Shown here one piece after another: positions 1 through 64,000 of a DNA stretch of 64,000 bases (positions are counted from its first letter, which is position 1; each line of letters starts with the position of its first letter). Under the pieces are notes generated by a model. That model ran no database searches and was not told the DNA's origin. It worked only from the letters and a program-made list of their open reading frames with translations. The translations under genes and the position numbers were made by a program. The stretch comes from Eutreptiella sp. 'Long Island Sound 2002' (lineage: Eukaryota; Protista; Euglenida): the NCBI GenBank assembly GCA_964036045.1, contig OZ038378.1:20956001-21020000 (forward strand). Direction: 5' to 3'.

Positions 1-8
1 GTCCCAGC

Positions 9-149
9 CAAAATTTCTTCCGAGCTCCCCCGGCACGGTCGGCTGGGGAGCCCATGGAACATTCCTACCGATATCGGTTGCGTTTTGGGACCCGATTTGG
101 CTGCCAAAACTTCCGAGCATCTTTCCGAGGGATTTAAAAAACTTCCAAG
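9..149. repeat. Left copy of the ~140-156-bp terminal/subterminal repeat
   Basis: aaaatttcttccgagctccccggcacggtcggctgg...aaaacttccaagcg closely matches 10461-10799 in the same orientation and ends at the same base. Confidence 0.9.
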
Positions 150-294
150 CGTTTTTCCATCAGTTTTTTGTACAATGACCTACACCGTTCTTGGTTCCCA
201 AATCCCACACCTCAGCAAAGAAACACACAAAAAGACAAGCATGACCGTTCACTTACGCTTGAAATGTGAATGCTCAGTGCCTTGCCTGTTCATT

Positions 295-789
295 TCAGCT
301 TGAACTGTGAATGCTGTAATCTCCTTCGCTGAGCATCTGCACAGGACAGCCATCGCTTGACATGGCATCCACATCCACCACCACACGGCGATACTTCTTG
401 GGTTGAGGTTGGGGTTCAGGGTTGTCACTGGATGATGAGGAAGAATCTGAGGCACTTACTGTGGAGTCACCAGATAGGTGCACAGCATCATCATCCGAAT
501 CATTATCCTCGGGACTGCTACTGCTCCCACTATCACTGCTGCTGCTGCTGCTGCTGCTGCTGCCGCTGCTGCTGCTGTTGCTACGGTTACTGCTGCTACT
601 GCCACTGCCACGAGGGCACACAAGTTGCTGCTCAATGTCGCTATCAACAATGGGTACACGCGCCAACTTCGTACGCCTCATGGGTTGAACACGCTGCTGC
701 TCGTTCAAACCCGTAGGACCTTGAAATGAAGCAGCACTGTCCTCGCCCTCCGAAGGGGGTACAATATCAACTGTCGCAGGGTTAGAAAC
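295..789 (-). CDS. Ser/Asp-rich ORF in frame with the transposase, immediately after its TGA (probable C-terminal extension)
   Basis: The frame is open from 789 to 295 (VSNPATVDIVPPSEGEDS...PKKYRR...) and is separated from the transposase by one TGA at 790-792. A (GCT)n tract at ~537-600 encodes poly-Ser on this strand. Confidence 0.55.
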   Translation of the reverse strand, partial: VSNPATVDIVPPSEGEDSAASFQGPTGLNEQQRVQPMRRTKLARVPIVDSDIEQQLVCPRGSGSSSSNRSNSSSSGSSSSSSSSSDSGSSSSPEDNDSDDDAVHLSGDSTVSASDSSSSSSDNPEPQPQPKKYRRVVVDVDAMSSDGCPVQMLSEGDYSIHSSS

Positions 790-2796
790 TCAGCTTTGAG
801 GGATGGGCCCCACACGTCCCTTACCCTTTCCCTTGTCCTTCAGCGCCTTACGGCGTGCAGCACAGGACTTAAATGTGGCACGGCTCTTCAAACCCAGTTT
901 GGGCCACTTGCAGACAGCTTCCCTGTCCAGTGGTACCCATTGACGGACACCACGCTTTGAGCCACAGGTCCCACACAGACATACCACATCACTCTCGGGA
1001 TTTGCACCTGGAAAGGCGCATTTCACCGAACGGGTGTCTGGGTGCATATATAGGGAGCAACCACCTCCCTCCTGGAAATCCAGCAAATGCTCTAAGAGGC
1101 GTTGGAAGACCACATGCCACACGGCATTGGCAGCAACCATGCACGCCTCAAGAACAACGTTTCGTTGCACGGGCGCCCAAATTTTGGCACAGGGGATCTT
1201 CTTTTTTTTCTGCACGAACTTCTGATACAGCTCATGCTTCAAACTTTCACTAATACTGGCATCTTGCCTGGTACTAGTGACGGGGGCATATCTCTTGGCC
1301 ACCCTCAGATCCCGCTCGCCGGCCTCATCGGAATACAGCATGGGTGTCCGTGGATTAAACCATGTGTGGGACCACCCATGCATATATAAGGTTGCAGTGC
1401 AACCTTCTTCAGCAAACTCGGGGATGATGTGCACAATATATGTGTACAACATCCCCATAGCTTGCCATGTGACAGTTGCCAGGTTATTACAACCATAGCA
1501 TAGATGCACCATGTGGCAAAATGCCACCACCAAGGAATGGAAAGGCAGGGGGAGCACCATACCCCCTGCTAGTCTGCCCATGACTGTGCGGGCCTCGCGA
1601 CCTGTGAGGCTAATGCCTGCCTGAAATCTACCTCGTACGTGACGCATGTGCTGCCTGCTATCAGGTGGCAAAGATCCAGGATCATACCTCCTTGCCACAT
1701 GTGCTATGACCTGGAGTAGCTCATGGTTGTAGGGCGCTGGTAGTGTTCGACCTATGACACCCAGGATCCTGGAGGCTGCTCCTTTGGTGTTGTGCAATAC
1801 AGGTTGCACAATATATACCTCTTCCAGGTTAGAAACCCCCTGAAACTTATGGGACCCACGCACACCATTGAGACATCCCCCTTTGTGCAAAAAGAGTTCT
1901 CCCGCCCCATCCTTATTCACCCAGGGACACGCCACACAGCCCTTTTGCCGGCACTCAGACCACAAATGGTGGTGATCGGCAGTGATTGCCCCGAGCCTTA
2001 TCTGCAGGGTGGTGTTGTACACTGCACCAGCATACTTCATACGTTGCTTAAATTTACAAGAAGGCAGGGCTTGTAAGGCCTCTGCACGTTTGGGTAGCCA
2101 CTGGCAATCACTGACCTTGGGAAGCTCTTGCCAGGTCAACATGTCTGTGCACCTAGGCACATTGCCAGACATTGGGAACCAGTGTCCCTGGAAATCAATT
2201 ATACTGATTTTTGTGTTAATATTTGGACGGCCCCGGGGCTGGTAACCGTCGGCGTAGAGGCCTAAGGTCAGGGTGGCATGGGGTGGTGGGGGTTTCTGCC
2301 GGCCTTGGGCAGCCAATGAGCCACACTTCTGTAGAAGTAGGTGGCACAGCTGTGGTAACAACTTCCTGTTGTCCAGGGAGTAGTCCACTGCAGGAAGATG
2401 CAGGTCCTCCTGTTGCCTTAAAGCAACCATTGACCAACCAACCCCTGGTTGGAGATGGTCTAAGGTGCGCAAGACAGCGGCTGGCACCACATGCTCATGG
2501 CGAAGGCGAAGTGCAGCGGCCTGGCACTCTGGTGCTTGGGTGACTGATGTGGCCTGTGTGGTAGGCAAAGGGCCAAGGGACCTACGCACAACTGTGAAGG
2601 TGCCACTTGGGGGGCGCTGTAGCTGGTCTAGGTCCTTGGCCTGCAAGGGGGTGGCCGTGGGGAAGTTCATGGCAAAGGCTGACACCATGAATTGATCAGC
2701 TGGAATAGGGCATATGCTGGCAAATGCCTCCAGCTTGGAGATCTCCCCCTTCACCCATATAGCATGGTTGTTCACAACAAATTCATGGTGAAACAT
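790..2796 (-). CDS. DDE transposase, CACTA/Mirage/Chapaev-Transib (RAG1-like) group, 668 aa
   Basis: Ordered motifs: LYADG (D183), TADHH (D274), CVAC (C287/C290), VLH (H335), SLTGREAR (compare RAG1 MNGNFARKL), TLYMHGWSH (H473/H477), SDEAGE (E491/E494). The C(2)C and H(3-4)H motifs are the established CMC/Transib signature. Confidence 0.85.
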   Translation of the reverse strand: MFHHEFVVNNHAIWVKGEISKLEAFASICPIPADQFMVSAFAMNFPTATPLQAKDLDQLQRPPSGTFTVVRRSLGPLPTTQATSVTQAPECQAAALRLRHEHVVPAAVLRTLDHLQPGVGWSMVALRQQEDLHLPAVDYSLDNRKLLPQLCHLLLQKCGSLAAQGRQKPPPPHATLTLGLYADGYQPRGRPNINTKISIIDFQGHWFPMSGNVPRCTDMLTWQELPKVSDCQWLPKRAEALQALPSCKFKQRMKYAGAVYNTTLQIRLGAITADHHHLWSECRQKGCVACPWVNKDGAGELFLHKGGCLNGVRGSHKFQGVSNLEEVYIVQPVLHNTKGAASRILGVIGRTLPAPYNHELLQVIAHVARRYDPGSLPPDSRQHMRHVRGRFQAGISLTGREARTVMGRLAGGMVLPLPFHSLVVAFCHMVHLCYGCNNLATVTWQAMGMLYTYIVHIIPEFAEEGCTATLYMHGWSHTWFNPRTPMLYSDEAGERDLRVAKRYAPVTSTRQDASISESLKHELYQKFVQKKKKIPCAKIWAPVQRNVVLEACMVAANAVWHVVFQRLLEHLLDFQEGGGCSLYMHPDTRSVKCAFPGANPESDVVCLCGTCGSKRGVRQWVPLDREAVCKWPKLGLKSRATFKSCAARRKALKDKGKGKGRVGPIPQS

Positions 2797-2825
2797 GGTG
2801 CCTGGAAAACAGAAGATTGCAGTGG

Positions 2826-3562
2826 GCCACTGTTTTGGTTGGTTTCAAAGGAACCATGTATGGAAAGCCCCAACCAATACCTGTCACCAGAACCTTTTTT
2901 TGCCAGGATTGCTCCAACCAGTTTCGAGATCCAAGGGTCCAAAGTGTGCTCGACTATCCGCCCCCTCCCTCTGCGCCACTGTTTTGGTTGGTTTCAAGGA
3001 AACCATGTATGGAAAGCCCCAACCAGTACCTTTCACCAGAACCTTTTTTTGCCAGGATTGCTCCAACCAGTTTCGAGATCCAAGGGTCCAAAGTGTGCTC
3101 GACTATCCGCCCCCTCCCTCTGCGCCACTGTTTTGGTTGGTTGCAAGGAAACCATGTATGGAAAGCCCCAACCAGTACCTTTCACCAGAACCTTCATTTG
3201 CCAGGATTGCTTGAACCAGTTTCGAGATCCAAGGGTCCAAAGTGTGCTCGACTATCCGCCCCCTCCCTCTGCGCCACTGTTTTGGTTGGTTTCAAAGGAA
3301 CCATGTATGGAAAGCCCCAACCAATACCTTTCACCAGAACCTTTTTTTGCCAGGATTGCTCCAACCAGTTTCGAGATCCAAGGGTCCAAAGTGTGCTCGA
3401 CTATCCGCCCCCTCCCTCTGCGCCACTGTTTTGGTTGGTTTCAAGGAAACCATGTATGGAAAGCCCCAACCAGTACCTTTCACCAGAACCTTCATTTGCC
3501 AGGATTGCTTCAACCAGCTTCGAGATCCAAGGGTCCAAAGTGTGCTCGACTATCCGCCCCCT
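2826..3562. repeat. Tandem array of a 149-bp unit, ~5 copies
   Basis: gccactgttttggttgg recurs at 2826, 2975, 3124, 3273 and 3422; copies differ only by SNPs. Confidence 0.97.
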
Positions 3563-3645
3563 GCCACAGGCACGACAAGCACAAGCTGGGAAGTTCATGG
3601 CCGACTGGCTGGTGGTGTTGAAAAACACCGTAAAGGTCCACTTCC

Positions 3646-4659
3646 TCAGGCGTTGCCGAAGAGCTGGAAATTGGACCGTCTCGCCGAAGTCTGGGGTCGC
3701 TGCGGGGGGGCTTGCGCAGGGAGCAATGACCCAAACTGGGGCCTCTGCGGTGGGGGGGCGGACTGAGAGGCTCGCCGCCCGAGCAACGAGCCAAACTGCG
3801 GGGGGGCTTGCGCAGGGAGCAATGACCCAAACTGGGGCCTCTGCGGTGGGGGGGCGGACTGAGAGGGGGGGCGGAGCAACGAGCCAAACTGCGGGGTGGG
3901 GCACGGCCGCTTTGGGGCGGGAGCCATTGGGAGTAGTGAGGAACGGCGGTGCCTGCTATATTGTGTCAATGTCACCTGATCCCTGGCTCGAGGGGGCGGT
4001 GGCCGGCGAGGAACGGGTTGAGGGGGCGGCTTGGGGATAGGAGGGTGTTTTGGGGTAGCACACAGCACTTCAAGCACCACTGCTGCATGCTCCTCGTCCC
4101 TGTTGAGGAAATGCGAACGACTAATTCGCAGTCCCTCCTGCCACACCCGCAGGGGGTTTTTCTTGGGCTGCTGAACCGCAAACCGATACATCGCTCGGCA
4201 GTTCAGCACCCCATCAACAAAATACTGTACCCCGTGGTTGTCCCGGATGAGCTGCAGTGTTTTGGCACTGTAGGGCCCGTGAACAGTGGGTTTTGGGGGG
4301 GTGGGCGGGTCCTTGGGTACGTACTTGGGGGGTCGTGGGGGGGATGGCGGTGGCACGGCAGTGCACATCAGGGCCTCCTCCAGGGCTTCGAGGGCGACCT
4401 GGTATGGGGTTGAGTAGGGTCTGGGCAGAGGACTTGGAGAGGTTGGTGCGCGGCTGGGTGGAGGGGGAGAGGGGGGCGGTGTGGGCAATGGAGGTTGGGG
4501 CGAGGCCAGTTCGCTGAGACACTTCTCAGCGTCAGAGTCCCACGGTGGCGACGCGGGTTGGTCTCCGAACCGCAGGAGCTCCGGCAAATCTCCCCAGCCG
4601 TCCCGGAAGGAAGGGCTGGAGGGGACAGAAGAGGCCACGCTAAGGGGGGTAGACGACAT
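3646..4659 (-). CDS. Pro-rich protein (337 aa) with a small central globular region and 4 PQFGSLL repeats
   Basis: The ORF track frame 3646..4740 is open. The likely ATG at 4659 is preceded by the acceptor ccctctcttttcag|ctcgccATG. A 96-bp internal duplication lies at ~3706-3866. Confidence 0.6.
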   Translation of the reverse strand: MSSTPLSVASSVPSSPSFRDGWGDLPELLRFGDQPASPPWDSDAEKCLSELASPQPPLPTPPPSPPPPSRAPTSPSPLPRPYSTPYQVALEALEEALMCTAVPPPSPPRPPKYVPKDPPTPPKPTVHGPYSAKTLQLIRDNHGVQYFVDGVLNCRAMYRFAVQQPKKNPLRVWQEGLRISRSHFLNRDEEHAAVVLEVLCATPKHPPIPKPPPQPVPRRPPPPRARDQVTLTQYSRHRRSSLLPMAPAPKRPCPTPQFGSLLRPPSQSAPPPQRPQFGSLLPAQAPPQFGSLLGRRASQSAPPPQRPQFGSLLPAQAPPQRPQTSARRSNFQLFGNA

Positions 4660-4753
4660 GGCGAGCTGAAAAGAGAGGGTCACGGGTGCCAGACGCCTAC
4701 TTGGCGGGAGGGCGGGGGGGCGGGGGGGGCGGGGGAGCACTCAAGGGTTTGGG

Positions 4754-4846
4754 CCAGTACCTTCCACCAGAACCTTTCTTTGCCAGGATTGCTCCAACCA
4801 GTTTCGAGATCTAAGGGTCCAAAGTGTGCTCGACTATCCGCCCCCT
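4754..4846. repeat. Single partial copy of the 149-bp unit
   Basis: ccagtaccttccaccagaacc...gactatccgccccct, ending at the same phase as the two long arrays. Confidence 0.95.
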
Positions 4847-4951
4847 GCCGCAGGCACAACAAGCACAAGCTGGGCAGTTCATGGTACCATTCATGGCAAT
4901 TCATGGTGGTGTTGAAAAACACCGTTGGGCCCGTGGAGTGGTGGGGGCACA

Positions 4952-5482
4952 CTACAGCACAGGCGGAGGGGGTGGAGGGGATGACGGGGCCCGGGGATAT
5001 TGCGCCCACTGCTGTAGGAGGGTGGCCAGGGCCGCACGGGAAGCGGCCCTGACAACTGCCTGCCGCTGAGGGGCTGGGATGTCCCTCCAAAGGGCTCGAC
5101 TGACACCCAAGTGGAGGCTGATGACACCGTGTGGGCTACCACCGAGGTCTAGCACCGACATGTTTCCCTCCGCACATCTCGCCCGAACGTCGTACCTGTC
5201 CTGGGCGAAGACGTCCGTAGGGAAGGCTGGGATAGGGGCCGGTGGTGCAGGTGGAACCGGGGGGGGTGCAGCAGGGGCCGGAGCAGGGGCAGGAACAGGG
5301 GCGGACATGGCAGAGGAGGAGGCTATCTCTTCGTCCTCGACCTTGACCTTGGGGTCCTTGGCCTCCTTCGGCTCCTCCTTCGGCTCTCTCTTGAGCCTGA
5401 CCCTCTTGCCGGGTCCTTCCGTTACTGCTTCTCTTTCCCGCTTCTTGCCCCCTTCTTCTCCAGATTCGCACTTGTGTGACAT
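4952..5482 (-). CDS. Unknown protein (~176 aa): K/E-rich NLS-like N-terminus, Pro-Ala linker, small C-terminal domain
   Basis: Open frame, co-oriented with its neighbours; GKKRERE and KRVRLKRE are basic motifs. Confidence 0.5.
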   Translation of the reverse strand: MSHKCESGEEGGKKREREAVTEGPGKRVRLKREPKEEPKEAKDPKVKVEDEEIASSSAMSAPVPAPAPAPAAPPPVPPAPPAPIPAFPTDVFAQDRYDVRARCAEGNMSVLDLGGSPHGVISLHLGVSRALWRDIPAPQRQAVVRAASRAALATLLQQWAQYPRAPSSPPPPPPVL

Positions 5483-5639
5483 TAACAGAAACCCGACAAT
5501 CAGACAATTTGGAGTTGAAATACCAACTACCTTGTGTGGTCCGACCCTTCGAAAATTCAATAGTCTTTGAGCAATGCCCACATCCCAACTGTCTTCTGTG
5601 GTCCGACCCTTCGAAAATGCAATACTCTTCGATCAATGC

Positions 5640-6785
5640 CAAGCCCCAACCAGTACCTTTCACCAGAACCTTCATTTGCCAGGATTGCTTCAACCAGCTT
5701 CGAGATCCAAGGGTCCAAAGTGTGCTCGACTATCCGCCCCCTCACTCTGCGCCACTGTTCTGGTTGATTTCAAGGAAACCATGTATGGAAAGCCCCAACC
5801 AGTTCCTGTCACCAGAACCTTTTTTTGCCAGGATTGCTTCAACCAGCTTCGAGCTCCAAGGGTCCAAAGTGTGCTCGACTATCCGCCCCCTCCCTCTGCG
5901 CCACTGTTTTGGTTGGTTGCAAGGAAACCATGTATGGAAAGCCCCAACCAGTTCCTGTCACCAGAACCTTTTTTTGCCAGGATTGCTCCAACCAGCTTCG
6001 AGATCCAAGGGTCCAAAGTGTGCTCGACTATCCGCCCCCTCACTCTGCGCCACTGTTTTGGTAGGTTTCGAGGAAGCCATGTATGGAAAGCCCCAACCAA
6101 TACCTTTCACCAGAACCTTTTTTTGCCAGGATTGCTCCAACCAGTTTCGAGATGTAAGGGTCCAAAGTGTGCTCGACTATCCGCCCCCTCCCTGTGCGCC
6201 ACTGTTTTGGTTGGTTTCAAGGAAACCATGTATGGAAAGCCCCAACCAGTTCCTGTCACCAGAACCTTTTTTTGCCAGGATTGCTCCAACCAGCTTCGAG
6301 ATCCAAGGGTCCAAAGTGTGCTCGACTATCCGCCCCCTCACTCTGCGCCACTGTTTTGGTAGGTTTCGAGGAAACCATGTATGGAAAGCCCCAACCAGTA
6401 CCTTTCACCAGAACCTTTTTTTGCCAGGATTGCTCCAACCAGTTTCGAGATCCAAGGGTCCAAAGTGTGCTCGACTATCCGCCCCCTCACTCTGCGCCAC
6501 TGTTTTGGTTGGTTTCAAGGAAACCATGTATGGAAAGCCCCAACCAGTACCTTTCACCAGAACCTTTTCTTGCCAGGATTGCTTCAACCAGCTTCGAGAT
6601 CCAAGGGTCCAAAGTGTGCTCGACTATCCGCCCCCTCCCTCTGCGCCACTGTTTTGGTTGGTTGCAAGGAAACCATGTATGGAAAGCCCCAACCCGTTCC
6701 TGTCACCAGAACCTTTTTTTGCCAGGATTGCTCCAACCAGTTTCGAGATCCAAGGGTCCAAAGTGTGCTCGACTATCCGCCCCCT
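5640..6785. repeat. Tandem array of the 149-bp unit, ~7.7 copies
   Basis: Same unit and periodicity as 2826-3562. Confidence 0.97.
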
Positions 6786-6899
6786 GCCACAGGCACAACA
6801 AGCACAAGCTGGGCTGGAAGCATGAATGGATGCCAACAGGCAGTTCAGGTGCAGCTGCAGTTCATTTCAGTGCCTTGAATGGGAATATATACCTCCCTC

Positions 6900-8963
6900 T
6901 CAGTCCTCCCCCTCAGACTCAGGCTCAGGCTGAGGCTGTGCCTTGTGAGAGGCCTCGGCCTTGGCCTTAGGGGGCACAATGAGGAGAATCAACTCCCCTG
7001 GCCCGGAATCACCCCCATGGATGAGGGGGAAGGACCTCATCCAATTGCGAGGTCGGTGGGCAGACCCCTTCACATAGTCAATGACAGTCCTGACCTGTGT
7101 GACTATGCGAAGGGGCAGTGACCCCTGGTCCCCTGGTCCCCCTCCACTCCAGCCTACGTATGGGCTGCGGCTGATCTTCTTCCTCCTCTTACCTGAAGGG
7201 GCCCCAGAGTCAGGGGCCGCCCGCCCTCTCTTCACGCCTGTGGAGGAAACAGGCACCTTGGAATCTGAGTCAGATGACTCAGGGGCCACCTGCCCTCTCC
7301 TCACCCCTGTCGAGGAAATAGGCACGTCTGAGTCAGATGACTCAGAGTCTGAAACCACCACCTCCTCCTTCCCCTTCTCCTTCCCCTTCCCCTTACCCAC
7401 TGCAATCTCTGGGGCAGAGTCTGAAGAGTCTGAATCACCCCCCCCCTTCCCCTTACCCTTACCCTCCTCCTTCCCCTTCCCCTTACCCACTGCAATCTCT
7501 GGGGCAGAGTCTGAAGAGTCTGAATCCCCCCCCCCCTTCCGCTTCCGCTTCCCCTTCCCTTTCCCCTTACCCACACCAGGGATAGCAGGGCCAGAGTCAG
7601 GGTTCGCGATGCAAAAAAGTACCACAATGGGTACCATGTTGCCGGAGAGGGGGGCAAAGGGGACAGGCCCTTTGCCCCCCCCAACTGGGGCCAGCTGCCC
7701 GGAGACTTCTTTCATCTCCTTCAGGGCCGCAGGGCCCCAGCCAGTGCGGCGGCACTTCCAGCTCCCCTTCACCTGAGCCCATGCCAGGGTGTTGTCCAGC
7801 AACTCCCGGCACTGCCGCCCCCACATGGCAAAATGGCTCAGGGCGGGGGGGGTGTCCCAAACACCCACAGGACGGCTCATGTGCCACAAAATTATTTTAA
7901 CCGCCACATACATGCAGTTGTGGCGGTTGCAGGAGTCGGGGGCGGTGTGCATCCTCACCGAAACCCCCCTGTCCCTCAGCTTCTGGGTGCACGACCTTGA
8001 AACAGCCGTAGCTGCAAGGTCGTACACCTCCCAACCCCGAGGAGTCCCTGCAAAAACCACCCCATGCAGGAGCTCCTCCTGGTGTCCCCCTGTCACCTCC
8101 CATTTCCCAAAGGGGGGGAGGGTGCTGGGGGGCATCTTGGGGAGGGGGGCCTTAAGGAGGCGGCGTTTCTTTGCCTCCTCCCAAGCCCCCCGCATCTGCC
8201 CCAGCAGATCCTCTGCCCTTCCCTGCTGGGCAGTAGCTGCTGCCCGCAGCTTTCCCTCCCTGCTCTTCACCCCCTGCCCCCCCTGCCTCTTCCCCCCCAC
8301 CCCCTCCCGGACAGCCTGCTCAGCCTTCTTGAAGGACTGGCAGGCCTGCTCAAACTGCCCTCTCAACTTGGAGTACCGATCGGCTGGTGATCGGTACTCC
8401 TTGAGGACCAGTTTCCTCAACTGGTCCGGAACCCCCAACTCCCCACACACTGCCACACTCCGGTCAGAAATGGCCAGGTCCAGAACCACCTTGGCCACGT
8501 TTGGGGGCGTCTGCCCAATTGGAGCACGATGCTCCACTTGCCTGCGGGAGGTCACGGCCCCCCGAGTCACCCACACCACCACCCCCTCCCCCTCTGGCCC
8601 GTAGCGTGCCCCGGCCGCGAACCAGCACACTGTCTTCTTACTCAGCTGTGCAAGCACCATCTGGACTTGCACAGCTGCAACAGCCGCCAACAAAGCTGCG
8701 CAGTGGGCAGCCCGCATGCCCTTGGGGTCCTCCGCATCTTCTGCTGCGGCGGCGGGCTCTGCTGCTGCTGCTCCTGCTGCTCCTCCGACTGCTGGCGCCT
8801 CCCACAAAGCGGGGGTGGCTGGTGAAGGGTTGCTGGCACCGGCACTGCTATCGGCGCTGGGGTTCCCACTCCCAAGTTCAGCCAGTCGACCCGAGGAGAT
8901 GGGGACGGCGGCAGGAGCTGGTGGCTGGGCGCGGGCAGCCAGGGCAGCAGAGATGGAAGACAT
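6900..8963 (-). CDS. Unknown ~687-aa protein with a possible Ulp1/C48-like protease module and GK/SD-rich repeats
   Basis: ORF 6900..9083; likely start MSSIS at 8963, after cttcatcag|. Motifs HGVVFAGTPRGWEVYD...CNRHNCMYV; repeated GKGKGK-DSDSSDSAPEIAV; NLS-like GKRRKK. Confidence 0.65.
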   Translation of the reverse strand: MSSISAALAARAQPPAPAAVPISSGRLAELGSGNPSADSSAGASNPSPATPALWEAPAVGGAAGAAAAEPAAAAEDAEDPKGMRAAHCAALLAAVAAVQVQMVLAQLSKKTVCWFAAGARYGPEGEGVVVWVTRGAVTSRRQVEHRAPIGQTPPNVAKVVLDLAISDRSVAVCGELGVPDQLRKLVLKEYRSPADRYSKLRGQFEQACQSFKKAEQAVREGVGGKRQGGQGVKSREGKLRAAATAQQGRAEDLLGQMRGAWEEAKKRRLLKAPLPKMPPSTLPPFGKWEVTGGHQEELLHGVVFAGTPRGWEVYDLAATAVSRSCTQKLRDRGVSVRMHTAPDSCNRHNCMYVAVKIILWHMSRPVGVWDTPPALSHFAMWGRQCRELLDNTLAWAQVKGSWKCRRTGWGPAALKEMKEVSGQLAPVGGGKGPVPFAPLSGNMVPIVVLFCIANPDSGPAIPGVGKGKGKGKRKRKGGGDSDSSDSAPEIAVGKGKGKEEGKGKGKGGGDSDSSDSAPEIAVGKGKGKEKGKEEVVVSDSESSDSDVPISSTGVRRGQVAPESSDSDSKVPVSSTGVKRGRAAPDSGAPSGKRRKKISRSPYVGWSGGGPGDQGSLPLRIVTQVRTVIDYVKGSAHRPRNWMRSFPLIHGGDSGPGELILLIVPPKAKAEASHKAQPQPEPESEGED

Positions 8964-9012
8964 CAGAGCGAAAAAGAGGGCTGATGAAGACCCAACACAG
9001 TGCATCCCCAGC

Positions 9013-10068
9013 TTAGGCAGGGGGGGGGGCTTCTGCGGTCCCAACCTGGCCCTGGCCCTCACCCTTGGCCTGCAACCATGCACCTAAGATGGTAAGTCGC
9101 TGCCGCTTTGGTGCGCCCTCGGAAGAAGGTTTGGGGGCTGGGGCCAAAAGAAACTCAATGCCCCACAAGACACCGTGCGCATGGTACGTGGGTTGCTGGT
9201 CTGTTCTGAAAACCTCACCGTCGGGGGGGGTAACCACCTTTTCCCACGTGCCTGAGGGGGCTTGGTCCCACACCCGCCAGCCGTCCTTTTCCCCGAAAAC
9301 CTCTACCACATGTGCACCTGTGATGGTGGCTCTGAGGGCGCTGTGAATCGTTGCATGTGGGGACTCGCAGAAGGCATCGTTTATGATAACCCTCAAAACC
9401 TCGAACGGAACATGAATAAATGAGAGGGGGGGGGACTGCACGTTGCAGGAAACTACTTTTTTGGACCGCTTCTTGATCTTGGCCTCTTTGAACCAAGTAA
9501 CTACATCGCTCTGGGTCCACTTTAACTCGCGAATGGTACTGTCCGGGTGTGTGGACAGTATTGATTTCAAGTACATGTAATGTACACGCAGCCTCTCTTC
9601 AGATTCCTCTGCAAAGGTCCGGTCCGTGTTGTATTTCGGATCCGGACCAACAATGCAGAGGTTTCTGTATTGTACACCGTACGAGGTCTCATGTTTGCTG
9701 GGGCTTGTCTTGCCCACAGCCTCCCGTGTCGTCAAGACAGGGATTGAAAAATGCTTATGCATAAGCATAGCCAGCAAGGTATCCTTGGGCTGGATGCGGT
9801 ATGCATCAGGGACGACCCTGTCCAAAAAAACCCTTAGCATTCTGGGTTCAATGGTCTCTGACGGCTTATGCCGCAGGCACGGTGCTGCTAGGGCGTGTTG
9901 GAGGCGCGATTGTGTATCACCCGGTTCGGGAACTTCGGTATTGGCTGTGTCCGCGTCAATGAGCTCGCCCTCAAGCTCCAAATCTTGTTCCGGGAGCTGC
10001 TGAACGGGCTGGGGGGGCTGAGCGGACGAAGACGAGGCACTAGCGGCACTGCCTTGACTACCAGACAT
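9013..10068 (-). CDS. Unknown ~351-aa protein with a second copy of the H-x-V...GW-x-V-x-D module
   Basis: ORF 9013..10104; likely start MSGSQ at 10068, downstream of a branch-like cactaat and tccctttttgtgcccag|. Motif HVVEVFGEKDGWRVWD...QQPTYHAHGV. Confidence 0.65.
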   Translation of the reverse strand: MSGSQGSAASASSSSAQPPQPVQQLPEQDLELEGELIDADTANTEVPEPGDTQSRLQHALAAPCLRHKPSETIEPRMLRVFLDRVVPDAYRIQPKDTLLAMLMHKHFSIPVLTTREAVGKTSPSKHETSYGVQYRNLCIVGPDPKYNTDRTFAEESEERLRVHYMYLKSILSTHPDSTIRELKWTQSDVVTWFKEAKIKKRSKKVVSCNVQSPPLSFIHVPFEVLRVIINDAFCESPHATIHSALRATITGAHVVEVFGEKDGWRVWDQAPSGTWEKVVTPPDGEVFRTDQQPTYHAHGVLWGIEFLLAPAPKPSSEGAPKRQRLTILGAWLQAKGEGQGQVGTAEAPPPA

Positions 10069-10460
10069 GTGTGTTGCAGGTGACAAACAGTGTTCTGGGC
10101 ACAAAAAGGGAATACATTAGTGAGTCTACTCAAAGGGGCCTAGGTGAGAAAGCGACACACATGCAAAAAGAAAACCACAAAAGCAGGCACAAAGCATCAC
10201 AAGGCACAAAGGGCAAACATTCAGAAGCTTGAGTACAGTGTTCTCGATGCAAGTTTGTAGGCAAAGCAGCCACCAAGGATCAAACCGGCGTTGCACATGT
10301 CAAAAGCAAAAGTCCAAATTCACAAAGGAGCACAAAGGGGAAGCAATCATAAGCTTGAGCAGAGTGTTCTCCATGCAGTTTTGTATGCAAAGCAGACAAA
10401 GGGTAGACAAACATTAGCTTCAACATGCTGTTCTCCATGGCATCTTGCAGGCAAGGTAGG

Positions 10461-10799
10461 CACCAAGCATCCAACCAAAATTCCACTGGGTTCGGGCTGA
10501 AAAATTTCTTCCGAGCTCCCCCGGCACGGTCGGCTGGGAAGCCCATGGAACATTCCTACCAATATTGGTTACGTTTTGGGACCCGATCTGGCTGCCAAAA
10601 CTTCCGAGCATCTTTCCACCAAGCATCCAACCAAAATTCCACTGGGTTCGGGCTGAAAAATTTCTTCCGAGCTCCCCCGGCACGGTCGGCTGGGAAGCCC
10701 ATGGAACATTCCTACCGATATCGGTTGCGTTTTGGGGGGCCGATCTGGCTGCCAAAACTTCCGAGCATCTTTCCAAGGGTTTTCGAAAACTTCCAAGCG
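10461..10799. repeat. Tandem ~156-bp repeat (~2.2 copies), right-end counterpart of 9-149
   Basis: caccaagcatccaaccaaaattcc occurs at 10461 and 10617; internal sub-motif AAAA(C/T)TTC..CGAGC. Confidence 0.92.
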
Positions 10800-10879
10800 A
10801 CGGACCGAAGCATATCGCATGCACGTCGGTACAGATTTCCTAAAATTGCCACCGGTAACCGGACAATATTGGTCTCTCT

Positions 10880-11266
10880 TTCAATGTTCTATGCCGGGCA
10901 CCGGTGGTACATGTGACGGCAATGTCATCGTTGCCGACAACCATCAGATCCGCAAGGTCACACCCGACAGCACAGTGACCGCTGTTGCTGGCAGTGGTAA
11001 CGCCACTTTTGCTGATGGTCAAGGGTCCTTTGCTCATTTTAAGGATCCTTGGGGCATGCATGTGGATGGCGGCGGCATTATTATCGTGGCCATGAGCAAC
11101 CATCGGATCTGCAAAATCACACCCCACGTCACATTGACCACTCTTGCCCGTTGCAACAGAGCCAATTTTGCTGATACTCCAAGGTTGTCCAGGCATTTTA
11201 ATTTTCCCCTTGGTGTGGTTGTGGATGGTGATGGTAATGTAATCGTGGCTCACATCGAAAACCATT
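10880..11266 (+). pseudogene. NHL-repeat gene fragment, interrupted by a retroelement
   Basis: DGNVIVADNHQIRKVTPD, DPWGMHVDGGG..NHRICKITP and FNFPLGVVVDGDGNVIVAHIENH are NHL repeats with degenerate residues. Confidence 0.85.
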
Positions 11267-11699
11267 GGTTTTGGCATGTGCACGCCCTGCCCTGCACCGC
11301 CCTGCACTGCCCTGCACCCCTCTGCACTGCGCACTGGACATTGACTCTCCAACCAGCTACTGTATTTGCAGGCCCCATGGGGGCACGATGATGGCCTCTG
11401 GCCGCGCGTATAGCGCCACATAGTGCATAGTACCTCACCCCCCCCCGGGCGAGTAGTCCCCCCGAAAGCACAGTCAGAAGAAAAGCATCAACTGAAAAGT
11501 GCAGGGGGGGGGGGGCGGTCAGCCTCAGTCTCTGCCTCTGCCACTGTACCCCCCCCCCTCCCAAAACCTCAGTTTTTATGGAAAACTTCGGTTTTGGCAT
11601 GTGCACGCCCTGCCCTGCACCGCCCTGCACTGCCCTGCACCCCTCTGCACTGCGCACTGGACATTGACTCTCCAACCAGCTACTGTATTTGCAGGCCCC
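11267..11699. repeat. 3-prime terminal repeat block B2-spacer-A2-B1 of the YR retroelement
   Basis: 11267-11376 matches 11590-11699 (110 bp); 11449-11591 matches 16227-16370. Confidence 0.95.
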
Positions 11700-11720
11700 C
11701 TGGGATAAAAAATTTGACTG

Positions 11721-13650
11721 TCATCCTCCCAACCAGACAGGAAGGGGGACCGTGCACGGTCGTACCGCCTTGTCGCGGTCTGCAATAGCCCCCCACGCTG
11801 CCCATTGCGGCGAGCTCACCCACAGGCGCTCTTTCGCCGCCGCCTCGATCACTGCTGCCCTGCCCCCCCTCCCGTCCCATGCTCGGCTGATGGAGTCCGC
11901 TGGATTTAGTGCGGACTGTACCCAGCAGAGGGTCAGCTGCAGCCCCGTCCAGCGGAGGCGGTGGGCTATCCTCCGCAGGATGCGCTGCTGCTGGACCTTG
12001 CCTGCCCCCGCCCTCCCCCAAAGGAGCTGGGCCAGCGCCCCCATGTTGTCCCCCACGAGCACCAGGCGCCGCGCTCGTCGCGCCTGCGCATCGTCCAGCG
12101 CCACCAGCGTCCCCCACAGCTCAGCCGCCTGCTGTGTGGTCACCCACGCCGGGCACAGCGACAGATCCGCCCCCCCCGGTCCCCAAGAGCCGACGCAGTA
12201 GGAGGGGTCAGTCCCCGTGGTAAGGGCACACCTGGCCGCGTCCACAAACACGCGCACTGCTGGCCCCCCTCCGGTAGTGTCCGGCTCCCAGCCCCGGTAG
12301 CACTGGGCTATGGCTTCGCAGAGACCGCGCACCACTGCTGCCGGTATGCGCCAGGCCCAGCGCGGGCCCCAGCGCAGCCATGACCGAGCACCCGCCAGAA
12401 AGCACCCCCCCAGGTTCCCTGGTCGACCCAACCACCCTATCTTCCCTAGTAGCCGCCTCAGGGCGACATAGGTGTATGGCCTGAGGGCCAGCTTCACCCA
12501 TGCCGCCACCACCGCCGCCACCGCCGATGCCGCCGGCGCCACCCTGCACCCTGCAAGGTCCACATCCTTGCCCATCCACCGCAAGGAGCGCTGCGGCGTG
12601 AAGACGGACTTCTCACTGATGAGGAAGCCCGCCTGTCGTAGGAGGCGTGCCGCACTGTCGGTGACAGTGGCCACCTCATCCGGATCATGACCGACAAAAA
12701 GGACGTCATCCAGGTACTGTACCACCACCACCCCCCCCTTCCCCAGGTCCCGCAGCAGGTCGGAAATAAGTGCCTGGACCAGCCCAGGCGCCTGGTGCCA
12801 GCCAAAGGGCACCCGCAGAAAAGCATATGTGTGCCCCTGGGCCGCCACCCGGATGGTGTTCGCCAGGGGGGGGGGGGGGGAGCTCCACACTCCAATAGCA
12901 GTTAGCTATGTCCAGCTTGGTGCCCCACAGCCCCCCCCCCCCTGCCCCACCCACCCTTCCCCCCAGGTCCCTGAGAAGGATGGCCAGGCCCTCCAGCGAC
13001 GGCAGCTTGAAGGGGCGGGCCTTGTACTTGCACCCCCGGTTGAACATCTTCATGTTCACAATCAGGGCGCATTTGCGCTCTGATTTCCACTTGACGAACA
13101 CCTCCGCATTCGCATCCCCCCCCACCACGCTGACCAGGCCCTGGGATGCGAGGGTGGAGAGGAGGGCTGCTACCCGTGGGCAGCGGGAGGGGGGGAGGGG
13201 ATGGACACGCCCCCCCGCCCTGCCAAACTCGGGGTCAGCCCAGTCCTTCCAGACGTGCGGCGGGACTTGTACGCGGCCCGCGTCCCCCAGCCCACGCGCC
13301 GCGAGCTCCACAGTGACGCGCGACTGGTCGTTTAGGCGGGTCGAGGAGCCCCCATCGAGCGGGATTTCGCCCCCCGCCAGGAGGTGCAGTGCCTCCTCCG
13401 CCAGTGCCAGGTCCGCGGCCGCTGCCCTCTCCTTCCACGCCGGGCGATCCACAGCCCACTTGATGGACTCCGCCCACCACGCCTGCAAGAGGGGCAAGAC
13501 ATTGTCAGCAGGGGCCCTCAGGCTGCGCCCCATGTGGCGCGCCGCCGCCTCCAGGTGGTCGTTCCAGTCGAGGCCGCACCTGGCGCACCGGGCAACCGCC
13601 AGCTGCGTCCCCAGCCGCTCCGCTGCGCCGTCTCGCCGGCGCCCCCCCGG
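11721..13650 (-). CDS. Reverse transcriptase / RNase H, with a frame break in a G/C homopolymer at ~12866-12880 (5-prime boundary approximate)
   Basis: TKLDIANCYWSV (frame 12706..15177) joins RVPFGWHQAP...VQYLDDVLFVG, then RNase H motifs VFVDAA, AAELWG, VGDN, NPADSISR (frame 11721..12890). Confidence 0.9.
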
Positions 13651-15595
13651 GTGCCTGGGTGCCTCTGGTGCTTGCCCTTGCCGGCGTGACCCGGGGCACA
13701 GCCGCGGAACGGGGGGCTGCGGCTCGGCGGTCGGCCGCTCCATCTGCGGCCTGCTTGGCTCGGGGCTTTGGGGCGGGCTCAGCCCGCGTTGCCCGCGCTG
13801 CGGGTGCCGACCGGCCGCGGGCCACGGCTCGGTGCACGTAGGCCTTGCGCTGGCCTTCGCGGGGGTGTCTGGCGGCCCTGCGTGCCACCGTGCCGGGCGA
13901 CTCGTCACTGGAGGAGCCCAGTACGATGGTCTCCTGCATGTCGGAATCGCCACGCAGGCCGGTCCCTTGGCCGCCATGGTTCCCAGCGCGGACATCGGGT
14001 GGGGCAGGGGCGGCGCCCGTCCCGTCGGGGCCGCGGGGCCCAAGCGTGCCGAGCGCCCAGAGCTGGTACGCGTGGACCGGCCGGATCTCGACCCCAAATC
14101 CCGGCGTTGGCCAGGGCACATTGTCGGGCAGGAAGAACTCCCATCCAGGGGGCGCGCTGGCATACCTGTTCGCCTCCGCTTCGTTGTCCCATCGGCCAGC
14201 CACCGCGATGCTGGCGATGGCGGCCCCGAACGCCCGCATGGCCGCAGCTCCTCCGCGTCTCCACGCGTGCCACCCCATGGATTCCCACCCCGTGGCAGCC
14301 AGCAAGCCATGGATCGCCGCTTGGAGGTCGAACGCGGCAGCCATAAGCGGCACTGACGCGGGCCTGCTGGACACCCACGGGTGGGCTGCCATCGCCGCGC
14401 GCCATGCTTCGGGCCACGCTCCCAGGCGTACCGTGACCCAGTCGTCGTCCTTCTTGTCATCGAAGAACCCCAGCACGCACCGCTTCCGCAGGTCCACGGG
14501 CCGTACGCTGGTTGCTTCGCCCACCCTGAGGAGAGTGGCGAAGGAGATGACGGCAAGGCCCAGGCAGAACCAGTCGAGGGTGGTCCTGATGCTCCGCGCC
14601 ATGAGTCGGAGGGTGACCAGCTCGGCCCATACTTGAGTGGGTCGTGGCGCGGCAGTGGTGGTGGCGGCACCTCGTGCCATGAGCCAGTGCACGGGCCGCA
14701 CCGTGGGTCGTATGCATTCCAGCTTCTCCGCCAGGCGAAGGGCTGATATGACGCCTCGTAGCGTCCCAGGCTGCTGGCCCATGGCGGCGCGTCGGACGAG
14801 GTACTGGGACAGTGCCCCCGCCGCGTCCAGCTCGGGCCAGTGCGCCGCGAACCGGCCCACATCCCTGAGGATTGCTGTCCACCGCTCCACGGTTCCAGGG
14901 GACCACCGCCGGATGGCCAGCGCGAGGGGCTCCTCCATGTAGTTGCCCCACCATAGGCTGTCCACTGCCAACCCCGCGTATCGGAGGTCGAGTGCCCCGC
15001 CCCCTTCGTCATCGGCGCCCCCCTCGCCGGCGGGCCCATCCCCGGCGCTGGCGCCAGGTTCTTCAGCAGCTGGCCGGCGCTGGGGCCGGCCCGGCCGGAA
15101 AGGGCTGGGGGGCCTGGGCAGGCGGCGCCGGGCACGGGCCGCCCACGGCCCAGTGGTTGCGGCCACACCGAAAACATGGGTACGGGGGGGGTCCAGTCGC
15201 GTCATAGGTGCGGCCCGTGTTGTGCGCTGTGTACAGGCTCTGGCTACCCACGGTACTGAACCCCCCCCGGTACGAGCCCGCGACGGAGCCGGCGACGGAG
15301 GGGGCCCGCCCCTGGGTACCACTGGCACAGTCCCTGGCCCAGTGTCCGTGCAAGCCACAGCGGAAGCATGCCCCAGGGGGGGCAGGGGCCGGGGCCTGCG
15401 CCTGAGCCGGCGCCTGAGTCTGGGTCTGCGCCTGGGTCTGCGCCTGGGTCTGACTCGGCGTAGGCTGCTGGGCTTGGGCGTACCATCCCTGTGGCGCTGG
15501 CCGCGCCGCCGCCCCAGCAGGGTGGGTGGGCGTAGGCTGGCAGTCCCTGTAGACCACCTTCCACAGCGTTTCCACAACCGCATTGCCCCTCCCAA
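13505..15595 (-). CDS. Tyrosine recombinase (recognisable homology ~14130-14950)
   Basis: FATLLRVGEA (catalytic R), WHAWRRGGA (H-x-x-R) and AGRW...ANRY (W/H and catalytic Y). Confidence 0.9.
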   Translation of the reverse strand: MGGAMRLWKRCGRWSTGTASLRPPTLLGRRRGQRHRDGTPKPSSLRRVRPRRRPRRRPRLRRRLRRRPRPLPPLGHASAVACTDTGPGTVPVVPRGGPPPSPAPSRARTGGGSVPWVARACTQRTTRAAPMTRLDPPRTHVFGVAATTGPWAARARRRLPRPPSPFRPGRPQRRPAAEEPGASAGDGPAGEGGADDEGGGALDLRYAGLAVDSLWWGNYMEEPLALAIRRWSPGTVERWTAILRDVGRFAAHWPELDAAGALSQYLVRRAAMGQQPGTLRGVISALRLAEKLECIRPTVRPVHWLMARGAATTTAAPRPTQVWAELVTLRLMARSIRTTLDWFCLGLAVISFATLLRVGEATSVRPVDLRKRCVLGFFDDKKDDDWVTVRLGAWPEAWRAAMAAHPWVSSRPASVPLMAAAFDLQAAIHGLLAATGWESMGWHAWRRGGAAAMRAFGAAIASIAVAGRWDNEAEANRYASAPPGWEFFLPDNVPWPTPGFGVEIRPVHAYQLWALGTLGPRGPDGTGAAPAPPDVRAGNHGGQGTGLRGDSDMQETIVLGSSSDESPGTVARRAARHPREGQRKAYVHRAVARGRSAPAARATRAEPAPKPRAKQAADGAADRRAAAPRSAAVPRVTPARASTRGTQAPGGAPARRRSGAAGDAAGGCPVRQVRPRLERPPGGGGAPHGAQPEGPC

Positions 15596-16226
15596 CGGGG
15601 TCTTCCGCTTTGAGCCAGGTGCTCAAGGCCTGGACGAGCTCCTGCTGCCAGAGCAAGGGAAGTTGCCCCGCGGCTATCTTGGCTAGCTCTCCCTCGGATA
15701 GGGGTGGTACCTTTGGTAGCTGGAGCTCCCGAATGCGAGCCTCCAGCCGTCGTATCTCCGCCTGCTCCGGGGACCCCTGCGGCTCCCGCGGCTGGTCTTT
15801 CGGCGTCTCCTCTGCCTGCTCCCAGGCAGGCGGGCTGGGCTGCGGCACCGCCTTCCACGCAGCTGCCTCGACGTCGAGCCGCAGGTCCGTTGATCGCTCA
15901 AAGAGGGCCATGTATATGAGGGCCGTCGGGGCGTCAAGCCCGCCGCCGGCCCACTCCGCCGCCCGATCAACGCCCGCCACGGACAGGCCATCCTCCATCA
16001 GCCGCTCCTGGTACCGGGCAGCCATGATGCCGGCGTCCGCGCTGTCCAGGAACCCGTACGCGGTAGCCGCTGCGTGATCTCGCCACCGCTCCCAGCGTGC
16101 GTACTCGGGGGTCTTGACGGGGTCCAGGTCCATGTCGTCCCGGTTGAAAGCCAGCCTGTCCCGCTTTGCCCCGCGGCTCTCCCCACCAGCCGCGTCCGAT
16201 GACCCATTCGATGTGTCCCCCGGCAT
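15063..16226 (-). CDS. Gag-like protein with zinc knuckles, 387 aa
   Basis: CFRCGLHGHWARDC (CCHC) and CFRCGRNHW...C; the ATG abuts repeat A1. Confidence 0.85.
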   Translation of the reverse strand: MPGDTSNGSSDAAGGESRGAKRDRLAFNRDDMDLDPVKTPEYARWERWRDHAAATAYGFLDSADAGIMAARYQERLMEDGLSVAGVDRAAEWAGGGLDAPTALIYMALFERSTDLRLDVEAAAWKAVPQPSPPAWEQAEETPKDQPREPQGSPEQAEIRRLEARIRELQLPKVPPLSEGELAKIAAGQLPLLWQQELVQALSTWLKAEDPVGRGNAVVETLWKVVYRDCQPTPTHPAGAAARPAPQGWYAQAQQPTPSQTQAQTQAQTQTQAPAQAQAPAPAPPGACFRCGLHGHWARDCASGTQGRAPSVAGSVAGSYRGGFSTVGSQSLYTAHNTGRTYDATGPPPYPCFRCGRNHWAVGGPCPAPPAQAPQPFPAGPAPAPASC

Positions 16227-16370
16227 GCGAGTAGTCCCCCCGAAAGCACAGTCAGAAGAAAAGCATCAACTGAAAAGTGCAGGGGGGGGGGGGGCGGTCA
16301 GCCTCAGTCTCTGCCTCTGCCACTGCACCCCCCCCCCTCCCAAAACCTCAGTTTTTATGGAAAACTTCGG
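16227..16370. repeat. 5-prime terminal repeat A1 of the YR retroelement
   Basis: Matches 11449-11591 with about one substitution plus homopolymer length variation. Confidence 0.95.
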
Positions 16371-16427
16371 ATCCGCAAGATCACACCGGATGGAACAATG
16401 ACCATGCTAGCGGGCAGCAGTATTTGA
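16371..16427 (+). pseudogene. Continuation of the interrupted NHL repeat
   Basis: atc cgc aag atc aca ccg gat gga (IRKITPDGTMTMLAGS) resumes the frame of ...IENH at 11265. Confidence 0.8.
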
Positions 16428-16550
16428 TGTTACCAAGACGTTCCCCAACTCTAAAAAAAGACAAAGAAACGGGGTGTTACACCCAAAACCCCAAAATGGT
16501 TGTTCCCGGCAGGGTGTTGCCACTCCTCTCCCTTGGGTACCCTGGACTTT

Positions 16551-16672
16551 GGGATTGCAGCCCATCCCTACGCAGGCATACAAATATGGAGCAGTTGGAC
16601 TCTCGGATTGCAGTCCATCCCTACATAGGCATACAAAGGTGGATCGGTTGGACTCTGGGATTGCAGTCCATA
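16551..16672. repeat. Short tandem repeat, ~55-bp unit, ~2.3 copies
   Basis: ggattgcag(c/t)ccatccctac...ggcatacaaa...ttggactct is repeated. Confidence 0.8.
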
Positions 16673-16774
16673 GCATAAACATGCACACCAACACGGAACC
16701 ATTTCTTATTATTCACGCCCACCAGTTTTGTAATAACCAATTCCAGAAGTCGTGTGCATAATAATGCATAATAC

Positions 16775-17650
16775 TTACTTGCTTGCAACGTGGCAAACAA
16801 CACACGCCAACACATCTACCTTGTTCCCCCAAACAAACAGACCATACCTGCGGCAAACAGCCCTGAGTTCACACAACACCCACTCATGCATGGTGCCATC
16901 TTGCATAGATGCAGCAAGCGTTGCATCCACATTATACAGAAACCATCCTGAAGGAATGGGGGGATCCTTCTTGGGTTGTTGCATAGCTTTAAAAATTGTT
17001 GTGGGCTGGATAAGGTCTTCCTCAACTTCAGAGTCTGGATCCCCCTCCCTGCCATACAACTCTTCAATTTCAGAAATTTCAAGGTCTTGTGTGCGTACAA
17101 TCTCTTCGGCGGGTTTAAACTCCTCCACATCACAGGCGACTGAAAAATTTTTGAATGCTTCAAAGCAAAGCAACGTGTTATCCTCAACGTCTACAATGTG
17201 CCGTCGCACACGACGTCGTGGTCTAAATTGCGTGCCACGCAGCTCAGCAAACACTTCACCTGGACACCACTCTTCAACACTTGGCCCATTACACCAAACC
17301 CACAGGACCTCGCACATACGTTGCGTGCTTTGGCCGTGGTCATGGGATGTCACAAAGGAAAAAACACGCTCACATGAGCAAGATGATGCCTCCATCCAAT
17401 TTGGGCGCCCTCTTGCTGCACCCATACCCCCCTAGCAAAGCGCTCCTGCAAGTCTGAAATGAGGGAAGTTTAGAAAATGTATGCGAGCACCTTGAAAGGG
17501 AGAGACAGCGGGATCATAGCCAAGATGCTGCTCCCACCCACCATCAACCAGTTTGCGCTTCATGTACATCAATTGGGAGCACAAAGCATTGACCATCCCA
17601 CAGACAAAGTCCACTTTCAGGCCGTGTCTGTGCTGAGCGTTCTTTGAAGT
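16775..17650 (-). pseudogene. Disrupted ORF ending in a SAP-like domain; possible TE remnant
   Basis: The C-terminus HEWVLCELRAVCRRYGLFVWGNKVDVL resembles the SAP consensus; an upstream piece (17432-17614) ends in a stop just before this ORF. Confidence 0.4.
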
Positions 17651-17839
17651 GACACAGAAAAAACACCCACAAAAAAAGCGGCAGAAACAGAAAAAATCTC
17701 ATGACGCACAGCTTCCAACAAATCTTTTGCTTTCCGTTTGCGACTTGTGTCTATTTGTAATGCAATATATTCCAGCACATGCTACACGGCTAGCATAGTG
17801 TCCAATTCTCTGGACATGGCCTCCACCCACCGCACCCCA

Positions 17840-18215
17840 TGGGGCCCAAAAAGAGGGCGGAAATGCTACGCCACCCCTGCATTCTCGGGGATCCCCAACA
17901 AAGGGGAACAAAATCAGAAGATGCTACCTCACCCCTGCCTTCTCGGGGGCCCAAAAGAGGGCGGAAATGCTACGCCACCCCTGCATTCTCGGGGATCCCC
18001 AACAAAGGGGAACAAAATCAGAAGTGGCTGCCTCACCCCTGCCTTCTTGGGGACCCAGAAGAGGACGGAAATGCTACGCCACCCCTACATTCTCGAGGAT
18101 CCCCATCGCCAAGCACCGGGAACAAAATCAGAAGTGGCTGCCTCACCCCTGCCTTCTCAGGGGCCCAAAAGAGGGCGAAAATGCTACGTCATCCCTGCAT
18201 TCTCGGGGGTCCCCG
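17840..18215. repeat. Tandem ~95-bp repeat (~4 copies); same family recurs at ~28865-29250
   Basis: cccaaaagagggcggaaatgctacgccacccctgcattctcggggatcccc...aacaaaatcagaagtggct is repeated. Confidence 0.9.
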
Positions 18216-18351
18216 AATAGGGGTTCCAAAAGGGCCCTCAACAGGCGAGTGGAAAAAAGCCCCTCACGTGGTTCCTAGATAGTTCAGGGTAACCCTGCAA
18301 CCAATGTTCTTTATGCGAAAGGAAAAAAAGAGGGTCTTAGGGAACGTCCTG

Positions 18352-18531
18352 GATGTTGGCGGTACGTGCATCACCACACACCGTGCGGTGCTTGGTGCTC
18401 AAAGTGAGTATTTCAAGACCATGCTGGCTCCCAATTTCAAAAAGCAGCAAGACGGCAAGATATCCATCGATGACACGATGCCCAACGCATTCCGGGCGTT
18501 GCTACGTTACTTGCACACGGACAAGCTCAAG
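18352..18531 (+). pseudogene. BTB/POZ domain fragment
   Basis: VGGTCITTHRAVLGAQSEYFKTML...ISIDDTMPNAFRALLRYLHTDKL matches the BTB consensus (HR.VL.a.S.YF...f; F..LL.Y.YT). Confidence 0.85.
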
Positions 18532-18599
18532 CATGGGTGCATGTGTTGTTATGCACGCCACATGGGGCATGCATGCAAGCAGGTACTTGTGTTGCATAA

Positions 18600-19000
18600 A
18601 TGAGTGGTGTGCTGCGCACATGTCTGGGCATATTCTGCCTACTTGCACCGAGGCCCTTTGGCTGAAATTTGTGATCATCAGGGCCGTGGGGCTAATAAGC
18701 AGTGAGTGGGCACCTGTGGTAACTAATAAGTCGTTGAACTCAACCCCGTCATATTCGCTATTGAGGTGTATAATATCTGGTATATTTGTTGTGATGCCAT
18801 CGTTACAAAACCCATGCCATTTTTGCCGTTGCGTGTCATCGCTGAGCAGATGGGATTTGATAACATTGGATTGCATGATCACATCCACAAGAGGTTTATG
18901 CATCTGTGGATCCATGACCTCATTGCTATGGTCCTACATCAACGTCAACATGTGTGATCCATGCTGTCCCATTTTCGGAAAGGTCGAGCACTTGGACGTA
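18600..19000 (-). mobile_element. Possible degenerate RLE-type non-LTR retrotransposon 3-prime fragment
   Basis: KCS..KMGQHGSHML..*..HKPLVDVI...IPDII...NDLLVT loosely fits a zinc knuckle plus a PD..D restriction-like endonuclease; contains an internal stop. Confidence 0.3.
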
Positions 19001-19946
19001 GTATTGATGTGGGCTTCGTTGGGAGCTGGTTTTTAGGGCATTTGGAAGGGGACAATTCGGAGGCTTTTTTGTGAAAGTATGTGGATTACCCGTTATGAAA
19101 TTTTTTGGAGGCCTGGAAAACTGGGGCTAGATTGTGATTGTTTGCTCAAACCCAAGGATCCCAAACGGTTGTTTCGTCATTTGAACCACCATTTTGGCCA
19201 AATTTGAAGCTTGGCGTTTTCCTTTTCTTGGTAGTGAACTACCGCTGGTGCAGCAGTGAGAGAAGAAGCCCCCTATTGTAGTTGTCATTGGAGAGGACAG
19301 GTCCCACATAAATACAAGAAAGCACGGGCAGTCGCCTACTACATGTGTTTGGTGGGTGTCATTAGCACCAATCCCCATACAAGGTGGGAACCCATAGCTC
19401 TCATGCTGTCATGCAACAGGTGGCCCCATTTGCTCGGTGATGTGGTTCAGGGGTGCTTGTTTTTGGGAAGCCGCAGGCAGCAACTGCCCACCACATGAAT
19501 TAGCAAGAACCATCTCAACGAGCGCTGAACATTTTTCTCAATCCGATCCTTTTGCTTGTGACTGAAGCACCAAAGCAATGGATGGAACAATTCATTCGTC
19601 AACAATGGGGTGGTCGGACTTTCGCTTTAGGGGCGGGGGGGGGGGGGTCGTGGGAGCCCCCCAAAACTGGGGGACGAGGGGTCTTGGAAAAGGGCTCCTA
19701 GGACAGAGGCCATAATTTCCATTGGCATGGTTCAGGGCCCCGCACAGCGGTGAAAATTTGGCCCAAGAGTTCTGAACCCACTGGACCTGTGCCCCTGAAG
19801 GCGACTCTCACCACGGAGGTCCTCAGCCTGCATGCACACCTACCCACAAACTTTCAGTTGGGTCAGCCATGCGAAACCTGGACGTTGCACCACTAGAGAT
19901 GGATGAGTGGCAAATGTGGGTTTGCTTGAATTTGCTTGCCCTACTG

Positions 19947-20757
19947 GGGTGGGGGGAAATTGGCTTGCGCCCACGGGGGGTCACGGATGTCCATTTCCCA
20001 ACCCCCCCCCCCCCTTCTGGCCCGCCGTGACGGGGCAATGGCGGGGGTGGCCCAGGCGGGGAGGGTAGGAGAGGAACTTACAGGTTTTTATTTTTTAAAG
20101 CCCACCCTGCTCCCTTGGACCCCTTGGGTGCCTGGGCGTCCTCTCCTCCCCCCCCCTGTAGGGCAAGAAGGTGAAACCTGCCTGCCCAGGCACCCAGCCA
20201 TCAGACAGCACCTGTTTAACTCAGAAAGGATGGTTAGCCAAAAAAGAAAAAATAAAATTTGCAAAGTGGTGCTGTCAGTGGCCCCCTGTGTTTAACTGAC
20301 TTTTGTTTGTTTCCTTGTCAGGGGCTGGTTGCTTCGGGGAAGGGGTCGAGAGCAGGGGGGGGGGGGTTTAAGGGGTATGTATGCCTGTGACTGACTGAAA
20401 GGGTCCCCCCTGATGGGGGGGCCTGTAGAAAACTGTCTTGGGGGGGGGGCATGCACATGCAAACATGCAAACATGAAGACATAAAAAAGACCAAAAAAGC
20501 GAAGGGAAAAACATTACATGAAGCTGTATTGGAACCCAGGACCTCTGGAAATGGAGCCTAGGCCTACAACCAACTAAGCTAAGTCAGGATCTGCCTACGT
20601 TTAAAAATCAGAGAGTGCATAGCATAGTAAAAAAAAAAGGCTGACAATGAGGACCATACATAGGTCCTGTCACAGGTGTCCATTTCCCAACCCCCCCCCC
20701 CCTCCTTCAGGCGACAGCCGTGACCCCCCCCGGGCGCAAGCCAATTTTCCCCATCCC
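19947..20757. mobile_element. MITE copy 1 (811 bp), PIF/Harbinger (Tourist)-like
   Basis: Imperfect TIR gggtggggggaaattggcttgcgccc..ggggggtcacgg / ccgtgaccccccc.gggcgcaagccaattttccccatccc; 3-bp TSD CTG. Confidence 0.8.
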
Positions 20758-22079
20758 CTGCGGTGTGGGCCTGTCGCCATGTTCTGCTTTCATGTGCCCC
20801 GTCTTTTTGGTCCCGGCTCGTCGGAAAAGAGGGTGAAGGTCAGGTAGAGGGTGCCAAAAGTACCCTGCACAGGTTTCTAATACTATTGGCGACGTGTTGG
20901 CAGCCTCTGGTAGGAATGTGTTGCTGGTGCATGTGCGGGAAGACTCCGCATTAACGCAGGTGGTTTGGTCCTGGTGCCACTCTTTGTCGCACCGGCAGGA
21001 ACTCCCACACCTATTTCCTGCACCATGGCTGGGTGCCACACGGGGAGTCGCACAGAGGACACCTCATCACCCGGTGCCACTTGTGGCAGGTTTTGCCTGA
21101 GGCGATGCCGGATGTTGAGGACACATTCTGTGAATGTGTGCAATGCTCTGCTCCCATATGAAGGGGTGTCACCCCCAAAAGTGCATTTGTTTTGAAAAGG
21201 GACACTGGTTGGGGCGGCCGGGGCCTTGTGGCAGCCTGAGCCAAGTTTGCCCCGTTGCCTGTTGGGGCTGGGATGGGCTGAGGACCACGGAGGAGGGGGC
21301 GTTCACCAGCACCTGAGGGTGCTGAACAGTGCTGGATCGTGCCAACAATTTTGGGGGGCCGATGGCCTCGGGCACCCCTCGCCCCGCCGCACCCCACCCC
21401 CCCTCCCCGAAGCCTGCCTTGCGCTCCGGTGCCCCAGACCGAGTGCTCCTATGCTGGTCCAAGGGGGATAGCTCACGCCGAAAAAAGCACACACACAAAG
21501 AGCAGGGCAGCGCTTTGCTGGCCGCCGGGTGTGCCGGGGCGCGCAGGAGAGGGGGTAGGAAGGAGGGAGAAGGGGCGGGCGCAGGCCACGGTCCACTGCC
21601 ACCTCTGCGCTGGACGCACGGAGACAGTGGTATGGGCGGATTCTCGGGGTCACTGGGGTCCGACCCTTGCGCCACTCACAGACCTCCCCGGCCACAGGCA
21701 CACCATGGTCCACTCTTGGTCTTGGCTGTGCACAGATACCATGCGGACAGCCAAGACCGTGGGAGTTGGCAGCCATGCAGTGAGACGTGGTAGGCCCCCT
21801 CGGTGTCCAGCCTCCTGCAGCTACACCGCCCCCCCCCCCCCTCCTTCTGATTTGGGCTTACCCTGGGACCGGAATATCCACGGATTCAGGCGAGTGCTTC
21901 GCAATGGGGAGGGCTGCTCAGGTTTCGTGTTCTTGACAGGGGTCTTGTTATCGTTTACGTTGGTCGCTTGCAATAATGAGGGTGCAGCCCTCGTCACAGA
22001 AAATGGAGGTGGCTGAAGGTCGCACTCACATAATGAACATAGCAGTGCCCCGTTGTGTTGCTGGCACAGGGCCTGCTGA

Positions 22080-22703
22080 GGGTGGGGGAAAATTGGCTTG
22101 CGCCCACGGGGGGTCACGGATGTCCATTTCCCAAACCCCCCCCCCCCCTTCTGGCCCGCCGTGACGGGGCAATGACAACCGGTATACACAGCCCCCCAGT
22201 CCCCCCCCTACCCCCAACGGTGGTGGTATTTATGTCCGGTCTATTCCGGTTGCATCCCATAGCACCGGGGGGGGGGGGGATGCAACGCCCCACCATGGCA
22301 GGGGGGGGGGGGTTAAGGGGTATGTGTGCCTGTGACTGACACAAAGGGTCCCCCCTGATGGGGGGACCTGTAGAAAACTGTCTTGGGGGGGGGCATGCAC
22401 ATGCAAACATGCAAACATGAAGACATAAAAAAGACCAAAAAAGCGAAGGGAAAAACATTACATGAAGCTGGGATTGAACCCAGGACTCTGGAAACAGAGC
22501 CTGGTACAACTACCAACCAAGCTAAGTCAGGATCTGGCTACATATAAAAATCAGCGAGTACATAGCATACTAAAAAAAAAAAAGGGCTGACAATGAGGAC
22601 CATACATAGGTCCTGTCACAGGTGTCCATTTCCCAAACCCCCCCCCCCTCCTTCAGGCGACAGCCGTGACCCCCCCCGGGCGCAAGCCAATTTTCCCCAT
22701 CCC
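22080..22703. mobile_element. MITE copy 2 (624 bp), same family
   Basis: Same TIRs, shared internal ~420 bp, 3-bp TSD TGA. Confidence 0.8.
22465..22530 (-). other. tRNA-derived (SINE-head-like) segment inside the MITE; more diverged copy at ~20520-20590
   Basis: The minus strand reads tagcttggttggtag (A box) and gtcctgggttcaatcccag (B box / T arm); no convincing full cloverleaf. Confidence 0.6.
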
Positions 22704-23414
22704 TGAGTTAAAACCGGGTTCACAACGGAACTCAGCGGTGACCCCCTGCCACAACAGCACACGTTTCCATGAGGAGACCATTAGGAGAAATGTGTTGACG
22801 GAATGAGAACACAATTGCACAGGGGGCGTTTTCCACCCCAAACCAACAACTGCACTTGTTGCTGCAGCATCCAGGAATCCGCTGATTTCGGCTGATTCGG
22901 GAATCCGGGCCCCCGAAACGGGTGTGAGTGCGCTAAGAAGCAGCGACAACGACAACAACAATGACAACGATGACGACAATGACAACCACAACGAAACGAC
23001 ATCCAGCCCAGCGATTGCAGTTGACCACCCGGCCAACTATCTCTTTGTGTCCAACCTGTCCAAGGCCACACTAGTCCAGTGGTTGCAGGATGCACTACTT
23101 ATTTGTCCATGCAGGGACCTGCTCAGGGATGAACCAGCCCGGTTGGTAAGTGACCTGGGCCTACACAGCTGGGCAGTCAGTGCGAAGTCTGAACTCGATC
23201 CCATCATGAAATTATTCTGGTTCTGGTCTGGAAAATAATGGAGGGAGAACAGTACATGGCGTAGCAAAACCAGGGTACTGGCCCAGCTAGTTCTACATTG
23301 GATGCAGCTGGCTAAGCATGGGGTACAAAGAGAAACAATGCATGGCCAGCCGGTGTGTGGAGTCGCCAGGGGCAAACCGAAATCCAAATCCTTCCACCAA
23401 CCCCTGAGGCAGAC

Positions 23415-26400
23415 CTGAGAAATTCATCATTTTAAGGCCAAAGTCCTGGGACATGTACGTCCGACCTGTCTCCACAGGCACCATCCGCAATCCGGCAGTG
23501 CGCTTCAGAAACTCCCAGTCTTTCCAAAGGGCGTTGCAAGGCCAATCATCCACAACCCCTGTTCAGGATTCGAACAGGCCATGGTATGTATGTGTTCGGG
23601 AGTGAGGATCAGGCGGGGGGTGATTCGCTGCGCCATCCTAGAGCCCCATCTACATGGCAGCAAAACATGGCCTCACCGATTCACACCTTCTGTGCATCAC
23701 TGTCAAACAGGCTCCGGATGCATGTGTACACACGTGGCGCACGCGGAGTGTGCAATGTGCAACCACGCTACCTGGTCGGCCGTGACACCAGGGCCTCTTG
23801 GTTCCCAGAAAGCCTCAAACCGTGTGGTCTGCTTCACCGTTGCCCTCAGAGCCACACCAAAGCGCTTGCGGAGTCTCGAGATAGCCACTTCATTGTGCCT
23901 CCAGTCATCCCCGAGCGCCAGACCATCGCCATACGCCAACACGTGCAGATCATTGCTGCAGTTTCTTTGCACCTGAGAGCTGTCCACATCCAAACTGTGT
24001 CGGAACGTGCCCCAAATGCTGTTCCCACGGGCCAGCGGGAAGCAACCCCGTACTTCCCGGCCGCGTGCGTTGTTCTTGCTGCGGACCCCAAACCTGCGGG
24101 CACCTGGGCGCGCAAGGCGTGGTCACGAGTGCAGACAACCCCCCGTTTGGAACACATGTGGTCGCCTCAAGTGGGCACGGTGACACGTCTCCTCCCTCTA
24201 GCGTCCCGGGACCCCTGCCCCTTCAGGCCATCCCCCACCCCCAGACCCCCCCCCCAAGCCCCCACGGTCCGTTCAAGAGGAAACAGTGGTGGGGATGTGG
24301 GTGTTTGGATTGCTCATGGGGGCCTCAACTGCACTGCCCGTACTGACCCAAAGCCGGAGATTTTTTCAAAGCGCTCAGGACGAAAAGACAGTGCAAAAAG
24401 GTCACATCGCCGGAAAGTGCCATCCAGACCTTTGCGACTGGGGGGGGGGGGTCATTTTGGGACCAGCTGACCCCCCCACCGACCCAGGACCCCCCCCCCC
24501 CCCTACAACCAGTAGGCGGGGGGGATCTCTCGTCCCCCATCCCACAATGCAAACAAAGCGTGTACTTCAGTTGCAGACTCCATCACCGGCCTCCCAGTCG
24601 ACCGGGACAAAATGGTGTCTCATGGCAGGAGCAAAGCAAATGGATCTTAGTGTCCCTGTTTGGCATCGGAGGAGGAGGAGGAGGAGGAACTGGAGGAGAA
24701 GGAGGCTGAGCTGTCATCGTCACTCCTCACTACAGTTGCTGCATCCCCCGATTTCTTTGCCCACCAACCCACACACACGGATCCCCCCCCCCCTCCCGTG
24801 GGGGGGCAGTAGGCGCCTTGGGCCAAATTGCCCACAACCAAACTAACCCACCCACCCACAGGCCGCAGACCCCACCCCCCCAACTCCAGCGGGACCCACC
24901 TTATCTTTCCCACACCCCTTTGGTCCAGGGGTCAAACCGTCAAGTGCTCACAGACACAGAGCACAGACTCAGCTAAGATGAACCTTTAATGCCTCTGCCA
25001 ATAAAAGGCGTCACCTGCACACGAGCTCCTGCAGTATCACCCCCTCCTCCAACTGTTCCTTCGGGCACATGGAAGTGGTGCCCTTATTTCACAACACGCC
25101 AACCCCAATCCAATCCCGCTGGAGCGTAGCACGGGCCCTGCGCCCTGCGGCACACCGGTGATGATGACAGGAGTGCGAACGCGGAAGAAGTTGTCACGGA
25201 ACTCCGCGAGCGTGGGACAGTGGATGCGCGGCATCGGGCTGCAGCGGCTGTGGATGGGATTGGGGGTGAATGGCTTGCGCCCCAAAAACGGACTGAAGGG
25301 GCTGGAACTGGATGCGCCTGGGACGTGGTTGATGTGGGGTCTGAAGGCAAGCGGAGGGCCAGCGCCAGCGGGTGTCATGCGCATTGAGGCACGTGCTCGA
25401 CGCCCCTGTCTTCTTTATGGCTGTGTGGGAGTGTCTGCCCGGCGCATGCGACGGGCACAATGGTGGCACGTGCAATGCGCATATTCTGAACCCAGATTCA
25501 CGAACCTGAGGTACACCCGTTGCAACCACCCATCGAAGTCTGGCATGGAGGATTGCCACTGCCGGCGGGCTCACGGAGGCCCCCCTCTTTACCCGCTCCT
25601 ACCCTGTGCCTCCGTCCCCCGCTGCCCTATGCCCATGCTTACAAAGCAGGGCTGGGGACAGGACTGACATACCAAAAGGATCCGGAGGATGCAGCCCAGG
25701 GTCTAATCCACAGATGTCACTCAGGGATGGCAGCTGCGCAAGAAAGTCAGCTGTAGGCTGCTTCAAAGCTGCGTCCTGCAACAAATGCCCAACGGAGCAT
25801 CCAACAAGTGTTCAGCCATGCTGGGCTTATTCCAGTAAGGTGAACGTTCTAGAGGTGCTGAATGCCGATGTTGTACTGCTTCGCGCCCTTTTTCATCTCC
25901 TGCCGATGACTGGTCCCAAAATGCGAGAGGATGTTCCCGATTGTGTGGAAACTGAATGATCACATGGACCAAATCAATTTCATTCCAAACCAAACGTACG
26001 CCCAACAAATTCACATTTGTCTGCATCACCCTAAACCCGCGTTCACCCCTGCCCTGCACAGCGTTCGACTGGCTTCGGCACAACGATGCGAGATTGCACC
26101 CATTCAGGAAGAGAAATGGAGGGAAAGAAAAACTAATGCAAAAGCTTGGGACTGTGAAAAATAAATCCTGTCACAAGAAAGAGACAAATGGTTTGCCAAT
26201 ACACGGGCTACACCTCTACACGCCTATGCATACGTACACCACACCACTTTCCACTGGTGCACATGAACACTAAACCCCTCACTCTCCGATTATCACGCGC
26301 GTGATATCATTTTGACCACCCCTGGTGTGCCCATGGTGGGTACCATGCAGCGGACAGGGCGTAAGCGTGCATTGATCCAACCATTTTCAGGGTACAGAAT

Positions 26401-29400
26401 GCAACGGAACACGGCATCGACCCTAAAACAGCACACAATTGAATCGACAATCCACATGGATGTGCATACGCACCACACCACTTCACAAAGATGTACCTCA
26501 ACAGTACCGCACGGCACATGGGTGCGCAAAGACACCGCACAGCTTCGGATGCATGAAACTTTGCATCAGATTCACGGAACAAAGGAAATCCCAGACATGG
26601 GAATGAGGGAATGAGACCGCAGTGCAGGCACAGGGAGGCACCACAGAAGGGAAGGTCGATGCACGTGGGGCAGGACAAGGGTTACTCACCTCCAACGCCT
26701 CATCGCAATCCGAGGCGTGACACGCGGTACTTTCAGCGCCCGCACTCTTTGCTGCAGCGAAGCTTGGCCTCTGTCCTCTTGTGGCAGAGGGTGGCCAACG
26801 CGTTGCAGCACAGTGCTCATGCAATTCCTGAGGATACGCATCAGAGCGGGCAGCATCCTGTGAAAATTGTAATTTGTGTACAAAAAAATTGCAAATTTGT
26901 GAAAAAATTTTGCCGTCAAGTCGTGTAATTTTTTTTGCTGCAAGTTGTGTAATTATAAAAAAAAAATCGGACCGGACAACCCAGAAAAAAAAAATCATCG
27001 GTGCGCGTAAATTTTTTAACAAAAAAGGCGAGTAAATAATAATGCACTATCCACAATAATGCCACTTTTGCAACATGTAAAGTATATGTGATGTGTACAA
27101 TGAATATGAACAATGTGCAATATGTACAATTGCTGGTTCCGTACGGCACCCCATGGTGCCCTTAACAATGGGACACCGAGTCCACAAAGCACAAAGTCCT
27201 CTATGTGGCCACCAATTAATTGGGACTTGGCCAATATAAGAATATGGAGGTCTGATGGAGGCTACCTACCAAGGAGCTCGAGAGGTAGGAAGCTTATACA
27301 CTCCACCAAAAAGGCAAAACTGTGATGCAGTGCTACCAGCAATGGCCCATATAAAAGCACATTTATAGACACCACCTTTGGTCCACCAAATAGGTGGAGG
27401 AAATATAGGGACACAACATGCCTACACACCGTGCATCCGCCCCAAGTAGTTGCACAATGCACGTTTGTAGATGAGGTCAGTCTATGTATTGGAGGACTTG
27501 GGTTGTGCACAAGGACTAGTGTTCCGCTGACAAGCCTCACGCAAATGAGCTACTAGCTGCTCATTCAGATTATCGATGCATAGGTAGTCATGCTCTAGCT
27601 CGCCGCATGCATTTTTGGGGTAGCTATTCGGCACCTGCCGCCACTCTCCACCACTGAGGACCTTGTGATGGTGTCCTCCTCTGTGGCAGGAGGGGCCATC
27701 GAAGGTTGCCCCTTGGGCTTTGAGCCTTCCATGCTTCGCAAAGAGGAGGCATCCTTGATGGGGGTGGCATTAACACTCTCGTGGGTCATATGGAAAATGC
27801 ACCGTGAACTTGGGCGCTGGGGGGTCAAGCAGGAGGACAAGGAACCTCAATCACCCCTTCCAAATCATCACCAAGCGCTTGAATGACCCGCACAGAGCGA
27901 TCGGCATTAACGATGCTCAATACATAGGCCAGAAAACCTGGAGGCATTGGGGTGAGGCAAAAATCCAAAAAAGAACCCCGGTGTTCAACCACCTAGTTCG
28001 TGATGTGCAAGCTCTGAAAACCACAAGACCAACCGTCGTATTTGGAATCCCAAGGCCCAATGCTTGGTGGTAAAGCTGTGCCGCTTGAGCGCCGCTAAGA
28101 AAAGGCGGATCATTGCGATGGGGGAGTATTTGCGCCGGGCGCACCGCACGCTACTTTTACGGCGTGTTTTCCCGAACCGGCCGAGGCTTCCCCCCGCCTC
28201 CTAAAAGGGCTCCTACAGAGAGAAACCCCCTGCGTGGTAAGCACAGTTGCTTGGTTGGGATAGGGGGCCAAATCTCCGCGTCGCCCGCGCGCCGCATCAC
28301 GTGCTCCCCCAATGGAGCTCAAGGTTCCCAAGCCCAAATAATGAGACAATCCAACCGGACACGGCAATCCAAGCCACAAACAAACCAATGCAACCCCTGT
28401 TTGCCATCACTATTGACCACAAAACTGTGGCAACGGCACCGAGCCATGTTGTCTAGTGCGGAGCCAGATTCAACAACGTGCATCCACCCGGACAATCTCA
28501 ATACAACTAACAGCAAGAGTCCACACAAAGGGGGTTAGAAAAGAGGTCCTCATCAATGGACACGGACTCAATGGCGGACTGCTTAGGGAGGGTGGCAGTC
28601 AAACCTCAACTTCCACCTCTTGACACCACTTTTGGAAGAACCACTTGTTCGTGGCGGTGGGCCCTACCACAAACAAGACACTCCAAGGTGAGCAAGCAAA
28701 CACCACACCCTTCACAATGCATGCACCATGGGTGCACAGTCTTGTGACACTGGCCACACATATAAGGGGGCCAAAAGAGGTTTAGGCAATGCCAGTGCTT
28801 CCGATGCACTTCTCTGCTGTCAACTTTCTGGGGCGCAGCAACAACAAGATTAGCGGAGTTAGACTCACAAAAGTGGCTACTTCACCCTGTGTTCTCGGGG
28901 GCCCATGTCTGGGCGGAAGGGCTACATCACCCGTGCCTTCTTTGGGTCCCCTATGCTCACCACAGGGGAAAAATCAAACATGGCCCAAATCCAGGCAAGA
29001 TGGCTATATAACCCCTACCTTCTTGGGGGTCCCCAATGCTCAACACAGGGGAAAAATCAGAAAGGGCTCAAATCTGAGCAAAATGGCTACAGAACACGTA
29101 CCGTCTTGGGGTTCCTAAGTGCTTAGCAACCAGGGGAGAAAATCAGAAGTGGCTTCTTCACCCCTACCTTCTCGGCCACATGTGGGCGGAATGGCTACAT
29201 AATCTGCCTTCTTGGGGATCCCCAACGTGGGGACAAAATCAGAAGTGGCCAGTGCACAAAAAAAAAAGGTACTTTCGTGAAAAATTTTCATATTTGCGGT
29301 AAACGCAAGTACAAAAAAAAGCGTAACACGACGCAAACATTTTAGCGGCAAACACGACCCGATTTTTTTTTCGTTCTCACGTACACGTTGGCACGAGTTT

Positions 29401-31055
29401 TTTTTACTGGCATTTAAAGCCGATAAAAATACACCACCTAAAACATACTCCACCATCCCCCCCCCCCCCTCAAACCCTCTCACTACATCATAGTCCCACA
29501 CAGTCCCTTGGTGAACAAGGCCAAGTGACGGATCCCGCAGGACAAAGACATCACACCAGGGATGTGCTTATCCAACAGGGCGGGGGGGAAGGGGGGGGGG
29601 GGCGGGGGTGAGCTGGTGGATCAGGCCAAACCACCCAACCACCAAAAATCAAAAATTTCCTCCGGGAAATAATGAAATTTTGAATAGAGGGCCAAATATG
29701 AGAGGCCCATTTTAGGTACACAAACTTGCTATTGCCCTCATACCCACGCACACATGCACCCCCTGTCCCGTAGGCCGAACACTAAGCACGCGGGAGGGGG
29801 CACTGGGTGCGCAAGGCCAGGGGCATCGAACGTTTGCTGCCACAGGGCGACGACCGTGCGCACATTGTCGTTGGGATCAATGCTTCAAACTGGCGGCACA
29901 TGAGGCGCGTGCACCTCTTGGCAAATGGTTAGGCTGCTCAACTGATTCGGGGAAAGGTTGTCCAGCGCGCTACTTTGGGCAAGTGTCCTAGAGTTGTCCC
30001 AGATCTACCCCCCTCCCTTAGAGAAGCCGGAGCAGACTGGAAAGGTGCAACTATACCACCCAAGTAAACCCCATATGGTTGTCCCCTTCCACATGATTAC
30101 CCCCTGCAATCGGCAACACCTACTGTTATGGCAAGGGCCTGAGGGTATCGGCAGATATCCATGGCATATGACGCGGGATTCAGCAGCGGCAATATCCTGG
30201 GTCATAGAACACGGATATCTGCCCCAAACCCATGTGAATTGTGTCGAAGGTGAAATTCCATGTGAAACTTTGGGGAATTCTATTGCCCTCGGAAGGCACA
30301 TCGAAGACGAGAGGGGGGCGTAACACTTACCTTCCCCATCTTAAGGTGCCAACACTCGTACGTGACTTGTGAGATCTGATCACTGAGTAGCTGTATCGTA
30401 GAATTTTAGGGGCCAATGGACACCAACAGGTGGCCTAATGGTGCTACAGGGCTCCCAGGTATCTGCCTTGTATCCCGTGGCACATGCCATGGCATACAGG
30501 GGCCTGTATAAGACAGATGTCCGTGGCATAAGCACAAATAATACACTTTCACCGCCCTCCGCCGCTTCTGTGTCACCCTCAACTATTTGTACAGCAGTGC
30601 ACGGCACGCACCAGCCCGCTGGTGAGGTAGAGTGGATAGCAAAGCACAGCATCTGGCACAACCTCCACAAGGTCCTGGACCTGCTCGTAATACGTCCCCG
30701 TGCCCCCCAACAGCAGCCCCTGGTCCAGCGTCCAGATCACGCGCTGCACGGCCTCACACGCAGCGCCCGTCGCAGTCAGATCCGCAAACGCCTTCAACAG
30801 GGAAGCGCAGAGGTATGCCCCGCGCCACACAGGGGGCACGCACTCCCAAAAGCCTTCGTGCAGCCGGTCCCAGCAGAAGTCCAGGGCTTCTGCCGCGAAC
30901 CGCTCGGCGCAGGCCCACTGGCGCTGGCGCAGGCAGTCCGTAGCGCGGCAGAGCAGGACCGTGATGCCTATGCCGCCCTGGTGCCTGGCGAGCAAGTCCA
31001 GAAGTGTGGGATCAGGACTCTCAGGGCATGAGGCGGCCCATTGCAAGAACGGCAT
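23415..31055 (-). CDS. JMJD5/KDM8-like JmjC hydroxylase, partial. Exons: 31055 to ~30640, ~25250-25156, 23558-23415; downstream exons not found
   Basis: LDFCWDRLHEGFWECVPPVWRGAY...LDQGLLLGG (KDM8 N-terminal region); PRIHCPTLAEFRDNF...PVIITG|VVDDWP...AGLRMVPVETGRTY. The GT-AG intron 25155-23559 keeps the frame. Confidence 0.8.
28865..29250. repeat. Degenerate copies of the ~95-bp repeat family
   Basis: aaaatcagaagtggct...cccctaccttct...ggggatccccaac motifs shared with 17840-18215. Confidence 0.75.
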
Positions 31056-34000
31056 GGCTGGGGGACAGGGTATGGTCTGCAGAGCACATAGAAATGTGTG
31101 GTGGTGAGGGCAGCACGGGCCGGACAGTGCGACAAACGGCGCTGCAGCTCAGGCAGAAGGCAGAAGGCAGAGGGTGGAACTGTGCAACAGATTCCAAATC
31201 AGTGGGCATTTCAGTCAAAATAGCCCAGGGACGAACACACACACCACCCGCATCAACGTGGGCACCACCTCCAGATCTTCCTTCCTCACACACCCCATAC
31301 CTACTCCCTTTTCGCATCCGCTTCCTCTTACCTGCTCCTTGCTACCAACCCCTCAACACCTGCTCCTTTTCCCAGCGAGCAACCCCCAAGCACCTCCTCC
31401 GCACCCGCTCCCTCCTGGGCTCCCTCCTAGCACCATTCACCGGTGTTGAATCGCAGCAGAGCTACAAGTGAGACTTGAGGGCCTGCAGCCTTGTGCAATC
31501 GGAGCAAAATCCATGGTGGCGAGGCTCTCAAGGGGCATGGTGCGGTATTCGAGTTGTTCCCTCTCACCAAGAAAGAGAAACAACATGGCAGCAAGTTTGG
31601 CTTTAAGAAGTCTACTGCGTGCTTGACTTTCGTTTACACCAAACTGGTTACCGAGGGAAGTGTCACTCATGGTTTTGCTTGCATGGTACGGTACAGCTAC
31701 AACACTGGTAGACATAGACATCCACATAAACTCACAGGAGGTGGGAGGAGGAGCTGCGGCCGATCACCGCTACTGTTTCTTTTCCATTCGCCATGCAAGG
31801 CGGCCTCCCATGAGTGCTTCGCACTCTTGGGCCCCGGTTGTCTTGGGTGGCGAACGCCAACTGTCAATTCCCAACAATTTTAGGGTCAGTGCATACATGT
31901 GTGAGCACAACATAAGGCTTTGGAGAACAAATACAAGACATCACACACCATACAGGAAACAAGCGCAAAGGCTTTGATTACCCAAGACTTGGAACCACCC
32001 CTCTTGCGAGGACAACGATGAAAATCCAAAATTTGCGGAAACAACACCTACTGTTGTTTACACAAGGGGGGGGAGGGGGGGTTGAAGTAGGGCAAAATAG
32101 CACTGACCACACAAATGACTGCCACTGGCTAAGGGGCCAACCAGCTGCAACCGGCGTGCATGGGCGTCGGTTGCTGAGGGGGCAGGGGATACCCCTCCCC
32201 TCCCTATGTGCCATAAAGTCCAAATACAATTTTTTGCGGTGCATGACAGTCAACTGTTAATCATTGGAGTGTCTGCAATGCAGCTATTTGGACATTACCG
32301 TTTGAGTTTCTCGATGGGTCTCGGCAGCACAAATAGGATCCATATCTCCATATATCCTCCCCGTGGGTTGGCCTGCACTGGCGTGTGGGCAGCCCCCTGG
32401 CCATTGTGTGGTGCTCACTTTGTGTAGCCCCCACCCCCCCCCCAAGGGGGGGGGAATGGTGCACAACAACACCAAACAAAACCCAAGCGGGAGCTTTGCT
32501 CGACTATAAGCGGCAGTTCTTGCTCCAATATGCAGAACCATGCAGGGGACTCCTTTTGTGCGTCATGGCATTCACCGGCGCATGCGCTCAACTTGGCTCT
32601 GCGCCACTCCCCCACCCCTTGTCCCCCCTTGGGACGCCATGGCTTCGTCCCCACCCATCAGTGGGGCACAGACACTCTATGACACAAAAGTGCGGCACAG
32701 TCCCGGGCATGTGGCACTACACCCCATTGGGTCAGTACACAGAGTTCCACCACCCACTGTCCCCTCCAGTGTAGCATCCACTGCAACTGGCACAGTGCGC
32801 AGTGCAACTGGCAGTGCCTCGTGGGCAACAAATGGCTCATCGGGCCATGCTCTAATACCCTTGAAAATGACCCATTTAGAAACCGAAAAATGGCCAAGAA
32901 GCGGTCCAAATGAGTTTTTCGGGAAGTGCTCCAAAACCAAAACCATGCTGGTACAAGCCCGCAATCGTTGAATCAGGGATGTATTGGGCGCACAGAAAAG
33001 CCCGTTTTTGTGCTTCGCTATCCCAGTCAGACCAAAAGGCTTGCACCCTCTGCCACGCAGATGGGGTCCCTTCAGACTCACCTCATTCTCTAACTTTTGA
33101 CTGCATGTTTGATTCGGTACATAGTCCTTCCTTGATCCAAACCCATCAAGGGTATTTATAAAACACAGGTCCCTCCCGCTGACAGGACTTCCTTGATCTG
33201 GCAATGGTTTAAAATTTGGGGGCAGGGGTTCATCACTCAAGGGTGACCAATAGGGCTTGGGGTCCCAACACTTTAGCCTCCCGAAGGTCCCTTGACAGGC
33301 GAACGGGAACTGTTGCTAATCCACTCCCTTCCTTGGCCCAAAATCGTCTAGCCTGACAACCCACATCTCCCACAATACTTTATACCAAGTCCATTTCTCA
33401 CTACCATTTGGTCTGTCCAGATAGCTTCTCATCTTAAGCCTGCCACATCCAGCAAACACAGTGGCCCTGCCTCTATTTGCCATCCTCTGTAACCACGCCG
33501 ACCACCCCACCAAGGACGTTCTCTCATGAAGAACAAACAAGCATCTATCCGTACTCTGTAGAAACGCTTCGAGGTGGGCAAACGTGTCAGGCTCCCAAAG
33601 ATCTGTTCTAACGAAGGCCCTATCCGGTAGGTGTGAATTTGTAGCCTGAAGGTCCCAGGGAGGTCCTCCAAACGGAAGAAGAGGACGAAGAACAGGGTAA
33701 TGAAGTGGAAGAGCTCCATAAGACAGAGTCTGAGAAGGTTTTCAACGAAGCTGTAGCTCTTATGAATGGCACTAGGAGCCCTTGGTTGACAACCGCCATT
33801 AAGCGCTATGTGCAATTCAAGTAGAGAGAGTCAAAAGTTCGGAAGTTGCATCACTCTCCACCTCCTCCACCTCCTGCCGCTGCCCCTGTCCCAGCCCCTA
33901 CCCCTGCTGCCCCTGCCCTCTTTCAACAGCCAGGGCAAGTGTGATTTCTACCCTTGAGCAGCCACAAACAATTGTTAATGGGCAGATGAAGATGTTCACA

Positions 34001-34142
34001 TGTGTTTTGGTGCATGTCTCTGTAACTGTGTCGCTTATGGCAACCGTGTCTCTTGACAACTTTCTCGTCTCCCCAAAGGTGAATCCACCGTGTCACTTAT
34101 AGAGGGGGAATTGCCCGGTACCATTTTCACAGGGGGGAGAGT

Positions 34143-34480
34143 AGTGTGCAAAATGCACATTGTGGAGTGTGCAGAGTGAAAAGTATGCTATGCAAAAAAG
34201 GCTGTGCGTAGGCTCTCATGTCACGAACTCAAGGGTACACAAGTGTGTGGGCTTGAAGTAGAGGCCTCTCATTTTGGAGAACGGAACATGCCAACCAAAC
34301 CAACGAGCGACATTACCGCAATTGTGCATAAAACACAACCGATTCAAGCAATAATACCCCCGTGTGTGCAATGTTGTGTTCGATTCTCGCAGCGAAAGAC
34401 ATCAAAGGATCATGCTACGCACAACACAAACTACTAGTGACCGACAATGTTTTCAAAATGCTTCACACACAAACAATGAC

Positions 34481-34511
<31 letters not shown>

Positions 34512-37500
34512 TGAGTGAGTGAGAGAGAGAGAGAGAGAGTTGGCGCATGCAAAGGAGCTAAAAAAGGCTTTTGGAGAATTCATCAGGCTGAAAACCACAA
34601 CGTGATCAATTCACATTCATTGATGGCCTAATCCCAAACACATACCTCTACGTTGTGGACTACAATGTTACGTCTAATGATGGGCGCGTGTGTTGTACAC
34701 AATCACATGATCATTTGAAGACGTTGTTGTTGTTGCTTCAGTTCTTGCACGCTTGACTCGTTCAGTATGTAAACGAATCCTCCCTTGCGCATAATGTCTA
34801 CAACTGAAACTCGGGAGCGTCACTGATCCAATTATGGCCGCTGTTTTGTCTTGTCCCGCTTTTGGTCTGATTTCTTACCTAGGAGGTTGGAGCTGTCCAA
34901 GAAAAAAGGAGTCTTAGTATGTCTTTTGTGCTTGCCCTGCAACGAGTGTGGGGTAACGGCAAAAATCAGAGTTGTTTGAACTGGCAAAAGGTACCATGAC
35001 CAAGTACACACCACTTGCAAGGTGTTGTGCCATATTGTAGGGTGTGCCGTCACGGGTTGCTTGGTTGGTGCGTGTGTGGTGTGTTCGGTGTGTGCTTGCA
35101 ATGGGCAAGTGTTGTTGTGTTGTGGGCTTCTTCACGCCTTCGTGGGTTTGAGCTCCAAGATGTGGTCTCGGTTGTCGTGGGCTGTCCATTGTGGGTTTAT
35201 TGCATGTATTTTGTCTTTGTGCATTGTCCTACATTAAGCGGTCTCAAATGGCCATGACCTATGTGACACAATGGTGAACGTGTTCAAAGCAAATGGTCAC
35301 CAGCGTGTCTCCTCCTTTAGAACATCGATGAATAGGGTGAGCCCAAGGTTGTAGGAGTCAAACAACAGCAAATCCTCAGGTGATCATTAGGCTGCAGAGC
35401 GAAAAATAACAACAAGGCGCCGCAAAGATTTCATGCGCCAAAGGCACATGCGAGCGCGTGGACCAGCGCAGATCAACCCGCGTGAGCACTATACCGACCC
35501 CTTTAAGATCCCCTCCTGCCGGCAACAAGAATGGTGAGAAACAATTGTTGGTGGCAAGAAGCGTGCAACAGTGGGGTTTGACTTAGCAGTCTAGCACTCC
35601 CCCACCACTCCCTCAAATGTGGGAAAAAAACTTAAATTTGGGGACTGGTTGCAAAGTGTTTTTTGGACCTAGGAGAGTAGGAAACAACAAACTCATCTCG
35701 ACACCGAGCGCCGGTGCTAAGCCAATGCAACCCTCGACCATTGTGTGCCCCAACACGTGCAAAAGTCCCAAATATCGCAGGTTCATTTCGACGATACCAG
35801 CCGAACTATTGCACATCACACTAGGTCGTTCCGAGCAACTACTACAACTAGTTCAGCGTTCAAATCAAAATCACATTTGAATTGCTAAAGTGGAGGCCAC
35901 CGAAATTCCGAAATTTGCAGCGAAAAGGAGTGAATTTTTATGACAAAAAAATTGCAGCATCTGGTGATACTATGCTCCTCACTGCCCCAATTGCATGAGC
36001 GCATGGCAAAAGGTGTGGAGCACCGTGAGTTTGGTAGAATAGGATGTTTGCTTTGTTGCATATGTGTGGTGTTTGCAATTCCGCATGCATTGGTGGTTAG
36101 ATGACTTTATTATGCGCCGCTAAGCCCAAGATATAGTGAAAACATGGTTCCAGAACCCTACCGTACCAGAGAGCTGTGCAGCGAGGGGGGGGGGGGGGGG
36201 GCAAAAGAGGTGGGGCCGGTTCCTGAACGGTGGCGCGAAAAGGGGGGAGTTGGTATGACACATGCACATGACACATGACACATGACACATGTACACATAT
36301 ACACCTAATGGGATCTTTTGAATCATTCGGGGGAGAAAGTCCCATATCTCAATCCTTCGACCCCTTGAGCCCTGACCACTGTACTGCTGGTGCGGCGTGC
36401 GGGTACGCGAGAACGTCGCTGGTGCACACGATTCCTCAGCCACCGCGCCTGCGCGCGACCATCAAACTCCGCGACTGACAAACTCGATTGGGGAATGGAG
36501 TTGCCATGGAAGGCCCATGGTATTTAGTGTAGGTTTCAGTATCGCACATGTTGCGAGAGTTTCCAGTATGCACATCTTCCGGCAGTTCCTCACGATGTGG
36601 GGGCCATGTGGGCATTTTTCAATGAGAGTACATACAAGGCGTGACCATGATGTATTCGGCAAGCGAACACAAAGCGCTATGCCTGGATTCCCGAAAAACA
36701 TTCCATTTCAGTTTGTTTATGTTCATAATTTCTTGCATTGACGAGACCAGGTTCGCCTGGATAATGTCCGCGGGATGGTGCAAGAACCGAAGGTCAAAGG
36801 CTATCCGGGGACCTGGTGGAAGGGTAGTTTTTCCACCTCCTTGCATCGCTTTGGCATGCCGCCACAACAACTGGCCCCGGCCCATCGATGGTGGTTCTCA
36901 TTGTTGCCAGTGACCTCACAGGCTCCCCTTGTTACTTTAGAGGTGGGGCCTTTTGTGGCGTATTGCTCTTTCTTTTGCGAGGTCAAACATGCGGGCGTGT
37001 GTGCACACCATATGGTCAGGTCATGTTGCATGAATTAACTCACCCCTCACTCATTTCTTTGATGATCGAATGAACGAAAAAAAATACATAACCTCGTTGT
37101 GGCACTTAGAATATTTGTGGCCCAATTCTTATGTTGTGCCGTGTGCCTTTCGCCGCCAAAGGAGTTTCATTTAGATGGGATTTGGGTTGAGAACCATGGA
37201 CAAGATCAACCCCGTGGAAATTCTTCATGTCCCATTGTGTCCTTGTGTCCTGTATAAGCTACACACACACGGTTGTTTGTATCCACCATTGCTTTCGACG
37301 CAAGCATACCTGGGGATGGATGTGCATAGTTATTTGTGCATGTGTGGACCACCATCGACGCCCATGACACGTCGTGGATAAGCTTGATGATGATGCTGAG
37401 CATCGTCTCTTTTACACGGTGACCAAAAACCGAAGCCTGCACTATGGCGCGAACAGATATCTTGGGCCCTTTTCATCGATGTTCGAAAGGAGGAGATACG

Positions 37501-38588
37501 CTGGTGAACATTTGCATCAAACATGTGTAATACTGCGTCACATAGGTCATGGCCGTTTGAGAACGCTTATTGTTGCTATGCGCACGTTACACCCGCCCGA
37601 TACAGACTACACAATGCACAAAGACAAAATACCACCAATAAACCCACAACCCACAACAACACAGCTTGCAATATGGCACAACACCTTGCAAGTGGTGGGT
37701 ACCTTTTGCCGCTTCAACTTTGATTTTTGCCGTCACCCCACACTCGTTGCAAGGGCAAGCACAAAAGACATAGAGAGACAAAAGACATACTAGGACTCCT
37801 TAGTTAGACATCCTCCTCGGTAAGAAATCAAACCAAAAGTGGGAGAAGACAAAACAACGGCCATAATTGGATCAGTGGCGCGCCCGAGTTCCAGTTGTAG
37901 ACATTATGCGCAAGGTAACGAGTCAAGCTTGCAAGAACCGAAGCGACAACAACAACGTCTTCAAATGATCATGTGATTGTGTACAACACACGCGCCCATC
38001 ATTAGACGTAACATTGAAGTCCACAACGTAGAGGTGTGTGTTTGGGATTAGGCCATCAATGAATGTGAATTGATCACGTTGTGGTTTTCAGCCTGATGAA
38101 TTCTCCAAAAGCCTTTTTTTAGCTCCTTTGCATGCGCCAACTCTCTCTCTCTCTCTTTCTCTCTCGTCATTGTTTGTGTGTGAAGCATTTTGAAAACATT
38201 GTCGGTCACTAGTAGTTTGTGTTGTGCGTAGCATGATCCTTTGATGTCTTTCGCTGCGAGAATCGAACACAACATTGCACACACGGGGGTATTATTGCTT
38301 GAATCGGTTGTGTTTTATGCACAATTGCGGTAATGTCGCTCGTGCATTGTTTGTTTGCACTAGCCTCATGGGCATGGCCGTGTTTGTCTGAGGAGTTTTT
38401 GTACTTGTGCTCGCCCCTTGCAGCCGGTTGGTTTGGTTGGCATGTTCCGTTCTCGGAAATGAGAGGCCTCTGCTTCAAGCCCACACACTTGTGTACCCTT
38501 GAGTTCGTGACATGAGAGCCTACGCACAGCCTTTTTTGCATAGCATACTTTTCACTCTGCACACTCCACGATGTGCATTTTGCACACT
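34143..38588. repeat. Long inverted repeat: arms ~34143-35348 and ~37461-38588; outer pair ~32830-33000 / ~38690-38850
   Basis: The same peptide TSDITAIVHKTQPIQ...HNTNY appears in ORFs 34204(+) and 38209(-); a (GA)n tract at ~34480 mirrors (TC)n at ~38140; the arms were traced by eye. Confidence 0.9.
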
Positions 38589-40959
38589 TTGCACTGCAGT
38601 GCTAGTTGTGCATTGTGCATCCCGGACACTACACACCAAAAATTGGCACTTTGTATTATGGCCAGTGCACGATCTAAACGCTTTGCACAGTGCGCACTCC
38701 CAAATGTCCCGAAAAAAAAACATCCCCGATTCAACGATTGCGGGCTTGTACCAGCATGGTTTCGGTTTCGGAGCACTTCCCGAAAAACTCATTTGGACCG
38801 GTTCTTGGCCATTTTCAAGGGTATTGGAGCTGGCCCATTTGCCCATGCCCCTTTGCCTTGTTCCCCACTACTATTGCTTGCACTATGAGCTTCTTGTGGT
38901 TCGTCTCTCACATAATGCCTTTGTTGAGCGAATGAAGCTTTGCACGCGACACTGCTCTGCATCCTTATAACGACAAGCAAAGTTTTTGTAGCGTAAGAAT
39001 ATCATTTTTACCACATGGATGTCCCAATATTGTTGCAAAAAGTAATTTTTGACAGTTGTTCGACACCGCCCGTAATCTCACATGCACAATGCGCTACAAC
39101 CGCTTGCACAAGGGGTTGGTATGTGCATGATGTGCATGAGGCCTACCAACGTGGTTCATCATGCTTCCCACCAGTATAAGTTCTAAAGGCACTCAAACAC
39201 TCAAACATAATGGGCAACCGCTCCCGTTTTGGGTAATGGTTGGTTCCAATGTTGGAGCGCCATGTGCACGTGTCTCTCACCGCCATGGCCAATTTCGTCG
39301 TTATTTGTTCCCAACCATATTCTTGCCGTGCAAGTTTTTGCATGCAAAGTAGTTTCAAGCATTTTTGCAGTTGCTATTTCCGGAAGCTGTCCGGCCATTT
39401 GATGGTGATGTTGGCAAAATTTGTTGTCTAAGCCGCCATTTCCAACGATAGAGGCATGAGGTGCGCGAATGATATAGGGATAATATCTACTTTGCTATGG
39501 CGGGCATCTCCCCCTTTCTCGAGGCCCCCACTTTATTTTTGATTGAGCAATTGACTGCGGTGTTGTACAATATCCCACTGAAGTGGGAACCCCATGGGAG
39601 TGTTACTACGTGGGGAGAAGCATCTATGCTTCTTGAGCAGCATATGGGATTTTTCAAGCACAGTTTTGGTCTGCAGAGAAAAGGAGTTGTTCAAAAACTC
39701 AGTGACTGGGTCACAGGGACAGTGACAGCAGAGTGGGAAAACTGGGTCGACGCCCACTCGCCCAATGCACGGATGGTGTTGCGCTCCCTTCTGCCCTCTT
39801 TGCTGTCTAAGTCTCTCCTGTATGCCTTGAACAAACGAGATGTCGTATCCAACATGCGATCACTTCTGTGGGGCCTTGGTGTGAAAAGATATCCAGACCA
39901 GTGGTGGAGACCTGCCCTGCATCGCTTCTTTCACAGATTCCGGCTTCACAGGGTGGTAGGTTTTAAAACCATGATGTGCTGGTACCAAGAAGGGCGACAG
40001 GTTCTCAGTGTGTGACCTCGTTCTCTGTGCCAGACGCTTTGTTGGTTGAAGCGCCAGTGGCGAGTTCGCTGCGGCGTTTCCCACGGTGTCTGTGCATGGA
40101 GACGTCGTGACCAACTAGCCCTATGCACATGGCATGAATGGCATGGGTGAGGACGTTGGTACCAAGGAGGACGACAGCTTCTCGGCGTATGACGGTTTTC
40201 TTTGCTGGATCTAACCCTATTGACATTACATGCATGACACGGTTGAGGACAAGTGAGATTGTTTGTTTCACATAATCTGGTGTTAGGGTGCAAGATACGA
40301 AAGACGGTGGACTAAGATGAGTAGAAGAACGTTGTTTCCCATACTTGATCTTCAGTCTATTGCAACTGATGAGTGTTTTGCTGCTTTGCTGCTCGCTGTA
40401 AAGCCCCCTTCTACTTGAACAACCTGGGTTGGCACATTGACAAGCCTTAGGGGTGCGTGAATCACCTAGATGAGAGCTTGCTACCTAAACTGCTACATCT
40501 TGGCTGAGAACAAATTAACATACTCCTTGTACCATGTTGTAACAATGCCAGCAATTGCTCTTTTCAATGTGGATCGCCCTTGTATGGCACACAATTTTTA
40601 CTATTGGAAACTTCACAGAAACCCGGAAGGAAATTACGGAACACGAGGAACACATCACCACCACAATTCCTTGGGGGTTATGGATTCTAACTAGCTGAAC
40701 TAGCCGATTGGGATGTGCTGTTGCTGACGGGACTTCTCAATGCTGGGAACGACTTGGTTATGTTTGCGGGCTAGTAGCAGGGCGGAGTTGGGCTGGGGGC
40801 TACGGCAAGGGGCTGTCTCGTGAGCACCACACTCGCTCGAATGCCTCCTACCCTCACAGCCCCGTGCATTTTTCCTTTCACTTGCTCCTACTGCCCGGGT
40901 GTCACGCCGCACGCTACATGGTGGCCCAATGCCTATGCGCGTGTCCGCCCACGCGCACC

Positions 40960-43900
40960 ATGACACTACTCTTGGTTTTCGTGCTACTCACGAGTGCACA
41001 GGCGGCATTTGTGGGTGTGAACCTCGGAGCTTGGCTTGTGATGGAGGACTGGATGCTGCCGGAGTATTTCTGGGACACGTCGCCACCAGATGAGCATGGC
41101 CTGATTCAACGCAAGGGTGGCAACACGAATGCCGATGCTATTGCTTTCATGCAGGTGCCACCTACAGTGAACCAGTGGCATGCCATCGCTTAATGTCATG
41201 CACGCCTAACTGCGGGGCACGTCTTGGGGGTTGAAAACGGTTGACATCCAGCAGCAAAACCTACCCACCCTTTTGTGCGAGTATGATGTTTTGTCTGCTC
41301 ATTGGATTCCGGGACACTGAAAATACCCCGGTTATTATTTTGTTGGCTCGAGTCCATCCTGACGCTTGTGCTGCGGTTGCTTTCCGCTGGATTGTTTCTC
41401 TTTCTGCTGACGGAAACCCAGTCGCAACACCAGCCCAGTCAACGCCCCTGCATGACATAGGGTGGCCTCCTTTTGCATCTCCGCAAGAACTGGAGCTCCT
41501 GGCGGCCTTTGCACCCACCCACCAAGAGGTCACTGACCTCCAGTCCTCGTTACACAATCTGTTTGCTGTCTAAGATACGGCGTGTCCAAGACACAGAGAG
41601 CGCGTAGTCTTAAATTGAGGCCTGATCTCATTCGGTCCTTGCCAGCATTCATTGTGGCAGGCCATTGCACTGGGGACCCAGGGGGTGGGCATAGTTTTGG
41701 TTGCGCAAGCCATGTTGTGACTCGGCGTGTGATCTGGCTACATGGTTGTGTGCGGTCTGGTGCGGGGCACCCGAATCTGGGTCATGGGGTTTTTTGGGGC
41801 GGGGTCCTACAACTACAACCTGGACTGGAGATCAGGTCGGTGTATACTCCTGGGTGGGTGGTTTGCTAAATCTCCAAAGGAAGCCACCGACACAAGAAGT
41901 GTTACACCGAATGTAGCAGCGAATGCTTTTTTCCTTGACCCCCCCCCCTCACCTGGACAACCAGGTGGCATGCCAAACCCCCCCCGGACCAGGCTATTGC
42001 TTAGTGGCGCATTCCCACCCCACCCCAGGGGGCCAGAGGCTGGAGATCTAAAATCGGCCTCCAATTTTCGGGCCCTTTGATAAATTCGTTTCTCTCCTCA
42101 GGAATGTTTTTCTGATGTGGGTGGGTTGGTCAGCTGAGGATGGCCAGGGCCCCCAACAATCCCCCTGGGTCATTAAGCGACCGCTTTCTTTGTCCCCCAC
42201 CCCCCAATGGCCGGGCAAAGCCAAGGGGCTCTTTTTCGGGCAATATGCTGAGCAACACGGAGAAAGTCCTCCGCGAAAAGACACCCCAGATGAAGCACTC
42301 CGGATGCCTTCACGAGTCACCTGCTTCACCTTGATAGTTCACAAGCACACAGCCAAGGCCCACTCACACGTACCTGGCCGCTACAGGGCCATCTTGCCTG
42401 GCAATGGAAGGCAACGCAGCAGGCCTCACACAGCAGGTTCAGAACCAGCAGAGCCGAACTGTGAATTAACAAGCACCTGCAGGTCGGATGACCCAACGTT
42501 TCGTCCATTGACTCCATTTCTCTCACATGTAGGCGGTACCACACAGTCACAACCATCACAGAACCTGCTTGCCACTGCTCATGGCACTGCCTAGTCTGCT
42601 TCTTCTGCACACTGATGTGTGCACTCTGGTGCTTACCTCAGTCTCCACGACACAACCAGACACCTCCTTTCCTGTTGCCTCTCTCTTGTGCAAGTGATAT
42701 TCATATAGGTATGGAGCAGCGAACGCTTCATCTGTTTTTATGTGCTTTGTTCTCTTATGCCTCATCTTCTGTCTCAACAATTTCATGGAATAATGAATTT
42801 GCTTTGCTTTCTTCTTAGTGCGCTCAGTCCTTGACCCTGCCCTTACTCTTGTTCCAGCCTCCTCTAGAGGATGGGGTGGGGTGGGGGGGTCTGGAAAAGG
42901 GCTCTCGAGACAGGCCAGTCCAGAGTGGCTCGTCTCAACACTAATGATGACTCCTCACCTCGGGCACAAAGCGGCCTGGAAGAAAGTTTTTCAAAAAAAC
43001 TCCCCTCTGATACCAAACCCAAAATTATCCGTGCATTGTGGGGATCATTTGGAGCCATATGTGTTGGGATACCTCAGGACACTCCCTCCCCCCCCCCCCC
43101 AACCGGCCTCCCTTTTACCCCACCCCAGCATGGGGAGAAGTGCCTTCGGCATGGGGCTGCTTCGGTACTGGGACACCCGGATTCTCCGGCCTACCGTAAG
43201 AGCAGGGTCACTTTTGTCCGGACTTGTTTGCGGGGGACTGTGCAAGCACAACTGCATTGTTGAACTCCCTCTCTTACAGTCACATTGGGACACTTTTGTG
43301 ACGGAGGCTGACGTGGACCAGATGGCCAATTTTGGCATCACGCATGTCCGCATTCCCATCGGATACTGGCTGCTGGATTGGAAGCAGGTGTGTGGTTGTG
43401 TGGGGTTTGTGGGTGTGGTGCAAATCGGAGTGGCACCCCCTCCCCGTCCATTCTCCGTGCTTGAGTAATGGGACACGGCGGACAACAGGAGGATGGACCG
43501 ATGTACACTCCTGCACACGCTGGCACATCCTTGTCTAAGCACGGCGACTCCTTCTGATCATTGTTTTTCTGACCACAGTCTTTGTGGTCAAGAATGCGGT
43601 TGTAGTGACTGGGCCATGCCTGTGAAGAGCTGTTGCCACTCATTACAACATTATGCTTGAGACTGCAACCTACTTCGGTCTATTGTGATGTTCAGCAAAT
43701 GCTGCTTTCATGGGGCCAAACCCCCATAAACCGCTTGCCTGTGGCCCGCGTGTCAGCACGCCTTTGTTTAAGCACGGGATCCCTGTTTGGAGGTGCTTGC
43801 GCAAGGAAGGGGCGGGGGAGGTCAACCTCTTGCGTACAAGGTAGCACGTGGCAACGTAGCCTGATTCGTTGGAGGTTTCCAGGGGGCGGTAAGGCAGGTG

Positions 43901-46900
43901 TGCAGGGCAGACTTGTCACTAGCGTCCGCCAGGTCACACGTAATCACAAGGAGCCGGGTCCTGCTGGGTCCAACACAGGACGCAGCTGGTTCCTACTGAG
44001 CTCCGGGTGCGACAGGAGCAGATGTTACTGAGTGGCCCACAGTACAGGGCTGATTCCCAACAAAACTGAGTTCCCCTGTCGGACACAAGGGGCATGCCTG
44101 GTGCATGCCCCATGCCCCCCTGTTTGCACTTGTTTTGACAGGAAGACGGCTTCGTTCAAGGAGGTGAGGTGTATCTACGGCGCATGCTCACATGGTTGAA
44201 GCAGCGGGGCATGAAGGCCAAGCTGGACCTGCATGCCCTTCCTGGAGCCCAAACGCCTGGTCAGGTGCCTTTGATGTTCTCTCACGTCCCGCCCCTGTGT
44301 GGAGTATGGGCCGTGTAGGTATGGGTGCATGCCTCACACGCTACTGGGCACCTTTCTGAAGAAGAGTGAAGAACAGGAGAGGGCCATCCGGCATCTGCAG
44401 ACCCTTCCGATCCTCTGCTCAATGGTCGGACACTGCGGCTATGACAATTGATCATATCTCCAGCTCGCGGGAGTGACTGTCCCCCTGGCTCGCACCTGAA
44501 GCATTGTGAAATGCAAACGCACGCGTGCACACGTGCGCACACACGGGAACAAACAAAGAAATGCTCAATTCAGGAGGTCTTGGCCAACCTCCTTGTGTTA
44601 CAGATCGCTCATCCAAGGTAGGATAGGACCCCGCCCCCCGAAAAACCCTATGAGGTGCCCTGCACTGGACCACACACCACGCAGCAACATCACACGCCCA
44701 CTCACAACATGACTTGGGCACCCCAGACCCACCCAAAACTGTGCCCACCCCCACTGGATAAGGAATCCGTACCAGGAGGAGGCTATGGTTGGCGGCCAAA
44801 TCTGGATTCAACATCCAGCCGCCACACATACTCGCTTCAATGCCTGGGCACATGGTGTTGCGACATTGGCCGGCCCAGTAGTTAGTGGTTTACTGACTCC
44901 GTCATCTGTCGGTTCCTGCCTACCGCTCACGAGCTTAGTCCTCGCACCTTCGCTACAATCAACGCCCCTGCATGACAGAGGGTGTCCTCTTTTTGCATCT
45001 CCGCAACAACTGGAGCTCCCAGCGGCGATTGCACCCACCCACCAAGAATCACTGACTGACTGTCACCTACAGTCCTTGTTGCACAATCTATCTGTTGTCT
45101 TAAGCTACGGCTACAAGCTACAGATTGTAGTCCTGGCACCCATTTAACTGATGTCATACAACCACTGGACCTAACAGCTTTCGGAGCCCTGAACACGGCT
45201 TTCACACGTTTTAGAAGGGAGGAACAGAGGGAGTGCAAAGGCAAGGCACCCGGCCCTGCCTCTTTTTTTGAGTTGTGGACAAAAGCCTTTGTGAAAGAAG
45301 TGACACCACAAAACATACCGAGTAGTTTCAAATCCTGTGGCATAAGCCCTTTTGATCCAGCGTATTTTTTGCAGCACTTGCCCACTACCCGGTTGAAAAA
45401 GCCTTCCCCCCGCCCCTTGTGGAGCGCCGTGCCAGTGCGGTAAGCCCTGCCAGTTCTCAGTGCTCTGGAAGTCCTGCCAGTCCTGCCAGTGGGTGCAGCA
45501 TCTCCATCAGCAGAAGCAGCAGCACCAAAAGTGATGCCGGGGTGGAGTGCACAGCGGGAGAGATCAATCAGGCCACCAAGAATGATCCATGGAACCTGCG
45601 CTTGGGTGGGTTTGTGACTTCCGAGCCCTTCATTGAAACTGCCAGGCAAGCAAAGGAACCAAAACCAAAGCCAAAAGCCGCACCCAAGAAGAAACTTGGA
45701 AACCAGATCACTCGAAATGCCAGCACAAAGGCAGCCACAGCCGCAGCACCAGAACCAGCTGCGAAAGAAGAAGGCTGCAGGCCAATGCCTGCCACCCCCC
45801 CCCCCCCGACACTAGACCTACAAGACCCCTTTTGGGCAGCACCTCAAGACCGCACAGAGGATGCGGATGACTTTGATTTGTATGTGACATATGACGGCGC
45901 TTTCTGACATTGTGTTCCTCAACACATGAACAGGGGTCCTGAGATGACTGAGCAACAAAACAAGTGTGTCAAATTCTAAGTGCCATACTGGTGGGATGGA
46001 GTGTTGTGCATGTGTGACCTTTTCATGGCAATAAACAAAGAAAAACGAAGATTTTCCATTTTCGAAATGTTTGTTGTTGAAACTATTTTGGACAGTATAT
46101 AAGGTAGAAAATGTGTTTTGCGCACCGACAACAAGTTAAATTCAGGATATACAACAGTATAACAATGACAAATAGCAATGCATGGGCCATGCTACACATT
46201 TTTCAAAATTTTTACAAAAAATTGCAAAAAAAAATTTCCTTTTTAAATTTCATCCAAACGGCACCCTCATCAAGGCACACCCGGGCCCCTAAAGGGTAGA
46301 AACATCCTTACCCAGTCATAGGAAAGAAATCTAATCAATAGTTTATGGTCGTAAGATATAAGGGTACCCATTAAACTACTTTTTTTTGTGAAACTTTATC
46401 ATGTATATGTCGTGGTATAGAAATTGGTCACTGATATACTTATCGGTCAGTTTACTTTCCACACCCCGCTACATCCTCGTCCACATCCACTACACTCACT
46501 GCTACAAATCTAGCTACATCCTCGTCCACAGCCACTAGACTCGCGGCTGCACATCCAGCGACATCCTCTCCTACAACCACTCCACCCGTGGCTGATTGTA
46601 CACGCCTTAATGGCGCCCCTTACCGCAATCATGGAGTGGACCCGCCACGGCTTGTCCAGGATACGGCTTGTCCAAGATAAAGAGTGCGCGTAGATGGTCT
46701 TAAATTGGGACCTAATATGGGCTGGGGTTGCGACCGGGTCTTCGTTGACAGAAAGAGGAACGATCCAGAGGAAAGCAACCGCGGCACGAGCGACTGGGCT
46801 CCAACCAACAAAATAACAGGGGAACTTCCAGTGTCCCGGAATCCCATGAGCAGACGAGACTTCATACAATGGGAACAGGGTAAGGTGGTTTTGCAGCTGG

Positions 46901-49900
46901 ATGTGGGGCCTGCAACCTTTTGTCCAACGGAGGGGAGGGAGGCGGAGACAGGGGTAGAACTGTTGACATCATTGCACCTGATGGATGATGAAACTGATGG
47001 ATGTACACTGCAAATTACCTCTGCTGCGCGCCTCTGCGCGCGAGCGCATGTGTGCAGGTCTGCCAAACGCCCAATACCCAACTGCAGTGGGTTGCTTCTC
47101 ATTTTCAGTACTTGCCTTTGGCAGTCCTTGGCTGATTGCTCCCGTGACACTCGTCTCTCAGAATGTCTCTCTTGGTCTCTCAACTTTCTTGTTGTATATC
47201 AGTGAGTGCATCTGAATTTGCAAGGGTTCGTTGAAGTGCATGAGGGTCCATTTTTCAGGGGTGTCAATGCATCAAATCCTGCAACAAACAAAGTGTCGAT
47301 ACAGGGCTGCACGAGGTTGCGTGAAATGCAAGTCTGCACGGTCGGCTTCCCTACATTCGGCACATCTGTGCGTGCCACACGTTCTGGTGTTGCTCACAGT
47401 CGTTCACCGGGTGCGTCAATTGCTACAACAATGGCAAGCAGTTCTGGAACGAACCATATCTGTCCCGAGGGAAGGACTGCATGCGCAGGTATGTGTTTAG
47501 CCAGCGCTTTGGGCTGAAGGGGCTGGGCAAGGCTGAAGGATGGGTGGCACGTTTGACCATGGCATCACACTGAGGGCATGAGCACATATTTTGACCAAAC
47601 GCCTCTGGAACTTGTTTGGGAGGGGCTTCCACCATCATTCACATCAAGTCATAAGCCGATGGCTCTGTTTCTTTCTCTGCCTCCTCCTCTGCTATGTTCT
47701 TTGTGGTCTTTGCATTATTGTCCCAAGTGCGCTGTGCCGACTGTTCTATGTTGTTTTACGTTCCAAACAGCACATTTGGGTCAGCTGGGCGCCGGCGCCG
47801 TTTGGATGCTGTGACGGCAATCTTGGAAATCCTGAAAACGACCCAAACCACTCGCGCCAAATTTCCCACAATGGTGGATTGTCAAGTGCCTACCATCACG
47901 GTCCGCAGTACCCCCCCCCCCCCCGCCCCGCACACAGAGATGCCCTTGGGACTCTGCCCCAATTTGCACACGGCATTTTACAGCTGTGTCTGGTGGATGT
48001 TTTGAAAGATAGTGGTCCCGGTGGTATGTGGGGTGTGTAGTTGGTCTCACTCAGGCCGCAAAGCGGCCTGGAATTTTTTTTCCCTTGCCCTAAACAGTGA
48101 GGACGTAGGGCTAAAGTATCTACAGTTGTTGTGCAGGGTTGTGGACGTTTATGGTTTTGCTGCTTCTCTTTGTGTTCTCGTTGTACAGCCCATGTGACAC
48201 ATCATGAGTAACCTAGAGAAGACTTCTCAACCCACCCTGGACGCTGATTTTTCGCAGCGGTGCCCAGGTTGGCTTGCGCCGCCCTTGGCAACCACCTAGG
48301 CTCCCGCTTTCTGCGCATACCGCTTTTCGCAAATCTCGCATTTTTCGCACGGCCCATGCCATAAGGCATAAAAAAATTGTTTTTGGCAAAAACATTAGCC
48401 CTAGAATGTTGGTTTTTTCTTTGAGGCGCTCCGTGCCAACCTGGGTATGCAAAAATAGCTGAAAAGGGGCTTGTGCCAAAAGGGAACATGTGAGAAAGCA
48501 GAGAGCCCTCAGTACAACACCCAGTACCCCTTCACCACCCAGCACCCGGGTGGTGCCCCCTCATTCAAGTCCATTCCAAATTACCGTATCCTTTTAGTTA
48601 GGGGTGGGGTGTGAGTTAGGCTACCTGGGCCGCATACCGCATTCAGGGGTGCTTGACCTCCCCCCACCACCCCCACAAGCCCCCATTGCCCCCCCCCTCC
48701 CCCTTTGCATTTTGGACAGATAGTTGGGGGCGGGGGGTTCGCAGCGGGACCGGGTCCAGCCGTCCTGCCGTGGTTGTGACCAAAGGAGGAGACTTGAGGA
48801 CCGCACACATTCCAGGCTGTCCCATGGGATGGTGCTGGACAATTTCACTGTAGCATGACGCTTTGCTTCTTCACTCTCATTCCCCACGCTGAGCGATGGC
48901 TGGCCATGCTGTGGAGAGTGCTTATGGCCTCTGCCATCTTGAGCAAGGCATGGGTGACACAAAGAGAACCCGGTGTATACACCCAAATACAGCCACAGGC
49001 ACAGTTTCAAGTCATATGCAGCTGGCAGACAAACAGTGTGGACGGATCCTCTGTGAACTTGCTTGACAGAGCCATTCACTAAGAGCCTCAGGAACCGGCC
49101 ACTCGGAGGCAGATAACTGTACTTGTGTCTGGCACCCTCTGGACAGCGTTTAGCAGTTTAGGGCCGATGCTGAGGCCTTTTGGGGAAGGCAACAGTTTAA
49201 TGTACAAACATTGTAGAACATTTTGGTCGCCCAGTATTTTAGTGAGTGAGTGAGTCAGTGAGTGAGTGAATCAGTCAGTCAGTCAGTCAGTCAGTCAGTC
49301 AGTCAGTCAGCCAGTGCGCGTGAGTGCAGACCTGATACCCAGAAAACCGCTGCATGAGAAGTACTGCACGTGAATCCTGCCGGTGCCGGCAGCAGCATGG
49401 ACACCACGGGGGGCAGTGATGCTGCAATGGTGAGCAGTGTGGCTGACATTCCACTCTGATCTGCAAAGCTGCGCTTTTCCTGCCCTGCTCCCGATGGACA
49501 CAAACGATATTGAGCAACCAAAGCAGCCACAAAAGACAAGGCACCCGACACTAGTTGTACTACACAGCACCAAACCCACCTTCACGGACCCCCTTCCATA
49601 CCACGTTACGTGCGTGTGCTGAGTAGGGCCCTGCGGCGTGCAGTGAGTGCATCATCGCCTTCCCCCTGTGTGTGCTGCGCCTCCCGCCCGGTGCAGGGCT
49701 CGGACAGGAACGAATGGACCACGGCCCAAAGTCCCTATTTTAGCTGTTTTGCACTATGAGCCACGCACCGCGTGCTGGTTGCCCGGAAGGTGTCAGATGT
49801 GTGCGGTGGTCAATGCTCAACACCGTGGGCAAGAACACACCCAATCATGTACACCCAGGTTATACGCGTTAGAACAGGCTTTTAGTGGCGTTTCATGCAA

Positions 49901-52900
49901 CAAATAGACATTCTCACCCACTGTCATCAACAACAGGGATGCAGTCTGACGAGGTGCATGCACCTCGTGTATGTGCATCTGTCTGCTTGCAAATTTTGGG
50001 CCACGTAGTACAGACCAGAACAATTGGTTTGCTTGTTCGGTTTGCCCGCCTTCGATCCCCTATAGACTTGGGTCATTCATGCCGTCACCTCAGATTGGCT
50101 GAACTCATCCTCTCATACGAGAATGATGCCCTCACCCAGAATGTGGTGATTGGGATGGAGCTTGTCAATGAGCCCGACCATGCCAAGTGGACTGAGGTTC
50201 AGGCGCTGTACACGGAGATGGTGCCGGAATTACGTTCCATGTTGCCCACAACGTATTCCCTCTACCTTAGCTTTATGACAGACCTCAATGCTGCGGCCAC
50301 GTGGATGAAGCAGCAGGTGCTTGAATCCTTTACCGGTGTTCGCTGCAGTGTTATGGTCCCAGAACTCTGCAATCTCCATTCGAGACGGTGGAGACCCTGC
50401 AAAGCACCAGGCAGATAAGGTGACACACATGGGAAGCGGATACGTTGGGGACCGCTGTCTCCATTTTCTGCTTAGCACACAGGCGAGCCCCCACAAAATG
50501 ACATTTTCATTGATGCCTCGCTGTTTACAAACGTGCATGACATGCGGTCTGTTTTGTAGATGACAGGCCCCTACTCAATTACCCTTTGCCCCCCCCAGCC
50601 CTCACCCCCCCCCCCCGCCAAAACACACACACCGGGGCTGCATGCGAGGCCTGATGGCGCCAGCAAGGGGCGCGCCATGCCGTGACTGTGAGGAGTACCA
50701 CTGCACCACTCACTCGTGAAACAAAAGGCACAAGTGAGGAATACAAACCGCCCGCTGAGTGCAACTCCAGGCCGTGGGTTTCGGGGGTACTCGCCATCAA
50801 CTGATGTGGGCTGTGTAACCAAGGTCCAGAAGGCCTTTCTGGCGGTGAAAAGTCAACCGCTGTCGATTGGCGATCAACAACTGACAATGGTCAGTGGACA
50901 GCGGCTAGCGGTTTAGGGCCGATGCTGAGGCCCTTCAGGGACGGCAACAATTTGATGCACCAACATTATGGTACTCCGAGATGTTAGGGAAAGAGTGAGT
51001 GAGAAAGTCAGTCAGTCAGTCAGTCAGTCAGTCAGTCAGTCAGTCAGTCAGTCAGTCAGTCAGTCAGTGCGCGAGCGAGCGAGCCAATGAGTCAGTGAGT
51101 GAACCAGCAGCAGCATGGTTGCGGTGTCGGCCATAGGCGCGACCTGTTTACGCCGGCGTTCAACCGTCAATCGCCAGTTTGGGGGTTTTTGAAAAAAACA
51201 AGAAAATTCTCTCTGAAAGGAACCCCTGGCCCCATACTAATACCAATGGCCCGTACCCTATTAATGGGCTCCTCAGGCAAAGCACATTAAACAAAAATGA
51301 GCGTGGAAGCCAGCACGGCCCTACATCAGGGTCCTCCTGTTCAGCTCGATCACGGCATGCAGTCTCTCCCAAGTACGGGAGTTCCCGTTTTCTCAAACTG
51401 CCGTTGCCCAGCCCGGCACGGTGGCACCAGTGCCTTCTTCAATGCTGTATGATGCGGGGCCATTTGACCCCATCCATCCCCACTACCTCTACTTCTCAAT
51501 TGCTTGACTTGTTATTCGTGGTTCACAACCGAACTGTCATTCCTGACCATCCCTCCCGACCTGCAGTTTTGGTTTGGGGCACGGAGGAAAACAAGAGCAG
51601 GAAGTGCAACGAGAGCAATTTGGGCCTCGCCGATGACAGCTCAAGCCCGTCAATCAGCAGACCGAGTGTAGTCACAGGCAGGGTCGAGCTCGACTATTTT
51701 TAATAAAGCGGGCCCGCCCACCACCACCCTTAGGCAGCACGTGGTGAGGATTGTGCATTGCACAATGATCTTGCCAACAGTGCTTGTTGCTTGGGATGAG
51801 TCCGGGGAAGAGCCGGGGCTGGAACCTGAGTTCCACCCACCGTTTCCACGGGAGTTTCTGCAGAACAGGAAACTGGACCCAATGACAATCAAATCACAAG
51901 TGCCGCCTGCCACACACCAGCAAATTTTTTGCACCAACGTCTTCTCGGAGCTCGAAGAAGAGGAAAGGAGGAGGGGGAAGGAGGGGTCATAAAGATAGGG
52001 CGGGCGGGGGGGGGAGGTGCATATTTTCCCAGGCTTTCTCCGTGTCCTTTGGGGGGGGGGGGCAGGGGCGCATATTCAATGAGGCGTGTCCCAAATCCCA
52101 ATACCCCTCGCCCCAAACTGAGCACAAGTCTGGTTAATGGTCTGGCGAGGGGTTCCCCCACCCCCCCTGCCCCCGGCTCTCCTGGTGGGACCTGCATACA
52201 AAAACAAACGGGGGCGACAACCGCTGAACTGTTTTTTGCTCGCGAGGCTGGCAAACCCGAGATCGACGGATGTCCCACCGGACGTGGTCTGGGCATGTCG
52301 TGTATCGTCCTTTCGGACTCAGGGCCATGCTCGTTTTGTTGTTCTGTTGTGGCCTGTGCTGTCCGATCGCCTGTGCCTGTTTTCAATCAACGTGCGTCTG
52401 CAGGTGGACGCCGATCCTGCGACGTGGACCAACGTCGTGTTTGACCATCACATATACCACAGTTTTGGAGATAACGACAACTGGGGGCCGCTGAAGTCCT
52501 CGTGGGTCGCAGGGAACACCGATGCATGCAAGACCTGTATGTAGTCCGCGGGGGCACATGTCGCAGTGCTTCGTGATTTCCGGAATTGCCACGACCCGGG
52601 GGCTCTTTGATGGCAGATTTCTATCGAAACATGTTTTTCTCAAAAGGATCGGCGCGACGCAGTGCAGTTTCCCGTCCGCCCCCGCCAAGGGCCCAGCCAC
52701 GGACCCTCCACACGACGGACCCCCCCCCCCCCTTACCAGCCCCCCTTTGGACCCCTTGGACCGGGCAAAGACCACCCTGTGGGTGTACTCGACCCTCTCA
52801 GGGGTGATGCAGCTGAGGGGGGGCGTTTCTGCTGCAAATGATGGCGCCTGCCATTCAGCGCCGTCTTCAAAGAATGAACATCAGTTCACAAATCCACAAG

Positions 52901-54989
52901 AGAAAGACCAACAAATGCGCGAGACTACACATGTCCAAGGTAAGACGGTGCCACCCCTTCCAGTTTTCATGAGGTACACTACCCAGCGAATTCTTTTTTC
53001 AGGGGCAATTCTAGTGGCAGTTGAACTCAGCGTCTTAGCCCGCCCCTCCAGCCAAGCGTACAAGACCACTGCAACACAACCCATAGCCAGTCTGGTATTC
53101 TCACATATTCTTTTTGTGTTGCAGGGGACGGGGTTCCACGATTGCGAATAAGAGTGGGTCTTTATTTTGGTGGGATCCCCGGGGGACCGGGGGGGGGGGG
53201 GGGGTCGCTGAAGACCTGATGAGAGGTGTCTAGGGAGTAGGTCTTTGACTCCACATGTGCGAAATTCGCATGGGAACAAATACTTGCTCATTCACGGTCA
53301 CCCTGATGCATGTGCTCTCGGTCATCTTCCAATTGCCCTGCTTGGATGGTCGTCTTCAGCTGCGGCTGTCCCTCTTGCTCGTGCTCAAGACAATACCTAT
53401 TGCTGAACCATTACTCCATACCATTGCCCAACAACCATTACTCGGGGGGTGTGGGAAGCTTGGGGCGGCGGGGGGGGGAACCAGCCCCCCCCCCCCCCTT
53501 ATTCGCAGCCCTGCTGTGGTGTCTGTGTGAATTTACCAGCGCATACCCATGCGCCCTCTGTGGAATGTGTTGTACGGACATGGGCCGGATGTTTGGAGCA
53601 GAAGACTCAGCTGCCTGCACTTCCACTTCGGGCCCCTGCCCGGTCCACGTGCTGAATTTTGGGTTTGGTTTTACGTCGTCTTTTCAAACCCATGCCATCC
53701 CGTCCCCCTGCTCATATTATCTGTTATCATTTGCCGTGCGGCCCTCGTGTCATTCTCGCACTTTTCGCTTCCTCGTGCTATGCTCTATGCCACCCCGTTC
53801 CTTTGCTGTCCTGATACCTGCCCTCATCTGCAGTGTTTTGTGTGCCATCATCTTTTATCTTCTTTGCTCTCATCATCGCTTGTTCTCCACAGGCTGTCGT
53901 GATGTGCTGCGGCTGCAACTACTGCAGGGCATCCCCACTGTCATAGGGGAGTGGTCCCTGACCGTCAGCAGCAGCAACGATCACCAATACAAAGATGCTG
54001 GTTTCCTTCAGGGCTTCTGGGCGCAGCAGCTCTCTGTGTATGCGAGTGAGACGCTTGGTATGCCCCGTCTATTGGTGTGCGCGGCAGGACGCAGTTGGAT
54101 CCGGATGTGCAGCGTTGACAGGAACGGGGACGGCTGCCGACAGCTGCAGATGGCCGTGGCGGGTTGCGCATGGCTGCGGAGTCGGGATGTCGGGCTGGTT
54201 TGAGGACTCCGAAGGTATTGGGGGCTGGAGACACTTGATTCTGAGAATACGGAGGCGATAAACGGGGTACCACGATGGACTTTGATGGTTGGTGAAGTGA
54301 GTACAGGGCGTTGTGTGCACTGCAGGGTCAATGGCACCACGGCAGAGGGACAGAGATGTGGATTTTGGGGTGCAGACGAACCTCCCCTCCCCCGCCTCTC
54401 CAGTATACCGATCTGGGGGATGGACGTCGGCTGACAGTGCGGTGCCGTGGGGCGTCGCCCGCAGAAGTCAGATGCAGGATGGCAAACATTGTGCTTGAGC
54501 CACCCCGACTCCTGCGCGCTCTTACCGCACCATCACTTTGGGGTGTGAGTGTGTGTGCATGTCCATGTGACCCAAAGAAAATGCCTGTTTCACATGCAGT
54601 GTTTTGGGGGTGCCACGGTAAGCGCCCGCTGTATCACGCACGAGACAAAGGTGTCATCACCGGGTCTGCGCCCAAGCCCAGTCATCATTGGATCGCTGTC
54701 CTTCACGTTCACTTCCAGTTGTATGGACGCCTGATCCATGCCTCATCATGCCTCAGGGTCCTTCTTCTACACGTGGAAACTCGGACCCTTGGCGAACGTT
54801 GCAGAGTATGAGATCAATTTCGACCTCAAGAGCCTGATTCAGTACAAGGCCCTGCCACCCCCATCAACAGTAGACACATCTGAGATCTGCCCATCGCAGC
54901 CGCTGCAGCTCTGCCCTTCATATTTGTGGCCGGTGGATTGGGATGAAACCTGCAAAACCTTCGGTACCGCCTGCTCATTCGCAGTGTAG
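40960..54989 (+). CDS. Secreted glycoside hydrolase family 5, exo-beta-1,3-glucanase-like, 422 aa. Exons: 40960-41154, 43280-43387, 44142-44264, 47400-47488, 50094-50316, 52404-52536, 53893-54057, 54757-54989
   Basis: Signal peptide [15 protein letters not shown]; [13 protein letters not shown]; VRIPIGYW; [10 protein letters not shown]; ELVNEP (acid/base); DHHIY; VIGEWS (nucleophile); GSFFYTWK. All seven introns are GT-AG and the exons sum to 1269 nt in one frame. Confidence 0.93.
41290..41630. repeat. Dispersed intronic repeat family; other copies at ~44955-45115 (direct) and ~46650-46860 (partly inverted)
   Basis: tcaacgcccctgcatgaca...ttttgcatctccgcaa.aactggagctcc...gcacccacccaccaaga is shared; 41290-41430 is the reverse complement of ~46715-46860. 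Confidence 0.8.
45120..45907 (+). mobile_element. pogo/Fot1-like (DDE_1) transposase 3-prime remnant in GH5 intron 3
   Basis: With frameshifts: [24 protein letters not shown]...[19 protein letters not shown], matching the pogo QPLD..F..LK and NI..gF..tGI.P motifs, followed by a low-complexity tail. Confidence 0.7.
49140..49310 (+). mobile_element. Short retroposon-like 3-prime end with a (GAGT)n/(CAGT)n tail; second copy at ~50895-51066
   Basis: ggacagcg..tagc.gtttagggccgatgctgaggcc.tt..ggga.ggcaaca.ttt precedes the tetranucleotide tail in both copies. Confidence 0.6.
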
Positions 54990-57751
54990 TGTTCATGTCT
55001 GGCAAAACATCACGTGGGCGAACAGCTAAGCGGGACAAATGGTTGTATCTGAGGCCTATGGGTGCTAGCTCTCCCTTGCTAATACCACATGGCATGTGGT
55101 ATTTGCGATACCGGATGGGCATGGGCATCAGGAGCTGCCAGCTCTCCGCAGGGACCCGTCACAGAGATTATTTACAGCAACAGCAATCCTTGACGAACGA
55201 CAAGATGAATCATAAGAAAAGACCAGGAACAGAGAGTGATGTGTCTACACAAATTTGCAGTAAGTACAACAAACAAAACCCATGGATAGGACATCCTATC
55301 AGCTATCCCCACCGAAGGCAGCATGGATGCATCAGGGTTTGCATCGGCTATGTCCTCAAAGATGGCAACAAAGACTACATCAAGAACAAGGAACACGTCT
55401 GGGCTAAGCATGCAAGGACCCTGAATGGCCAATCTTGCATCTTCCATTTCACTTCACCCCAAAGAGGCAACAAGCTGTCCGGTCCCCTTCTGGAGGTGGC
55501 ATGAGTGCATCAGCTAGCTACCCCCTCCAAGAGAAAATAGCAAGAGTGAGGACTGTCGACCAAGGAGAAACTGAATTGGGAAGTGGAGCAACAATTCTGT
55601 AAAGATTACTAAGATTACTGAGGATAACTGGAGCAAATCATGGTACCAATGAGAAGGCCAACAGGAAAATTGCCACATGACCACAGACACTGATTTCACT
55701 CACAAACAGCCCCAACCCTCCAGAGTCATAACAGTAGACATCGGATACGGCCGGCACTTAAGGGGTCACCGCTCAAAAGAAGAAAGCACGGTTGGGACCT
55801 AACATGGGTTCTGTCACAGATGTCCATTTCCATCCTCCTCGGCGCAAGCCAATTTCCCCATCCCCATCAATGGTGTGCTGCAGTTCCAAGCATTTTGCCT
55901 GTTGTGCAGCTTGTGGGGCGTGTCCTGCAGCTGAAGGTCGCTTACGAATGCTTGTTGCCTTCGGGGGTGCTTTCCAGTGTCTGTGCTGCCCGCCACCACA
56001 TCACTGGTTGAAATGCTGCTCCATTATCAAGCAGCAATTGTTTCCCTTGGTGGGAATTTCCTGGTCCTTCTCTGTTCATACCGAGGGAATGTACTCCCAA
56101 CCAGTGGTTCCCCTGGGGGGGGAGCTGTGCTGTGACTCTTGGTCACTAGGCCAAAGAACCTGCACTGTTTGCAGGTCCCAGATCGTTGTCCCGTAGTCTC
56201 AACCTGATGGGTCTTGTTTGGGGGCTTGTTGTGGCAGAGGATGCACTGGAACAGACCAGTGTTTCCAGGCATTCTCCACTAACTCCACAAACGTGCACCC
56301 TGTATGACAAGTTGAGCAGTATGACACCCCTACACTGTTGCCTGACTGGACACAGACAGCACACAGAGCACCGAAGCTGTAGCAGTTTGTGGCACACCTC
56401 CTAAACTTAAGGGGAGAGCTGGTGCTAGCTTGTTTTGCGCCCATTCCATCTCTAGAGGTGTCTTCTAGGCTTCTGTAGTCTATCCTCCGACACCGCTACC
56501 GCCAAGGGTGGCGATTCCTCACCCTCTGGGAAGGGTTTGGAGTGGAGGAAGCTACCTGTGAAGCCTTTTCTGCCTTCGTGCTCCCTGAGGGACGCCTAAA
56601 CTCCGTTTTGGTTGACTACTTGTCCCAGAACAACCTAGGAGAGTTGCTGAGGCTCGCTGAGACGCTTGCCTCGCAGAAGAAGCCTAAGAACGGAACTCTT
56701 CCTACTACACCGAACATTGCCGAACACCGGAAAACACATACTGCCACCCGTATTGGAGTCAATTGACCTTTTGAGCCCTGGTGATGTGGCGTTCTGGGTT
56801 GTTCCAACGAACACTAGTAGGGAAGATAAGTGGGATCACGGCATCCCATGGACGGGCAACCAGCATCAAATCTTGGAGGGATTAGAGCGTAAACTCACAA
56901 AACCGTCAGTCGCACCGCCGATCTGTGTTTGGGTGGTCACCCTTCTTTGGACAATCTGAGAAGGGGAGGGGAAAAAAGAAAAAACGGAGGATTAGGGGCG
57001 CTTGGGGCTCCTCTGCAGGATTGGCAATGGCCCCCCGCCCTTTGAAAGTGGGCGAAGTGAAATACGCACTCAGACCCCCCCCAACGCCATACGGGCTAAA
57101 ACGGTGGACACAACGTCGCCTTTCTTGGCTCCCTCCAGCGAGGAAAGGAGGGAACAACGTATCTGTTTTCAGACAGCACCTCAAGCTCTGACAATGATAG
57201 CACAAGTTTCTTTTTTGACATTTGCATCAGAGTATTTGCCAACGGGAGGCCACGGCGGTGTTTTGCACCCCCCCCCCCCCTGTTCGTGCTTCCCTTCGTG
57301 CTTTGGGATGCAACCGGAATAGACCAGACACAAATAGCACCACCTCGTCCCACATTTGTTTTGCGAGTATTTCTCCATCGGCTCTGGAATGGTGACGAAT
57401 GTGTGGGTCCTTAAAAAGTGCGAAAAATCAGGACCAGTGCAAGAAATGAGGGAGATGTGCCGCACATGCCAAAACATGTGATTTTTCATTTTTTGCCTTC
57501 GAATGTGTTTTATCGTGGCCGCCATCGCCATCCCCCACTATCCCAAGGGCACCAGTGTGGCCACCAACGCATTTCACAGGGTGCAGGGAATGCTCGAAGG
57601 GTGTGGGGTGTGTTTGTAATGGTCGTTCATCAGTAGTAGCCGCACGTGGCGCCTGTGGTGGCACTGCCGTGCTCTGTCCCGCGTGTCCTAACCGACGCCC
57701 TCCACCGCACCACACAGCCTTGCCTCTTGTACCCCCTGCTGCTCTCTTCAG

Positions 57752-60700
57752 AGGGGTCCCGGGACCCTTGGTACCCGCAGTGGCCCAAGTGCTCGTTTCG
57801 TAAGGCATGGCTCATCAGTGCTCTGGATGGCATTAGTGACTGCGCGGCGCACCGTTTTCTGAGCGAGGGCACAGACCCTGCCTACTGCCCTGCGACGACA
57901 TGTGAGCCCTCAGGTGTGCACGAAGCTAAGCACACACACACCCTCGCGAGCGCAGAATGTGCCCACACATCCGAGAGTGGGGCGGTGGGTTTTGGGGGTC
58001 CATGTGGTGTATGTGCAAACTGAGCAATTCGTGAATGCCATCCACTGGTCAACACACCTCCACATCACCACATCACCACGGCAGTCCTCTGTGCAACCAA
58101 AATAAGAGCCTCTCTGTGTGTGTGTGTGTGTGTGTGTTATAGGCGCGCGCACACGTACACACCTTGTGTGCGCGCAGCCACCACCACCTGGGCTAAGGGC
58201 AGCAAGGGTCAGGACAGGGGAAAGTGAGGTCGTGCCCAACTACACTTTGGGTTTGGGGAATATGCCTCGGCCGAGGTCCAATGGCAAACAAAGTGGCTTC
58301 AACAGTACGGGAATTGGCTTGCAACGGCATGCAATCTGAGTATTGCAACGCCGTCACGTGCCTATGTGTGTTTTCCCGTGATTTTACACTGGCAACGGGG
58401 GTGTTGACGAAGAAAAACTAGGCACGCAAGACCGTGGTTCTTGCGTGTGCAAACGGCCTATTTGTGCGTTCCATGCCATGCGTGTGGGTGGGACACATCT
58501 CAGAGCCCTGCGAAAAGCTGATTTGGAGGGATAATTGATCGGTGTGCAGTTGTTGGCGATTTCTTCTTTGTTATGTCACGTGCAAAACGCTTATTTTGGC
58601 GTTCCCGTTTGAAAGTAAGATGAACGCAAAAGTCTTAGTTTCAAAGGGGGGGGGAATAGGCCTTTTGCACATGCACAATTGAGGAAGTTACCCACAATGG
58701 CACAGCAATTCGGATCACCCCTGCAAATCAATGTTGCACAGGGTCCTGAGATGTGTCCCACCCACGCACATGGCCATTGCTGTTCAAAGGTGCGAATTCG
58801 TTGGTGTAAGTGGTTTTAGGACATTCTGCACCCAGACACTACTGTCCGAATTTCCCCCAATTCTTGTTGCACTTTGGCATATGAATGAATTGTTTGCTTA
58901 AGAACGCCCTCTCCGCAGTCACACACACCACACACCGTGCTCGCACACGCACCATAAACCCCACACACCATACGCAGCGTGCGCCCCACACAGCATGCGC
59001 ACAACACACAGCACGTACACCACCTACAACGCACACACCACACATCACCCACAACACCCACACCGCACGCGCCATGCACACATGGATTTGCAGTCCCGCA
59101 AATGGTGTGGAGCCATGCATGGGTTTGCTGAGCGTGTGCTTAGGCGCCAAAGGAGCCCTCGAAACCTTCGTGATCCTCATATACCCTCCATATCGCAGCT
59201 GTAGCCTTCAGCCTTGTTCCGATGTGGGGTTTGCGGGCAGCCCTTACGATCACCCACCTTCTTCACAGGCCACGGCATCGTCAATGTCGCCGTTGGTGCA
59301 TCCAGCTCTGCCCCCTCCAGAACGATCACTGTTGGCCCCCACATTGTGTCGTGTCCGGCCGTGTGCAACCGCGACTGTCGCACGAATGGTGACTACCCGG
59401 AGGCTGGGGACACCTTCTCCATCAACCTTCAGACTTTGCAGCTCACAGTTGCAAGAACGGACGCCAATCTCCCATGGGGCTTGGATCTCCGCATCCCTTG
59501 CGCGACCACAGGTGTGCACTGCCAAATGCACGGATACATGTTGCTGCTGGACCCTGTGGCGGAATCTTTTCTGCGGGTAACGCGCCACAAAAGTTTTGCA
59601 TGTCCTTGCCGGCACACAGCTGCCGTGTTTGGTCTGCGGGTTCTCGCAGTCCCTGCCTTCATGTACTTGTGTGCACGCGTGCGCTTGTATGCGTGCATGC
59701 GAGAGTGCGTGTCCTGTGTGCACTCATTTGTGTGTTTGGGCTCTGATTTGCCTGCACTTCTGGTGCTGCCAGGATCTTAGTGAATGAGGGCTCTGGCTCT
59801 CGGGGCTCAACGCATGCGGAGGCCCCAGGTGCCTGCTCGCCGTAAGCTCTGATGGCAGGGTACTTGGTATGGTCTGCGGTGGGAGCACTGCCATGGTTGT
59901 GGGAAATGTGGTGACTGCCAGCGTTGGGCCTGCCACGCAAAAAGCACTTTGGGGCCTCAGCCTTACCTGCCAGGAACGCACGGTCGGGGGTTAGTTTCCG
60001 GCATAGAAAAATGGTCGCAAAACATCAAACATTACATTACAAAACGCAGGTTGGAAAACGGATCTCGGACCAGCAGAACACAGAATGCAACGGCGTTGGG
60101 CCAGCACAACAAACATTCTGAACCGTGTTTGAACAGCGTAGGACGGCCTGAGGAACAGCGCGCATAGCGTGGCTGGTCCCGACGTATCAAGCACCGGGCC
60201 AAAAGCACTGCACGAAATTGTCTGTTTTGGTGCAGCATGTGACCGTGCTTCACGCACTTTAGGCCCTTCCAGTGTTGTGGCTCCAACCAATCATCCATCG
60301 TTGCATTGGGCAGACAATAGGGAAAAGCGGTGGTAGTGCGAGATTTGGTGCCGGCCGTAAAGACGCATTTTCGAACACGCCAGTACGGCCATGTCCGCAG
60401 TTCAGTTGCATACTCAGCTCTCGTGCAGGATTGGGGAAGTCGTCCACACAAGTTCCGAGGTGCCCGAGGGCACAACCCCCCGCCTTTTCTCCGGTTGGGG
60501 GGCTGGGGGGGGGGCAAACAATTCCTCAGGGTTGATGTTTCATTGGGAGTGGGTGTGCGCGGACGGTTGTGGAGACATGTTTGCACAGCGGGTGTGGCTC
60601 TAAGAAGGTGGATGCCATGCCAGGGGTTGGGACCTTTTATCCGTGCGTCCTTCAGCAAAACTCTGCCTATCGTCTCAGGGTCAAAATGACTACCTCTGCA

Positions 60701-61531
60701 CACCCGCATGTCCTCAGACCCCGGGTGCGACTCTGTGGACCTGGTCGTTGGCACGTCCGATAGCAGCACTGCAATAGTGGACGTCCCGTCGGATGTGACG
60801 TCCTGCATGTCGCCGTGTGACAAAACTTGCCGCACAAACACCGACTGGCCCGAGGCTGGGGACACGTTTGAGGTGACGCTTTCGGGTGGCAAGGCCACGG
60901 TCAGGAGGACGGATGCTTCGCTGGGGTGGGGAATGCAGCTGAAGATTCCATGCTGCCGAGCTGCCGGTCCAATCCTCTGCACCCCTGCATCCCTCTACCA
61001 TTGTCCATGCCCCTCCACAGCAGCCTGTAGCCCTCAACACCGATCCTTTGGACAATCCTTTGCAACCCTCTACAATAAAAAAGCCCGCCACAATCCTCCA
61101 CAATGCCCCACACCACTCTACAACCCTCTGTAACCCTTTCTACAGCACTCTGCAACCCTCTATGTCCTGCACATCGCTCCACACAGCCCACGGGATGCAC
61201 CCTAAAACCATCTCTACCCCTCCACACCCCTCCAAGCCCCTCCGTACCTCTCCACACCCCTCCACAACCCTCCAGCCTCTGCCATGCACGGCGTTCTTGA
61301 GCCTTATGCAGCTCTGTGGACAGCGTACATTTTGCATTTTTGTTGCTTTGTTGGTTTCCTCAGCACCGGTGCATTGTGTGGTCGGCCAGTGGGGATCGTG
61401 GAGCACCTGCACACAAACATGCGACGGTGGGATGCAGACACGGACGAGAGAGATCACTGTTGCAGCGGCGAATGGCGGTACAGCCTGTCCTCAGACGGAA
61501 GACACACAGACATGTAACACAGAGGCCTGCG
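57752..61531 (+). CDS. Modular extracellular protein, partial. Exons: 57752-57913 (tentative), 59269-59511, 60718-60966, 61364-61531 (TSP1)
   Basis: All are AG..GT-bounded phase 1-1 exons of 3n length. Two homologous domains carry C..C...CRTN.D.PEAGDTF...V.RTD...WG..L.IPC. The TSP1 exon reads HCVVGQWGSWSTCTQTCDGGMQTRTREIT...GGTACP..EDTQTCNTEAC. Confidence 0.75.
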
Positions 61532-63929
61532 GTATGCGCCCTTTGCAGAGGCTAACAGGGATATGACTTCCTGTTGCGACGCTGTCTCTTGGCGAAGGGT
61601 TCAGGACACATACCGGGCCTGCTGTTTGTCATTCGGGGGCGCTCGATGGCGCCTGACAGTATAGCCTGACAGACTTACACGAAGGTACATCGCGGAGGCT
61701 CCACCTTCAGGAAGAGACCCGAGGGATCACAGAAGGCAGCAGTGCAACCGGCACCACCGGAGTCCTCAACACCTCAACACCCGACGTGCAAGGGACAATA
61801 AGATACAACACTCTTACGAAAGTAGCCGCTATTGATACCATGATCATGCATTTTATGAATCTATGCTGTCACTCCTTTGGCCTACACACTGATTGCCTCC
61901 TCCGGCGCTTACAATTAGAAACCACAAAACGATGTTTGCTAGTGCCTAGCAGGACGGTGGCCATGAAACTTGCAATCCGCTCAGGGCTGTGTGACGACCC
62001 ACCTGCTGAAGCGGCCCGAGGGATCCCGGTGTTGGGGCTGCTGAGGATGGTAGCCTGAAGCCCCCCGCGCACCGGGGGAACACCGAGTTGTGGCCGCTAG
62101 TTTTGGCTGGCGTTCGAGGCGCGTTAACATTATTCGTGTTGTCTGCGCTCGGGGGGAAATGTTTGAAGTTCACCTGCAAACTTCGCATTCCCTCTTTTTG
62201 CACGAGTGATGTTTCTGCCCCCGCTGGTGTGTGCAAAGTTTGGGGGAGGGGGGGACAATGAGGCATACGTTCCACCGACCAATACAAAATAACATCTGTG
62301 CATTTATGGGGGGGCCTGCGCAGCCACCCATTTGTTCCAGAGTATTGCCAAGAGGGCTCGAAGTATCCCGAATACCACGACTCACACCTAACAAACACTG
62401 TCTCCATGCACCCCTCCCGGCGCCAGCGGGCCTTGTTTGCCAACAAAGCCCAAGGCCGTGAGGTTTGGAGGGTGCTTGCATGTGGGTTGTGAATCACCAG
62501 TGTTGCCCATCACAGGCGCGCTGCATGGTGCGGCTCTCGGCCACCACCCCATTGCGGTCTGCTCGCGCCCCTGCCGCATGTTATTGGAGCCAAACCCTCC
62601 CACTGGACACCTCTTTATCTCGTTGCCTCCACCGCCCCTGCCACAGTTTATTTTCCGTTGGGCCCCGTTCGCGTCACCACACATCCACTGCCTCGGTAGG
62701 GGACAATGAGCTGGGCCTTGAACCCTGCAATTGCTCTATTGGATCATTCTGCACCGCCATCACTGCTTACCACAATGGCCTACATGCCTGCCTGCCTGCC
62801 TGTCTGTCTGTCTTTGTTGGGAGGATGCTGGTACCAGGGACAAAGTTGGTTGAGCAAGAGTGCTTACAGCTGCCATGGCCACACAGATGAGAGGTTGCAT
62901 GCATATGCCCACCACAGTACTAAATGAAGAAGGCCCCAGCCAGAGCAGTATGGATCCCCACAAACAGACAGACACAGATGCACACGGGGACAATGAGAAG
63001 CACCAACATGTGGGGAGCTTAGGCGTTTCATCCAAGCACCATAATCAGCACCCACCACTGGAGGCCTTGGACAGCCAGGTTAGGAGCCACCCCTGTTGCA
63101 TGCACCCCAACCCTGCACAGCCTGAAGTCGGTGGTAGGGCCAATGTCAGGCAGAATAGGACGTTCCAATGTATTGGAAATCGGATTTGAGGGTAGCAAAA
63201 TCAAGGGCCATCTTTCCTAAGGCCCCGCAAACACTGCCGATGCACAAACCGAAGGGTGTTGCATGTACAAGACACAGGGCCGTCGCGAATTAAAGGACAA
63301 AAAAGGAATTATTGTGGCACCGCTGCCATCAGTTGCTACCAACTGCCATGGGCACACCATCCTCTCATCACCAGCACCTCAGCACTTGCATCTCGTCCCA
63401 GATCAATTTGGGTACTCTGCCTTGCCCTGCCCTGCCCTGCTTTGTTGCCTGTTTCAATCCATTCCACTCCCTGTTCAATGTTCTCACACAAGGGTCTCAG
63501 CCACCAGTTTTTATTCTGCACCAACATGGCCAGGGTGCCAAGGGGGGATGCGGGGTCCGTAAACTCAGTGATGCCGAACAAAAAAAGGGTGGTTTATCAA
63601 TTTCCATTCTACACAAATTATGGCGTTTTAGTCCCCCTCATGCAGTAGACTGTTTGTGTCCGTGGAGGGTTGTAGAGGGCCGTGGAGGGGTGTGGAGGTT
63701 TGTACAAGATGGATTGTGGGTCTCAGTAGCTACTGCCATTCTGCCTTAGCCAGCCATCAGGCAGGAACCACTGAGCCACATCGGTGCATCGTCATCCGGA
63801 GGTTGATGGGGAAGCCCAACAAACCCAGCGTGCCATGTCTTGGTAAAGATGCATCACTGATGCGGGTTCACTGGAGCTCTGGTGGTATGCTGAGAAGCGT
63901 CGCAGTGATTGAAAGCCACTCTGCAATTC

Positions 63930-64000
63930 TCCACACCTCTCCACACCTCTCCACGACCCTCCAGCCTCTGCCATGCACGGCGTTCTTGAGCCTTATGCAG
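63930..64000 (+). repeat. Duplicate of the intron end preceding the TSP1 exon (~61245-61311)
   Basis: ccctccagcctctgccatgcacggcgttcttgagccttatgcag is identical at both sites. Confidence 0.9.

Follow-up and report, generated by a model that had tools for sequence, protein, structure and literature searches.

Among described DNA transposons, the systems closest to the locus reported here are Transib and RAG1/RAG1-like (ProtoRAG), and En/Spm (CACTA). Transib and RAG1 have ends that begin with CAC and follow a heptamer-spacer-nonamer plan with 12/23 spacers, and their target-site duplication (TSD) is 5 bp. En/Spm elements are large and end in CACTA...TAGTG with a 3-bp TSD. Besides the transposase they encode a further protein that putatively binds DNA, they tend to accumulate captured genes as well as internal arrays, and they typically have subterminal repeats together with several ORFs on the same strand. 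The lineages of the EnSpm-Mirage-Chapaev-Transib (CMCT) clade grouped in PMC12730594 also include Mirage, Chapaev, Plavaka, ESTA and Lanisha, whose TSDs are 2 bp (Mirage, and TA in ESTA), 3 bp or 4 bp; the range for the clade is 2-5 bp, and none of these lineages is reported with 1 bp (PMC12730594).

The element described here lies at the start of the window, by which we mean the whole stretch of 64,000 nucleotides that was analysed, and is read on the minus strand. It is ~11 kb long, recently active, carried by a photosynthetic protist and equipped with up to four extra genes beside the transposase, and we consider it very probably an autonomous-type cut-and-paste DNA transposon of the CMCT clade. 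Its features, in window positions from the 5' end of the element, are as follows.

1-10915, minus strand: the mobile element copy, in the order ORF E, ORF D, 149-bp array, ORF C, ORF B, second 149-bp array, ORF A
10886-10915, minus strand: 5' terminus, a 6-bp inverted terminal motif CACATG, 13-bp spacer and 10-mer, a layout mirrored at the 3' end
10461-10775, minus strand: 5' subterminal 156-bp repeat, two tandem copies of a unit that recurs near the 3' end
10204-10462, minus strand: ~69-nt repeat, three copies, upstream of ORF E
9013-10104, minus strand: ORF E, accessory protein, 363 aa from TTG, 351 aa from the first ATG at 10068
9020-9029, minus strand: C10 homopolymer just ahead of the ORF E stop (9013-9015); the run lies within the open frame of ORF D, whose first ATG is at 9005
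6900-9083, minus strand: ORF D, putative orphan accessory protein, 727 aa, 687-701 aa from ATGs, with GKGKGK/acidic-Ser repeats at 7367-7572 and basic motifs
5487-6829, no strand: 149-bp tandem array 1, ~8-9 units
4952-5581, minus strand: ORF C, accessory or cargo ORF, 209 aa, 176 aa from ATG
4754-4884, no strand: solo 149-bp unit of family D5, lying between ORFs C and B, with 93% identity to 3470-3600
3646-4740, minus strand: ORF B, 364 aa, 337 aa from the ATG at 4659, with a 96-bp coding repeat at 3700-3896
2826-3606, no strand: 149-bp tandem array 2, ~5-6 units
790-2796, minus strand: ORF A, RAG1/Transib-like DDE transposase, 668 aa in the window copy, cut at codon 669
295-789, minus strand: in-frame ORF A continuation past the premature stop, an acidic, serine-rich C-terminal tail predicted to be disordered
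10-151, minus strand: 3' subterminal copy of the 156-bp repeat

The five long minus-strand ORFs of the original prediction (351, 687, 176, 337 and 668+ aa) are confirmed, with ATG-based lengths that match exactly, and chance could not plausibly yield ORFs of 350-730 codons since stop codons make up only ~3.5% of random codons at the local GC. Basic NLS-like stretches, claimed there for most of the ORFs, can be read in all five; they include KKKKIP and KDKGKGKGR (A), GKRRKK (D), KIKKRSKK and PKRQR (E) and KRVRLKR (C). That the block is a single ~11-kb element, as had been proposed, is borne out by further copies with sharp common termini and a target-site duplication; the suggested search for multiple copies, shared ends and TSDs gave all three, the ends being exact and the TSD 1 bp. 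Six complete copies and one 5'-truncated copy were found on other contigs of one long-read assembly, ENA ERZ25074135, and the copy number is ~200 in one genome at 95-99% identity; the corresponding protein clusters have 157 and 121 member sequences for ORF A, 224 for ORF D and ~200 for ORF E. Internal-deletion derivatives, 4.0 to 10.0 kb in size, are common among the copies. The presence of hundreds of near-identical copies with intact 827-aa transposase genes points to an element that is currently or recently active.

The ends common to the copies are exactly 5'-CACATG...CATGTG-3', and each is followed, 13 bp further in, by a conserved 10-mer; when the two ends are compared without gaps there are 20 matches over the first 30 positions, at positions 1-6 and 20-29. 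The 10-mer near the 5' end is CAGCATAGAA in the other copies and has one mismatch in the window copy. At the 5' end homology breaks at the identical base in seven copies from unrelated loci (the window, L001, L003, L004, L007, L008 and L009), and at the 3' end it does so in seven copies, again at unrelated loci. The true 5' end of the window copy is position 10915, and its 3' terminus (...CCCAGCACCATGTG) lies ~135 bp past window position 1. The bases flanking the six complete copies are A/A, T/T, T/T, T/T, C/C and A/A, the same single base on both sides in 6/6. Three empty-site paralogues read GCATTTCC where the filled site is GCAT[element]TTTCC with one T duplicated, and an ORF interrupted by the element regains its frame only when the element and one T are taken out. 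From these three observations we conclude that the TSD is 1 bp, a figure that rests on only six complete copies. Neither a long TIR nor a TSD had been obvious at first inspection; a Helitron, Crypton or retroposon mechanism was dropped after the CACATG/CATGTG ends and the 1-bp TSD had been resolved.

These boundaries also bear on whether the block is mobile at all. It might instead be a cluster of host genes that segmental duplication has spread, or ORF A might belong to a domesticated RAG1-like host family, and this genome does have many runs of same-strand genes and many tandem arrays, such as the LHC array in L010. However, base-exact identical boundaries on different contigs with flanks that differ from copy to copy, a 1-bp duplication with precise insertion into a paralogous ORF, and a spectrum of internal deletions that keep both ends make an immobile origin scarcely credible.

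In the window copy ORF A is interrupted by a CGA-to-TGA nonsense change at 790-792, past which the frame stays open to 295; intact versions are 827-830 aa long (P0001, P0021, P0025 and P0030), so the window copy cannot make a full-length transposase. The AF2 (AlphaFold) model of ORF A has a core with pLDDT mostly 85-97 and a beta1-beta2-beta3-alpha-beta4 topology, in which beta-1 finishes in D183, beta-4 is followed by D274, and a helix carries E491. When the model was compared with the PDB by Foldseek, the top 43 matches were all RAG1, BbRAGL (amphioxus RAG1-like) or HzTransib (E 7e-6 to 4e-3, alignments of 400-600 columns), and this group provides the best and only strong structural matches. 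Together, topology and matches satisfy the expectation of an RNase H-like DDE core for a CMCT transposase. TM-scores of 0.26-0.40 are low; a flexible model with several domains would be expected to give such values, yet they leave the matches short of decisive. Matches to Hermes (hAT) are far weaker than those to RAG1 (E 0.014-0.2, probability 0.2-0.6), and comparison with viral structures gave a single weak hAT-like match only; membership in hAT, which calls for an 8-bp TSD and a dimerisation domain, fails on the 1-bp TSD and the absence of any hAT Pfam domain.

Between D274 and E491 lie C287-x2-C290 and H473-x3-H477, and D183, D274, both motifs and E491 are all kept in ORF A relatives down to ~35% identity; we regard D183, D274, C287, C290, H473, H477 and E491 as candidate catalytic and zinc residues. 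ORF A thus fits the zinc/DDE signature that PMC12730594 gives for the CMCT clade. The signature assigned to the last ORF by the original prediction, DDE plus C(2)C plus H(3-4)H, is therefore upheld, in its H(3)H form, by conservation among homologues, and the Foldseek result agrees with it in giving a RAG1/Transib-like fold. Neither of the findings that would have overturned that prediction, a single-copy block without ends whose accessory ORFs occur elsewhere without the transposase, or a transposase with no DDE fold, was made.

Pfam holds models for RAG1 and for CACTA-type transposases. A Pfam scan of ORF A and 37 family members at E up to 1 gave no match, the other four ORFs gave nothing meaningful in Pfam, and PDB sequence searches with ORF A, both as a single sequence and as a family profile, gave no RAG1 or Transib match. 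The sequence similarity to the RAG1 core that would mark a Transib/RAG1 relative is thus undetectable by these searches, and the CMCT assignment rests on fold and motifs.

Compared with Transib and RAG1, the element likewise has ends that begin with CAC, and its short terminal motif, spacer and second conserved block recall their heptamer-spacer-nonamer; the layout of CACATG, 13-bp spacer and 10-mer is, however, symmetric (13/13 rather than 12/23), and it is known from a single family only. The element also differs from them in its TSD (1 bp, not 5 bp), 11-kb size, up to four extra ORFs, internal satellite arrays and phototrophic protist host. With En/Spm it shares large size, the CMCT zinc/DDE signature, a second, putatively DNA-binding, protein, a tendency to captured genes and internal arrays, and subterminal repeats with more than one predicted same-strand product (here a 156-bp repeat near both ends and five same-strand ORFs), but CACAT...ATGTG termini and a 1-bp TSD do not meet the En/Spm definition. 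Mirage, Chapaev, Plavaka, ESTA and Lanisha have the C(2)C and H(3-4)H motifs and the CA..TG termini in common with the element, in which such termini are present in all copies examined; its 1-bp TSD falls outside the clade range. ESTA, too, was recognised solely via structure-based similarity to RAG1 (PMC12730594).

Two readings of this combination were weighed. The element could be a diverged member of a catalogued superfamily (EnSpm/CACTA, Chapaev, Mirage, Transib or a host Repbase family), its 1-bp TSD being a family quirk and not the mark of a new lineage. The signature, the CA..TG ends and the En/Spm-like repeats and ORF arrangement would all suit this, as would the existing spread of TSD lengths in the clade, from 2 to 5 bp. 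We nonetheless think it rather unlikely, because ORF A has no Pfam match, the terminus is CACAT and not CACTA, the TSD is unlike that of any named lineage, and full-text literature searches found no paper using a 1-bp TSD phrase and, among the papers listed, none tying such elements to dinoflagellates or Euglena. Alternatively, and this we put forward tentatively as quite possible but short of probable, it represents a new RAG1/Transib-like lineage of superfamily rank, with near-blunt integration at a 1-nt stagger, symmetric bipartite ends and a core of E (a homeodomain-like binder) and A, still active in a green-plastid protist that is possibly a euglenophyte.

ORF E accompanies ORF A in every complete copy. 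Its homologues range down to 41-45% identity, one of them from a different sequencing run, and it is kept at 41-68% identity across subfamilies; at L006 an E-like sequence adjoins the A-like ORF of a 43%-identical family. The protein combines a helical region, in which one helix (WFxxxxxKKRSKK) resembles that of a homeodomain, with a beta-rich part at the C-terminus. Homeodomain matches in a profile search are weak (E ~0.1), and a Pfam scan of ORF E relatives gave stray matches only (E >0.04). The structure model shows helices and a small beta-sandwich; its confidence is low (pLDDT 56), and in the PDB it has only weak HSP20-like beta-sandwich matches. That ORF E may bind DNA is an inference. 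Fusion products of E and A exist (P0008, L007 and P0017). P0017 suggested that E and A might be two exons of a single ancestral gene, an idea that was rejected: L007 is a recent copy with a similar fusion made by internal deletion, and distant homologues retain the ORF A N-terminal domain that P0017 lacks.

ORF E can also be joined to ORF D, since a change in the length of the C10 tract fuses the two, and the 17 members of the P0225 cluster read through from E to D. Homologues of ORF D were found only at ≥91% identity (224 member sequences in three clusters), and it has no Pfam match and no PDB sequence match, so that, as far as sequence comparison can tell, it is a family-restricted orphan. 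Among copies its dN/dS is 0.34-0.64; it has lost parts in L004, L008 and L009, and L007 lacks it altogether. Kelch/propeller Pfam matches were sought in E, D, C and B and none was found, which leaves no RAG2-like candidate among the extra ORFs. The neighbouring RAG2-like gene that would characterise a RAG-like (ProtoRAG) element is thus missing by Pfam for all four and by the structure model for E, whereas D, B and C were judged without models.

ORFs C and B are dispensable, being missing from most copies. ORF C, which has no Pfam family match, was found only in the window copy and L004, with a dN/dS of 0.70 (few changes). ORF B, proline-rich with a folded-looking middle part, is present in the same two copies and partially in L002; it has no Pfam match, and a PDB sequence search was empty. 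An intact stand-alone paralogue of ORF B in L003, 87% identical in nucleotide sequence over almost exactly the ORF, has no other element parts and no transposase of its own nearby, so ORF B is possibly captured cargo. Its dN/dS against this paralogue is 0.23 at dS 0.33; for ORF B as a whole the range is 0.23-0.39.

The 149-bp repeat between ORFs is real, as predicted, but it forms two tandem arrays rather than single copies. In L001 and L003 one merged array takes the place of C and B, which fits array-to-array recombination. Similarly, the ~140-156-bp repeat said to bracket the block does occur near both ends, with copies at 10-151 and 10461-10775 in direct orientation, but these are subterminal repeats and not the element ends. 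The ~69-nt repeats upstream of ORF E may be promoter or protein-binding sites; this too is inference.

The prediction of a dedicated accessory gene set therefore survives in part: E travels with A and D is restricted to the family, but C and B are mostly missing and B also stands alone. It remains a serious possibility, if one we would not call probable, that all the extra ORFs are captured host fragments or decaying passengers (Pack-type, CACTA capture) and that only ORF A matters for transposition. The absence of C and B from most copies and the free-standing B paralogue speak for it, as do the losses of D, partial or whole, in four copies whose ends stay intact, the lack of D relatives outside the family, and older A-like families in L010 and L011 that show no E, D, C or B nearby. 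Yet E is preserved in different subfamilies and in a second data set, it stays adjacent to A, even to the point of E-A fusions, and dN/dS is below 1 for both D and B; moreover, deletion derivatives can be mobilised in trans, so gene loss in some copies is no proof of uselessness.

By inference, transposition of the element would begin with ORF A binding the bipartite ends (6-mer, 13-bp spacer, 10-mer) and nicking at the CAC end, which would free the element; if RAG and Transib are a guide, its release would leave a hairpin on the flanking DNA. Both 3' ends would then be joined to the target strands with a single-nucleotide stagger, possibly at CA-N-TG-like sites. ORF E would most likely be an accessory DNA-binding factor, for example for the 156-bp subterminal repeats, in parallel to TnpA of En/Spm; ORF D has no assigned role in this scheme, and any role would be inference. 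ORFs C and B would be optional cargo, B probably from a host gene, and the two 149-bp arrays would serve as recombination substrates that delete them.

A 1-bp TSD implies a target-capture geometry unlike the 5-bp stagger of RAG and Transib, and structural comparison of the element with these could reveal what sets the stagger. A protist family with the RAG1 fold and the zinc/DDE signature that sequence searches cannot detect suggests a wider spread of the group behind V(D)J recombination; should the new-lineage reading be true, the RAG1 structural family would reach well beyond animals, and the element would be a tractable natural variant of RAG-type target joining. It can be tested directly, might become a genetic tool for its host, and is a clean case of internal satellite arrays and gene capture reshaping a large transposon.

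Scans of JGI metagenome contigs found no relatives of the element, an Rfam scan of the window gave no match, and the dinoflagellate spliced-leader sequence was not found in the window or the loci searched, so that a dinoflagellate host, suspected initially, was set aside. The host genome is that of a phototroph with green-type light-harvesting genes, which is consistent with the protist origin originally proposed. Runs of same-strand genes and tandem arrays recur in this genome, as at L010, and one copy of the element sits nested within another sequence.

The original prediction had described five consecutive long ORFs of 351, 687, 176, 337 and 668 aa on the minus strand, most of them with basic NLS-like motifs. 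Lengths counted from the first ATG match these exactly, and each of the five ORFs has basic NLS-like stretches; together they occupy a single element at window positions 1–10915 (minus strand) with the following features.

Features of the window copy
790–2796, minus strand, ORF A (transposase), 668 aa in this copy
3646–4740, minus strand, ORF B, 337 aa from first ATG
4952–5581, minus strand, ORF C, 176 aa from first ATG
6900–9083, minus strand, ORF D, 687 aa from first ATG
9013–10104, minus strand, ORF E, 351 aa from first ATG
2826–3606, tandem array of a 149-bp repeat
4754–4884, solo unit of the 149-bp repeat, between B and C
5487–6829, tandem array of the 149-bp repeat
10–151, 156-bp unit
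10461–10775, two copies of the 156-bp unit, in the same orientation as the one at 10–151

The bracketing repeat of ~140–156 bp is thus present as a 156-bp unit; the 149-bp repeat said to separate the ORFs is also real, but it is arranged as two tandem arrays and one solo unit. No second copy of the block occurs within the window. We also note that the 149-bp unit has zero stop codons in all three plus-strand frames, and for this reason antisense ORFs of 309–449 aa cross both arrays (2692–4040 and 5476–6970, plus strand); they may reflect chance, composition or a real repeat protein.

Near-identical relatives of ORF A are very numerous: 90%-identity clusters comprise 157 and 121 member sequences. 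The clusters of ORFs D and E have 224 and about 200 members, respectively, so we estimate that the element is present at about 200 copies. Nine loci were retrieved for close copies, all on different contigs of one long-read assembly (ENA ERZ25074135). The proposed single ~11-kb multi-copy element is borne out, and the copy in the window seems to be full-length.

Structure of the copies
Window copy, about 11.05 kb if complete, E-D-array-C-B-array-A
L004, 10.0 kb, lacks part of D and the first array
L001 and L003, 9.0 kb, single merged array, lack C and B
L009, 8.2 kb, D partial, C and B not detected
L008, 6.2 kb, internal deletion, E and the first 77 codons of D followed by A
L007, 4.0 kb, internal deletion, A codon 11 joined to E codon 154
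L002, length not applicable, contains nothing upstream of the end of B

Such heterogeneity among copies is usually typical of DNA transposons, and the two 149-bp arrays would be the likely substrates of the deletion that removed C and B.

In pairwise DNA comparisons, homology to the window breaks at one and the same base in every copy. The 5′ end (in gene orientation) is window position 10915, where the element starts CACATGTACCACCGG..., and its 3′ end, about 135 bp beyond window position 1, reads ...CCCAGCACCATGTG; the ends are therefore 5′-CACATG...CATGTG-3′. An ungapped comparison of end with end gives 20 matches in the first 30 positions, including 1–6 and 20–29 (CAGCATAGAA), so at each end a short terminal motif is separated by a 13-bp spacer from a second conserved block. 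The bases on both flanks are identical in all six two-ended copies (A/A, T/T, T/T, T/T, C/C and A/A). The L003 copy lies within a paralogue of ORF B, where the filled site is GCAT[element]TTTCC, as against GCATTTCC in three uninterrupted paralogues; the broken ORF is otherwise intact, and only removal of the element plus one T restores a continuous frame. Flanks, empty sites and frame restoration agree that the target-site duplication (TSD) is 1 bp, and the common termini and TSD by which the original prediction could be checked are both in place. The insertion sites (flanks of L001, L003, L004, L007, L008, L009 and window 10916) resemble half or full CA-N-TG with the central N duplicated, but the resemblance is loose and there are only seven sites, so this target preference is tentative.

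ORF A has no match among Pfam families or PDB sequences, whether queried singly or with its family profile. In an exhaustive HMMER search, 347 relatives with identities as low as about 30% were recovered, many of which are fragments, and a full-length 804-aa relative (38% identity) is present in a different assembly. The AlphaFold model of an intact 827-aa version, built on a 37-sequence alignment, has a mean pLDDT of 72 and a folded core (residues 140–665, mostly 85–97) that includes a low-confidence segment at 495–537; the last 150 residues are disordered. The best 43 Foldseek matches in PDB all come from RAG1 of mouse or zebrafish, the amphioxus RAG1-like protein or the Transib transposase of Helicoverpa (E 7e-6 to 4e-3; probability 0.99–1.00, with one exception at 0.93), with alignments of 400–600 columns and modest TM-scores of 0.26–0.40; weak matches to Hermes (hAT) rank after them. 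Conserved across the family are D183 (YADGYxPRG, end of strand 1), D274 (ADHHHLWxE, after strand 4), C287-x2-C290, H335, H473-x3-H477 and D490-E491. The DDE plus C(2)C plus H(3-4)H signature claimed for the last ORF is upheld by these residues and the fold matches. D201 is likewise invariant and could be the first acidic residue instead of D183. At 790–792 the window copy has TGA in place of CGA, which removes the C-terminal tail of ORF A; the frame is open to 295.

The zinc motif C(2)C plus H(3-4)H is common to EnSpm, Mirage, Chapaev, Transib and RAG1, a group that a recent review (PMC12730594) widens into the "CMCT clade", whose members have CA..TG termini and 2–5-bp TSDs. In fold, motifs and termini the element fits this clade, but its 1-bp TSD is outside that range, and it does not match the specific termini or TSD of any named lineage. 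Among the closest systems, it is like Transib/RAG1 in fold, zinc/DDE signature and CAC ends, and like En/Spm in size, subterminal repeats, several same-strand ORFs and gene capture. We regard it as a new variant inside the CMCT clade that, on the features tested, cannot be assigned to any named lineage. Full-text literature searches found no paper with a 1-bp TSD phrase and, among the papers listed, no description of such elements in dinoflagellates or Euglena.

ORF E is found in every complete copy and has relatives down to 41–68% identity, including one contig from another sequencing run; an E-like segment also immediately precedes the A-like ORF of a 43%-identical family at locus L006. There (9230–12145) a B-like segment is followed by an E-like one, which is fused in frame with an A-like core; the first 107 residues of ORF A have no equivalent in this core, and the whole probably derives from an old internal deletion. 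The model of ORF E, a helical part plus a small beta-sandwich with weak HSP20-like matches, has low confidence (pLDDT 56), and the family profile gives three weak homeodomain matches (E about 0.1) centered on a WFxxxxxKKRSKK helix; DNA binding is a reasonable but unproven role. ORF D has only near-identical relatives and no family match was found for it; its dN/dS between copies is 0.34–0.64. A C10 run (9020–9029, minus strand) lies just ahead of the ORF E stop codon and is crossed by the open D frame, and 17 related sequences in one cluster (P0225) read from E straight into D; the run could be a site of slippage or frameshifting, a hot spot of mutation or a sequencing error in the homopolymer. 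ORFs C and B occur only in the window and L004 copies and partly in L002. An intact stand-alone paralogue of B (87% nucleotide identity) has no other element sequence around it, and dN/dS between the two is 0.23 at dS 0.33, so both versions were under past constraint. By sequence comparison, B was most likely captured from, or is shared with, a host gene. The stand-alone paralogue (L003 3341–3913 and 12923–13292, split by the element) has a short direct repeat on both sides and is followed by a Upf1-like helicase gene (AAA_11/AAA_12). E, D, C and B were not detected near the older A-like families at L010 and L011.

The element is very probably a cut-and-paste transposon whose RAG1/Transib-like enzyme recognizes bipartite CAC-ends and integrates with a one-nucleotide stagger, which should interest specialists in transposons and RAG evolution. 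By analogy only, and not shown here, excision would proceed through a hairpin intermediate and ORF E might bind the ends or subterminal repeats.

Locus L010, in the same assembly as the close copies, contains at 16900–21100 green-type chlorophyll a/b-binding (light-harvesting) units arrayed head to tail with a 737-bp period. In PDB these match best the polyprotein LHCI chains of entry 9vfj and green-algal Lhcbm, so the host is a phototroph whose plastid is of the green type, perhaps a euglenophyte, although that identity is only a hint. The dinoflagellate spliced leader was not found in the window or the loci. In the window, an NHL-repeat ORF fragment (10916–11391, plus strand) directly adjoins the transposon 5′ end and is next to an LTR-type retroelement of 70% GC (11449–16370, minus strand) with RT (11721–12890) and gag-like (15063–16226, CCHC zinc knuckle) ORFs and 144-bp direct repeats at both ends that are 98.6% identical; a 128-bp duplicate pair (11254–11381 and 11578–11704) surrounds the retroelement boundary. 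Farther along are a large interrupted inverted duplication (32887–35337 and 37467–38815; arms up to 100% complementary, the innermost about 2 kb apart) and tandem repeats at 17841–18214, 28920–29115, 49241–49315 and 51006–51068, comprising 104-bp and 83-bp units and two (AGTC)n microsatellites.
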